Source: Isurus oxyrinchus (lineage: Eukaryota). Taken from it: a stretch of 64,000 bases of DNA. A program made the position numbers and the translations under genes. Shown one piece after another: positions 1-64,000 of the stretch. The DNA is taken from positions 4,216,001 to 4,280,000 of the forward strand of contig JANJGN010000047.1 of assembly GCA_026770705.1 (NCBI GenBank), written 5' to 3'. The notes beneath the pieces are model-generated. The model had not been told where the DNA came from. It did not search any database and saw nothing but the letters and a program-made list of their open reading frames with translations. Each line of letters opens with the position of its first letter. Within the stretch, counting starts at the first letter, position 1.

Positions 1-331
1 GTGCTCTGATACTCTGAATGGATCTCAGTCTCCGCCAATCAGTGAGTTCGCTATTATATTCACATCCATCTCCTGATCTCCGGGGACTGGAATAAATTCT
101 GAACGTATCGACAAACTGTCCCAGAAGGGGCATCTCTCCAACTTATACCGGCTCGTTTATGGGTTTAATACAATTATAGCCTTGCGTTTGAAAGGTTTGA
201 TATTTAAATCGAGTTTCAATGGGAGATTGGGCCAAATTCTTCTGCTCTGACCTGCAGAAAGTGGAGACCGGTTAGCTGGGTCTCGCGGTTTTAATAGGTT
301 GTAATTCTATGCTTATTATTGTATTTTACAG

Positions 332-646
332 AGGCTGTGAAACTGAGACTGGCGAATGGGGGCAGTCGATGCGCAGGAAGAGTGGAGATTCACTACAGAG
401 GGCAGTGGGGGACTGTGTATGATGACAGCTGGGACCTGCAGGACGCCGCTGTTGTGTGTCGGGAGCTGGGCTGCGGGACCGCGGTCTCTGCACCGGGCGG
501 GGCTCACTTTGGGGAAGGCTCCGGGCCCGTTGTGACATATAATGTTGAGTGCAGCGGGAACGAGGCCGCCCTGCGAGACTGTAAATCAGCTTCCTGGGAT
601 CAGAATTCCTGGCTGCACAGCAATGATGCCAACGCGATCTGCTCAG
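332..646 (+). CDS. SRCR exon 1 in window (6 Cys; C2 and C7 replaced)
   Basis: ttttacag|AG...TCAG|gtac; [49 protein letters not shown]...NAICS; 315 bp. Confidence 0.95.
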
Positions 647-3600
647 GTACAAATATTTCTTCTGCTTCGCATCGCCCATCGTATCCGATTTCTTTCCCCT
701 GGAATAAAGGCGGAAATGTTATTTTGGGACAGCTGATAGCTGGAGAATGAGACTTAGGGCAGGATATTCCAGTTGGAGTTAATGTTATATTCAATTAGAA
801 TCATTGCGTGCCATACATTCATGTCAATAATTGTGTTAATTTATAAAGTTAAGCTCACACCAGAACGGCACGTTGCAGCCCGCTTTATATCACTGCTGGC
901 TTCTTGCTGTGAGGTGACCCGGACAATCCATGGAAAGCGAAGAATGTTCGGAACATCCTGCACGCATTATACCCTCACCCTCCCCACTTGCATGGATGGT
1001 TCGGCATGCTCTTGCGGTAATCAGTGAGAACGATTGCAGAGTCCGGTTATTCAGTTGCCCAGCTGTTAGATCAGTGTTTTATGTTCTCACTCCCTGTATA
1101 AATTCCATGGCGTAACGACCCTGGGGAGCACACCGGAGCATGCAGGTGTCATTGATTCAGCTCTATTGCGGAGTTTCCCAGAGAGCAGGGGAATTCCCCA
1201 GATGAAGTTGAAACTTCCCAGGATGTTCACACATATTTCAAGGCGCCAATACTTTCGTAGGGTCCGCATGCTCATCTCTGCCGTTCCTCAGGTTTCCCAA
1301 ATTCCGTAGTACGGAATAATTGGTCTGATATTTTACAGGTTGTGAATCGGGAACTGGGAAGGAAGGTTTCGGTGCGTGGGGAGAGTCTAAATTATGGGGC
1401 AGCAAGGGTATAATCTGCAAACATAATCCCGATGTCAACTGCACAGACCATTCGGTTCAATATTTAATTTATATTGAGATCGGAAGAAGTGCAGCATTTC
1501 AAACCAATATGTTAAGTGTAATGCAAGGCACAATTGCAGTGAATAATCTTGACAGCGTTACATTACTGGATGAAAAGCGGAGAGTTCCCCATCAGCGCAC
1601 CCAAGAAATCCTGGCACATGGACCTAATCTAGCCATCATCGGAACAGATCTATTAACAACTTAACCCTTTGTGGGATTTCGGTGGAAAGGGCAGCAATTA
1701 TAAAACTGAATCAGCCTTTTAAAACTAAACTCAATGGAGATTAAACGGAAACTGCACTTTCTAAGTTACTGATCAATGTTGTAATTTTCTCAACTGCTTC
1801 AGTCATCTCCTTTATGTTACATGTTTGGAAGAGGAGTTGTTTGATCATGACTGCCCAGTGCTCGGCTCCATTCGCAATTCATCAAATTAGGAAGCAGCCC
1901 ATAGCCACACAGAGCAAATCCTGCACAGCATCCATGCCCCAAATGATAAAAGACAAGTAAGACGTGTCTGCAAACGGCTAATGACAGCAATGGAAGAGAG
2001 ATTCCAATTGACATTCAGTTGCTTTGCAGTCAAACAGTCCCTCATCATCTTAAACTTGGGGAACACCGTTGACTGAACTTTCATTTGCAATAGCCAATGC
2101 CAATGCCGTGGCTTCTTCAGCAGGCCAGAGGCTGAATGTTCTGTGAGTATCAGTCTTCAACTGTCTCACCATTGTTTCTCATTTCCCGAATCATCGCTAA
2201 TCGTGGAAACTGCACGTGACCTGTAAAGGCGCTGCTGAGGCACTAGACAGAAGACTTGCCAACCCCAGATGAAGTTCTGTCTTTGACTGGGTGTTTAATC
2301 ACCACCATCAACCACCATTCTCTCCCTCAGTGCGATAATAAGACGGCAATCTTAATAATGTGCAGGGAGAACAGCAGCACCTCTAAAAATATTGTCTTCT
2401 CCATTTCTGAAAGAAACGGCGTTCATCTCGCTGGTTCAAGCTCCACGAACTCCCAATCTAAGAGCGATATCGTAGCCCGTTCACCACACACAAGGCAGCC
2501 GCTTTTATGAAACACAGAATATCTTCTCAAGCAAACTCGGATGGACAGTTAATACAGGTCGTGTTAGCGAAGTTCACAACTGTAGTTCTGTTGTAAACAT
2601 TACACAGAATCACACATTCTCGACGGCAAAGCTACTGACTCCATAGGCCAACTTGTCAATCTCGGGGTTAATAACGTAATCGAGCATCCCCCGCTCCCCA
2701 ACCACTTTACCCTCCAGGCAATACAACAACTTATCATCTATCTTCATCAATATAACGTGAGGTTCCATTCACCATCATCTGTTCATCAATCATAAATAAA
2801 TCCGTTGCAATCACCTCATCTTCAGTGGCCACGAGTTCCACATTCTAACAACTGTCTAGTAAAAAAAACATTTCTTCCGAATGCATTTGGGAATTTTAGT
2901 ATTTTTTGACCATAGCCCAGAGTTAACCATCATCCATCCTGTCAATTTGTTCAATCGTCAAAAAGATCTTTATCATTTCAGTGCTCTGGTTACCTTCCCT
3001 CGTGAAAACAAATGTACCCTGGCAATTCATTTCATTTCCCCCAACCTTTCTCGTAGAACGGTCAAAATCCATATAAATAACTTTCAACTTTTCTCGTGTC
3101 TCTAGGAATTTGATGGCCCCGTTGCGGTTGTGCCGTGTCAATGGAGATGAGCTATTCAAATGTCCATTGACTTCCGCGGGACAGGAAAATGCCGGCAGTG
3201 CGAGAGTGGGCTGACCGGAATATAATGAAACTATCAAGCTTTTTAACTCCTTCCCTCCAAAAATGAAGGCCGAGACACTGAGATCCGATGGCACATCTAC
3301 CTAATGTGCACTTTCATTTTCCAATGAATACCTGAGCTCTGAATTAATTCTCACAAAAATAATGCATTGCCCTTAACTATTATAACATTCATTTGCAAAT
3401 TAAGTGCACATTTTGGGAATTTATTGCATTTACTGTTTATTCTGTCTCTCTAAGTGCCCCCTCACAGTTTTCCTGAGTTTAAACTGTGCTTTGAATTTGA
3501 CTCCACAGACTAATTTTGAACTATTCCCTGTGGATAATTTGTTTCTGTAAACGGCAAACAATATTGTTCCTGGCATCAGTCCTGTTGGAACACAACGAAC

Positions 3601-6600
3601 TACCTTTGTGCTGGTCTGAATATCTAACATCCATCCTTAATTACTGATGGCTGTTTGCTATGCAGTTTGGGATTAATTCTGCTAGCTTTCCGCCAGCTCC
3701 ACATCGTCTCTCACAGGAATTAGCTGTTTTTTTTTCTGCTGCGCGATAGTACAGAAAATCTACTGTGAAATGTAAAGGAAACGATGTAACTATTTTTTTC
3801 AGAAAAAAAAAACAGAAGATGTTAAAACGACTGATTTGGGTAAGAGGTACCTGTGGACAGACAATGTTCACGTTTCACACCAGTAATATTTTGGCACTAC
3901 AACTGTGGAAGCGATATTCAGAGACGACATTCGTTAATGGACAAACGATCCATGAACAACGTTGGTAACCATTATAGAAGGCAGCGATCTGATACTCTGT
4001 CATCCAAATATTTTAATGCATCTGACAGTGTAATTGGTGTCCTGGATCCAATGACCCATAATTATTGAGGGTCATTTTTGTTTTAATCCATTCACCCCTA
4101 TATTATACATTGCAATTCAGGCTACAGATGGAAGGTTACCGGACATTAATTGCCAAGGCCCGTGAAGACTATTCGGTTGCAATGAGTTTGCTTTCTCATG
4201 GCCTCTCACTGACCTCATTACACTAGAAGTGAGGTCTGAGTGAGGAAGAGAGAGAATATTGTTGGAGTATCACTGCCTCCCCATTCAATTGCACATTGAT
4301 TATGGCCTTAAGAGGCTCCCTTTGTATGTGATTGATTATATATATAAGTATGAAATGCTTCAGTGATCTATTAAATTTTATGCTTCGGGAATCAAAAGGC
4401 GATGTACGGGAACATGAACCAATTGACATAAGCTGTCCTTTCAAGTTTGCACTTGGAAGACGGGAAACATTCTGGGGAGCCCGAAATGCACTCCTTAAAT
4501 GATCAGCGTATTAAAACTAAGGCTTGGTTCACAAAACTGTACATGGTTATCCGGTGATTGTTTCGTTTGGATTCAGCTGTCAGTACTTTAAAAATGCTAA
4601 AATAACACGAGCCTGTTTTTGCCCCTTGTATGTGACCGTTACATTTTACTGACATATTCAAAATGGCACTTAACATTGCTTTGTGCTTCCAGTGTTCGGA
4701 ATGTTTCACTGGGAAAGTATTGTGGGATCAATCATTTTATGTTTGAGGTTATTTGGTGTCTGTGTTCGTCAATATGCTCCATCGACGAAAGAACAAACGC
4801 CAGCAGATCAAATGGTAGATTCGAGGACAAGTCAGGGTTCCTGGATTTATCTGAGTAATTTTCTGGCTGGTCACAGGATATGACTAGTTGCAGTCGCCCG
4901 GTTCCAGGGAAGTTTTACGCCCTGAAAGTGTTATGAAGAGAAAGCTGCTGTGACTTCCATATAAGTAGATGTTGTGAAAAGTGGGTCTTATAATTCAAGA
5001 GGGGGGATTGAAAAATGAGGGGCCAGAGGTAGTAAAAGTAGATAAATTGGGACTTTGAGAATAAATATGTATTTAAAACTATTAAATTCAACTCGATAGA
5101 AAATACGGAATGTAAGAGAAAGGGAATTTTTTTGTTGATCAGATGTTTTCCTGCAATGATGGCTGGGTTGGCGGGGGTTGAGGGGGGGGGGGGGTGTCTG
5201 TGGGTGGGGGGAATGTTGCCTGGATGCAACTTGATGTAGTTTCTATTTGGGCATTAGTGCCAATGAAATACCAGCTGTGAAAAGTCGAATTCTTGGTGAT
5301 CTACATCAATGAGATCTATCGACCGAACCTCGAAGGTGTGCACGTGTGTTGGGGTGAAGGATGGTATGGTTGCATTTCAGTCTATGGATTCCGGGCGGGA
5401 ACCGGTATAAGAATAATATGCAATGAAGAACTTTCGCTGCGGGTAGTGCAGAGATTGTTTGACATCAAAGAGCACTTCTCTCTCAATAGATGTTTAGCCA
5501 AGTTCTCTCTGCAGATATAGTGCATGCTTGTAACACTGTACTGAGGTAGCAGTAAATCTAAGTGTGTTAAAGGATGCATGTGGCCTCTTTACAAGCAATA
5601 ACTTCTGGAGGATTGTGGGGTTTAGCGTAATCGTTATTGTGCCGAGATGAAACCCTTATCAGAAGTCATCATCACAGGTTTTGCTTAAACAGATATGCAC
5701 AAAATTAAAAATGATTGGGACAATCATGACTTGTTGTTACTCAGATCACAGGTTTCCCAGACTCGTATCCGTGGATTCCAACTGCTCGGGCAGACTGGAA
5801 ATACAGTTCGGTACAACCTGGGGAACAGTGTGTGATCTTCACTGGGATTGGAATGACGCCAGTGTGGTCTGTCATCAGCTTCAGTGTGGAGTCCCCGTGT
5901 CTGTGGAAAAAGGGGCTTATTTTGGAAAGGGCACTGGAATTCTACGGAGCGATAAATTTGATTGTAAAGGCAATGAGACAAGCCTGACAGACTGCCCTAT
6001 CTCTCCAGTAAATCAAAACGAGTGCACCCACATGAACGATGTCGGTGTGAGCTGTTCCGGTGAGTAGAAAGATTCCGAAACACATAAAGGTTTTCTGGTG
6101 AACTTTTCAGAAACGGAGAAAATGCCATTGCTGTTTCCTTGTATTATGATCATTCCCAAGCACTTCTTTATAGTTCACTGTCGCTTTTTATGATTCTGGA
6201 ATAACGCAATTATGTTTAAGTCAGTAACTTCTGCGTAATCTGAAAATAACGCATTATTATTGCGAAATTAATGCTTGCACCATACATAGGTTTTTCATTG
6301 ACATTTGCCAGAACACCCATTATCGATTGAACTCTCAAGTCGTTTTCTGTCTGCCAAACGTGAAATGACTTCATTAATTATAAAAGTAGGCGAATCAATA
6401 TTTAACTGTGGTTGCATTATTTTAGAGAGGCGTTTCAATGAATTGACCGAAATAAAGTAAATAATTAGGAGAAAATTTCCTTTCTTGTTTCTTGCTCAAA
6501 ATAGTGGGATTATCTCCGTAGAAGCATTGCAACTGTATGTGCTATGTGCCTACGTCAACAGTCCAAGAGAATCAATTTCAATCGCTTCCACAGGGGAATG

Positions 6601-9600
6601 TAGAAAATCGGAATAAATGCAGGCCGTCTCAAATATATTCCTGTCCCCGGCAATAACAACTTCATCCCTTGAGTGACCTTGTTCTGGATTACTGGACACG
6701 TGACTCTTTGCCAAATCTTTGAAATCCATTTAAGATTTTTAACATCGTTTAATCAGCCCTAATCCTTCCAGAGTAAATAGCTTCAAGACATTTTTGTTCG
6801 ATTCGGAATCACAATACAATGTTTAAGTAAATTAAGCATCCTTCTATATATACATTGCATCCCCTCCAAGACGAATAGTTTCTTCCGGAGTGCCCTGTCC
6901 AAATCTGACAGCTGTTATACAGGTTGGTTCTGGCCAATACTGGGTATGACTGAAACGTCACGTCCTCTCTTTGGTATTTCAAAGCTGTTGAGACAAAGTC
7001 CAAAATTCCGTTAGCATTTTCCTGGATGAACCCTCTACTTTGAGCAAACAGACGCGTTCGTTTAAGGGGTTATCGCAGTCTAATGAGTTTCAAACAGTAA
7101 GATGTATAAACAGTGCAGTACAACACGAATTTATAAATTTTCATTCCTTCATTTTTCTTTGTTTCGCCATGTCTATATTCAAATGTTCATTTACAAAATA
7201 TTTTCGTCCTTGTTTTTATTAAAAACAGGGAAGCATGGACCCCGATTGGTTGGTGGTGAGAACAGGTGCTCCGGCCGGGTGGAAGTGCTGCACGGAGAGC
7301 AGTGGGGGACCCTGTGTGATATTCACTTTGGTTTAGAAGACGCCAGTGTGGTGTGTGAGCACCTTCAGTGCGGGGCTGTAAAGGAAATCCCGAGGGTTTC
7401 TCCCTTTGGGCAGGGAGCAGGCCCTGTGTGGAAGGAAAATTACAGGTGCCACAGGAATGAATCGCGGGTGACAGAGTGTCGGGTTACATCCGGGGAACAT
7501 TTTAACTGCTCACATGGAAATGACGCCAGTGTCATCTGTTCAGGTGAGACCTCTCAGTCAATGTAATCATGGATTAAAATAATCTCCCTGCAACACTGAA
7601 AGGGGCCTTTCAGCATGTTCTGTCCATGGAGGCTCTCTGCGAAAGTATCCCACCCACTCACACAACCCTGCAATTTACAATAACTGTGCATTGTTTTTCA
7701 CTCATTTATCTAACGATATATATTTTAAAATCTACGATTCATAATCATCCACCACATCTTCAGGCAGTGCATTTCAGATCCTCGCCGCCACATTCTTAGA
7801 CGATGCTTTTCATATCTTCAAGCACCATATTCTCCAACAATGAATTGCAGATCCTCATCACCATCATTTTCAGAGAGTGCATTTCATATCCTCATCCTTT
7901 GCTTTCTCAGGCAGTGCATTGCAGACCCTCATCATCCACATTCTCCAACAGTACAATGCAGATCATCAAATACCACAATCTTAGACAGTGGATTGTAGAT
8001 CGTCATCCAGCACATTCTCAGACAGTGCATTCCAGATCCTCGTCACTCACATTTTCAGAAAATGCAGTGAAGATCCACATACGCCACATTTTCAGACAAT
8101 GCATTGCAGGTCGACATCCACCACAATCTCAGACAGCATATTTCAGATCTTTATCCACCACCTTCTCGGAAGGTGCATTCCATGTCCTCATTCACCAAAT
8201 TATCTGAAAGAGCATTGCAGATCGTCATCCAGCACATTCTCATACATGTGCATTCCAGACCCTCATCACCCACATTCTCAGACAGTGCATTGCAAATCTT
8301 TATTCCCCGACATTCTCAGGCAGTGGATTGCAGATCCAAATCCACCACATTCTCAAGCAGTGCATTGCAGATCCACATCCTCCACAATCTCAGACCGGGT
8401 GTTTCAGATCCTCACCACCCCCCCCCACCCCCCCCCCCCCCCCACGATCTCAGAATGTGCATGTCAGATAGCTTGAAGCAGATCCTCACCTACCCCCATT
8501 CTCAGCCAGTGCATTGTAGACAATCATCCGTCACATTCTCAGACAGTGTATTGCGGATTGCCATCCAGCATATTCTGGTACATTGCATCTCAGGTCCTCA
8601 TCACCCACATTCTCTGTCAACGCATTACAGATCCTCATCCATCACAATCTAAGACATTGCATTGCAGATCTTAAGCTAGCATTTTCTCAGACAGTGCATT
8701 GCATTTCATCATTCACTACAATTTCAGTCAGTGCATTGCATATCCTCGTCCACCACATTCTCAGGCAGTGCATTGCAGAACGTAATTAATCGCAACATGC
8801 AAAACTAGCATCCTTATGTCACCATTTCCAATTTGTCCATCACCATGAATCTGTACTGATCATTCTTGATCCTTCCGCCAATGGGAACAATTTTTCTGTG
8901 CCGTAATGTCCAGAACCCGAAGGTTGTTTTAGCATTCCCTCTCCAAGTAGAATATTCGTAGCTCACTCAAACAATGTAGAAAAAATACGTTTGTCATCAC
9001 CGAAATGATCTTATGAAGCATTCCTGCATCATTTCTAATGCCTTCATACCCTCCCTAACGTTTGTAGCCCAGAAATGGAAGCATTATTCCAGATGAGGCC
9101 GAAATGAATCATAACATCTTCCCTTCAGTGTACTCTGTGCCTTAGTTATACACCAAAGAACTCCAAACTTTAGCAGACTTTTCGCAACCTGCGCTGTCAA
9201 GTACAATGTTTCTTACAAATGCACCCGAGGTTCGTCAGCTTCTGAAACTCATTCAGAAATGATCCTGTTCTTTATTGTTCCTTCTCCTAGTCCTTCGTTT
9301 GGCAGCCTTACCTCTCTTAAAAACACTCACTTCTAAAGCACAAGGCCTGTTTCAAGAATGACTCAAATTATTTAGCAGAGCAGTCAAGTCTGTGAATGAA
9401 GTGCAGTGCTGTGGGAATGCTGTTCTCTATAATTTTGCTTGTTCCTGGTAAGAGGTTTAATCGATGCCATATCTGCATCAGTGGAGGTTAATAAAAATAT
9501 TTACCATGGGTCTACTTTGAGGGAAACTAGGGAGTCTATCCAAAGTTATCCCTTGATCAACATCAAACAATGTAGCTCATCTGGTCATTATCACACGATT

Positions 9601-12600
9601 TTTGTGCGATTTTACTGCGCCCATTATGGCTGCGGCGTTCCTTAAATTGCAACAGTGCTGACATTACACAATGCAAATAAATGACTGTAACTTGCGCTGA
9701 GGCATCCGGTAGTTTTGAAAAAAATACTAATCTACTTTAAATACGTATTTTTTTTACTTCCAACAAAAATGGGCCAACCAATGCTTCCCTCAACCGAATT
9801 TCGTCTATAACTTTCCGGCCCGTTCTAACAGCTTGTCGGTGTCTGATTTAATTTTAATCTTTCAACATTTTACAACACTTAAAAAAATTCTGTATTCTTT
9901 GAAGAAAAAAAATGAAATTGTTCCCCTTACAACCAAGTCTCGGTAGATATCATGTATTAACGGAAAATCAGGGTTTCTAGCCAGGTGGAATGTCCTGTTC
10001 CTCTGGTCTGGAAAAGAAGAAACGTTGAACACGACGTCCTGTTCCCTTTCAAAGAGCAATTCCATCTCCAATCAGTCATTTTTTTTTTATTCCACAGGCG
10101 CCAAACTTTTCTGCCAAGCAGCTATCGTGACCCTTTGCCAAAGGTCATTTCAAAGTCCATCAAAGCCACATCCACTCCATTAGCCTCATTAACAGTCTCA
10201 CTAACCTCATTAAATTACTCTAGCAAGTCCGTGCAATGCGATTGTCTCTTACCAAAACTACATTTTTCAACTGGCTCTAACTTCTGTCCCAATGTATATT
10301 TTCCAAGGAAACAAAGCTTTCCCAAAGCCAATATTAAACTTACTGGTCCGAATTTACTGCATTTATCCTAACACCATTTCTTGAACAAGGTGTAATATTT
10401 GGAAATTTCATTTGTCGGCATTGAAGAAGGATGGGAACATTATGACCATTATCTGGCGATTTCGGCTCTGACTTTGGTCATGCTCCCCGAATAGACGTCA
10501 TCCAATCCATGTGTCCCGTCAAATTCAACATCAGTTGCCCAAGCCAATTCGTCCTCTTTATAAATATCTAAACACTCCATTTTATTTCATCTGCCTATTC
10601 TTTGTCCAGCATTGAGGAGCATTTTCTTCCTTGGCTAAAAAACATACTCAAAATGCTGACTCAGCAGCTGAGCCATAACATCAGCCTTTATATGCCGATT
10701 TCCTTTTTGGTGTCTGTTTTGTGCCTATATAAGACTGTAAGATCCCGTTTTATGTTAGTGGGAGTCTCTTATATGGTCTGGATATTGTACATTCATCTTG
10801 GATCTCGCTTGCATTATCCAAATTCAATATCCTATCCATATATATTTATTTCTGCTTCACCTTAATCCCCATCTCTTTAATCACCCAGGGAGCCTTTGAG
10901 CTTTTGCATAGTCCTGCACTTGTCTAAGTCAATTTTCCATTATTGCTCCTCAGTCATTTTCAGAGCCTGCACGTCACGAACATCATTTATTGCAATGTAC
11001 GTTCACACACCTGAAAAGTAAATATAATTGAGGCCATTATACAACCCCGGTTGTGCTTATCATGAATAACACCACATTATTTCCTCCGTTATTGCAATCT
11101 TTCTTTTCTACTTTTCTGTGCAGTTTGGTTTTTCTCTCTAACCATATCTGCCCGTTCCCAAATCCCTGACAAATTCATTCTGTACTGTCCAACCAATAAA
11201 CCAGACGGACATTGCCGCCGGATTTTTTTTCATGTGAAACACATGAAAACATCCATTGGTCCTTTCTTCACAGAACTGAGTCTATGAGTGCATGAGAACA
11301 GGTCACAAAGTCACATGAGCTTCATTAGGACTCTCGTGCACCGTTTATCTTGCGACATGTTCATTAGTTCTATCGCTCGTACGTTGTGCTGGGATATTTC
11401 AATATTATCAGGATATTACTCCGTTGATGGCAATTTACTAGATTGTTTGCAACATCCTTAAAAATGATCTGCAGGACTACACCCCTCTTCCTACCTCTGA
11501 AATTGTTCCACTAACGGAGCACGAATGCTGACTGCTCACCCTCCCGCATCAGCGTGCTCAGCAGGGTCCCAGTGATCTGCCTCACCTTGGCACTAGGGTC
11601 AGAACATTTACGTGAATAATCATTGCCCCGGTTATATTGAGTCAGATGTGCATGATTTGTTTGAATGTTACCCCTTGCTCTCATCTTGTAGATGAAAGTT
11701 GGTCACTGAGATTGACGAATGGGGGAAGCCGCTGTGATGGTCGGGTGGAAATTTACCACAACGGTCGCTGGGGCAGAGTACAGGACAGCCTCTGGGACCT
11801 CAATGATGCTACCGTGGTCTGCAAGCAACTAGGATGTGGTGTCGCACTTGCCGCTTATACCTCTGCAATGTATGGAGAGAGTGAAGGGCCTGTGTGGGTG
11901 AATGATGTCCAGTGTGGAGGAAACGAACTGTATCTCCGCAACTGCAGCTCATTTGCAATGAATTCGTCTCTCAATGAAAGTGTCGGCGTCGGGGTTCTGT
12001 GTTCAGGTGAATAAATAGTTCAATTTTACCGGAACATAAATTGAAATATCTAATAAGGAGGGAGGTGTGAATATACGTCACGAGTTCTTTTAACCTAACT
12101 GCTTAGCATTGGAGGGCTAACGTGGGGAGAGTGGGCAAGCACAGAACTGATCAACAAGCAGGACATGCATTTTTGCTGTGCATTTATTAACGACGGAATT
12201 CAAAATTTTCTCTCAAACAGGAAATTCTGACAGCACTTCTGTTAGTGCGGGGCGGGGGGAGTTGTGAGGGGCGGGGCGGTGTGGTGTTGGGAGGGGCCTT
12301 ACAGCTTGGTGCGAAATTGTGTGTTAATTTAACAACGTTTTCATAGAATTGCCGTTCTCATACTCATCAGAGCGACAGGCCGCTCATGGGATTTCTGCAT
12401 TATTCAATCCATGAAAAAACGATGCACTTACAGGTCTTTCAGCAGCAGAAGACTGAGCTTCTATGAAATGTCATTCTTAAAAGTCACTTGGTTTCTTTTT
12501 TCCACTGAAGCTGCCAGATCCCCTGAGGAATTGCAGCATTTTTTTTCAATATAATCAAAATAAAAAAGCGATATAATCAGAAATCGACTGAAATAAGTTT

Positions 12601-15600
12601 TCGAGATACGTGCAGGGGAGAGAAAAAGCTGTGTACAATTGATGTTCATAAGTAGTTTAGGTGGAACGATGAATACAAAAAAGTTCAGTTGAGGTTGAAA
12701 CAGGGCACACAGCACTGAGCACACAATACGTGAACTGCAAGCCAAAATATCGATGGAATCAGGTGTAGGAATATTTGAAATCTTTGTGCACTCCACATTA
12801 TAAATTTCAAGTAATTAGAAAAACATGGTCTCAACTATAGAAACAGTTACCTGTCATAGTCAAGTGATTTGTTCTATTACTTTTGCTGGATAATGTCCAA
12901 TAGTTTCAATTTGTGTTATGACATAAATGCGTAATCGAATCCTCTTAATAAAGATTGTCTTCTTTGGATCAGAACACAAACAGTTAAGGCTGTCAGACGG
13001 TGGAAGCCCATGTGCAGGCCGAGTGGAGATTTACTATAACGGGACCTGGGGCTCAGTTTGTGATGATTCCTGGGATCTGACAGACGCTGACGTCGTTTGC
13101 AAACAGCTGCATTGCGGAAAGGCTTTGGACGTGACACTTCCTGACTCTTGCGGAGCAGGCTCAGGTCCAGTTTGGTTGGAAGGCTTGGAGTGTTCAGGGG
13201 AGGAATCGTATCTCTGGCAATGTCCTTCTGAATATTGGGGTGCCCACGACTGTTCTCATAAAGAAGATGTGAAGATCATGTGCTCAGGTAAGGGTGACGT
13301 AAATGCAATTATTTCCTTCATACGAGAAGATTCAGACAGATGGAATTTTACTGAATGGCCCAGAAACTGTACATCAACTGGTCATTCTGCTCAATGCGTC
13401 TGACTGCTGCTTATTCTGCTCATAATCCTACATCATTTCATGTGGTCTGAGCTGTATTGCACTCTGTATTTTCCCCTCGTGCCTTTATCAAACGTCACAT
13501 TCAAGGCATCACCACAATTCGCCCCCACTAAATGTACATGTTCCATGTTCCACATTCTCCTTCTATCTGGGTAATAGAAAGCGAAACAGAAAATCTCCTA
13601 AATCCCAATTTGTTTGGCTCTTGTGTTTCTTTGTCCGAAAAAATCACGACTTTATTCTAATCAGCATTGAAATAATTTCAGCATTGACAAGCCTATCCTG
13701 CTGTCTCCGACCGTCTTCCTGCAGTTAATGGAACCTGTCTTGGTATTACCTGCAAACCGTAGTGCATTTTGAACATTTACTTCAATTCCAAATACCAAAT
13801 GTAATATGTTAATCTGAAACAGACGTGAGCCCCAGCAATAATCCATGTGTACAGCACGCCCCAATTTCTGCTATTATATATGAAATCCTGCGTTGTCGCT
13901 TGTTTGCTCTTCTATTAATACTGTGCCGGCAATTTCATTTCCCTGTTCTCAGCCTTAATGCAGCTGTTTGAAAACTTTTTGAAAGTTATTGTTTTCAAAA
14001 TCCATGTGGATTACATGGACATTATTATCTCCACATAATCTTTCTGAAACTTCCTCAAGTAATTCAATGAATTGGAAGATCTATAGTTCGCTCTTTTGAA
14101 ATCTGTGTTGATTATCATTGATAATATAATTGGATTGTACATGTATCACTGTTACATTTCTGGAATAATTATCTCTATTCAGTGAACACCTCTGGCACAA
14201 CTTGGGTGGAGGGGGCACTGTTGACATGATTCCATTTATCACTGGAAACATCTGGAGATTTCTTCTTTCATTGATAGAACACAAAGCGTTGCGGCTGGTG
14301 AATGGAAAGCATCGCTGTGAGGGGCGGGCGGAAGTGTTCTACAATGGGATCTGGGGAACAGTGTGTTCGGAAGCACTGGATCGCCATGATGCTGAGGTGA
14401 TCTGTAAACAGTTACAGTGTGGCCCCCTGGTTTCTATAGACTATACCACTCAGTCATTCGGAGAAGGATCCGGACCTATTTGGCTCGATGAAATAGAATG
14501 TATTTCACACGAGTCGACCATCTGGCAGTGTCAGACAGACCAGTGGGGACAACACAACTGTAATCACAAAGAGGATGCAGGCGTTTCATGTTCAGGTAAC
14601 AAAACAAACCTTCCAATGTGCGAGTGTTATTTCATTCATTGATGTCCAAATGAGTCAGCACGTTTCTTTCCTCAACAGGAAGAAAGATAACGAAGGGCCA
14701 GCCCAAAAGTGAAAAGGATTGTGGTCGAGAATCAGGTGATTGCTCCACTTTAATAGATCAATTATCTGAGTTGTCTACCTGTATTTTTGTGCAGAAATAA
14801 TAGTGATTGATTATCTTTGACAGATTCAGATGTAGGTTTGCGCCTGATTGGAGGTAACACCAACTGCTCCGGGCGAGTGGAGATAATGTGCAAAAACAAC
14901 TGGAGCACAGTGTGTGATGACTCTTGGGATATGGCCGATGCCAATGTTGTCTGCAGACAGCTGCATTGTGGCTCTGCTCTATTGGCCACAGCAGGGGCCA
15001 CTTTTGGACAGGGTGGAGGTGACATGTGGTTTGATGAGGTGAGGTGTACCGGAAGCGAATCCTTTCTCTCTGATTGTCCTTCCTTAGCGTCTGCTCAAAC
15101 TGACTGTGATCACAAGGAGGACGCCAGTGTGATTTGTTCCGGTAAGGGTATTGCAGAATGGTGCGAGTAGGGGCCCGGAGATTGGCGGTTGGTGATTGTT
15201 TGCTGAATACGTCTCATGAATTTGTAAATGATGAAAAAGAGATGACTTTCTAAGTTAAAGTTCTATATTTTTTGTTTAATAACCCATAGGTCCAGAGTTG
15301 TCATCGGCTGCTTTTCCATCCACACCCGCAGGTTGGTCTTATGATTAATGAGTATTCCTGTCAAGGCTAATGTTCAGAATGATCTGATATAATTGGCATT
15401 TGCTTGTTTTTATAAAGAAATTCTGAGGTTAATCTTAGTGTTTCAGAATGTTGGACCGTTTAACAATACAAAGCATCCTGTGTCCTAGTTGAATCTTTCT
15501 TTAACATTTCATTAAGGACATGAAGACAATATCACTTCCATCCCTCTTGTGATTGGTATAACAATCGGTATCCTGTTGATCTGTGAGTTCATCCTACTAA

Positions 15601-18600
15601 TTGTGGTAATGCGGAGGCAATCATCAAGGAAAGGTGAGGACAAACATTACCACTCACTTCACATTAAATCTCGGATATTTTTATTTTTTATTTCAATTTA
15701 TGAATGATATTTGAGACTCTCTGGCAGTCCTGCATTCATTGGCCATCCAAAATTGCCCTTGAGAAAGTGGTGATGAGATGACTTCTTGAACCGTTGCAGT
15801 CCATGTTGTATAGGTACACCACCGTACTTTTATGGAGGGAGTTTAAGGATTTGACCCAGCGACTGTGTCAGAACGGCGACAAATATCTAAATAAAAATAG
15901 TGACAGGCTTGGAGGGTGAATTCCAGTAAGTGGTTTTCCCATATCTCTGCTTCGCTTGTCATTCTCCTTGGTTGTTTATGTGGTTTTGGAAGGTCCTACC
16001 TAAGCAGCCTTACTGGATTCTTCAAGTGCATCTTATAAACAGTACACACTGCTGCCACTGTAAGCGGATGATGAATGGAGTGATTGGTTGTGGATATGGT
16101 GCCAAAAAAGCAGAAAGCTTTATTCTGGATGGCGGCAAACCTCTAGAATTTTGTTGTAGCTGCTCTCAAACAGGCAAGTGGATAATATTCAGGAACACTC
16201 CTGATTGTCCCTTGCAGACGATGGAAAGGATTTGCCTAGTTTGGTGTTGAGTTCCTCAGAAGGGTTTCTTGTCTCTTACCTGCTTTTGTCACCACATCAT
16301 TCTAATCACAAGCCCAGTTCAGTTTCTGGTCAATGGAAATGCCTGGGATGTTGTTAGTGGGGGAATCAGTGATGGCAATGCCACTGAATGTCAAAGGCTG
16401 ACAGTTGGATTGCACCTTGTTGTAGATCGTCATTTCCTGGCACTAGTGAGGCACGAATTTTACTCTCCACTATGAATGTCAGGCCTGGATATGGTCCATG
16501 TCTGACAGCATGTGGGCATGGCCTGCTGCAGTAGCTGAGGATTCGGGACTGGTAATAAACATTGTGCCATCATCAGTGGAAATCCTCACGCATGACCTTC
16601 AGATGAAGACATGGTCATTGATGAAACACATGAAGATCGTTGGTCCTAGCACGCTATGCTGAGGAGCTCCTGCATTAATGTCCAACTACTGAAGGATGAT
16701 TGACCTCCAACAACCACAATTCCCTTGTTCTATGCTCACTCTGACTTCAAGCAGTGAAGAATTTCCCCCTGAATCCTATTGGCTCCAGTGTTTTTTTTTC
16801 AGTGGCCTTCATGCCTCATACACTGGCGAGAATTCACTTTATTGCCCTTTTCCATTGAATGTCACTTGTCATGTTGGAAACTTATGTTAAGCAATTTAAC
16901 GAGAATTTTCGTTCAAAGTACTTGGTCAAACAGTGAAATGTGTCATTTAAATTGAAAAATCACTTGACTGTCCACATTTGCAGTCTAATTATTCCACCGC
17001 TGCTGCGTCTGAAGGTCAATCAATTGTTGCAGCCACAGATCTGAAGGTTATTTGAAGCATTTTAGACTTAGTGCCCAGTCATGACGTTTCCGTCATTCGA
17101 AGTCAATCCAATCAGTGTCCGTCCACTCCTTGAGTTTCCGTGCCCTGATGCCCATTCTCATTCTCCATAGCCAGAATCGATCCACAATTTTGAGATGTGA
17201 GACTTCGATGGGATTTTCAGCACCAATTTTTGAATATTGTGTACAATGACATAAGTAACTACTCTGATCTGAACAACCATCACACTCCTGTTCGATGCGC
17301 AAAGCAAATTAATTTTAATGTTGATGCGATACATAAAAGAAAGGTCAGCTCCTCACTCGTCTTTCCAACCTGATGCTCTCAGCAGAATCAATCATTTTTC
17401 CCCTGCTTCTCTTCAGCTAAAATCTCCTTGGGTCTCACGACAGAGTTTTCAGCTGAAATTGATTCCTCCCGGAAACGCCTTGTTTCGTCTTTTCCGACCT
17501 TAATTAAATTTCCCCTAGTCTGATGGAGTTGAACATGCTTCCATGCGGTTACCCACACATGCACACGCCCACACAGACACAGCCCCATGTACATAACGTC
17601 TCTCTCTCTGTCTCTCATTTTATCTCTCTCACACACACAGTTGGATACGCACTCTCTTGTAAAATAAAACGTACTTAACAAAAGATCATTCAAAGCCAGC
17701 TCACTGACTTTTTGCATTCACATTCACCATCTGTTTTGTGATATTATTTGAAAACATTTTAATATTCAGCAAAGTAAAATGCAACAAAATGTTAATCCCT
17801 CCGCATTGTCTCCATCAGCTTTTGCCACTGGCAGTTGGGCTTCACCAATTGATTTGTACCAAGCAATTTATGAAGAAATTGAAAATATACCACCTGTCAA
17901 GGATCCAGCTCTGACCCGTGGCTCAGGTTTGTAACTTCCATTGCAAAGCCAATACGCACTGGGGAACTCCATTTCCGTTTACCCCCGTTAAAAGTCAGGG
18001 CAATGAATGGGCCCAACAGGGATTCCACTCACTTTACTCATGTGAAAGTTTCCTATCTCCGCTTACTTTTGTTATGTGAGAAGAGTAATGAGCTTCTTAA
18101 ATTTCCCAAAATTCTGTGTTACCTAAAGCGTGCTTTGCCGTTTGGTGGAAAATAGCGATCAGATCAGTGTTTCCAACTTCCCAAGGGACTGCTCACTGCA
18201 TTCATTAGGTATCAGACTGACAAAATTATGCAAAGAGAGGATTATAAAACAGAAAATGCAATCCACTCTCATCAACTATGATAGCCTACAGGGCCGCTGA
18301 TCTCAGGGGCTGAGAATCATATTCGGGTATCATTTATCCAACATTATGAATATCTATAATGGAAAGAAAAACACATTCAAACTACTTTCAACAGAATCCA
18401 CGAGAACATTTTTCAATAACTAATAAGAATATGCTAAACACTGGGCCAAACCATTGGGAACAAGAGCACATGGCAAAAAAAGAAATAACGATAAGTTAGG
18501 GAAGAATAACAATGATGGGAAGAATTGTGGTGGCATGCAGGATAAGGGAGAACGTGAAGAAAGATGAAAAATGTAGTTATGGTGATAATAATGACTAGTC

Positions 18601-21600
18601 AATGAAATGATCGTGGATTGTCTAGCAAATTAGTAGAATATTTAACGGTACAAAGTAAGGGTAGGTCAATATGGCATGACAGTGTTCCAAAAAGGAACTG
18701 AAAGAATAAGAGCGGCATTCATGAAATATTAATTAACAACATTATTTTAGTATTCACCAGGGGTAAGAGGGCATGACTTTGGAAAATTAGATTAGGAGTG
18801 ACAACAATTCATTTAAAAAGAAAGTAAACAAAAAAAATCTTACCAAAAAATATCATTGGTCAGAATAGTTTGCATCCATTAATTACGGAAAGAAAATAAG
18901 ATAGCAGAGGCACATTTACAGTGGTCAAACAATTCATTTCAAGCAGTGGTAGTGCCACGATCCTGGCAGGTAACTAAAATTAAATGTGCAATTAAATATG
19001 GAGAAGAAAAATGTCCAGGACAAAAGATCCGTTGCCTGAACGTTGGTTGGAGAAAAACTTATTCAATTGATACAAAGGAGGAAAAGGGTACAAATTAGCA
19101 TCAAACGACTAAAATAGCAGCCAGCAAACACTCGATAATGGGAACTGTCACTTTAGGAACGTCAGCAAAATGTTCAAAAAGGTAACAGCATAGATAAGGT
19201 TAGCAGTGAGGACATACATTCTGTGGATTTGAAAAATAATTTTTGGAACTGTGCCCTTAACATACCGATGGATAATACAAGTACTTACATCTCAGCTATT
19301 GCCCAGTGGGTGTCAAATTTGCTTCTCATTCAATATCTTCTGGCATCCAGTTCCACTCCAGTACTTGCTCAGAAATATCAAGGAGACACTTGAGCAGCTG
19401 ATGCGCTCTTGGCAGTGTTCTCTTTCAGAGTCATTGTTTAAGTGGTGACCAAAATATCTTCTCCTGGAGAATTTAGACATGCCCTTGGTATACTGACAAA
19501 TATGTATATCTTGAACAAAATCACAAAGTCAGATTATCTGCTAATTAGTACATTGTTGTGGTTGCCCGTGGAAAGAATTTTTGTTTACAAATTGTCTGCC
19601 ACCTGTCCCATATTTCAATAGTGATGATACATCACAAGTGTCCATTAGCTGCAAACAGCTTTGGACATATGGTGATCAGGAAAAGCACTGTTTGCTCTTA
19701 TTCATTACATTTACATGGAGTCAAGTGACACCTATGGGAATGAGTAGCCTGCTGCCTGCAAGACAAGAAACAGAGAGTGTTATACAAGGTAGTTATGTAG
19801 GGGGAGGAAAGTGGGAATGGGTATTTAAAACGCATCACTGCTGGGATTACTGTTGTTATAAATTAATCTGAATGATTTAGATTTGGATGAAAACGATATA
19901 TTTTTCTAAATGTATCTAGTGACCAAATTGTGGTGGCTCGGGGCAGTGAAAGCATTTTAAAAACAGACATTAATAAATTTCCGACAAAGAACATACGATT
20001 GGCAAATGAATCTCTACATAATAATTATGGGGAATTTCAATCTAGTATAAAAAGTAAGAATTAATTTTCGATCTGTAACAATGAATCGGAATTAAATACT
20101 AAAATCGTTGAATGCAGGAGTTCAGGGAAACGAATAAAGAAAGAAAATCGATCCAGAATGATCAGGTTATAAAAAACCAAAGCAAACACTAATTTATTTC
20201 TGGATATTTGTCCTTGAATAACAATATTACTCTGTTGAACCTCGATCGAACATTAGTTCGAGGGAATTTGGAATATAATTTAGAGTTCTGACCAGCATAT
20301 TATTATAAAATATAGAGCAGGAGATGATGAGGCTCGCAGCACTTTACAAGAACGAAAACCGTGTTATGAGCAAAAGGAATCCAAAAATGCTGAAAATAAG
20401 GATCATAAAATTCTGGTCTCTTTTTGGTTCCATTGCCCATGAGTTCCTTTCTCCTCCGTCAAATGGTGCGGAATTTACGTCTCTGAAAATGAAAGGGAAG
20501 GGGAGTTTTGGGCAGGGGATTATTTATTGTAACCTCTACTCCAAAGGTCTGAACACTTCTTTACCGTGTGGAGACTATAATGATATAAACAATTGCTCCA
20601 AGAACCAAATTATTTTGTCCCCTTTCTTTAACAGTTTCTGCTTCCATTGTTTCGCTCAATGATATCGAATATTACACCAGCCACATTTTGGATTTCAAAA
20701 GTCTTGGATCGCAAACTCCTGACGAGAACTCATCCAGTATTCAGGGTGGGTAAAGTTTTACTTCCGACCGTCTCGTTTTCATCCTTCGCACTCAGTAATA
20801 TCAACAATCGAATGTGAAGTATTAAAAAGAACAAAAACACCATTAAGTTGCACGGACGATGATATCAGCTACTACAGTGACTTTAGATAAAAGCGCTTCT
20901 GAAATACTTTCAGGCTGATACAATATCATATCAAAATCATGTGATTGTACTCAATAATACAAAGGAGTGAAATGCTTTAACTTAGAGTACATATCATATT
21001 ATTAGTTTCATCACAAGGCCCAGTAACCTGCGAAATGTGCAATGCGCATGCAGGCTGTCGAGATCATTGGGTCAGTGAGACACGTGACATCAAAACATAA
21101 AATAATAATACTGTGACGCGAAATGTTCCAAAAATTATCCACACATTAAACGCCCTCCCCTGTTAGTGCAACTGAACCACTGTTCTCTCCTCGGAATGTT
21201 TTGTTGACAAGTCTCAATGTTATTCCAACTCTTCATTGTTAGCAATTAATCTCAATGAAAGTCGTTTGTTCCTCCCAGCTTTCCGTGATTACGACGATGC
21301 TGAGACTACAGACAATGATTCTAAGGGCGATCACTTGCTGCTGGACCGTGTTCATGATGATTTCGTCACACGGGAAAATACCGGCGGTGATATTTTAACT
21401 CTGGGTGAGACAGAGATTTATTTATCTTCTCAGACTGTCTCTCTGTATTGTTGGTGACTTTCTTATTCTCTGCTAATATCGGTTCTGAAATGACTGATAG
21501 TCCATTGGATGAACTGCGGAGTCTCTCACTAACGGCACATGCGCTGCTTGAATGGTTGGGTAGACAGGTTGTCCGAACTGTTGTGCGCTCCATCCATCAT

Positions 21601-23329
21601 CTCGACTTAGTTTATGCACGTTTGTGTTTGCTGGATTGCGGCCAACCGCGTTCTCAGATAAGTCACGGGGTTAGCTGACTGTCTTCAGGGATGCGTTGGA
21701 AACATCCCTGAATTGTTTTTCCTCCTCCTTCTGGGAGAAATCTGCCTCCTGCACCTCCCGCCACTGACTTCAGAGTAGATGATTTCTTGTGATTATTCCT
21801 TCCATCACCTGCTCACATTTGCGGTTTGAACTGGATCTCTTTAAAAGTCCATTCATATTGGCGATTGAACAAGGCTTTGTTAGGAGTATGCTCCTCTTGA
21901 GCTGATACCACTTATTTCTTGAATTTGTTGGATATGGGCGACACTGGCTTGGCCAGAATTTATTGCCCGAACACAATTGTCTTTGCAAAGGTGGTGGTGA
22001 GCTGCATTCTTGTAGCTTTGTAGCCCCTCTATTGTAAGTACCCGCGCAAAGCTGTTGAACACAGTTTTCCAGCATTCTGAGCCAGTGACACTGAATTAAA
22101 GGCAATAAATTTCCAAGTCAGAAAGGCTTGTGGCTTGGAGGGACATTCCAAATGTCGGTGATCTCGTGTATGCTATTCCCGTGTCCCACTAAATGGCCCT
22201 GGTCTGGCGCTCAGATGGTGCTGCCACAAGGGAGTTAGTGAGATTCTGCAGTACCTCCTACAGATGGTACACATTGATGCTACTGTTCTTCGATGTGATG
22301 GGAGTGAATGTTTGTGGAAGGGATAGCAATCAAGCAGAGTTCCTAGTTCCGTATGTTGATGAGCTTCTTGGGTGTTGTTAGTCGTGCAATCGTCCACTCA
22401 AGTGAAGAGTTTTCCATTAGGCTCCTGACTTGTGCCTTGTCGACTATGTACAGGTTCTGTGGAGTCAGGAGTTGAACTGCTCACCTCAGGGTTCCGAGAA
22501 TCTGACATGCTCTTGTAGTCAAAGTGTTTACCTGGCTATTCCAGTTGAATTGATGGTCAATTGTAAGCCCCACGATTTTGATAGCAGGGGATTCAGAGAT
22601 GACCATGCCATTAAATGTCAAGGTTAGATTCTCCCTTATGGGAGATGGTAATTGTCTGGCACCTTTGTGGAGTGAATGTTACTTGTCACATGTCAGCACA
22701 AGAGTGGATATTTTCAAAATCGTGCTGCATTTAGTCAAGGACAATTTCAGAACCTGAGCTGTTGTGAACGGTGATGATCACGGTGCAATCAACAGTGAAC
22801 ATTCCCTATTCTCACCTTCTGATGAAAGGAAGGTCATTCATGAAGCAGCTGAAGATGACTGGGCCGAGGGCACTAATCCGAGGAACTCCTGCAGTGGTGC
22901 CCTATAACTGAGATCCATGGCCTCCAAAAGCCACAGCCATTTTCCTGTGTGGTATATGTTACTCCAAGCAATGGCAAGTTTTTTTTTTCATTCCCTTGGA
23001 TCCCAAAGACTCCAGTTTCACTCGGGCTACTTGAAGCCACGCTGCGGTCACATAATGCCCTGATGTCAAAGGCAGTCACTGACCCCTCACCTTGGCAGTT
23101 CAGGTTTGTTGTCCATGTTTGAGCCAAGGCCGAAAATAATAATGAACCCATACTGATCGACACTGAGCAGGAGATTGCTAAGCATGAGTCTCTTCTGATT
23201 TTACTGATGATGGAGAGTAGACTGATTGGGATCGGGTTGGCTTTAGTCATTGATAAAATTAATGCTGTTTGCTGTGATTTTCTCATTTGTTCAGACCCCA
23301 AGCAGGAATACGTCGAGTGCTCAACATGA
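332..23329 (+). CDS. Multi-exon type I membrane SRCR group B receptor, CD163/WC1/SCART-like (5' end outside the window); join 332-646, 5745-6059, 7229-7543, 11692-12006, 12973-13287, 14278-14595, 14824-15141, 15290-15331, 15517-15633, 17819-17926, 20635-20745, 21279-21404, 23295-23329(?)
   Basis: Twelve exons bounded by ag/gt, all phase 1 and with lengths divisible by 3, splice into one open frame: 7 SRCR domains, linker, TM helix, Tyr-motif tail. The terminal exon is uncertain. Confidence 0.88.
5745..6059 (+). CDS. SRCR exon 2
   Basis: ttactcag|AT...TCCG|gtgagt; [49 protein letters not shown]...VGVSCS; 315 bp, 8 Cys. Confidence 0.95.
7229..7543 (+). CDS. SRCR exon 3
   Basis: aaacag|GG...TCAG|gtgag; [31 protein letters not shown]...ASVICS; 315 bp. 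Confidence 0.95.
7595..9270 (-). mobile_element. Decayed CR1-type LINE 3' region interrupted by a minisatellite
   Basis: ggccttt cagc...tccaccacatcttcaggcagtgcatttcagatc resembles the LINE 3' ends at 32060-32270 and 50460-50660; LINE-like sequence resumes after 8780. Confidence 0.65.
7745..8780. repeat. ~37-bp minisatellite, about 28 diverged copies (consensus cagtgcattgcagatcctcatccaccacattctcaga)
   Basis: Units start at 7765, 7801, 7838, 7875 and onward; explains the overlapping repetitive ORFs at 7803-8789. Confidence 0.92.
9320..9725 (+). mobile_element. Deu-domain SINE (SacSINE1/AmnSINE1-like), decayed
   Basis: ctggtcattatcacacg...tttgtgcga...ggctgcggcgttccttaaattgcaacagtg resembles the recalled Deu domain. 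Confidence 0.6.
11692..12006 (+). CDS. SRCR exon 4 (6 Cys; C2 and C7 absent)
   Basis: cttgtag|AT...TCAG|gtgaat; [50 protein letters not shown]...VGVLCS; 315 bp. Confidence 0.95.
12973..13287 (+). CDS. SRCR exon 5 (9 Cys)
   Basis: ggatcag|AA...TCAG|gtaag; [49 protein letters not shown]...[10 protein letters not shown]; 315 bp. Confidence 0.95.
14278..14595 (+). CDS. SRCR exon 6
   Basis: ttgatag|AA...TCAG|gtaac; [31 protein letters not shown]...[10 protein letters not shown]; 318 bp. Confidence 0.95.
14824..15141 (+). CDS. SRCR exon 7, membrane-proximal (9 Cys)
   Basis: tttgacag|AT...TCCG|gtaag; [50 protein letters not shown]...[10 protein letters not shown]; 318 bp. Confidence 0.95.
15290..15331 (+). 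CDS. Short Pro/Ser/Thr-rich stalk exon
   Basis: cccatag|GT CCA GAG...GCA G|gttggt; [14 protein letters not shown]; 42 bp, phase 1-1; not in the ORF track. Confidence 0.8.
15517..15633 (+). CDS. Transmembrane exon
   Basis: cattaag|GA CAT...AAA G|gtgag; [39 protein letters not shown]: hydrophobic helix followed by a basic stop-transfer; 117 bp. Confidence 0.92.
15700..16880 (-). mobile_element. LINE (CR1/L2 superfamily) 3' fragment
   Basis: attgcccttgagaaagtggtgatgag...cttcttgaaccgttgcagtcc; collinear with the copy at 21920-23290. Confidence 0.7.
17819..17926 (+). CDS. Cytoplasmic exon 1 (YQAI / YEEI)
   Basis: ccatcag|CT TTT...TCA G|gtttgt; [36 protein letters not shown]; 108 bp. Confidence 0.88.
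19380..19700 (+). mobile_element. Deu-domain SINE, decayed
   Basis: gattatctgctaattagtacattgttg...acaaattgtctgccacc...cattagctgcaaacagctttggacat; similar to 9560-9720. Confidence 0.55.
20635..20745 (+). CDS. Cytoplasmic exon 2 (IEYYTS)
   Basis: ctttaacag|TT TCT...CAG G|gtgggt; [37 protein letters not shown]; 111 bp. Confidence 0.78.
21279..21404 (+). CDS. Cytoplasmic exon 3 (DYDDAE)
   Basis: cctcccag|CT TTC...CTG G|gtgaga; [42 protein letters not shown]; 126 bp. Confidence 0.85.
21915..23285 (-). mobile_element. LINE (CR1/L2 superfamily) 3' fragment
   Basis: ggatatgggcgacactggcttggccagaatttattgccc...ggtggtggtgagctgcattcttg; same family as 15700-16880. Confidence 0.7.
23295..23329 (+). CDS. 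Candidate terminal coding exon ([11 protein letters not shown])
   Basis: ttctcatttgttcag acceptor; phase-1 entry gives a TGA at 23327-23329; AATAAA at ~23392 and ~23419. Confidence 0.45.
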
Positions 23330-23570
23330 AACATCAGGCTTTGCAGGACGTTGTCTGTTGCCTCCCAGCAGCACAACACAGCCCGGGCAAAAATAAACAT
23401 CATTTCTCTTTCACTCATAAATAAATAAATTCTAACTTCTTTATGGTGCTGTCCCACACCCACACACATGCTTACTCGCTTGTGCACAAACACATCAGGC
23501 ACCTGAAATGCACCCGCTCTCAGCCCATTATTAACCAATAATATGTTCATCCTAAGTGCATAACACTCAG

Positions 23571-23679
23571 GTTATTTTTGATTACGCCTTATCGGTTCCT
23601 CCCATTCCTGATATGTATGACAATGTCCTCTGTGAAACATTCACAAACCCGCCCAATCTGTCCCCAGAAAGCAGTGAGG
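23571..23679 (+). CDS. Candidate further cytoplasmic exon (YDNV), possibly no longer reached
   Basis: cactcag|GTT ATT TTT GAT...GAG G|gtattg; open only with phase-0 entry: VIFDYALSVPPIPDMYDNVLCETFTNPPNLSPESSE. Confidence 0.45.
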
Positions 23680-24010
23680 GTATTGCTCAAACTTTACAAC
23701 ATATACATTAAACTGGGAAAGTAATGCTTTATTACTGGCTACAAGCTTGTTCCGCATAGTTAGGGACTATGAAGCCCTCTCTGGTCTTTACCATATCATT
23801 ACATGGAGTTGTTCCGATGCTTTTAATGATGCGGAAATTATCAATGATAATTTGCTGTTTTTTATTTTCAATTCAACAAACAACAAAAAAAAACTATTTG
23901 ATTTGGAAATAGTCCGAAGAATAAAATGAATGCATCGCTTTCATTTAGATGATGGCGGAAATAGTTGCAACCCTCTCTCTAAAGCAATATTATTTTAACC
24001 CATCTTTCAG

Positions 24011-24101
24011 GTAAAATACATCGACAAATCGAGGATCCGACGTCCCACGCATGTGACTAACTGTGTGATATCTGAGGGAACGACCTTAAGTTTTCAATAA
24101 A
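24011..24101 (+). CDS. Candidate alternative or ancestral last exon with poly(A) signal
   Basis: catctttcag|GT AAA...GAC TAA (GKIHRQIEDPTSHACD*, stop ends at 24060); phase matches the 23679 donor; AATAAA at 24096-24101. Confidence 0.45.
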
Positions 24102-24999
24102 TATATCCATCTGGAAGATGCTTAACTTTCCGACATAAACATGTTTTGAGAAAAAAAAACAAACGTTACCTTGTGTGGAGACATCTAGATTCGTTTCTTA
24201 AATCTATAAATTATCTTAAAAAATATAAATACTGCCTAATGAGAATTGTAGGACAAAGGATTTTTTTCGAGCATTTTCATGTATATAATTAAACTGTAGC
24301 ACACTCCGCTGTATCGACAATACAACCCATCAAGAGAATTGAAGAACCAATGACTATCATTAAAAGTTTATTTTCAGCTCCATTTTGTAATAGTTTTTTC
24401 TTTCCAAATGCCTTACAAATGAAGGGTTGGAACAGGGAAATAAATGAAATATCTGTTTTACATCCATTTGGTGTGCTTTCTCTCTAGACTGCCACATACG
24501 TCGGACACAGAGAGTTGCATTCTCATAGCAGCTCAAAACAGCACGATGTTGCTTGACAGCACAACATATAACTCTCGGGTTATCGAGTCTGGAGGGAGGA
24601 AAACATTCAGAATTCAATATGTCTCCAATACTTTACTTTTATAACATAACTGCTCAGTTGTCCATCAGTGGAGCTCAGATCTAACTGACTCAGGAGAAAC
24701 AATTCACCGTGCACTATCCCCCAGCAGCTCTTATTTTAGTTCCATGAGGTTGGCGATTGTATCAGGCATGACCACATGCAGAGGGCCACCATTATAACAA
24801 ATACAGCACAAAATAGAGACAAAATGTTCAAATAATGACATAACATAGACTGTTAGAGAAACAGTGCTCATGTTTCCTGTCTGTGAAAGGGTCATGGGCC
24901 GGATTGATAAAATAAACCCTCAGCTCTAGTACTCTGTGTTCTGTCCCTGTGAACTTGCTGTGCTATGTACGCTCAGGGAAAAAAAAATCTTCCTTCTCT

Positions 25000-25700
25000 G
25001 AAAGGCTGGTGGAAACATAATCGCGCTTAATGTTTGTTGCCAATCTTCCAGCTGGTAGAACCGAATCACCAGCTGTTTGGAATTTTGTCCTGTCTTCACC
25101 TGTAGCGAGACACCAACAGTTGACATCAAGCCATCCTTCCCCAGACACTCTCGGGACACCATGGATGCTGGAGTTATGCACACAGGAAACTAATTCCCCC
25201 TCACGCCATAGTCTACTCGAGCATATTCTACATCCTTCTGAATTCCCATAACACTCAAGACACTCAAGAACATCCAGTATTAAAGCCGCCCGCTTGACTG
25301 CTGCACCACCCGCCATCTACGGCCTTAAATAAATCATTCCTTCTCCCTTTGACAATGGTAGCAGTGTGTACCATTTCAAAGATATACTGCAAATACTGAA
25401 TACGATTATTTTGGCAAAACTTCCACACACACGAGCTCTCCAACATAGAAGGACAAGGGCAGCAGGCGCATGGAAGCGATGCTACCTGCAATTTCCCATT
25501 CAAATCTCACACACCGTATGGACTTGGAAGTATATTGTCGTTCTTTTACTGCCGATGCACAAAAATCCTGGAAATCCCACCGAACCGCACAGAGAATGTA
25601 TCTACACCACAGGAATCTGGCTCCCACCATAAATATCAGGGCAATTGGCAATGGGTAGGGTATAGTGGCATAGCTAGTGATGCAACATCACGCAAATGCC
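25000..25700 (+). mobile_element. LINE 3' fragment, same family as 15700/21915, sense orientation
   Basis: agaaggacaagggcagcaggcgcatggaa...cttggaagtatattgtcgttctttt...agggcaattggcaatggg. Confidence 0.6.
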
Positions 25701-25714
25701 TTTATAAAAATGGT

Positions 25715-25875
25715 GCAGCTGTCTGACACATCATTCCCACTTCTTGCTATCACTAATATTTTGAAAGTCATTTACAATTCTCTTCAGACTATACGCAACA
25801 TGTTTAACCATTTCCAGTATCCTGGCCTTCACTAATTCTGTTTCACAATGGACATCCAGTTCCCCTACAACAACT
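25715..25875 (+). mobile_element. Penelope-like RT fragment
   Basis: tttaaccatttccagtatcctggc...ctgtttcacaatggacatccagttcccctac encodes FNHFQYPG...FTMDIQ, resembling RT motif A. Confidence 0.6.
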
Positions 25876-26039
25876 TGGACATGCCACTACATCTGTATCA
25901 CCGTTCATTCCATGTTGTTGTTTTAGGGTCCTGGAATTCCCTTCCTTACAACTCTATAATTAAAGGGCAATTAGGAATCAGCAACAAAATCTGAATTTAC
26001 CACCACTCCCGCATACCACAAAAGAATAAAAACGTGATG

Positions 26040-26805
26040 CATCCTTCCCTCAGCAGAACAGCCAATTCCCATAGAACTCTATCTTCACCAGGTGTCCCAA
26101 TCCCTCTAAGCCTCATGCATCACGACAACATTCAGTCCCCCTGCAAATCCAATCATCAGCAGGGCATCCAGTTCTTCTACACACACATACCTCAGCAATA
26201 CAATTGGTCCCTCTGAACATATATTGTTCAACAAGAAATCCAGTTTCACTATGCCAACATCCCGCACAACGACATTCAGTCCTTCTTTAACTCCATCACT
26301 CGCCACGTCTTGTAGTCCCTCTGCATAACATTCCCTCAATGGATATCTTGTTCCTCTTCAACTAAATGCCGCAGCAGGAAATCAAATTCCTCCACATCTC
26401 CATCCCTCAGCCTGGCACACAATCTTTCCAACTTTCCATGCCTCACGAGGAAATTCAATCCCTCTCCACCTTCGTCTACCAACAGGGTATTCATAACCTC
26501 TACCCCTTCATCTTCACCAGGAAAACCAATCTCTCTTCACCTCCATCCCGCAATATGACCGGCAGTCACTCCTCACCTCCATCCATCACAGGGCATGCAG
26601 TAATTTCGCATATCGGACACTCAACAGCATGCATTTTCCCTCTACACATTCATCCCTCAGCCTGGCACACAGTAAGACTGTATTCCCATTACTCAGCCGG
26701 ACATCCAGCTTGTCCAGGCCACCTCACTCACCCCTGGCATCCGGTACCTCTACACGTCTCCCTCCGTGGGCATCCAGTCCTTCTACACTTTCATCCCTCC
26801 CCAGT
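26040..26805. repeat. Degenerate ~36-bp minisatellite, about 20 copies (consensus gacatccagtccctctacacctccatccctcagcag)
   Basis: Recurrent catccagtc/catccctcagc at ~36-bp spacing; ORFs 26034 and 26366 show a 12-aa periodicity (QGIQFFYTHIPQ, QEIKFLHISIPQ, EEIQSLSTFVYQ). Confidence 0.8.
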
Positions 26806-26809
26806 GATG

Positions 26810-28320
26810 TTAAGTGACAATGACATGGTTAATTTTTCATGAGGACAGAGAATGATGTATATGGGTATGAAACAAGGGTCCTGAAACGTAATGGAGAAGG
26901 TTGCGATGGTTTGGGGTGCGGCCTGTCTTTGCTGGATTTGGAAATGTTGTTTGGAGGGATGACGGTGGATGGGCAGTGACGGATATTTGGGGGGCGCTTT
27001 GTGGCTTCAACACTTGTTTGTTCATGTCTGGCGCAAGGGGAAGATAGCAATGGTGTCTGATCCATGGCCTACAGGGGAAATTGGGGATAGTGTTGGATCC
27101 AAGGAAGCGGCAGACAAGTTGGAGGGGAAAAAGGGAAAGACATGAGGATTGGGAGCACTTTAGAGTTCATCAGGGGAAGACCAGGGGATTGATTAAGTGG
27201 CGAGGGTGGAGAGTGCGAGTAGACTTGCGGGAAAATATCAACTGACTGTTAACGCTTCTATAGAATGTGAGGAGGGAAGGGTTGGTGGATACATGTGCGG
27301 GTCTCTTAGAGTCAGAAACAGGTGATTTATGATTGAGAACGAAGGGGTGGCTGACCAACTAGATGGATACTTTTGGTCTGACTTCACAAAGGAGGACGTG
27401 GGTGACGTGCCAGAAATGTTGGGGAACAGGGTCTAGAGTGTAAGGGCGGAGCTGTAAGGAATCAGTATGGGCACAGAAATGGTGTTGGAGGGATTGATGG
27501 GATTGAGGGTCAGTGGAATCCTGGGGCCTGATTGTCTACGTCCCAGTGTACTTGGGGAGGTCGCCCTTTAAGTGGTGGATGCACTGGTGGTCATATTCTG
27601 AGATTCTATAGAGTCGGGTAAAGTTCCTGCGGGTTGGAGTTTAACTAACGGAACGTCAAAATTTGGAAGGGCAGTTAGAGAGAACGCAGGGAGTTGTTGA
27701 CCAGTCGGGCTGACATCGGTGGTGTGGAGAGTTCAGGAGTTAAATTTGGGATATTTGGTAGGTGAGCCCTTGGGAAGCAGTGGCAGAATCGGACAGAGTC
27801 AGAGACGGACAGAAGACTGGTTGGCAGGCAAGAATTAGGGAGCGGTCATGAGCAGGTCTTTTACCGAATGGCAGGCAGTGAATAGAGCAGTGCTGCGGGG
27901 GTCGTTGCTGCCATCCAGGTTATTCAGGGTGTGTGTCAATGGTTTTGATGAGGGAGCTGGGTGTGGTGTCTCCGAATTTGCAGATGACATGGTTCTGGTT
28001 GGGAGGGTGAGCTGTGTGGAGGATGCGGAGATGCTTTGGTGTGATTTGGACAGGGTGAGTGGGTGGGCTGCTGCATGCCAGAAGCAGTGTGCTGGGGACG
28101 GATGTGAGTTTGTCCACTCTGGTCGCAGGGATGGGAGGGCAGATCGTTATCTGAATGGCTTTGAATTGAGTGAGGGGAGTGGGCAAAGAGGTATGGGGAC
28201 CGGCCACTGAGGGTAAGCATGCTAGTGCAGTGGTCAATGGGGGAGGCGGATGGTGTGTTGGCCTTCGTAGCTGGAAGATTCGAGTAAAGGAGGGGGGGAT
28301 GTATTGCTGCAAATATACAG
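26810..28320 (+). mobile_element. CR1-type LINE ORF2 fragment, strongly G-enriched (A-to-G hypermutated), internally deleted
   Basis: ORF 27848 contains the RT motif SEFADD...DLDRVSGWA; collinear with the copy at 34200-35420. Confidence 0.88.
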
Positions 28321-28774
28321 ATTATCAAATTTCATATCCGAGTGTCACAAAGACTGCTCATCATAACAAGGAGACACAGGAAAGGCACATTCTGGGGAGT
28401 TAATTTATACTAGTGAAGTAGAAGGGATTAACACACTTGCCCAGGCTCTGCAAGTCCATTTCCCAAACTCCCAAACTCTGCCCATACGTATTGTTGAACC
28501 CCAGAATGCAGATTAGAAGTGGACACAGCCTGTTGATTGTGTTTACCTTGACGGGCAGCCTCTGGAGGTACCCAGCCTGCTGTCGTGGTCCTAAAATGTG
28601 GAAGAGGTACCCTCCTCGGCATGTGGAGTTGGGGCTGCTGAGGTCACTGGAAGGGGGACTCGGAGAGGACAGGTACGCGTGGAGCCAATGGATTGTATAG
28701 ACATGGTGATGTGCATTGTGGGATTATCCTGCATATTGGTGCCTGAAAGTCCTTGTCTGAGTCATTGGCAGCGT

Positions 28775-29262
28775 GTGTGAGATAATGTGTATGTATGTGC
28801 CTGTGTGTGCATGTGTGTGTCTGTTCATTTGTGTCTTCATGAATCTGTATGTGTAAGAGAGAGGGAGAGACGTGTGTGTTTATTCCTGTATATTTCTGTG
28901 TGTGAAAACGGATGTTTATCTTAAAATTTCTGCGAATGTGGAAATTCACGTGTGTTTATGTTCCTGATATATGTGTATTGCTGTTATTGTGTGCACGTGT
29001 GCTTTTCTGTGTGTTTGTGTGTCAGGGAGTACTTGTGAGATTTTGTGCGTGTGCTTGAGTATCTCTGCTTGTGAGAGTAATTATGTGAGCAGGTGTGAAT
29101 CATTTTTTGTTTGCCTATGTGTATTCATATGTGTGTCTGCGCATTTGCACGCTTGTGTGATTTTGTGTGTGTGTGTGCGTGTTGTGTCTGTGTGTGTATT
29201 TCTGTGTGTTTGTGTGAGTGAGTGTTTCTTTGCACATGTGTGTGTGTGTGAGAGAGAGAGAT
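28775..29262. repeat. Degenerate (TG)n low-complexity tract ending in (GA)n
   Basis: Directly visible dinucleotide runs. Confidence 0.9.
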
Positions 29263-29679
29263 AGGGTGAGAGGTTATGTGAAACATAGGAACATAGAAAT
29301 ATAGAAATTGGAGCAGGAGTAGGCCATTGGGCCCTTCGACACTGCTCCATCATTCATTATGATCATTGCTGATCATCCAGCTCAATATCCTGCTCCAGCT
29401 TTTTTCCAACATCCTTTGATCCATTTCACCCCAAAAGCTATATCAACTCTTCCCTTAAAACATGCAATGTTTTGGCCTGTACTAATTCATTTGGCAACGA
29501 ACTCCAAAGGCTCAAGAACGATAGAGGTGTTGAAAACACAGCTTGACAAATACATGAATAGGACGGCAATAGAGGGATACAGACCCTGGAAGTGCAAAAT
29601 GTTTTAGTTGGTGGTCAATAGGATCGACGCAGGCTTGGAGCCAGAAGGGCCTGTTCGTGTGCTGTACTTTTCTTTGTAC

Positions 29680-30900
29680 TATGACATCCATTCCGTCTAC
29701 CTCTCCAGACCACGCCGGAACAACCAATCTTTCTGCAAGTACATCGCTCACCAATGCACTAAGTCGCTCCACAACTCTATCACTGAGTTGGAAATCCATG
29801 CCTTCTAACACCTCAGCTTCTGTTAAGGACAGCCTGGCATGGCACCCACTACCACCATCCCTCAGGTTTACGTTCAAATCCAGTGCAGCACAATACTTGG
29901 AAAAGCCATTTTGACAGAGAACACTTCTGTCTCTTCTCAGAATGGGTAGTCTTGATCTCTCCCTCATCCCTATTAATTATTATTCACCAAGATTACAAGT
30001 GGATTTTTAGCCTCCTACGTTACTGGGCATTCTGTGGATTGCTTCATCGCTGACCCCTTCCACGCTTTCCAAACGACCCATCTTTTTCATTCATATACGT
30101 CAGTTCAAATAATTGCCTTGTAACAGCAACAATCTTCATCTGTCGAAACTTAACTCTTATTGGAAAAATCATCTTTGCATCTACAGCATTTCTCCAATAA
30201 AAGCACAATAATTACATTAAATCCTTAAGAGTCCTAGCTATCCCTTTGTTTATGTGAAGGGAACATTATTTCTGATATTTTAACTGCAATGTTATTCTGC
30301 CTTTAGTTTACTGGTGTTGACTTGGAATAGACCACCTATCTATTATATAAAATAATTCAATTGCTGTCCTCCCTATGCATGACTTATCTGTGAGGCCTCC
30401 CGCTTCCTCCCTCGACTTCCTATTTCCATTTGTGGGGATAGACTGTTTACAATACGTATAACAATGCTGCTGTCATGCACACCAATCTTTATCATTATTC
30501 CTGCCATTCTGCTTCCTGTAATTTCTCAGCTGATTTTTCATATTCCTCCGCCTTCATCACATCTGTATTAATTGGGCCACGTTCCACAACACTACTTTAG
30601 AAATTATTTCCTCCATGCTCTGCCCATAAGTCGGCTTCATTGGGGCACACAGGGATCTCGATCATGACGGTCCCATATCCTGCACTTCCGCCCTCGACCT
30701 GCTCCTCTGCATCAGCATCATGCTAGACTCCCATCTATACCTACTTTCCACAACCCTAAAGATCAATTATTTTACTGTGTTTGCAACTGGCACCTACTAC
30801 GTCACCAAATGCACTTTCTTCATCACCTGGTCTCTTTCGCTAATCATACGTAGACCGTTTTTCCTCTGGAAATCAGCTTTATTTTCGTATGAAACGGCAG
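29680..30900 (+). mobile_element. Decayed Penelope-like element N-terminal/central fragment
   Basis: C/T-rich sequence resembling 37700-38350; tentative. Confidence 0.4.
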
Positions 30901-31194
30901 AGCCCCCCCTTAGAGGGATAATAAATTTCACCCACAAGCGTTACATACAGAACACTCTTACCCTGTTGTCTTTCATTTTTCAGGGCCACAACAAATCCAT
31001 CCTTGTGAAGTCATGTTGGTGTACTGCTTCTGCTTTCCTATACTGGATTCATTGAACATGCGGATATTGCCACAACTCACTAATGAGTCATTTTGTATCA
31101 AAGTTAGACGTTGTACTGATCTGTCACTCAGCAACGCGGCAAATTATGTATGGAATTTAAAAGCAATTTTGTGCAGTCAGTGGAGGCCTGTAAT

Positions 31195-31380
31195 AAGTAC
31201 ACAACATGTTGGAAAAGCTCAGCAGGACTGGCAGCTTCCGTGGAGAGAGAAAAAGAGTTAACCTTGCCAGTCCAATATGTTTCCTCTTTGGAATTCAGAG
31301 TTCCAAAAAAACTGAGTTCTTATTATCTGAACTGATGCTGCCAGGCATACGGGATCTATTCAAACATGTTCTGTTTTTTA
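31195..31380. mobile_element. Old, degenerate inverted pair of Penelope-like 3' ends
   Basis: ggaaaagctcagcaggactggcagc...gagttaac is mirrored by gatgctgccaggc...ttctgttttt. Confidence 0.6.
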
Positions 31381-32042
31381 AATGAAGGAAGCATCTTGTT
31401 ATCTGTTCTAGTGTGCCCTCTACTTGGTCGCTGTATTGCAAGGTACAAACTAATGTTTGATATGAAGTAAGAACTATGAACATAACTGGCTTGCAAGGGT
31501 TCCTGAGACACGCTAAAGCATTAAAACAAATTGAACTGAGCTGCTATGTATGTCAAATTGCAGGAGTCACTCAAGGGGCATATTTTGTTTATAAGCTACA
31601 TCCTTTTTTGGAAAACTGAAATATAGAATAGTTTCCATGATCTGTAATCCACATTGCCACAGTAATTATAATGTGTTCTTTCCTTTCCCTACTACTACCT
31701 GTTTGTGATTGACGTTTTCCAGCTCCGATATAAAATCTGCAGTGACATGGCTACAAGGAAAGAAACGCTGCGAACTGATTATTGAATGGCATTGAACAAT
31801 CAGGTAGAACAGGTAGATGTTGTGGATAGCACAGTTAATAAAACAGTATTGATACTGTAGTGACAGATAACCTTGGATCCGAAGATAAATGCATGGAATT
31901 AACTTAGGTGGAATTAGCAAACAGCAAGCTCCAAAAACAATGCATGAAACAGCAACTGCAAAGTAAAGCATAAAATAATTCAGGAAAATTTTAGTGCGTG
32001 TAACAATAATACTACCATAATCACGGAAGCACGGCATCGGAA

Positions 32043-33435
32043 TCACAGCATCTCAGCGCAGAACAGGCCATTCGGCCCATCGAGTCTGCAACGACACGAG
32101 ATTACAACCAGACCTAACAACCTATTTCCATTTCCCAGAACGTGGCCCATAGCCTTAAATGTTATGACGTGCCAAATGCTCATCCTTGTATTTTTTAAAG
32201 TATGTGAGGCAACATGCCACCACCACCCTTCCAGACAGTGCATTACAGACCGTTACCACCCTCTGGTAAAAAAAAAAGTTTTCCTCACATCCCCCCTAAA
32301 CCTCCTATCCCTCACCTTAAAGTATGCCCCCTTGAGAGGTCAAATATGGGGATCATCTATTCCCTATCCAACCTGCCCATGTCCCTCATAATCCTGTAAA
32401 CCTCGATCATGTCGTCCCTCAGTCTTCTCAGCTCCAACAAAAACAACCCAAATCTATTCAAACTCTCTACAGAGCTTAACTGTTTCATCCCAGGCAACAT
32501 CCTGGTGAATCCCCTTTGCACCATCTCCAGTGTAAACACATCCTTCCTTTCATGTAGCGAGTAGGGTTGCACACATTACTCCAGCTGTGGTCTCAATAAT
32601 GGTCTATAAAGCTCCAACATGTCCTCCCTCCTTTTCTAATCTGTGCCTTGTTTTATAAAGGCAAGTCTCCAATAAGCCTTTCTCACAGTCCCACCAACGT
32701 GCCCCTCTGCCTCCAGGGAACTATGGACACACACGCCAAGTTTCCTTTGTTCCTCAGAACATCCAAGTGACATTCTGTTCATTGAATACTTCCTTGACAA
32801 AGTCATCTTTCCAATATATATCACCTCACACTTTTCATGGTTAAATTCCATCTGTTTCTTATTTGCCCACTTGACCTTCCCATCTATATCTTCCTGATCC
32901 ACAAGACACTGAAACTCACTGCTAACTACCCAGCGAATCTTTGTGTCATACGCAAAATTACTAATCATAACCCCCGCATAGTCAAATATGTCATTTATAT
33001 GATTGACAAAAATGGTGGACCGAGCACAGATCCCTCTGGTACGCCACTGGATGGACCGGGTTTCCAGCCACTAAAGCATCCTTCTGTCATCACGCTCTAC
33101 CTCCTTCACTTTAAGCAATTTTGAATTCACCTTGTCAAATAACCCTGAATCCCATGTGCAGTTGCATTCTTTATAAGTCTCCAATGTGGGACCTTGTCAC
33201 AAGCTTTGCTGAAATCCATTTAAGCTACGTCAACTGCACCATCATCTACACATCTGGTCACCTCCTCAAAAAAACTGAATCAAACTTGTTAGGCATGACC
33301 TCACTCTGACAAAGCCATGCTGACTATCACTGAGCAAAACTTGCCTTTCCAAGTGGAGAGAGAGACTCTCCTTCAGAACTTTTTCAAATTTTCCCTATAA
33401 CTGACCTGAGACTCACTGGACTGTTCTTCCCTGGC
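32043..33435 (-). mobile_element. CR1-type LINE, 3' end plus RT
   Basis: Minus ORFs ISNFAYDTKI...QMEFNHEKCEVI and LEMVQRGFTRMLPG; 3' end ggccattcggcccatcgagtctgc. Confidence 0.9.
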
Positions 33436-33439
33436 TTAT

Positions 33440-35935
33440 ATCAGTAATCATGAGGATGTTCAAGGTACAATAAACTGGGAAATACTAATCAGTACTAATG
33501 TTGTGTAGGTATATATATTGGGGTGCATGTAAGATTGTTTCCTGAAGTTGCATCTTGAAGAACCAACTCGACAACTGGCAATTTTAGATCTAGTATTTTG
33601 CAATCAATGGACAGAATTAATTTTTTTGTTGCAAACTACCCATTAGGAAAGAGAGACCATAAATTGCTAAAAAAAAAACCCCAAGTATTCATTCACAACA
33701 TGTTTTCGTTCAATGGGATATTGATCTAAAAGTCAAATGTGAGGGCAGGATCTTCAAGTTGACTTTCTTCTGGCAAAGCTTCGTTAAAAGGCATGATTGT
33801 AGACAGTCAATAGCTAAAACGTAAGGAAGGCGTGCATAATTTACTACAAAAATACATTAATTTAATGCAATAAGGCCAAGCAAGGAACGTGTCTCAGCCA
33901 TGGCTAATTTATTAAATATAGGATTACATTGGATCAAAGGAAGAAGTGTACAAATTTGCAAAAAATAGTAAGCCTGAGAATTGGAAGCATTTTAAATTCA
34001 GCTACGATAAATCAAAAAGAGAGAGAATCTTCACAGAAACACAGAATACCACAGTGCAGAAGAGGCCATTCGGCCCATCGAATCCGCACTGGCACGTGAG
34101 AAACACCTGAATTAATTAAGGGGAAAAGAATATAAGGCTAAACTAGCGTCAAATGTTAAAATATGGACTGTTAAATATCCTATAGGCAAGCAGAAAGGAA
34201 AATACTTGTGAATAAACGTCAAATATGTGCCCATTACCAGGGGATTATTGATAACTTATAACGCAGAATAAGGAAATGGCCGGGAAGCTATATAAATATC
34301 TTATGCATGTCTTTATGGTGGAAAATGCTAACACCTCTCAAAAACACTGGAGGAGCAGGGGACTACTCTAAGCGAGGAAATTCATGATATTAATATTCAT
34401 CTTGAAAATAACACTGGAGAAATTACAGGCCCTTAAATCTAATGGTTCCCTTTGAGGTGAAGGTCTGCATCCAGATAAATTGAAAAATGTAGCTTAGAGA
34501 TAGGAGATGCAATGGCGATCATCGTTCAAATTTGATAGATTCTGGAATGTATTCTGCTGATCGGAATGTGGTGAATGTAACCAAGTTATTTATGAAAATT
34601 AGGAGAGAGCAAATAATGAACAAGAGGTGTTAGCCTGACATCAGCAGTAAGGAAAATTCTAGTATACCTAACGGAGAATGTGAACATTATACACCGAGGA
34701 AATAATTGGAGGGTTACCCCGAGTCAACATGGATTTGAAACAGGGAAATCGCGATTAATACATTTGTTGGAATTTTCTGAGAATGTGCTCAAGCAGAACA
34801 GTTCACGATGAAACTCTGCAAGTGGTATGTTTAAAATTTCAGGAGGCTTTAGTAAGTTCCTACACGCGAAGCTGGTAAGCAACATTAGATGCATGAAATT
34901 GCGGGAGTGGGGCGATGGTGGGGGTTGGAGGGGGTGTGATGTTAAAGCCTGCATTGTGAACTGTTTAAGAGTCAGAAAACAGAGACCAGGAATCATTAAA
35001 TATTTTCAGGTCGACAGGCTGTGACTAATTTGGAATTGCAAGGTTAATTCCCTGGGATTCACTTATTTACAATCTATATCAATGATTCGGATCTGGGGAT
35101 TAAAGGTAATATTTCCAAAATTACAGATGACAAAAAAAACAAGGTAGGAGTCACAACTTTGAGACGGATGCAAGGAGGTTTGCAGAAGCTAAGCGAGTGG
35201 GTGCAGGTTCGGCACATGGAATACCATGTGCAGAGATAAGAGGTTATCCACCTTCGTCAAAAAAAAGAGAAATACCGAGTGTTTCTAAAATGTCCAGAGA
35301 GCGGGAAATGTGGCATTGGGTATACTTGTTCATGAGTCACTGAAAGCTAACATGGAGGCACAGCCAGCAGTTAAGAAGCTAAATAGCATATTGGCTTTTG
35401 AATGAAAAAAATTGAGTGCAAGGTAAAATATTTCTTTATGCAATTTGATCGTTATATTTGCAGAATGGGGATGGCAACGAAGTTTCACCAAATTAATTAA
35501 TTAAATGGAGGGATTGTCATATGAGGAATTATTAAATAAAAATACATTTAATATCCAGAGTTTAGATCGCATTGAAACAAGAAAAAAATCTAATAATGTT
35601 AGCCAAGGCTGATGCTGGAAGGACTTTTCACCTGGATCACGAGTCGAGAAACAAGGGAGGCGTTACCTCAATTAAGAACAGGCCATTTAGGACAGGGATG
35701 AGGACGCAGTTCTGAAAGGAGAGTATGTACAATCTTTAGAAATCTCTGGTCCAGGGGGCTGTGGAGGCTCAGTCATTGCTTATTCAAAGGCCGATGTCAA
35801 TAGTTTTCTAAAGTTAATCAAGGGTTACGAGAAAATGCAGGAAAATCATGTTAAATGTGAATATCACCAACTATTTCATTGGTTGGCGGGAGGTCCCGAA
35901 GGTCTGAATGGCTTAATCCTTCTCCTATTTCTACC
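33440..35935 (+). mobile_element. Decayed CR1-type LINE ORF2 through 3' end (small opposite-strand LINE end inserted at ~34035-34110)
   Basis: ttagatctagtattttgcaat (endonuclease end), caacatggattt...gggaaatc, aatatttccaaaattacagatgac (SKFADD-like), ctgaatggcttaatccttctcctattt 3' end. Confidence 0.85.
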
Positions 35936-36199
35936 TTCAGGGCAGATATGACAGCTCAGTACTGGGACATCAATGAGGTTATATATATCATCACAACAGC
36001 AGAACAGTATTCATCCACATTGTTTCAACATGCAGCCTCGAAATCTACTTCACTCTACCAATCGTTCAAAGGAAAATGTTCCTGATTCAATGATGAGAAC
36101 AGGACATGAGTCATGAGCAGCCACGTACACCTAAAATGGAGCTGCCAACACGTTGAAGTGACAACACATGTCTCATTGCATGCTGAATTGTGGAATCAG

Positions 36200-37620
36200 C
36201 ATGAAATGTGCAGAGCTAAGCGATGCTGAAGCCAATGGATCAGCGCAAAACTCTGCAGGCCTGCCCCATCATTCGAGAATGGTCGTAGGTAATAAAACAA
36301 CCAACATGCTGAGGTTGGTCCACGATGACCCATCTGCTTCCAGGATTTTTAAATGACAGTGATGAAGCATTTGAACCTTCCTTCCTCCAGAAGCCCCCTT
36401 GCATCACAAATGCTTGCCTGGATACAAATATTTTAAATAATTGTCGTAGATACCAGTTCTTCTCTTAAAGCAAGGTACATCCGATGGGATCATTGATTTT
36501 TCCAACAGTTTTCTCTGAACAATTAGCTTCAGACTTTCTTTAAATCTCAGTCAATACATTCAGTCGATGGCGTGGAAGGTGGAGCGGAGGGGGGGGGAAT
36601 TTATAAGAAGTCAGGTTGTGGGATGGTGTTGCACACTCTGCACGGGATTTAGTCGCACCGAACACAAAAAACCGAGTCTTTTCTGTTTACGGTGGACAAC
36701 CCTCTGATCCCCAGGGCAGCGTTTTCGTAATTGCTCACACTTGTCTCCTAGGCCCAACCATCGTTTGGTCCTTTATAAGTATTTTCCCTCCAACATAAAT
36801 TTATCAGTGTTGATGTTCGCTGAAGGCTGCACAATATTGAGCAATACTCCTATCTCCACAGGCTTTCAAGCCGTCCATTCCAATATAAAACAATGTCTGG
36901 ACAACATTCTCGCTTTGACCGATAGGCAGGAACCGACTATTCCACCATGCGCATTCCAGGTAATTTCCAACGAAATGAATTCGAAACATCTCCTCTTACA
37001 TTTCACTGCCATCAACAACAACAAATCTTCTACCTGAAATTTGCTAAGGAATGTTAATATGTAGCTACTTAACCGGCGAGGAATTTAAATTTTGTGCTGG
37101 CAAGTCCAGGTAAGTGGTTGAATATACTGTGGCGAGTAATTCATCACCTTCATCCCCAAAGCTTGCTCATCCATCAATAAGTAGCAACTGTTCATTTCCT
37201 TAGACTAATTCCCATTTTCCTAGATCAGCCAAGCTCAGACAACACACAAGCTCAAGAGGATTGGAAGCAAAGCGTGCCTTACTCACTACATTAAGCATTA
37301 TCATTCTCCATCAACTGCATACATGACAGCAAGGAGTGCCATCTACAGGATACATGGCGACCCTCGACAATTACCTCCAGGACAGCAGAAGCATGAGTAC
37401 ACAACTAGCTGCATGCTGTGCTTGAAGGCGCACAGCATCATCATTAGTGTATATATTACCGTGTCTTCATTGTCACTGGGCCAACATCTTAGAGAATACT
37501 CCCCTAAATCACTGAGAGTGCACCATAGTTACACTTAATGGGGTACATCAATGTGGTCAACCTTCGAAACTGCAGTCAGGTGTGGACAAAATTGGCGGAA
37601 ATTCCAGCAAAGCCTGGAAT
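36200..37620 (+). mobile_element. Decayed LINE RT/3' fragment
   Basis: gatgttcgctgaaggctgcacaatattgagcaat (MFADD-like motif), gagtgccatctacaggatacat. Confidence 0.6.
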
Positions 37621-37689
37621 GCACTGCTGTCTGCATCCAAAGGTCCACGATCAGTGTCCTGTGCTGCCCTATGTATACACGTGCACTCC

Positions 37690-39960
37690 CGTCACATCAG
37701 CATTGACTCATCCTATCTCAAAGCTGCCCTGACCATCTGATTGATTTCATTTCTCTTCTGATCTGACATGCTAAGAGGAATATTTTTAGCTTCTTTTCAG
37801 GTGTTAAGGAATGCACGCTCCAACCAGTACTTGATAACCAGAAACCACACCCGTCGTGTCCCTCTGACCCCATCCTGTCTCATACTCCCAGCCCTTGCCA
37901 CGCATTCACAATATTCTCTGGCCTTCCCCTCTATGACACTGAATGTCCAGTACCCAGCCAATGACTCAGGTCCATGACCTAACGTCCTTACCGCAATTTA
38001 TTTTGGGCTCGGCCCCATGCTGAACTTGTCATCTTCTACTTCCAACTCTGTGCTCATTTCTTTGGGCAAGGAGTAGGCCAGCCATTGCACGGATAACTTC
38101 ATTCGCCTCCAGTACCCTCCCTCCACCATGTCACCTGTCTCTGGCATATTACCTGCTCTTGATCGTTTCATTGAGATCATCAGTGCGACGTCAGCCAATT
38201 CAATTTCTCTGGTCCTTTCACACACGCTAGCCTGTCCCCTTCTGAACATTCTGTTGTTTTAGGTCTAACACTAACTTTGTTCACAAACCTGCCAGCAAGG
38301 GTGGTATGTTGTTGTCTGGCACACTGGCCACTACCTCACAGAAGCTCAGCGCCAACTCGCAGACAATGCTACCTATCTCCCCTTGTAGCATGGCCTCACC
38401 ACGGAACATGAAGCCATTGATTCCAGGACTATCACTTACCTTATATCATCTTGAGATATTTACTCCACTGCTTCCAGTCATCGTCTCCCATGCTTCATAT
38501 CCGGCACTCCGCGACCCTTATTTAACACCTCTGTCTTCATTTTGGTTGATAAAATTCCCACAATATTCATGGCAAGCCCACTGACTCTCAAAGAGTCCTC
38601 CATACGTCTTAAACTGCACTCTGCTTCATGTAATGGCTCCAAACCATTCTCCCAGTTGTTTCAACTACTTCACACCTGTTCCCTTGATTCCACAATAAAA
38701 ATCAAAACTTCGGGCATGTGCCCCTTCTTCTCCATCCGAGGTGCCTCAGGCACTGTTGTTGACAGGGCCTTCAACCAGGCCCTAACCACCTCCAGCGCTT
38801 CTGCCCTCACACCATCTTCTCCCTGCCAGAGTCATGATGGAACACCCTTGGTCCTGAATTTTCACCAAACTCTCTCCACATTCAAATAATCTTTCAGCGC
38901 CATTTCTGCCAGCTCCAGCACGATGAACGCATCTAACGCAGCTACCCTGCAACCTTTTGTCAACATCATGTCGGAATAAGTTACGCCGAGACACTCTTGT
39001 ACACTTCTCCATCACCGTAAACACTTCATCCCCTTTCCACAGCACCTTCCATTGCAATCACAGAAGTTGCAACATCTGACACTTTCCTTTCTCCCTCATC
39101 ACCATCAAAGCGCCCAAACACTGCCTGCAGGTGAAACAGCGTTTCCATGCACCTCCTTCAATTTGGTCTGCTACACAACATTTACTAAACCCAGGCTGGG
39201 TGCCCGCTTTGCGATGCACCTCCATCCTGTCTACAAGCATAACACAGCCCTTCCAGCCAATTGCCATTTCAACAACCCATTCTGCTCTCATGTCCACATA
39301 TCCATTCTTTGCCTCCTGCAATGCTTCACTGAAACCCAAAGCAAACTGGAGGAACAATACCTCATCTCCTGACTAGGCAACTTCTGATGTTTGAACTTCA
39401 GATCCAGTTCACAACTTCAGCCCATTAAATTTTACCCACATGTATAATCCCCTTTTTTAACCTGACTTTTATTTCTGCAACTTATTTTCGTCATTTAGCC
39501 ATTGTTGTAGAACTTTTTTATCACCCTTCTTTCCGATTATCTATCCTTTTCCCGCACCACTGCCCGCTCCCCCAACACCATCCCCAAAGACCTCAACTGT
39601 TACTTGATACATGTTGTTCTTTCACTCAATGCTACTCTTGCTCTGCTATTATTGCATTCTGATTTATGATACGTTTGCTACAATGAGCACCGCTTTTAGC
39701 TGTACTACTACAATTAAGAATCCTTGTGTCCTTGTAGCTCTGACACGGTTGTCAATCTCTCCTTTGACCTTACGTATCGCTGGCCTTCTATCTCACTTCA
39801 CATGCCCCAATCCCCTTAAGCAGCTTACATTTCATTATGGTCCCAATTCTCTTCAGCTCTGAAGAAGAGTCATACGGGCTCGAAGCGATGACTCTGTTTC
39901 TCTCTCCAGATCTGTTGCTAGACGTGCTGAGCTTTTGCAGCATTGCCTGTTTGTTTTTTC
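37690..39960 (+). mobile_element. Penelope-like retroelement (RT + GIY-YIG remnant + 3' end with hammerhead motif), internally deleted
   Basis: aaacctgccagcaagggtggt (KPADKGG-like) at ~38285; ORF 39052 ends LGARFAMHL...CHFN...KLEEQYLI (GIY-YIG C-terminus); terminal ctgaagaagagtcatacgggctcgaag. Confidence 0.85.
39855..39894 (+). ncRNA. Minimal type I hammerhead ribozyme motif, degenerate
   Basis: CTGAAGA core, gagtc/ggctc stem II, GAAA mutated to GAAG; lies at the Penelope 3' end. Confidence 0.5.
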
Positions 39961-40464
39961 ATAATTTTATATTATTCCTGGGTAATGGAAAGTGGAAGTG
40001 AATTTCCATATCAGAATACCAGATGTACCCTAACAATTATGAGCTGAATATGAGGTCGACCCGAGAGCCTAAACATCTACCTATATGCATGTTTTACTTA
40101 GAATGCTAATGAAATCCACCACGCCACCCCGCAACTTTGTATATTCAGGAAATAACATCCAGCCTCCTAAAGCTTTCTGACAGTTACAAAACTCTATTGA
40201 GTTTTCACACAGGTAGAGCTTTTCGTGCACTTTTTCACGTTATGGTGAATAGAGATTTGGAAAGAGATAAAAATGGACTGTGTTCAATGTGTCGGTTGCA
40301 GTTAACCAAAGATAGCTTCAAATAAGGGAGGCGGAATTTAAATTATACCTCTTGGCACAGAGGGTGGGAGTTGGGAGTGGCGAACATTAGGGGTGGTCCC
40401 CGCAGGAAGCCAAAGCCATGAATGCAGGGTGAGTGAAACTTTATTTTTCGGTACGGGAGCGACG

Positions 40465-40663
40465 TTTGTTTGTGTGTGTGTGTTTGTGTCTGTGTGTGTG
40501 AGTGTGTGTGTGTTTGCGTCTGTGTGTGTGTTTGCGTCTGTGTGCGTGAGTGTGTGTGTGTTTGCGTCTGTGTGTGTGTTTGCGTCTGTGTGCGTGAGCG
40601 CGTGTGTGAGTGTGTGTGTTTGTGTCTGTGTGTGTGTGCATGCGTGTGTGTGTGTGTGTGTGT
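40465..40663. repeat. (TG)n microsatellite with a higher-order gtgtgtttgcgtct unit
   Basis: Directly visible. Confidence 0.95.
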
Positions 40664-41604
40664 TTTATTTTGTGTAGGGAGGAAGAGCGGGAGGTTTGAG
40701 GTGGGGTGGCAGGCTAAGGAGGTAATCAGTTCATGATGACATGCTGTGAACGGCAGGGCTCAACCTGCCAGAAACGCTGACGCCACAGTACATAATGTTG
40801 ATTAAACCCCACCGAAATAATGCACTGTCCGTTTTTTTTCAGAGATCAAAGCAGATTTACCACAGACTTAGGAACGAGGGTCAAGGTGAGGAAAGGCGAA
40901 ACCCTTTTTGGGATTGTAGCCCATGTCCAATATCGCAGTGGAAATTACAAAGATTGAGTGATTGAGAGGAAGGGTCGTGAGGGAGAGGAACCTGGTTGGT
41001 GTGGGACATGTTGACGGAAGATAAAGTTTGGATGGTTGGTCATTGGTGAAAGGGACACTTCTAATTTTGCTGGGATAATTTTCTGATCAAGGAGAAGAAG
41101 AAAAACTCTGCAGTGAAGCAGCAATGGAGGGTATGTCAATAGAACAATGTGATTGCCTTTGCATAATATCTTTCAAAACAAACTCTCGGTTGGGATCCTG
41201 AATATTAACTGTAATTGACCCCGTGTCAGGCACACACAGTTATTGGTTCCACTGCTCCATGATTCACTGTAATACAGTGATACCAGTCATATTTATAATT
41301 AGAACTGAAGGAGCGAAAAGTATCCAAAAATGAAAAGAAAAATTCTAAGTACCTGTTCATTTTTGTGGGATCAGCCCTTAATATGCGGACTTCTGAGTTT
41401 CTTGCCAGGAAAGTTCTGAATTAGGTAATGCTTTGTATTTAGAAATGTCTGCCTTGAAAGAAATAATTCAAAGCTACTGAATGAATGTGACTTCGAGCAA
41501 CGATCGAACATGTTTCTCTTGGTGGGAACTCATCCCACGTATTATTCAGGGCCCAGTTGAATAGTTTTCTTCAGTTTTCCTTCTTGAGGTGCCGTTTTCA
41601 GACC

Positions 41605-43950
41605 AGCAGAAATCGAGAAGAGGCCCTTCGGCCCATCGAGGCGGCACCGACAGGTGAGAAATTCCTGACCTACCTATCTAAACTCCATTTACCAGCACTT
41701 GACCCATTACCTTTAAAGTTATGTTGTGCCAAGTGCTCTTCCACATACTTTTTTAATGGCCATGCATTCCAGACTTTCACCTGGGTAAAATAGTTTTTCC
41801 TCATTACCCCCTGAACCTCCTGCCCCTCACGTTGAACTTAGGCCCCTTTGTGAATTACCCTTGAACAAAGGGGAACAGTTGCTCACTATCCACCATGTCC
41901 ATGCCTATCATAATATTGTACAGCTCGATCTGGTCTCCCCTCAGTCATCTTTGCTCCAAGGAAGAAAACTTAAGTTTGTCCAACCTCTGTTCATAACATG
42001 AATATTTAATCCCAGGCAACATCGTGGTGAATCTCCTCTGCACCCACTCCAGTACAATCACATCTTTCTTATAATGTGGCAACCAGAACTGCACACAATG
42101 CTGAAGCTGTGGCCCAAATAAGGTTCTATAGAACTCCAGCATGAGCCCCCGGCATTTGCATTCTATTCATCGATTGATAAAGGCAATTGTTTTTTTGCAT
42201 TTTTCACTCCCCCACTAATATGACCCTCTGCCTTCTGAGATCTATGGACACGCCTGCCAAGGTCCCTTTGTTCCTTTGAACTTTAAACTCTTTGGAAAAA
42301 GTAACTGGATCTGCACGTAAAGTGTGGTTAGCTGCAGGTCTATGGGACTGTTGGCATAAGGTGGGATTAGAAAGAGTACGTGGGTGTCTTCGCGCTGTCA
42401 TGGACATGATGGGCCGAATGGCCTCCTTCTGTGCAGCAACTTTTCTTCGGTTCAATGGTTGAAATTCCAGGAATGTTGAAATCACCTAATATAGTTAACC
42501 TTTTTTTTATTGCTTTTACACATCTCTGCAAATTTTGCACATATCTGCTCCTCAATTTCCCACTGAACATCTTGGGGTCTATAAGAAACACCTTACAATG
42601 CTTCACTCGATGCCCCCTCCAAGATATCATCTCTCCTTACTGCAGTAACTGACTCATTAACTAATAATGCAACACCTCAACCTCAATTAACCCCTCCCCT
42701 GTCTCGCCTGAACATTCCATATCCCTGAATGTTGAACTGGCAATCCCGCCCTTCCCTCAACTACGTCTCAATGATGGCTACTATATCACAAATGCACTTG
42801 TCAATCCTCACTCTTAACTCATTAGTTTTACCTGTAATACTCCTGGCATTAAAGTAGAGGCCATCCAGTCTTGCTTTACTCCCTTGAAAGCGTAATGCAA
42901 CTGTATTTCCACTGACTTTATTGTTGTACTGTAGTATGATGTGTCCTTATCCTGATAACACTGTGTCCCATCCTCCTGCCGAATTAATTTGAAATCCTGA
43001 CAACAGCACTAGGAAACCCACCTGCAAGGATATTATTCCCGCTCCAGTTCAGATGTAGTCCATCGCGTTATACAGATTCCAACTTCCCTAGAAAAGGTCC
43101 CAGTGTTACCGGAATCTAAAAAAACTCCCTCCTGTGCAAATGCTAAAGCCACGTATTCATCTGTGTTATTCTCCTTTTTTGATCTCGATAGTATGTGACA
43201 CTGGTAGCCATCTTGAGATTACAACCCGGGAAGTCTTGATTTTTAGTATACTGCTTTATTCGCTGAATTCTTGATGCAAGACCTCATCCCTCTTTCTACC
43301 TATTTCAGTGGTACCAACATGTACCAAAAAGAGTGCCGTATCATTCTCCCCCTTCAAGATTCCCTGCAGCCATTCAGTGACATCCCGGACCCTGGCACCG
43401 TCCCGGAGCCACGTTGACGGCCACAGTAGTGCCTATCTGTTCCGCTGACAGCAGAATCCCCTATTAATTCCTCCCTTCCCCCTTCCTGTTCAGACAGGCT
43501 GCCTGTGGCGACAGAGGCTTGGCTTGTCTGCATGCCCTGGGCGACCCATCGGCCTTATCAGCCTCCAAAATAGAATACCGATTTGCGAGCGGGACCCCAG
43601 GGGACTCCGTAACTACCTGTCTGCTTCAACTGGGCCTCCCAGCGGTCACTCATCCCTTCCATCCTCAAGTCCCTTCAGCTTCGGTGTGACGACCATTCTA
43701 AACATGCTGTCGATGAGCTCACATCCTCGTGGATGCTCCTCAGTGACTCCAGACCAAGTTCCTGCAATGAAACCCGAACTTCCTGGAGCTGCAGGAGGAC
43801 TCATCTCCCTTAGATATGCTGGCCCCGGGCATTTAAATATCCCCGGCTTCCCACAAGGAGCACGAGGACGACACCACAGCTTTGAACGCTCTTGCCATGC
43901 CTAATCCTTGTAAATTAAACATTTTACATCAATTACTCTTAGGCTCTTCT
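41605..43950 (-). mobile_element. CR1-type LINE with large internal deletion (3' end, RT C-terminus, endonuclease, ORF1 remnant); short SINE/LINE end inserted at ~42300-42440
   Basis: Minus ORFs MLEFYRTLFGPQLQHCVQFWLPHYKKD...RRFTTMLPG and TILGDFNIPG (APE endonuclease); cgtggctccgggacggtgccagggtccgggatg is ORF1 esterase-like. Confidence 0.8.
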
Positions 43951-44946
43951 TTCGTTACTAGAGAATATACAAACTAAATCAACAAAAACACCTTAAACTA
44001 CAAGAGGTTAAAATTGCAAATACCTTACCCACTACTTCCCATTGATTTATTTCCATGATAGTCTCTACTGATGCAGCAGGGCAAAACTCTCGCTCTGAAA
44101 GTTTAAGAAGTTGGAAAAAATGCAAAGAACAGCTCGCACCCTACGCACCAACTGCCCACTGTGCACCAAATTGCGAATAGCCAAGCTGGATTTGCCCAAC
44201 TATGGATGTGATCTCTCCTTGTTCGTGTGCAAGCAGGGCTTTCACTGTATTTATAATTGAAAATGCTTTGAAATGTTAATTAATTAATTTTTGTCTTATT
44301 GTATGGGGAACGTGTTTCTGGACTAACAGAACGAATGAGGCCACCGGGAGGTGTGAACAATGTTGTATTTGGGGCTACATGTCTTCGGGTTTCTTGATAA
44401 GCGTTTTTCTAGTGCTTCAGAAAGAGGCTGATCACAGTTTCCATTTGTAAAACAGGCAGCTGAAATTCCTCCATCTCCAATTGCATTCTTCTGTTTTAGA
44501 TTTGATTCCAATGTTTTTCTTTTGTTTGTTTTCTCACTGTAGATTTTTTCTTTTCATTTCGGCACTGCTTCAGGTTTACGATTGAATGCTCTGCTCACTC
44601 TTTCATATTTTCTTGCAAAATGTATTTTGGATGATTTCACTGTAACGGGGCCACGCTGAAAAGTGAAGCACTTTGATGGGGCGTTGTATAATGTTCACTG
44701 TTTTGCAGGGATGTTCATGTTCACTGCTTGTGTCCGGCGACGGTTCCTTCCAGTTAAGTGTTAACTTATTGGGAGCGTAGATGAAATTGACTTCCGGCTA
44801 ATTGAATCATGGAACAATCCAGCACTGTACTTTATAATTTCAAGATAATTATTTCATTCATATTTTTGTGAAGTCTGCTTGGAGGATCCATGATTTTTTC
44901 TTCTTCTGTGCATTGTACATGATACAAACAGTTGGAGACATGCATT

Positions 44947-45246
44947 ATAAAAACAAAAAAACTGTGGATGCTGGAAATCCAAAACAAAAACAGAATTACT
45001 TAGAAAAACTCAGCAGGTCTGGCAGCATCGGCGGAGAAGAAAGGAGTTGACATTTCGAGTCCTCATGACCCTTCGACAGAACTTGAGTTCGAGTCCAAGA
45101 AAGATTTGTTTATTTCAACTCTTTCTTGGACTCGAACTCAAGTTCTTTCGAAGGGTCATGAGGACTCGAAACGTCAACTCTTTTCTTCTCTGCCGATGCT
45201 GCCAGACCTGCTGAGTTTTTCCAGGTAATTCTGTTTTTGTTTTGGA
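44947..45246. mobile_element. Palindromic Penelope 3'-end insertion with 15-bp target-site duplication
   Basis: Arms 44978-45108 and 45116-45246 are reverse complements; ttggagacatgcatt occurs at 44932-44946 and 45242-45256. Confidence 0.92.
45141..45179 (+). ncRNA. Minimal hammerhead-like motif (mirror copy on the - strand at ~45045-45083)
   Basis: agtt-CTTTCGA-a-gggtc-atgag-gactc-GAAA-cg-TC-aact. Confidence 0.5.
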
Positions 45247-46520
45247 GACATGCATTTTTGCTCAAATTGTTAAACTGCTCACCGCGGCTGAACAACTGCA
45301 CAGGTTGTGAATACTAAAGTTTGAAATCTGGCTGGCTAATAGAATGGAGAAGCAGGATGTAATGCCCAAAATGAACGTTGAAAAAAGAGAGGAGAGCATT
45401 GGAGAGAGAGAGAGAGAGCAAAATAATGTAAAGCTATCATCAGTGTGAATCATGCATAAGGTGGGACGGCTGATTTGCTCAGAACAATTATTGAGACAAA
45501 ACTGATTTTAAGTTGCACATACGATGGTGCCACATATAGTGCAGAGTAATGGTGGATCTGCTCGGTGTGAGTTAAAACTGTCAAGCCTTCAAGAGAGTTT
45601 TTTACTGAAGCTTCATTTTCCTTCCTTACTGCAGACTAGGCATAATAGCGTCATGTTTTCATTTCCATGATGTCGATTGACAGCTTCACTATCGTGATTT
45701 AGATACCATCTGACAATTCATTAGAAAAAACATCATGTCAAGAACATGTTTAAATTTATTGATTGAAAATGTGCTGAGGGAATTGATCACACTTGATTTG
45801 TTCCCAACTTACTGGTTCCATAACACAAATGGGCACAGGTAATGATGTTTTTTTTTGTGCAAACTGAACTGTTAAAGACATTTTTGCACTATTATTCTGC
45901 TGAAATATATCCCTTTTGACTAATCCTACTCTGATTTTAATCAGTTTATCCAACTGCCAAATCCATCAGCTCCAGTCTTCCTTCCTGCTCGGATATGACA
46001 TTTCCCCTGTCTTCCTAAGACTATAATTCATTGTCTAGGCCTCCAAATTACTCTCCCAATGGTATCCAGAATGTTGAACTCAATGCGATGTGAGTTCATT
46101 TATTTTATTTTAAAGACTGTTTCGGCAAAACACTGATTGATTCGCATGTACCAGTAGAACGAAGCAGCTGTAATAAACGTTGTCACAAGGAATCCCTCCC
46201 GTTCGAATGCAGCCCAAATGACAATTTCAGACGTTGGATTCCGCCTGTGTAAACTGACTTCCGCCTCTCGGCTGGCACTGCACTGCAGAGTCACTCAGTC
46301 CTTTCTGTGGAATCGATAAAATTGATACAAATTGTTTCAAGATTTCCTGAATCATTGCTGGTTTTAAAAATAAAACCCAATCAAAGGTTCAGAAAAAAAA
46401 CAGCGTGAATCGGATGATGGTCCAGTAAAGTACTAACATCAACCACAGATTGTGCCACCTCCTGCTGTGGCCCCACATCTTAACAATAACATCTATGCTT
46501 TATCTTTCCCCCTCTCCAAG

Positions 46521-47310
46521 TTAACATGGCGGCGATTGCAATCCTTTCCCGAGGAAAATGCGTTCTGCCCAAATGTATAAGTGGGCACCAGCGGGGAAAG
46601 GCTGTGACCGATCTCCCTGTCGTTCTACCTGAAGCGATATTGCAATGGATAGGGGCGCTTTATTTCCTAGATTACTTCCTGAAAATTACTCCTGTGTGCT
46701 ACCTCATAATCACCTTGTCCTTTGAAGCAACAGCGCTTTCCATATGTTTCACAGTCGCTTTCAACTTTGACCGATTCATGGCCATTTGTTGCAAAAAACT
46801 GAGAACAAAGTATTGTACCGAGAAAACTGAAGCTGTCGATTTCGGAACAGTGAGCGTGGTGGGCTGCTTTGTTATGATCTCGTGGTACTTTATCCGGGAA
46901 CCAATAAATAAACTTGATAATATATTGTTACTTCACCCGTATCATCCGTATATTTGATGCTCTTCTGATTTTGCTTCTCAATCTCCCAATGATCAGACAT
47001 CTTGTGGTTTCCAGTAGTATCCGATGAAGTCTCCAGGGCTGTAATAAGAAAGAGGATCGCTAGGAACTAGAGCTGTTGAGCCGAAGGATGTCCACCATTT
47101 TAATGTTCAGAATTTCTGACAATTCAATTCTGTTAATGGCATTCCACCTAGTATATAGCAATTATCTGAATTTCCACAAACTGTTAATATAACAGAAATC
47201 AGAGCAGCAATGCTGCAGCGTCACAATAATTGCACCACCACATGTATTCACATTCTTACCCGGATTAAATTCAGAGAGGAGTTGGTGGACGATGTAAAAC
47301 GCCCATTCAA
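46521..47310 (+). pseudogene. GPR139-like class A GPCR pseudogene (main exon)
   Basis: cctctccaag acceptor, then NMAAIAILSRGKC...FTVAFNFDRFMAICCKKLRTKYCTEKT; the frame breaks after ~46930; TM7/helix-8 remnant MLQ...CTTTCIHILTRIKFREEL at ~47210-47285. Confidence 0.85.
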
Positions 47311-48679
47311 CCTTAATCCAAAAAGGGCAAAGATTCGATTCGAATGATGGCCATCTAGCTTTGTGAGATCCTCGCCCAAGAATACTGGAGCCTGATGATG
47401 GTGATGGTTTTGACTGACTGAATCATAATCAAAGAAGAGCAAACTCAGCAAGATGGATCGGAATGTGGGAGAGGAGGTTTAAACTAATCTCAATCGTCTT
47501 AACAAAGTAACCCTTCAAGCGTTTCTGTTTTTGGCAAACTTTTAAATTATGTTTTGCACACCCAATTTTCTGCAATTACTGCATACTTTGAAAAGAAGGC
47601 AACTAACATTGATATGTTAATTGTTTTGTGAGGGGATGGGGAAATGCAAGTTAGCTTACGTAGAAAGTTTGAACAGTCTTGGGCAGGATCCAATTTCGAA
47701 GAAAGAGAGATGATTTGACTTACACATATAAGATCCTGACAGAACTTGACAGGGTGAATGGTGAATGGACGTCTGTCCTCTTGGGCGAGTCTAGAACTTG
47801 GTGGATCAGTTAAAGAACATGGATTCTCAGATTTAAGACACAAGTGTGACGAATGTTTCTCTCAGATCTTGATGAGCATTTCGATCTCTCTTGCCCAACC
47901 AAACGAGGCGTCGGCGCCTGTGCAATTTATTTTTAAGGCAGATGTAAATGCATGCATAACTAAGAAGGGAGCCAAAGCCAATCAGGTTAAGTGAAATGTG
48001 GAGTAGAGTCCACAATAACATCAGTGATGATCTAGGTTGTCCGATCACCTATTCTTGCTCTGAATTTGCATGCATGCGGAATCTGTTATTGCTGAAGAAA
48101 CTCAGCCTGTGGCTGTTTCTGTGTAAGAGTGGGAGAGGTGGCAGATCTGTGTGGAGAGACATCTCTGTGTTGTTAATGTTTAACTGTGTGGGTGGTGCCG
48201 AAGGAGGCTGCGTGTATCCATGAATGGGGAGGAGTCCTCCTTGTGGAGGAAGGCTGCATCAGAAAGAGTGAAAAGTAGCTATCTACACCACTGCCACCTT
48301 CTCCTTCGGTCTACTGTCTCTTCTAACAAGTTTTTCTCTGAATGAAGTTGTTTCCTACATGTGGCCTTATTTCATTTTGGCCTCTACCCGTTACAAAAAA
48401 AATACGGGCGGAATTCTCTCAAATCCTCAAATACTGCTCACTTGTCCATCGCAGGTTTTCATCACTTCACCATTGCCGAGCAAGTATTACATCAGAGCGA
48501 CAATTCTATCTACTCCTGATATCATACGATCAATGTAACTTCAGAAAGCATCTTTCAAAATATGACCAAACCACTGTTATCACACATGAAAAACAGTTAC
48601 GTTATTTTGTTTTATGGTCAACTTATATCACGTCAACAGGAAAAATATTGAAGAGCATATCATATTGCGATTTTAATAA

Positions 48680-50330
48680 CAGCTGAAAATACGTGAAAAG
48701 ATACCTGATGGTCAGTAGCTGGGAAGAGAGAAACATAGATAAAATTAGGAGTCCAATATTATTTATAGCTTAGGAACAGGAGAGAGGTGGAAATCTGATC
48801 AGTTTAATGTTGTTTTAATAAAAAAAGAAGGGGCAGGCAAAGAAGGGACAGGTGCACAAATTGAGAGGTCAGGAACATGTGAGAGGGCACGAGAAATATC
48901 ATTAGGAAAATGTACTGAAACACAAGACAATGGGAACGACAAGGAAATGCTGAGGTTTAATAATTAGTTCTAGACCAGACGCCGATAGCACAATAAATGT
49001 GAGCACTGCCTGAGCCAGAATAACGAATTAGCAGAAAATGGCAAAACAAACGCGCTAGCTCTGACTGAAAACAACAACAACAAAGAAACAAGTTACAGAC
49101 TTGCACGTGTGTAGAATTAAATCAGAAAAAAATGAACAAAATTCTTTGCCTGAAGATGTTAAACTCAATGCTGAGTCCAACAGGCTTTCAACTGCCTAAC
49201 TGCAAAGAAGGTGTCCTTCCAGCCTCCATTGTCCTACATTGAAAGATTCCCACAGACGGAAGATGGAAATTTGAGCATGAGAGCAAAGCTGGTGAAGTGA
49301 CATAGCAAGCAGCAAGAAGGTAAGGTTCATGTCTGACATAGAACATTCATTTATTTTCGCAAAGAATACACTCATTTTGGTCTCGGCCTTCCCAATGTAG
49401 ACGACATAGCGTTTTGTGCAGCAAATATAGTAGACTACTTTGAAGGAAGTATAAGTAAATCATGGCTTCACCTGGAGGGATTTCTTGAGGCTTTAATGGT
49501 AAAGAGGTAGGACGTAAATTTCGAGGTATTACACCTCCAGCTATTGCAAGTGAGAATGCAGGTGAACGGCAATGAAGGTTTAATGGTGCTAGTTGTTTGG
49601 TCCAAGTGGTTACAGAGAGAAATGTTCCTTTGGAATGACGCCAGATTAGAGAAGGGATGATAAGTTTGCTCCTGACCTCATGCTACATTTCGTGTATGTG
49701 ACGCAGGCTGCTGGGATGGAGAAGGAGGCCATAGGCAACCAGATGGCTTCAGAAAGGGAGGGGACATAATGAATGCAGAAATTCTGGATATGCGTCGGAC
49801 ACGGTCAAGGGGCCAAAAGGTGGGAGCTGGCTTGGCAGGGGAAGAAGGAAGTCAATTTGGGATTTTTATTGTGAAATCTAGCATCATGAGATATGTTCGA
49901 GGCAGGGGTGTTGGATATTGGAAAGCAGGATGTGAGTATGTACAGCCGAGGTAGCTGTGGAAATCGGTGGGTTTGTCTATAATATTTGTACACAGCCGAT
50001 CACCAGCAATTGAGACAGAAAAGTCGTGGAAGGAAAGAATCGGAGTTGGAAGATGTGGAGGTGAGAAAGGTCTGCAATTGGAAGCAAATTTGATTGTTTT
50101 TATTTTCCCCATGGTCCAGAAGAAAGCATAAAGTGGCAGCAAAACGGTCATCAATGTTCCAGAAAAAAGAATCAATTCTGGCATTGGGACTGATTAGGAG
50201 TTTATTTAGAAACATAGAACATGACCACCCCCGAAAAAGTCAGATGTAATTCGGGTCCATGCTGCCACCTATAACCCCACCTATATGAGTGCAAATCTGA
50301 AGTGAGCAAAAAGCTTTTTCAAACAGTGAA
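48680..50330 (-). mobile_element. Penelope-like retroelement, decayed
   Basis: Minus ORF 49852-50184: FFWNIDD region and ...SIAGDRLCTNIIDKPTDFHSYLGCTYSHP (KPTDSHSYL-type motif of Penelope RT). Confidence 0.8.
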
Positions 50331-50429
50331 AAATTAGGGTTTTGAATGCACAGCATGGAAGTGTTGCTTTGGCAGGTTCAATCGAGGCGTTCAAGACGTT
50401 ATTGGATGTTTATTTCAATAGAAACAGCA

Positions 50430-51595
50430 AAGAACAAAGAACAAAGAAAAACACCACAGAGGAACAGGCACTTCGGCCTTCCAAGCCTGCGTCCATCATA
50501 TTGCCTGTCAAAGTAAAACATTTAGCAATTCTGGTTTCTGTATCTCTCTATTTCCAACCTATTCGTGTATTTGTCCAGCTGCCTCTTAAACACCACTATC
50601 GTGCCTGCTTCCACCACCTCCTCTGGCAGTACATTCCAGACATTCACTATCCTATGCGTAAAGAAACCTTGCTTCGCACGTTTCCTCTATGGTATTCTCC
50701 TCTCACCCTAAATCCATGTGCCCTAATAATTGAATCATCCACCCTGGGAAAACGCTTCTGTCTATCTGCTTTGTTCATGCCAATCAGAATTGTATAAACT
50801 TCTATCAAGTCACCCCTCAATTTCCATCGCTCTTGTGAGAACAATCCGAGTTTCTACAAGCTCATCTCATAGTTAATTATGTCCAGGCCAGCAACTTCCT
50901 GGTAAACCTACTATGCAGCTTCTCCAATGCCTCCGTATTCATCTGGTAATGTGGCGACCAGAATTGCACGCAATATGCCAAGTGTGGTCTAACCAAGGTT
51001 CTATACATCTGCAGCATGACTACCCAACCTTAATACTGAATACCTCTGCCAATGAAGCCAAGCATGGCATATGCCTTCCTGACTACCTTGTGGACCTGCG
51101 TTGCCACTTTCAGTGACCTGTGGACCAGTAAAACCACATCCCTTTGCCCGTCGATGCACTCAAGTTTTCTGCCATTTGCTCTATAATTCCTACTTGTATC
51201 ATTCCTTCCAAAATGCATGACCTCACAATTGCACAGAGTAACTCCATCTGCCAATTCTTCGCTCATGTCTCCAAAAGATCTATATCCTGTGGAATCCTTT
51301 GACAAACCTCTTCACTATCTGCAACTCCTCCAAACTTAGTCTCATCGCAACCTTACTAATTAGGCCAGTTACAGTTTCCTTCAAACCATTTTCGTATACT
51401 GCAAAAAGAAAAAGGTCCCAGAACCGATTCTTTCGGAGCACCACTAGTCACCGTTCTCCATTCATATAAGCACCCTTCCACTGCTATAGTCTGCCTTCTA
51501 TGACCAACCCAATTCTGTATCCATCTTGCCAGCTGCATTCTGATCCTGTGTGACGTTACCTTCACTACCGTCCTTCCATTAGGGACATTCTCAAA
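50430..51595 (-). mobile_element. CR1-type LINE 3' end plus RT
   Basis: Minus ORFs LRGDLIEVYTIL, CEVMHFGRND...SLKVATQV..VVRKAYAMLGFI, WRTVTSGAPKESVLGP. Confidence 0.9.
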
Positions 51596-53952
51596 CGAAA
51601 AGTTTTACGGGGAATGGACAGGAGATTTGCACTAAATTAAAATTCCTAGAGTGCCGAAGCAGTCACGATGGGCCGAATGTTCCTCAATGCAATGTTTTAG
51701 CTGTGTGACTCTGTGATTCTTATTTGATGAAAGGAAAGTAAAAACAATTCAACTTTGTTTTCTCAGTGAGAGATAAAGTTCAGCCCGGCTGCGATGGACG
51801 TGGGTGGATGTGGACTGTTTGGGCCTCTGGTCATTGAAGAAATTGAGAGTATCAAAGTGCCAGTGTGGCAGATGCAGGACTGGAGGGATAGGATGTACAT
51901 TGTGAAGTGTGGCAATTAGGAACTGGAAATTAATGTTGAGTTTGAGGGCGACGGAGTTATCACGAAGCTGTTTAGGAGACTTCTGCATCATGGGAAGCAA
52001 AATCTAGACAAATATGAAGAAATACTTTCACCGAGGTAGGCAAAGGTGGAGTAAATGGGTATCATAGGACAGTCCTTTTTGAGAGGATTATATGAAGTAG
52101 GGAAAGGTCGGTGGTACAGAGTTGGGGTACCATGAGTTTGGAGGCTGTAGTGGGAAGGCATTCCTTGCATTTGAGTTCGGTGGCAGGCCTGGAAACTACC
52201 ACTTGATTGTACCGTTTGATGTGGTTATGGTCCAGATGGGGTGTAGAAGAAATGCCTGACAGTTGGTACTCAGATTCTGCAAGATAGAGGTCCTATGCCA
52301 GACAGGTATGCCATATTGAGTCCGTCAATTTGCCATTTTATGGATAATGTGTTGCTGTCAATGACTGAACACACACACACAAAACTACAAGTTGATTAAC
52401 TTTGTGATTATAATCCAAACTCATAGAAAAGCCAAAACTCAATTAACTGACATTGTGACTATACAGTAACACTCGGCCATATGCTGGCAACATGGCGTAT
52501 AAAGTAACATTGTGATTAGAAAGTAACCGGAAACCTGGCAAATAAGTAATCATCCTCCAAAGTGATCCAAAACCTTCAAACCTGCGCAATACTAACGTTT
52601 TGGCCATGTTTTTACAAAGCAAACAAAAACCCAAAAGGTTATCCACGTCCCAAGCTGATTGAAGAGCAGGAAATTGCCGGCCTGCTGATGCGCCACCCCA
52701 TTTTAAGAACATAATCGACAGGATTTAAAATTTTCGATCACTTCCAAACTAACACAGAGACATTAGCTACCCGACTGCAATTGAACTAACCCGCTGAGAA
52801 TTAACTGCCTCACTCCGCAGATAGGGAAAATTCCCCACAAACCAACCCTCTTCAACCCGATAAAACAAGGTTAATTTCGAGCAATCTAAAAGGTGTAAAT
52901 GTCGTTCTTCCAGCACAAAATAATCCATTAAGACACATTCTTATCCGTTGAAATAGAAAAATAAGCAAGTCTATTAAAATCAAGCTGCACTGGCCCAACT
53001 CACGTATTGTGAACCCGCAATATGTACCAATGATGTTACGGAACACTCGTAAACTGACACTGTTCCAGTTAACTTGTTAGCAACATAAGCCTATGAACAA
53101 TGGCAAACTGACCCAAAAACAACAAAGTGGCTCAAGAATATCAATCCGACCCGCTGCCGATGTACTTAACATTGTACTCATTTAAAAATAAAAATGAAAT
53201 AAAAGAAAACCTGCAGAGTGATGCACTATCAATTAACAGAACTATTCCAATATAGCGAATAATCACTAAATACAAATTTAAGGTCCATTATATGACTCAT
53301 TCAGCTGAAAGAAAAAGACCCTATAAAATATCCGGTAACACTGAGTTCTCAAATAGCAATCAGATCTATCTATCAGTAATATAATAAATCAATCCATAGG
53401 TTTGATATGAACACAGTAACTGAATAGACTCTCTCATTAAATCTTACTCATTTTATACAGGCTGACTCACAGCAATGAGACGGGCGTACGAATGCTCTGC
53501 ATTAGCATTTTTAATCATCAACCGCCAATTAAAAAAAAGCTAAAACTATGTGAACAAAGGCAAGGTCGTCGCACAGCCTTCGAAGGAAAGCCGGGGACAA
53601 TTGTGGACCGATTAGAAAACGGTATGCACATCAGGCAAAGTCATCGCCCGCCTTCAACCGACAGCTCGGTACTATTGAGGAGTAAGGAGAAAATGGTTTG
53701 GACGTTAGTTACATTCACTTAATGGCCTTTGAAGTGTGGTTCTGACTACCAAAGAGACAGTCCATTGTCGGCAGAGGGAATCCTTGTTGTACTAAACTAA
53801 TACTTTGGTTGTGTCTCTATTGAGGAACAGATGTTTGTTAAAGTGGGAGTAAATGAGTAGCAATTGGCGACATTGAACATGAAACAACATTGATAAATTG
53901 GTTCTCTGTAAACGCCACATAGTGTTAAAAGTAGCAATATCACCTGATATAT

Positions 53953-54099
53953 AAAACAAAAACAGAATTACCTGGAAAAACTCAGCAGGTCTGGCAGCAT
54001 CGGCGGAGAAGAAAAGAGTTGACTTGTCGAGTCCTCATGACCCTTTGACAGAACTTGAGTTCAAGTTCAAGAAAGAGTTGAAATATAAGCTGGATTAAG

Positions 54100-54130
<31 letters not shown>

Positions 54131-54559
54131 TGTGGGGGGTGGAGAGAGAGAGAGAGAGAGAGAAGTGGAGGGTAGTTGGTGTGGTTGTAGGGACAAACAA
54201 GCAGTGATAGAAGCAGATCATCAAAAGATGTCACATCTTTTGATGATCTGCTTCTATCACTGCTTGTTTGTCCCTACAACCACACCAACCCCCTCCACTT
54301 CTCTCTCTCTCTCTCTCTACCCCCACCGCCGCCCCCCCCCCCCCCCCCCACCCCCCTCACACACACACACACACACACATTAAACCAGCTTATATTTCAG
54401 CTCTTTCTTGGACTCGAACTCAAGTTCTGTCGAAGGGTCATGAGGACTCGAAACATCAACTCTTTTCTCCTCCGCCGATGCTGCCAGACCTGCTGAGTTT
54501 TTCCAGGTAATTCTGTTTTTGTTTTGGATTTCCAGCATCCGCAGTTTTTTTTTTGTTTT
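53953..54559. mobile_element. ~600-bp palindromic Penelope 3'-end insertion with 17-bp target-site duplication
   Basis: Symmetry centre at 54232 (aaaagatgt-c-acatctttt); tatcacctgatatataa occurs at 53938-53954 and 54560-54576. Confidence 0.95.
54423..54461 (+). ncRNA. Minimal hammerhead-like motif (mirror copy on the - strand at ~54016-54054)
   Basis: agtt-CTGTCGA-a-gggtc-atgag-gactc-GAAA-ca-TC-aact. Confidence 0.5.
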
Positions 54560-57500
54560 TATCACCTGATATATAACCCGCCAGGGGTACAGAAGACTGG
54601 GAGTGATAATGATTGGTCGTTGATTTTTATTGGAAGCTGCTATACATTACTACTCCGAAGGTGTGTGTTATTGGGGAACTGTCTCATATTTCGCAATTAC
54701 AGCCGTCATCAGAAGTGAAACATTAAATCCTTCAGCATTATGTAGAAACACTGATCAAGCAAAACAAAAATTAACAAATTTAATCTTGCTTGGGGGTATT
54801 CTGTGTAATACAATTTGATGGTATATTGATAGGTGCAAAACAGATAAGTTACACCAACCTAGATATGCAAATAACACATAATAACAATGAATCCTTGCTG
54901 AGCCAGCAAAAAATGACTCAACGCATACACGACTGTACAATAGCCAGCAGATAATATATTAATTACACCTCATAACACCACAAAATTCAGCTCAATATCC
55001 AAATCTTCAATTTTCTGAGCACGCAGGAACTGATTAAGCATTCGACAGTTAACAAAGTGACCAGGGCCCATCAACTCACCCCTCACTAATATATGAATAC
55101 AATGCAGAAAAAGCTAACCTAGTGCTCTGAAAATGACCTAACATCTCAGACATCCCCCAGTTGTTGTCACTTGTCATCATATCTAAGCCATGTATTAGAA
55201 TTAAAACTGAAAGAATACATATATGCTGACCCATTAATCATTAAAATATCCCGCATCCAAACAAAATAGACATGCTCTTTTAGTCCAGATCCAAATACTC
55301 TTTGCAAAGGAGTGCCCAAGGACTGCTCTGTGGAGTCAGCCTTTACTGAATTTTTTTTATTTTTCAACAGAATCCTAAACGGTCAGTAGTTCGAGGGCAT
55401 TGCAGAGTGGAGGCTGGTGTGAGGGGTTTGCTGAGGGGGGTGGTGGAGTTGGAAACTTCCCACGTTATGGCTGTAGATTTCCACATCCTCAGAAAATGCA
55501 ATAGTTTGTTAAACCCACCAAGGCAAACGCAATGTGTGTTTCATACGTCAGATTCTCTCGACAGGTTACCGACATTTTGTTCTCTGACGAACTATTTATG
55601 ATAGTGGTTAGGATTATTTGCCGGCAACATTCTGTTATTTTTTTTTCTCCTGAATTGGTGATGTTACCCAGATGTGCTGTGCCGATTCATTGGCTTGGAC
55701 ATGTTCAATGCCCAGTAGCATTAAGTCAATATTAGAAGCGAGCAGCTACTAAGATGCTCGTGCAGGTATAACCACAACGACTGGTGTTCCTGTCTGATCA
55801 GCAGAACACCAAACCAAACAGCGAGTGCTCTGTGATTCTACAGCCTGCGAACTGCTTTGGGAATGCACACAGCCATCTTCAATACTAATTGCTCTTCTTT
55901 AGAAAACACATTTTTTACCACAAATATCTCTGTGGTATCCACTTCTCTCCAAGACTCACGCTGAATGATGGCAACATTATTCAATTCAAATGATTGGCAA
56001 TGTTTACTGAAAATGGTGCAAGTGCATGTCTGCTTTATTTAGGGAATGTTTCCAGAGCGGACTTTTTCCGAGATACAAGTTCGTGGAAAATTGGAAAAAT
56101 CACACAAGTAATAATGTTGTTCTCTGTTATTGGTGATATTGGTAATCAAGCAACTGACTCTTCAATTAAGCATTTCACCAAGTGTGACAACAATGAACTG
56201 CAATAAATTTAGCCAATGAAGATTCACAATAACTTTAGACTTAAGGTTATTTCAATATCAATAGTTTGCTTTATCCCTCAGTTCAGCTGTTTGAATCTTA
56301 AATCTTTCCAATATTTCCTTATATAGAGTCATCTTCAAATTCCCCTTGACATCGTTGACAAATTATTCTCGTTTTGGGACTACAGACAGTGCAATAATAC
56401 ATATAATATGTAGCCACAAAGAATAAGAGTAGAAACAAACAGCGCCAAATATATACACCGAGTTATTAATCTGAGAAACTTTTAAACTGGGTCCTTCTGC
56501 CTTGCACCTTAGAAAGAGAAATATATATTTGATTTGATTGTGCCTTTCTCTTTCCCCAGGTGACAAGGCCTCTAGAGAAAATGTACCAGTGTGTCAAGTT
56601 TATTTTGTACTGTTCCATGTGTTTATTAAGTTGCTGAATTTACGGCACAAGGCCGTGCACGCTATTCTCGCTCAAACATAGATTCAAGTGAGGATGCAGA
56701 GAATACATCACCTAAGTTTAAAATATAAAACCTTACAACGATCAAACAAAACCGAATATCAGTCATGATAATACTGAGCTGCCCACGATGATTCTGATAT
56801 TTACAATGATGAGGAAAATTTAGCCCGTTTAATTCATGGTGTCTTTCTTTCCATGTATTATTGCCCGCAGGCATTTTCTTCTCCATTTTAAAACCCACTT
56901 CAAGCTGGATACGATAATCCTCCTTGTCTTACAATGTCTGCTAATGTTCAAGTGAATTTTCTTTATCATTCGAAGGCCCTCAGTAACCAATTTGTTAACG
57001 TTTGAGGTCGCAGTGACCTGACATGTGGCCCAGAACTGATTTTGGTGAAAGGTCATCTCGACATGAAACGTTACTCGCTTCCTTCCAAAGATGATGAAAT
57101 GATTGCAAGTTATTCTGGCATTTTTATTTGCAGATCTCCAGCCTCACATTTTTTGTTTGTTTTCTTCTAATACATGATAAAGTCCTGTATACAAGCAAAT
57201 AGCTGGAGAGAGCGTTGGAGAGAAATGCAGACAATGAACCACAGAGAGTAAGCCAGGAGCAAGGCAGACTGAGCGAAACATAGACAAACATGCAAAAACA
57301 CACACACGCAGAGAATGAGGTACGTGGAAAACGTTTATATTCTTGAACTTCATAGACTGGCGAGTAGGAATAAGTATGCCAAATGGCTAAGTGTCAGTAG
57401 CTAGAGGGAATGAACATATAATGATTGTCAACATGATTGCTGAACAGAAAGCTCTTCAAACAGCAACTTGCTAAGATGTGGACTGCAGTATTAGAAATAA

Positions 57501-58749
57501 AGGTGTAATCATATTCCTAAAAGTTCTGAGAGGGCAATTGGACAAGTAGTAGCAAATGGCTCATTTTCAAACTAATGGAGGAAAAACAATAGTTGTGACT
57601 CACCACTTCTTTTGTAAGTTTCTGCTGTAAGTTTCAATGATCCCGTACAGTTTTGGTGACTTATTTCCTTTCCCTCCTCACAGGAAAAAAGGGTAGGAAA
57701 GGGACGTCGATACATTGTAGCCATTAATGGGCAGTTTCGGTCTCATTGCTCTGTGTTGCCAGGCGGCATTTTCGAGCTCTTACATGACCACATCTACCGG
57801 TTAATTGGAAGAAAGAAGCCACCTCTGTACAAACCGTTTTCAAATAATTAACTGCCACCTCAGCCGAGTTTTCAGAAGGTGTTGGAAGGAGAGCCACGCA
57901 GCGGTTAATGTTCAAGTCCCATCGCCGGAACGCACTGCCGGGACACTGCTGCGGTCCTTCCTGACTCTAAGTGCACTGCAGCTTCTGAACGTTGAGCGAT
58001 TACCATGTGACAGTATTATGTTCTCTATTGAGGCTCCCAAAATTATTAAACAATTAACCATATCAAGACATGGACTGGTATTTACTACTTAAAATATTGG
58101 GATGTTATGGAAGGCAGTTGTGGACGTGTTTTCAAAATTCACACTTCTACCCAGTGTCTCATGGAATATTGATGCATAATAATATAGAGTGAGACGATGG
58201 GAGTTCAGCACATTTAAAACATGTTCGGTTGCGCATTGAAAGTGCAGCAGCTCACAAAGCAAGTAATCAAAACTGGAAAGTGGGATTAGGCGGGAAGCTA
58301 GTTTTGGACCCGCGCAGGCACGTTTGATCATAGACCCTCATTCTTTGCTATAAATTGCGATGGTTTCGCGCGTGAATTCAGGTCCATCTTCTCTATTGGC
58401 AGCCACCTGATGTTTCTGTGCCGTATCGTTCGACAGGAGTTGAAAGACTTCCCGGCTGAGAAAACTAAACATCTGTGACGCAGAGGGCTTTCCCGCCAGA
58501 TAGCATTGGAGTCGGGGCGTTATTGATTGAAAACGGGCGTTATACATTTAGCTACGTCCTTTATTCATATCGTTTGAATTGAAGATTGAAGTGGCAAGTT
58601 CACTTAGCCAAAATTTTGTTTAATGACTATCTTAGGCAGTTCAATTTATTTCGACATCGATCGTTTTGAATTATATGTAAAACTTATTACATCTTATTGA
58701 CGAGAGTTTCAATATCCATTTGATATTTACATCAGAGACATTAAAATCC

Positions 58750-61700
58750 GAAATTGATCAGAATTTGCACAGCATATGAATACACTGAAACCCTTGCTTC
58801 TCTTCCTCAAGCACAGCTCCGAGGAACTTCCGTCTGAATTTCTTGTGATATAGAGACAAGCACGAAAGCATTAATAATAGCTTGCTCTGCCTGAATGTTT
58901 TGCAAGTTCGTTAAATATTGTAAATTAACATAAGAATAAAGAGCACAATTTATATTATAATGTTTTTGTTATGATGAAGTGATTCTCCAAATATATTGTT
59001 ACTGCAATTTATTTATATCTTTGGGGAATTGTCTTTGTCAATGTTATTCCATAATTTGATTATATATCCTTCCAAGATAGTACGACATTGTGGGAAGCTC
59101 TGAATTCGTATTAACGTATTTGCTTTTGTAGAATCATGTAATAAGTAAGTTGGCTGAAATTGATTCCATATTCTCATTTTTTCACGCTCCACTTGCTGGT
59201 TATTGAGATATTGAGACTTATTCCTGCATTTTCTTGCAGCTGCCTGATATTTTTTTGCTGAGTTTTATCTCGATGCCTTGGTTCAGTTTTTTGCTGCTTC
59301 CAGCATGTGTTATTGCATTCCTGTATAAATCTCTAATTTTCAATCACATATGTTAGTTTACTGACTGGGAAACCTTGCTGCAAAGTTGCAAGTTACAACG
59401 TAAAGGGCATATGGTTCCCTTAATAAGTTTACTTTATTAAAAGCAAATGCATAGTAATCGCCAGGTATTGCCGTTGATACAAGGAAAATATCTTCTAAAT
59501 CAAAGAACTGCTGGAGGCTCATATTGTAAATTGTTCTACAAATTATTATCAGAAATCGAGGAGTGAACATAATATTTTTGTGGAAAATTGAATATTCTTT
59601 CCATAAATTTGCTACTAACTGGGGTTGTGTAAATGTGTTTTGAGTTAGTTAATTTAATTGTGTGGATTTTTGAGTTAGTCGATGCTTTGCACATTCATTT
59701 AATTTTAAATACATCAAGTACAAACCGTTAAATTTTCTCCAGGGATTTCATTGTCCATACGCTGGGATTTATTTATCTTTTTTGCAGCTGATTATTTTTT
59801 TTTCCAATTGAAACTGAGACGTGGTAAGGTAAGCTCGAAAGTGAGCAGACTTCCAGCAGTTTGTTTTTATCATGACCTGTGTGCTCTTGTACAGAAACAG
59901 CAGGGTGAACATTGCATTCTAAACTAGTTAATTAAATTCAGCAAATAAGGAGCCGAACCCATCCCTGTTATAAATGAGAGTATCCGATTCTGGGGGACAA
60001 TTAACTCAAGGAGTACAGAATAACAGTCAGAGCTGTACCAACTGGAGAATGAACCAATGCAGATGTTTCTATCAGTCAGATTTCTCAATGCAAATGTTGT
60101 CAACCCTCCTGGTCATACAGCGAAACAAAGAAACAATTACATAATTTATTCTGCATCAGAAGGCGGGCTAGAATTTTTGAATATAGTATGATAAAATATT
60201 AAGCATTCTCAGCATCAATATGGCTTGAAATAATATTTATCATCAGTAAAATTACTGACTGCAATCCCCAAATATTAACTAGGTAAACTAGTTCTTTTTT
60301 CTACATAATTGCCGTGTTTAGTTTAGCTTCAATTTTCTTCATAATTAGGATGATTTGAAATGAAGTTAGTGATTCGACTTCATACATTTTACATGTACAG
60401 ATCCAGGAAATTATCATCTTTTCTCCTCCTCCTTCCACATTGCCGATAACTTTTATATCGAGTTGTGCAGTGTTAAGGGGATCAAGGGAATTGTCATTTT
60501 CTCCATCTCCTTGCAGCGGGGCATGGAGGATTTTTTTGCTGCTTTCTCGTTCGAAGATTCAATAATTAAGTTTGTTTCACTGACAGTGAATACATTCCAG
60601 CGCTGTTATCAGATAAATATTTTATTTACCAGAAATCATTTTCATTGGCTATTTAGTTTAATTAAAAAAGATAGAGAAATAAATGTCTAAATTCTGAAAC
60701 CCTGATTGTATTGGTTAATGACCATTTTCTTCACAGGGTTGAAAGGAGATTTATGTTATCCAGACTAATTTTCACAGACCCAGTGCAGATCAAGTTCAAA
60801 TTACACAAGCAGGCCTGTTCTGTTCAAATTTGGAATAGGTTGTCTCAGGGCAAGCAAAATTTGAGAGGTCTTATTTAATTTCTAGACATTTCATTGAAGA
60901 CAGTTTATGGTCTGTTTTATTTTCGGTTCATTCGGCTTTTAACAGAAAAATTATTTTCTCCAATTCGATTAACAATTGTGACGTGCATTGTGTAGCTTCC
61001 ATCTGCTGAACAAAAAGTTTGACTTCACGACAATGTTCATATCAAATATAAATTTCATACAGAATCCAACTCAAGGAAAGAGAGGGTTAGCTTATCTTGA
61101 CCCCTGCGGTTCTTGTAGACAAAACAGAATGTAATTGCAAATCTTGTTAAACCCAACATGCTCGAAGCAGAGCGCCGTCATTCTTAAAATAGCATGTATC
61201 ACATTCTGGGATGTAAGTTCACTCACTGACTGTAGAAACCAAGTTAATTTTGCAGTTGCTGCCAACTGAAATAACACACACATTTTTCAAAAATATATTC
61301 ATCAGTGATAGTGCTGTGTGAATAATGTGAGTTGCAATGAGCGGAAAGACTATAAATCGTGCTTTCAGCTTTGGACTTCTGGGAATGCCTGTAAATTTGG
61401 CAAAAAGTTAACTTAAAACGAGATAGATCAATATTGGCTTTGAAAGTATAATTAAGGTACCATCTGCACGCTGAAAAATGAGGAGACTGAAAGATCTCAC
61501 ATCTTCCCGGGAATTAACTGATGAAAATTTTTTGACTTTTTTTTACGGAGATTCTAAAATTAAAATCAAGTTTCCTTAGACACGCAATTAATGCATGTTA
61601 TGTACGTGAACATGAATGCTTGTCAGCCTCTTTCATATACCCAACATTTTTTTACATAGGATCATCTTGTATTTAATGAGATATCAGGTCTCCATTCTCA

Positions 61701-63858
61701 ATCTCGTTATACTCCATGTCACTTTGTATCAGGATTTTAAACTCACTTGTATCTAGAATGTATGAAAACGTTATTCAGTTTTGTAAGTATTGGATAAATG
61801 GTTAGTAGTTTTCTAACGTTAGTAACTATTAATCCAACATAAATACATTGGGTGGGAAATATATATATATATTTTAAATTTGCAATAGTAGATTGCGAGC
61901 CTCATCAGTCCTGAGCTTATTGGAGAACATAACACGAATAATTTCTTTTTTAATTCATTTTGCTCGCAATTCTACCGTGCAGTTTGTGACAGCTATTGAA
62001 ATCAGGCCTCATAGCTTGGGAACTGTTTTCATCACTACCTATCGAATAATCCCTCATGAGAAAAATATATCAATTAACATTTTGTGTTAGCTGGATTTAT
62101 AACCCTTATATTAGTCCTGTAATCAATGTTAACGATCTACATAATCCGTGACCCTAAGTCTCATTCTGGGAGTTAAATTCCCGTGCAAGGAACTGCTCAT
62201 CTTTTCATAATTTAGGATATGTTCCGTGACATCCTTGCCTGTATTTGTTTTTCTGTGGCTCCCGGGATATGTAGTCATTTGATCTGCCAGCAATTGTTGC
62301 CCGGCCCCAGCTTCCCCAGATAAAACTGTTCCAAATCGTCTTTTTGAAGCCCAGCAATGTCTGAGGTTCACTTAAACGCATCATAATGTTAAGGAGGGAA
62401 GCCAATGCAGTGAAGGAAAATCGATATAGTTCCAAGTCAGCATTGTGACTGGCGTGGAGTTTCGGCGTGTGGGGTGTTGGGGGGAACCTTAAGTTTGTGG
62501 TACTACCATTCGCCTGCTGCTCGTGTTCAGCGAGGCATTTACGCTCGCCAGTCTGGAAAGAGCTGCTGAAAGAGACTTGGCATGTTGTTGCAGTGAATCT
62601 TGTAAATGCGATAGCGACTGATAGAGGAGATGCTTGGACAGCCAATCAAGGGCGTTCCTGTAATGCAGATTGTGTGGAATTCCTTGAGCATTGTTGCGAC
62701 TTCCATTACTAAGACAATTACAAACTATTGCATCACACTCATGACTTTTACATTCTAATTAGGCGCAGGCTTTCGGCAGAAATATTTTAGCCTAGTCAAT
62801 TTTTCCAGGAAAGGTGACACAAGGTTACTGGGGCAGGTTATTCAACAATGAATATGTCACACATATTAATGGATTTCTACTGTGTTGTGATACGGTGCAA
62901 GAGTCAATCAATATGGAGCATTAAAAAAATTGTACAGGATGTATTGGATATGTACTTGCTGGTAGTTTAAAACTAAAGGAGAAAATAAAAAGAAGGCGTT
63001 GGATTTTGGCAACATCAAAAGAGAAATTGCTGGAAAAACCCAGCAGACCCGAGAACATCTGTGGAGAGAGTCAACATTTCGATTCTATATGGTCCTTCTT
63101 TAGGTCTGGATGAAGGCGGTTCAAGTTTTCATGCTGGATAATTGAGCAGGACCAATGTGGCTGGCATTCTGTCGTTCTGCATTCTGTAATGCCCAAAGTG
63201 CGTGACTTACTTCAACTACAGGAAAGCCTCACACGCCCTTAGCAACTCTACACTGACAGCAAAGATTACCCCCCAAATCCCCATTCTTGTGTTAGGCTTT
63301 GACAGAACCGTGAGGTTAATCTTTCAGAATGCGGTAGCGCCAGAGAATAATGGGATCATTTGAAGTGGGAGAAGGAAAACTGGGAATTTTGCAAGGAGGT
63401 GCAGCAATCCATCTGAGGGCTGGAATCAGTGTCAAATGTTCTACAAAACAGCAAATTTGGAATTTAGAGAGATTAGAAGGTTATTCAGGTAAAATTAAAA
63501 AAAAACTAACACCTTTTGGAAAAGGTTAACGCTCTGTCAATGGTGTGAAACTAACAAATCGAAAGTGACCAAGAAACCGACAGGTCACAATGTCAACAAA
63601 AACGAACGGGGTCATGAGGGCAACGTACCATCGATAGAATGTCGGAGGGGCTATATATAGTGAGAAGTTGATCTCTCAGATGGCGTATTCTCCAGAACTC
63701 CTGCAAAAATGTTGACATGTTAGCAAGATGAACTTGATGTTGAGGCTGCATCGGTTGTTTTTTTGGGAGTGGGGAACAGGAGAAATCACCTTCTACCTTC
63801 CGATAACAATGGGAACTTTGGCCTTTGCGAATTTTGTTAGCATAATGTTCTTGCAACC
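58750..63858 (-). pseudogene. Probable decayed guanylate-binding protein (GBP)-like pseudogene; exon remnants begin near 63858, 61265, 60579, 59535, 59320 and 58841
   Basis: Each remnant follows a minus-strand ag acceptor. Translations resemble successive GBP segments in the correct order, e.g. SLQQFFDLED...PGDYYAFAFNKVNLLREPY and RDKTQQKNIRQLQE. Many stops and frameshifts. Confidence 0.5.
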
Positions 63859-64000
63859 CTTTGGTTCAAAGGACAAAATAACCTCGTTGTTGCTTTTAAG
63901 AAATAACATTTCTTGCACAAATGCAGCAGGAACATTAGGTGGACACTCCGGGGTGAATCCACACAGGACAATCCATTCTGTCCAGATATTCTATATCCCA

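Follow-up and report, generated by a model that had tools for sequence, protein, structure and literature searches.

A shark SRCR receptor of the WC1/CD163c (SCART) branch and its multicopy, variable family

Background: WC1-type receptors

Receptors of the WC1 type were earlier traced to chicken and platypus and were associated with species in which gamma-delta T cells are abundant; WC1 itself, bovine CD163c-alpha and mouse SCART2 are found on gamma-delta T cells (PMC2906472). In WC1, domain 1 varies more than any other domain (PMC2681482). The nearest known form to the receptor described here is that of the chicken WC1/CD163c-alpha hybrids (GgCD163_1 and _8, with the cassette c-n-d-e-d'; PMC2906472), together with similar turtle and bird proteins. 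No published description of the shark receptor family was found in the literature searched. DMBT1 is the name given to these shark proteins in most databases.

Organization and splicing of the shark gene

The window, a stretch of 64,000 nucleotides from Isurus oxyrinchus (contig JANJGN010000047.1), holds all but the two leader exons of an intact gene for a type I membrane receptor of group B SRCR, which belongs to the WC1/CD163c (SCART) branch. The model consists of 16 exons, all 16 in phase, encoding 966 amino acids with seven SRCR domains, and runs from a leader through a variable domain 1, two b/c domains, n, d, e and d' to a membrane helix and a 138-residue tail (Table 1). Each domain is a single exon, with 6, 8, 8, 6, 9, 8 and 9 cysteines in domains 1–7, which places the gene in group B (a single exon for each domain, and 8 Cys, or 6 where C2/C7 are missing). 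In the white-shark relative, Pfam recognizes SRCR seven times, and no further SRCR exons were found in the 30 kb past the window end.

Table 1. Exons of the receptor gene (positions are those of the window unless given as contig positions)
Feature	Position	Strand	Remarks
Two leader exons	contig positions 4210764-4210809 and 4215584-4215616 (G000:C47)		upstream of window
SRCR domain 1 exon	332..646	+	6 Cys, without C2 and C7; hypervariable across paralogs
SRCR domain 2 exon	5745..6059	+	b/c type
SRCR domain 3 exon	7229..7543	+	b/c type
SRCR domain 4 exon	11692..12006	+	n type, 6 Cys; joined to next exon in spliced contigs
SRCR domain 5 exon	12973..13287	+	d position; in spliced contigs
SRCR domain 6 exon	14278..14595	+	sister to tetrapod e domains; in spliced contigs
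Inter-domain exon	14679..14735	+	in spliced contigs
SRCR domain 7 exon	14824..15141	+	d' type, membrane-proximal; in spliced contigs
Stalk exon	15290..15331	+	in spliced contigs
Transmembrane exon	15517..15633	+	Glu within helix; in spliced contigs
Tail exon 1	17819..17926	+	YEEI at 17869-17880; in spliced contigs
Tail exon 2	20635..20745	+	IEYYT (IEYYTS starts at 20664); one contig skips exon
Tail exon 3	21279..21404	+	DYDDA, Tyr 21290; donor read through in one contig
Last coding exon, stop codon	24011..24060	+	located via loose contig end

An earlier sequence-only reading of this DNA had built the tail from small phase-1 exons carrying YEEI, IEYYTS and DYDDAE. The transmembrane exon and the three tail exons are all AG/GT-bounded and in phase 1, and the three motifs lie exactly where it had put them, although it overlooked the final exon. 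Its assignment to a cartilaginous fish also agrees with the closest named proteins, which are those of white shark, 92–93% identical to the model and with the same three tail motifs.

Splicing was followed in contigs from public runs, which carry no RNA or tissue label and are presumably RNA; the joints themselves show splicing. These contigs join the transmembrane exon to the YEEI exon, the YEEI exon to the IEYYT exon and the latter to the DYDD exon at the predicted sites; every tail junction of the family is represented, and splice joints were seen in two organisms. Since paralogs are 97–100% identical across the tail exons, and at 17819 the contigs show G against C in the window, splicing is demonstrated for the family and not for the window copy. 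The Y[QE][DE][IL] motif by itself is not rare (it turns up four times when the window is read in six frames); therefore, support for the tail rests on white-shark conservation and the spliced contigs.

Domain relationships

In the phylogenies, domain 4 clusters with the n domains of turtles and birds (100/99), within a starred n clade of 12 rows that also holds frog and lungfish domains and not one domain of ruminant WC1 or CD163A. The label n is defined via turtle and bird proteins together with the position and cysteine pattern of PMC2906472. Domain 6 is sister to e domains (100/96), domains 2 and 3 fall inside the b/c clade (100/99) and domain 7 groups with d' (97/84), while domain 5 is classed as d only from its position and best match. 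Domain 1 shares the 6-Cys pattern of ruminant domain a, but none of three trees placed the two in a single clade, and an AU test (p=0.23) neither rejected nor demonstrated such a grouping. From P0012, which is named CD163 and is a fused CD163+WC1 gene model, only the WC1 part was used.

The gene therefore has the b/c, d, e and d' domains with the inter-domain exon before d' that define the CD163 family, as well as the n domain without C2/C7 between c and d that marks CD163c-alpha/SCART and the sauropsid hybrids. The placement closer to WC1/SCART than to CD163, made in the earlier reading, is supported by the n domain and the tail profile, with the correction that the nearest known form is the WC1/CD163c hybrid of birds and turtles and not the WC1 of ruminants. 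An origin near the base of jawed vertebrates, also claimed there, is supported by the n domain common to chimaera, rays, sharks, lungfish, frog, turtles and birds.

Like the chicken, turtle and bird hybrids, the shark receptor has an N-terminal unique domain followed by b/c, n, d, e, the inter-domain exon, d' and a membrane helix; both are multigene, with Y-E-E-I and then YDD-type motifs in the tail. Unlike them, it has 6 rather than 8 cysteines in domain 1 (as compared with the turtle and bird proteins treed), a Glu in the membrane helix, a shorter tail with one YDD-type motif, and about 100 copies versus 18 in chicken. With ruminant WC1 it shares a multigene array, a 6-Cys domain 1 that is the most variable, and a tail on four or more exons with a YEEL/YEEI-type motif and length variants. 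However, WC1 has no n domain, 6 or 11 domains and no membrane Glu; direct tail similarity is weak, and WC1 function has been tested in cattle only. CD163c-alpha and SCART1-2 (m-l-b-c-n-d-e-d'), compared by description, share the b/c-n-d-e-d' cassette, the 6-Cys n domain and the Y(Q/E)(D/C/E)(I/L) motif, but mammals have one or two such genes, and a single variable domain precedes the b/c pair in the shark gene instead of the m-l of eutherian and platypus CD163c. A search for mammalian SCART1 gave none among the 120 matches listed. CD163A (M130) has the b-c-d-e-d' domains, the inter-domain exon and type I topology in common with the shark gene, which differs in its n domain, its long three-tyrosine tail and its multigene nature. 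DMBT1 is similar in its group B SRCR repeats and in the same ligand-site geometry.

Three identities were considered and rejected. The gene is not CD163A, as no window domain groups with h-i-j-k and the 138-residue tail is not the short YREM tail. It is not WC1 itself, which has an a-b-c-d-e-d' or 11-domain layout without n, compared with seven domains including n. It is not DMBT1 either: it has no CUB or ZP domain, it is anchored in the membrane and carries a putative signalling tail, whereas DMBT1 is secreted, and its own domains fall outside the DMBT1 clade.

The tyrosine tail

Against a profile built from amniote tails only, the shark tail scored 23.9 bits; none of 2000 shuffles attained this value, and 1 did so among 1000 that kept the motifs. 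When the profile was built from mammalian WC1 tails alone, the shark tail was barely detected (4.7–4.9 bits, reached by 77–138 of 1000 motif-keeping shuffles), and the CD163A tail profile gave −1.1 bits. The first tyrosine motif is present in 35 of 52 chondrichthyan, 32 of 32 turtle and 16 of 17 bird tails and in none of 10 from CD163A; the middle YYT motif also occurs in 29 of 31 long turtle tails. YEEI or YEDI was found in all 49 paralogous exons read, in agreement with the Y(Q/E)(D/C/E)(I/L) motif of the first tail exon in CD163c-alpha/SCART and WC1. The membrane Glu is absent from all 87 bony-vertebrate helices checked.

It is very improbable that the receptor is an endocytic scavenger like CD163A, with YEEI as an internalisation signal. 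YEEI does fit the Yxx-hydrophobic consensus, which counts for such a role, and the scores of CD163A tails against the amniote profile, as high as 17.6 bits, point to a common ancestry of the tails. Nevertheless, the shark receptor lacks the h-i-j-k domains, its tail shows no similarity to the CD163A tail profile, its three conserved tyrosine motifs are spread over four exons, and it belongs to a multigene family whose tip varies, in contrast to the single-copy CD163A (PMC2906472).

Copy number and variation of domain 1

The window gene belongs to a set of about 100 copies present in the assembly: the YEEI exon has 118 matches on 53 contigs, and at 104 loci it is paired with the last SRCR exon. 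As in WC1, domain 1 varies more than any other part of this multigene array, with 62 distinct domain-1 proteins encoded by the intact exons of that domain that were sampled in subfamilies A–C. The variation lies in three patches that cover the known ligand site of SRCR domains, located by gapless alignment to the DMBT1 cation-ligand positions (PMC7043408); a single-sequence AlphaFold model of domain 1 (mean pLDDT 44) was left unused. The loops concerned are likewise more variable in ruminant d domains.

Selection was estimated with pairwise and codon-model methods. For patches defined from subfamily A, whose limits were set when part of the B and C sequences had already been inspected, omega was 6.0, 3.3 and 6.9 in A, B and C (p 1e-4, 2e-3 and 2e-5 against omega=1), a measure that gene conversion can inflate when it is estimated on one tree. 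The domain-1 framework gave 0.45–0.69, and the same positions in domains 4 and 7 gave 0.06–0.63. Of the replacement differences, 19–32% fall on the six positions aligned to DMBT1 cation ligands (p 1e-4 to 4e-3 by permutation). When patch pN was compared with patch pS alone, p was 0.054, 0.116 and <0.001 for A, B and C, significant only in C. This patch variability, combined with fixed tail tyrosines, is the WC1 pattern.

It could be argued that most of the copy number simply follows from segmental duplication, with part of the copies being unpurged haplotypes, and that domain-1 diversity reflects gene conversion or escape from receptor-using pathogens and not a recognition repertoire; we consider this improbable. 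A neighbouring GPCR-like fragment, which Pfam did not recognize, accompanies the duplicated gene at 16 places, lesions are present in 12 of 19 subfamily-A copies, some copies differ by just 0.33–0.47% over about 6–10 kb, and synonymous diversity is itself raised in subfamily-A domain 1 (0.060, as against 0.011–0.030 in other SRCR exons). On the other hand, three subfamilies that expanded separately show replacements focused on the same patches, and omega of the framework is below 1. The closest copy of the window gene (0.41%) sits on the same contig, so near-identical pairs need not be alleles, and other sharks also have many paralogs (one Mustelus species accounts for 13 of the 120 matches listed).

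Proposed function and expressing cells

The shark receptor probably works like WC1, which serves gamma-delta T cells of cattle as a microbe-binding helper receptor: a variable tip would bind microbes and a fixed tyrosine tail would signal. The variable face of domain 1 is a putative ligand site because it lines up with the cation site through which DMBT1, MARCO, CD6 and CD163 bind their ligands, and different copies may bind different fast-evolving ligands, so that the family likely senses many different microbes. Upon clustering, a Src-family kinase would phosphorylate YEEI, as it does the YEEL of WC1, and an SH2 adaptor of the SLP-76 type would dock at YDD[AV].

The least certain part is the identity of the expressing cells. 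That these are T cells, probably gamma-delta-like, in which the receptor amplifies antigen-receptor signals, is slightly less than an even proposition. A rather unlikely alternative holds that this diversified family of signalling pattern-recognition receptors serves phagocytes, granulocytes, B cells or barrier epithelia and acts independently of the T-cell receptor. A variable tip with fixed tyrosines fits it equally well, as does all sequence evidence, and the membrane Glu hints at a partner other than that of WC1. The bamboo-shark cluster-marker table (8,645 rows) contains no gene named DMBT1-like, M130, scavenger, CD163 or WC1 among its T-cell markers, but it is equally blank for the myeloid and B clusters and for every other. 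TCR delta is low in the data set behind that table. In tongue sole, genes named DMBT1-like, matched by name only, mark macrophages, neutrophils and hepatocytes, and also T cells. Against a role outside T cells stand the amniote relatives tested, all three on gamma-delta T cells as noted above, and a cod CD163-like gene that marks a TCR gamma/delta cluster (PMC9276791). The receptor family is not mentioned in the text and one supplement of a nurse-shark spleen paper (PMC10529500).

The fullest version of the WC1-like reading can be put forward only tentatively. It assumes a germline WC1-like repertoire of 50–100 members with a positively selected ligand face, acting as microbe-binding co-receptors on gamma-delta-type T cells and coupled to a partner via the elasmobranch-specific acidic membrane residue, in an a-like/n hybrid layout ancestral to WC1, SCART and CD163A.

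Significance

A spliced, intact, multicopy family in cartilaginous fish, hidden under database names such as "DMBT1-like", dates the layout and the tail motifs to the common ancestor of jawed vertebrates. Macrophage CD163A then looks like a derived form. With its repertoire of about 100 copies and selection on the putative ligand face, the family can be likened to KIR or Ly49 arrays as a candidate system of innate diversity in sharks.

Gene model and splicing of the tail

The receptor gene of the window (G000:C47:4216001-4280000), in a genome of 4.98 Gb, is real and intact. Seven SRCR exons, all on the + strand, belong to an open frame of 966 aa over 16 exons, two of them leader exons that precede the window, and the introns are GT-AG and phase 1 throughout. 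Identity to white-shark proteins is 96% for the last SRCR exon and 92-93% for the entire model, which points to a closely related lamniform species. The tail has 138 residues and five tyrosines, and the exon model bears out the positions at which the sequence-only reading had placed its three tyrosine motifs.

Positions of features in the window
Feature	Position	Strand	Remark
Transmembrane exon, Glu inside the helix	15517-15633		
YEEI motif	17869-17880		first tyrosine motif
IEYYTS motif	20664		
DYDDAE tyrosine	21290		
Additional exon	24011-24060		
Seven-transmembrane receptor gene fragment	46490-46954	+	
Old copy of sequence upstream of the receptor gene	about 52100-63900	+	about 68% identical
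Leader exon of the old upstream copy	57946-57990		start codon and donor site lost

Splicing of the tail in this receptor family is observed in contigs aligned from six public sequencing runs of two organisms, five of which gave cover; none of the 20 runs returned by the search was recorded as RNA, and the RNA status of those used is a guess. The contigs (X1-X4 are from a single sample) span domain 4 to the tail, with junctions at the predicted sites. The transmembrane exon is joined to tail exon 1 in X1 and X6, tail exon 1 to 2 in X1 and X7, and tail exon 2 to 3 in X1, X2, and X7; tail exon 2 is left out in X6, and X1 continues past the donor of tail exon 3. The additional exon was located from loose contig ends in X2 and X7. 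Because the copies are almost identical across these exons and the contigs mismatch the window at 17819, the evidence that the tail exons are spliced in applies to the family and not to the window copy.

Place in the WC1/CD163c lineage

The window gene belongs to the WC1/CD163c lineage, in which the bird and turtle hybrids come closest to it; it is not WC1 itself. The sequence-only reading put it closer in function to WC1/SCART than to CD163; domain n and the tail profile uphold a closer kinship with WC1/SCART than with CD163A. The tree comprised 125 domains, picked from 281 by removing repeated domains and most species, and had only 101 columns; eutherian SCART1 was absent from the sequences retrieved. 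Support for the position of domains 2 and 3 inside the b/c clade is 100/99, and domain 6 comes out as the sister of tetrapod e domains (100/96); domain 7 clusters with d' (97/84). Domain 4 lies within a starred clade whose domains, most of them with 6 Cys, come from chimaera, sharks, skate, lungfish, frog, sardine, turtles, and birds; neither ruminant WC1 nor CD163A is represented in it. Judged by position and Cys pattern, domain 4 is domain n, described in PMC2906472 as diagnostic of CD163c-alpha and the chicken WC1/CD163c hybrids. Domain 1 is without C2 and C7, as in sheep WC1 domain 1; it clusters with a lungfish domain only, and constraining it with ruminant a domains is not rejected in the AU topology test (p=0.23). 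Ruminant WC1 gene models P0248 and P0257 (goat, muntjac) carry 9-13 tandem domain-a copies. The automatic NCBI names are "antigen WC1.1-like" for some members and "DMBT1-like" for the majority.

Tails were compared among retrieved database proteins grouped by taxon, where 65 chondrichthyan proteins, less 13 without a predicted helix, gave 52 tails. The first tyrosine motif is present in 35 of these, in 32/32 turtle, 16/17 bird, and 3/3 marsupial tails, in 8 of the 11 tails of a ruminant-plus-tenrec WC1 set, and in 0/10 CD163A tails. The form Y-(Q/E)-(D/C/E)-(I/L) is common to WC1 and CD163c-alpha, and the WC1 effect requires its phosphorylation (PMC2906472). On an amniote-only tail profile the shark tail scores 23.9 bits, attained by 0/2000 shuffles and by 1/1000 shuffles keeping the three motifs; on a CD163A tail profile it scores -1.1 bits. 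Two scores count against the reading of the tail as WC1-like. On mammalian-WC1-only tails it scores 4.7-4.9 bits, attainable by motif-keeping shuffles, so the link between shark and WC1 tails passes via turtles and birds. CD163A tails score up to 17.6 bits on the amniote profile, so all these tails have a common ancestry.

The membrane helix has an acidic residue in 43/52 chondrichthyan and 0/87 bony-vertebrate proteins. The Glu of the window gene is common to most shark and ray members and was found neither in chimaera proteins nor in any bony-vertebrate relative checked.

Size and integrity of the family

Of 128 candidates scored, 118 match the YEEI exon; they lie on 53 contigs, and 104 of them sit 1-12 kb behind one of the 115 best last-SRCR matches. 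Three paralog expansions were distinguished: A (19 copies, including the window gene), B (about 30 copies, domain 2 missing in 10/10 read), and C (53 domain-1 matches). Nearest-neighbour divergence is 0.33-1.16% (A and two C pairs), and some copies could be alleles; the closest copy to the window gene is located on its own contig. Even after halving for possible alleles, more than 50 loci are left, as against 13 cattle genes (PMC8356672), 18 chicken and 10 platypus genes (PMC2906472), and an estimate of up to 50 for sheep (PMC2681482). In A, 12/19 copies are damaged: they carry frameshifts, stops, or splice lesions or have lost exons, and several of these defects recur in more than one copy.

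The tyrosine motifs are conserved across the family. Tails were read in 19 copies of A, 10 of B, 17 of C, and 3 outside these subfamilies; YEEI or YEDI occurs in 49/49, a YYT-type motif in all second tail exons read (18/18 A, 10/10 B, 16/16 C), and the third tyrosine, as YDDA, YEDA, YGDA, or YDGA, in 45/45 third tail exons. Directly behind YYTS, 9/16 second tail exons of C (L127-L143) have a stop, which would give a short tail where this exon is spliced in. Domain 2 is about 20 residues shorter in subfamily C. The domain-1 exon is tandemly repeated within single genes, in two and three copies (G000:C47:4434481-4438422 and C62:550080-557610), and a copy near 521732 of C87 is without domains 5-7 and the membrane exon. 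A second, more distant n-domain SRCR cluster (L219, L224, L225) lies on G000:C2 at about 236.5-237.5 Mb and on C9 at 80.49 Mb.

The seven-transmembrane fragment, which we take to be GPR139-like, had no Pfam match. It has 16 near-identical copies, including that of the window, on subfamily-A contigs, where they follow the A SRCR genes on the downstream side. Relatives of 328 codons are found some 36-45 kb beyond several C genes, likewise downstream; the SRCR gene and the seven-transmembrane gene are thus copied together as a single segment. Behind the old upstream copy, there is no SRCR exon within 30 kb.

Selection on domain 1

Codon comparisons suggest that the family is a very large repertoire under selection. 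In A, B, and C alike, domain 1 exceeds the other exons in replacement diversity (pN 0.067, 0.076, and 0.052; other exons <=0.024, <=0.051, and <=0.031), and three patches (codons 29-32, 68-72, and 84-97; 23/104 codons) carry 73%, 69%, and 55% of the differences. In codon models, which had no gene-conversion term and included exons of damaged copies, patch omega is 6.0 in A, 3.3 in B, and 6.9 in C, against 0.45-0.69 outside the patches and 0.06-0.63 at matching positions in domains 4 and 7; this result is circular for A, and B and C, part of whose sequences had been seen beforehand, form the test. As an independent line of evidence, the six domain-1 positions matched by spacing and alignment to the cation ligands of DMBT1 (D1019, D1020, D1058, D1059, N1081, and E1086; PMC7043408) all fall inside the patches, with enrichment of replacement differences in A, B, and C (p 1e-4, 3e-3, and 4e-3). 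The acids at these positions are lost in many copies, so calcium-bridged binding would not be required. Variability in ruminant a domains is at correlated positions (rho 0.37); ruminant d domains correlate likewise (0.31), and general loop tolerance thus explains part of the pattern.

Proposed function

pYEEI is the preferred ligand of the Src SH2 domain. WC1 binds bacteria via SRCR domains, its tail is phosphorylated by Src-family kinases, and its co-clustering raises TCR signals (PMC8356672); a few WC1 genes are used per single cell (PMC5949365), and the SLP-76 SH2 domain recognises YDDV sites (PMC5807685). From the layout, splicing, assembly copy number, fixed tyrosines, and variable predicted ligand face, we infer that each copy would bind a different microbial or other fast-changing ligand and that all would signal via the tail they share. 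This mechanism is weakest on cell type: gamma-delta T cells are suggested by the CD163-like relative in cod (PMC9276791) and by cattle and mouse relatives (PMC2906472), but three cluster sheets of a bamboo-shark cluster-marker table hold no gene of this kind for any cluster. The T-cell co-receptor role put forward in the sequence-only reading is plausible. In literature largely outside subscription journals, no paper, single-cell studies included, was found describing the family in sharks or other elasmobranchs; the window adds tail splicing, a family census, and a replicated selection test.

Follow-up and report, generated by a model that had tools for sequence, protein, structure and literature searches.

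A strand-specific A-to-G hypermutated LINE fragment in the Isurus oxyrinchus genome, a likely DNA record of ADAR-type RNA editing

The question raised by this locus is whether a LINE fragment unusually rich in G and poor in A is the DNA copy of an RNA that was edited by ADAR, and how such an RNA could have entered the germ line. The window analysed here is a 64,000-nucleotide stretch of the 4.98-Gb Isurus oxyrinchus genome (contig JANJGN010000047.1, positions 4,216,001-4,280,000). A sequence-only reading had described positions 26810-28320 of the window as a CR1 LINE copy with pervasive sense-strand A-to-G change, the possible fossil of a LINE RNA that was hyper-edited in defence against retroelements and copied back into DNA. 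The right end of this segment is confirmed and its left end is corrected to 26805 (plus strand). Its composition is as described, with 24.1% A and 37.7% G over 26810-28320 compared with 34.0% and 28.9% in the same columns of its family. The family is referred to by the working label CR1-A, and a second one by CR1-B; that they are of CR1 type is presumed from the earlier reading and from a resemblance to CR1 elements. A CR1-A family copy (L248) contains an RVT_1 domain, and the RT open reading frame and microsatellite 3' tail expected of CR1 are both present.

The copy with which the segment was originally compared, at 34200-35420, is unskewed but belongs to a different, older CR1-type lineage (58% identity) and is therefore a weak comparator; it extends over 34111-35930 on the plus strand and is about 60% like the CR1-A reference. 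Another older CR1-type copy at 32346-34002 consists of two oppositely oriented pieces that abut back to back at 33440, resembling a 5' inversion. The strings quoted from the two copies are found at 27929 and 35071, and the frame of the segment reads FRVCVNGFDEGAGCGVSEFADD. Of the 36 amino-acid changes over 78 RT codons, 19 require A>G alone, and the quoted E>G becomes K>G once the motif is compared with the right family, CR1-A.

The CR1-A reference was built in-script from 21 dispersed copies (22 were fetched and the near-duplicate L027 was dropped) and contains a 737-codon open frame. On this reference of ~2608 positions the segment covers ~310-2029; it is 5'-truncated, lacks the final ~580 bases and ends at 2029 in all paralogs examined. 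An internal deletion of 189 bases (reference 1313-1501, between 27801 and 27802 of the window, plus strand) is likewise present in all paralogs examined and has no GT..AG ends. The edited frame is interrupted by 8 stops in 503 aligned codons.

In the main alignment, in which the majority of 17 paralogs (the partial L005 and L014 being excluded) was compared with the 21-copy reference over 1525 columns, A>G is found at 170 of 517 positions and T>C at 19 of 345 (Fisher p=3e-24). C>T is found at 24 of 223, and G>A at 27 of 440, which gives no sign in this segment of the sense-strand G>A of APOBEC DNA editing. The window's own copy gives almost the same picture (A>G 167/515, T>C 17/341), and the excess of A>G is estimated at 142 changes. 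The consensus alignment that had been proposed as a check thus finds A>G and T>C clearly unequal. Each of the 15 bins of 100 bases between 26800 and 28299 contains 7-20 A>G and 0-3 T>C changes. Such one-strand dominance of A>G is expected of ADAR hyper-editing, as is a dense, non-selective and confined tract: all 15 bins and all codon positions are affected, and the neighbouring sequences are unskewed. A>G is even across codon positions and similarly frequent at synonymous (39/123) and non-synonymous (131/357) sites, which indicates that selection was not at work. CA -> TG is more frequent where the A had changed (8/26 vs 4/71, p=0.002), as would be expected if newly made CpGs had later decayed.

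The family itself does not share this behaviour. A>G amounts to 1-3% in the 21 reference copies, and because these were chosen by likeness, 40 more were chosen by position, from among the first 100 listed of 3640 matches to the motif, some of them being picked for a G in the motif; in all 40 A>G is low, with a mean of 2.0% and a maximum of 4.2%. Against the majority of these 40 copies the segment still shows A>G at 169 of 516 positions. Among 89 LINE fragments in 680,012 sampled bases, 87 are unskewed (A>G minus T>C rate 0.011 +/- 0.041, maximum 0.116), and the remaining two are the halves of the edited segment itself (0.26 and 0.30). The direction of change is fixed by outgroups as A to G: at 150 scorable changed sites, 69 distant CR1-type fragments have A at 102, G at 9, a mixture at 35 and C or T at 4.

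The neighbour context is that of ADAR in its main feature. A>G affects 50 of 90 adenines preceded by T, 73 of 162 preceded by A, 26 of 92 preceded by C and 21 of 136 preceded by G (56, 45, 28 and 15%; p=2e-10), and the avoidance of a 5' G foreseen by the sequence-only reading is thus present within the order T > A > C > G. The net rates after scaling for the family background are 0.51, 0.43, 0.24 and 0.11 respectively; in that background 5' A is the lowest A>G class, unlike in the edited segment. For human ADAR1 and ADAR2, a 5' U or A is reported to be more favourable than a 5' C or G (PMC11276115; PMC8586724), and a weaker preference for a 3' G is also reported (PMC11276115). The latter is absent from the CR1-A segment (46/135 vs 124/345, p=0.75), which counts against a perfect ADAR match. 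No influence of positions -2, +1 and +2 on A>G was found in the segment, nor any clustering of A>G in AA runs (32/64 vs 38/89). The genome contains 28 matches to the A_deamin domain over several contigs, a domain match that does not separate ADAR from ADAT or ADAD.

The edited segment is the first part of a three-part insert of 2.88 kb. The insertion site (26804/29684) is defined by older paralogs in which both positions are joined directly: three of four older left-flank paralogs (L109, L110 and L112; 71-76% alike) pass from 26804 to about 29684, and in the fourth (L111) the match ends before the empty-site junction. The segment is followed by a composite-repeat piece at 28321-29290 (plus strand), made up of a unique-looking body and then a TG-rich tract, which is unskewed (A>G 3/84, T>C 17/262). 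Next comes the 3' end of a second CR1-A-family copy at 29291-29514 on the minus strand (reference 2383-2608; plus-strand A>G 2/58), which is native to the composite unit and with the preceding piece makes up the second part of the insert; an 8-base tail repeat is located at 29280-29307. The third part, at the right end of the insert, is formed by CR1-B at 29518-29683 (plus strand), a 5'-truncated LINE 3' end with a microsatellite tail that is 89% like its dispersed copies and shows A>G at 1 of 41 positions. The host flanks are balanced in comparison with L109 (window G/other A 52, A/G 40, C/T 85, T/C 80). The A>G skew therefore stops at both ends of the CR1-A piece. A degenerate C-rich repeat of 143 bases lies just left of the insert (26084-26716), and one paralog, L131 (G000:C47:2971000-2980999), carries a later 3-kb insertion at the left end of the insert (about 5451-8485 of L131) with ~14 bases repeated on both sides.

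These borders bear on the suggestion that a burst of polymerase errors, for example G misincorporated opposite T while the second strand was being made under low dATP, produced the tract. Such a burst would yield sense-strand A>G from one event, and dNTP pools are reported to bias retroviral mutation (PMC3185545), yet it should have hit the adjoining pieces if these belonged to the same event, and their A>G counts are 3/84, 2/58 and 1/41. Slippage would moreover be expected to favour a neighbouring G, whereas 5' G is the most avoided context and 3' G is neutral. A polymerase burst is accordingly regarded as very unlikely.

The structure of the insert gives partial evidence of a LINE-made retrocopy (target-primed reverse transcription, TPRT): a LINE 3' tail on the sense strand and an empty site are both in place, but neither a clear target-site duplication at 26804/29684 nor splice signals at any join of the insert were found. 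Short or missing target-site duplications are common in CR1-type insertions. The RNA step is thus marked solely by the tail and the A>G signature. Splicing, considered for the internal deletion as well as for the joins, was rejected for want of GT..AG ends. An attempt to place the four pieces of the insert in order of age from their divergence gave no significant difference (159/1008 vs 15/122 non-A columns, p=0.35).

The insert is multiplied together with its surroundings. At least 20 near-identical loci, the window included, were detected, with at least 19 for each half of the segment at 93-100% likeness; the half-segment searches scored 40 of 2942 and 40 of 2061 candidates, and the locus counts are lower bounds. 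After these loci there is a gap down to the dispersed copies at 73-75%. The loci have both flanks in common, and exons of an SRCR-domain gene at 298-15170 (plus strand), duplicated together with the insert, are 96-100% like those of the window in 18 of 19 paralog upstream stretches. The common flanks and the SRCR gene identify the loci as segmental duplicates and not a subfamily, although some pairs, with a likeness of 99-100%, may represent haplotypes. G is present in all 17 paralogs at 135 of the 170 A>G sites and in at least 15 paralogs at 155. Differences among the paralogs are of an ordinary kind (A>G 18, G>A 43, T>C 10, C>T 30), and the changes that arose after duplication are unskewed (new A>G 14/310, new T>C 7/301, p=0.18). 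The A>G event is therefore older than the duplications, a single event later multiplied by segmental duplication.

Several features of the gene cluster may be recorded alongside. The multi-SRCR-exon gene forms a cluster of about 20 recent duplicates and contains a 37-base minisatellite of 28 copies (window 7745-8779). In L281, an SRCR paralog on C20, the exons are 91-95% alike and nearby non-coding sequence about 75%, so that the exons look conserved. Other paralogs have lost 24968-27311 or 27514-30974. Elsewhere in the window, a 155-codon frame at 46490-46957 on the minus strand looks by eye like a G-protein-coupled receptor fragment, and an inverted pair of 161 bases (44944-45104 and 54402-54562) is 93% alike and 9.3 kb apart.

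Part of the stretch is contained in 20 public runs from seven studies under two species labels, among which no RNA runs are listed. Run X1 spans 26700-28369 in a single contig with 53 differing letters, and in each of four runs compared the window's G is read as A at only 8-12 places. The join at 29514 is bridged by contigs of X1 and X19 and that at 29684 by one X1 contig. The bases whose confirmation the sequence-only reading had called for are thus present in independent sequencing runs, as judged from contigs rather than raw reads, although the best-matching run may derive from the source sample. Next to no credence can be given to a subfamily rich in G, or to an artefact of sequencing or assembly. 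The 20 near-identical loci might suggest a subfamily, but they have flanks and the SRCR gene in common, and the next matches are 74% alike and carry A; a subfamily with these G's was rejected. The frame is broken, Pfam no longer detects the RT piece, and short-read contigs from four studies show the G state.

A regional DNA bias is also extremely improbable. The candidates for an immune-type gene cluster such as this are GC-biased gene conversion, asymmetry coupled to transcription and mutation of the polymerase-eta type. In their favour, the region evolves ~3x faster than the large chromosomes (T>C 5.5% vs 1.9%), and TA and AA, the contexts favoured here, are targets of polymerase eta as well. 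T>C is nevertheless sixfold below A>G, the flanks are balanced and the changes since duplication are unskewed, while a preceding A or T does not increase A>T and A>C (21/273 vs 16/244, p=0.73), which speaks against a process like that of polymerase eta.

It is considered highly likely that ADAR edited an RNA carrying the CR1-A piece within a long duplex, and that this RNA was then reverse transcribed into the germ line. This core of the sequence-only reading withstood the comparison of A>G with T>C, the search for a subfamily and the inspection of the bases. About 140 sense-strand adenines would have become guanines in one event before the duplications. Inosine is read as G by reverse transcription (PMC5389660), so that an edited sense RNA would leave A>G on the sense strand; had the first-strand cDNA been edited, T>C would be expected instead. 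The editing may alternatively have occurred directly on DNA, ADAR having deaminated the genomic sense strand in an RNA:DNA hybrid with antisense CR1 RNA, with no reverse transcription of an edited RNA. Little probability attaches to this. Hypoxanthine in DNA gets repaired, and the change, at 33% throughout the 1.5 kb and without paralogs in intermediate steps, is better accounted for by a single edited RNA. Hybrid editing would likewise stay within the LINE sequence, and in vitro the DNA strand of hybrids is indeed a substrate of ADARs, with a similar trend by neighbour, but a 90-bp hybrid was edited at just three sites (PMC5389660).

A duplex requires a partner, for which the composite unit offers a candidate. 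This unit is multicopy, more than 15 kb long, TG-rich and present on many contigs, and harbours a long antisense LINE. The antisense CR1-A-family copy reaches reference 21-22 in all five composite units examined and so spans the whole edited region, while in the window's insert it stops at 2383 and leaves a candidate antisense partner of 224 bases only. Composite units L121-L130 (C203, C20, C105, C53 and C35) are 70-90% alike as members, and no host gene was recognised in them. A donor locus with a sense/antisense pair was not found, the nearest composite units being 72-74% alike, and mismatches and gaps of five candidate partners left no footprint on the editing rate. L255 (G000:C1:80415500-80419700) has two CR1-A motif matches ~200 bases apart on opposite strands, forming a natural inverted pair, and is unskewed (A>G 5/267). 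The idea that the edited piece is the composite unit's own LINE in inverted form was rejected, since at 30 of the 35 sites diagnostic for the composite units its base is that of the family.

The edited RNA perhaps came from a hairpin transcript. The duplex partner would be antisense CR1-A RNA, plausibly from the antisense copy of a composite unit, and one transcript could fold with a sense arm, the body as a loop and an antisense arm, of which the paired arm alone would be edited. As the sense arm ends at 2029, the antisense 2383-2608 would have had no partner and only the first part of the insert would have been paired. Entry into DNA was probably by way of another LINE's machinery: the CR1-B enzyme may have primed on its own tail and then switched template onto the edited RNA, or it may have copied a read-through transcript that already ended in a CR1-B tail. 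The edited piece would then be a passenger whose partner arm was skipped or later deleted, and the dead insert would have been carried along by duplication of the SRCR gene unit. This hairpin-and-passenger route would explain both the edited/unedited borders and the foreign tail, and is credited with about half of the likelihood given to editing and reverse transcription as such; identical borders would be expected had the pieces arrived separately.

A somewhat unlikely version is that an active CR1-A mRNA was edited in a duplex with antisense RNA and inserted itself, its 3' end being lost later in a rearrangement that brought the other pieces. The 5' end resembles ordinary LINE truncation, the edited piece is a separate copy by its diagnostic sites, and all pieces of the insert are of like age. 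Against this, three pieces must have met in one empty site without intervening host DNA, and the 3' end expected of a copy retrotransposed in cis is missing at all 20 loci, the copy stopping at 2029 of ~2608. The original proposal of a LINE mRNA retrotransposing itself is thus unsupported, with the last ~580 bases absent and a foreign LINE tail at the end of the insert. Nor does the locus support defence against retroelements, because a passenger without a 3' end need not be an active element, and human ADAR1 is reported to have restricted L1 in a cell assay without detectable editing of L1 RNA (PMC5224506).

The capture in trans of an ADAR-hyper-edited hairpin transcript by a LINE RT is put forward tentatively in a wider form, in which the edited/unedited border would be a fossil map of RNA structure and such inserts would form a searchable class dating germline ADAR activity across species. 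The search for further copies with the same skew, suggested by the sequence-only reading, returned none, the 20 loci being one event spread by segmental duplication. Five edited-motif scans of the genome (7, 2, 0, 0 and 0 matches) yielded no second edited CR1-A copy; the nine matches comprise two ordinary CR1-A copies, two unskewed copies of other families and five that are not LINE at the match. The first motif is intact in 3640 places, and heavily edited copies would thus amount to less than about 0.2% of the copies that keep it. As the 20 known loci are matched by none of the five patterns, such scans can readily overlook edited copies of some age.

A-to-I editing is taken as transient, whereas the CR1-A tract is a fixed, datable and strand-specific record. 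It would mean that RNA rich in inosine can be reverse transcribed by a LINE in germ cells or in the early embryo, and that one such event adds some 140 heritable changes at once. It also provides an easy way to test whole genomes, mirroring the APOBEC screens, and would document the sequence preferences of an ancient ADAR. Its weight is limited by the rarity of the event in the genome and by the apparent lack of function of the insert, and editing as a LINE defence is not implied. A literature search of mainly open papers returned no report of germline non-LTR copies hyper-edited from A to G, and PMC13343379 mentions neither ADAR nor editing nor hypermutation.

The insert recalls several known systems. 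Template switching by LINEs yields bi- and tripartite chimeric retrocopies, which are likewise fused RNA copies with the LINE 3' end last (PMC2104539); they are proven by target-site duplications, of which the CR1-A insert has no clear example, and the abstract of that report describes none of them as hyper-edited. Hyper-editing of Alu pairs similarly involves a long duplex between two opposite copies of one repeat family, but is normally visible in RNA only, whereas the CR1-A edits stand in DNA; according to a 2016 review, it was not yet determined whether editing plays a part in the evolution or suppression of Alu elements (PMC4982230). The APOBEC 'DNA editing' fossils of genomic LTR retrotransposons are also deaminase signatures in retroelement copies and, like the CR1-A tract, are detected by strand- and direction-biased clusters; they are G>A changes made on the cDNA of LTR elements, as opposed to A>G on the RNA of a LINE, and the screen selected G-to-A and filtered out A-to-G (PMC4866542; PMC2873906). 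A>G hypermutation ascribed to ADAR is already known in proviral DNA (PMC8586724; PMC8025556). The proviruses concerned, RAV-1 and avian leukosis virus (cited in PMC8586724) and BLV in its 3' LTR (PMC8025556), likewise have clustered sense-strand A>G in DNA, fixed by reverse transcription, and 5'-G avoidance is the mark of ADAR there too. In comparison with the ~70-bp window of BLV (PMC8025556), the CR1-A tract extends over 1.5 kb with about 140 sites, and unlike the proviral cases it belongs to a non-LTR element and is old, germline-fixed, found under two species labels and duplicated 20 times.
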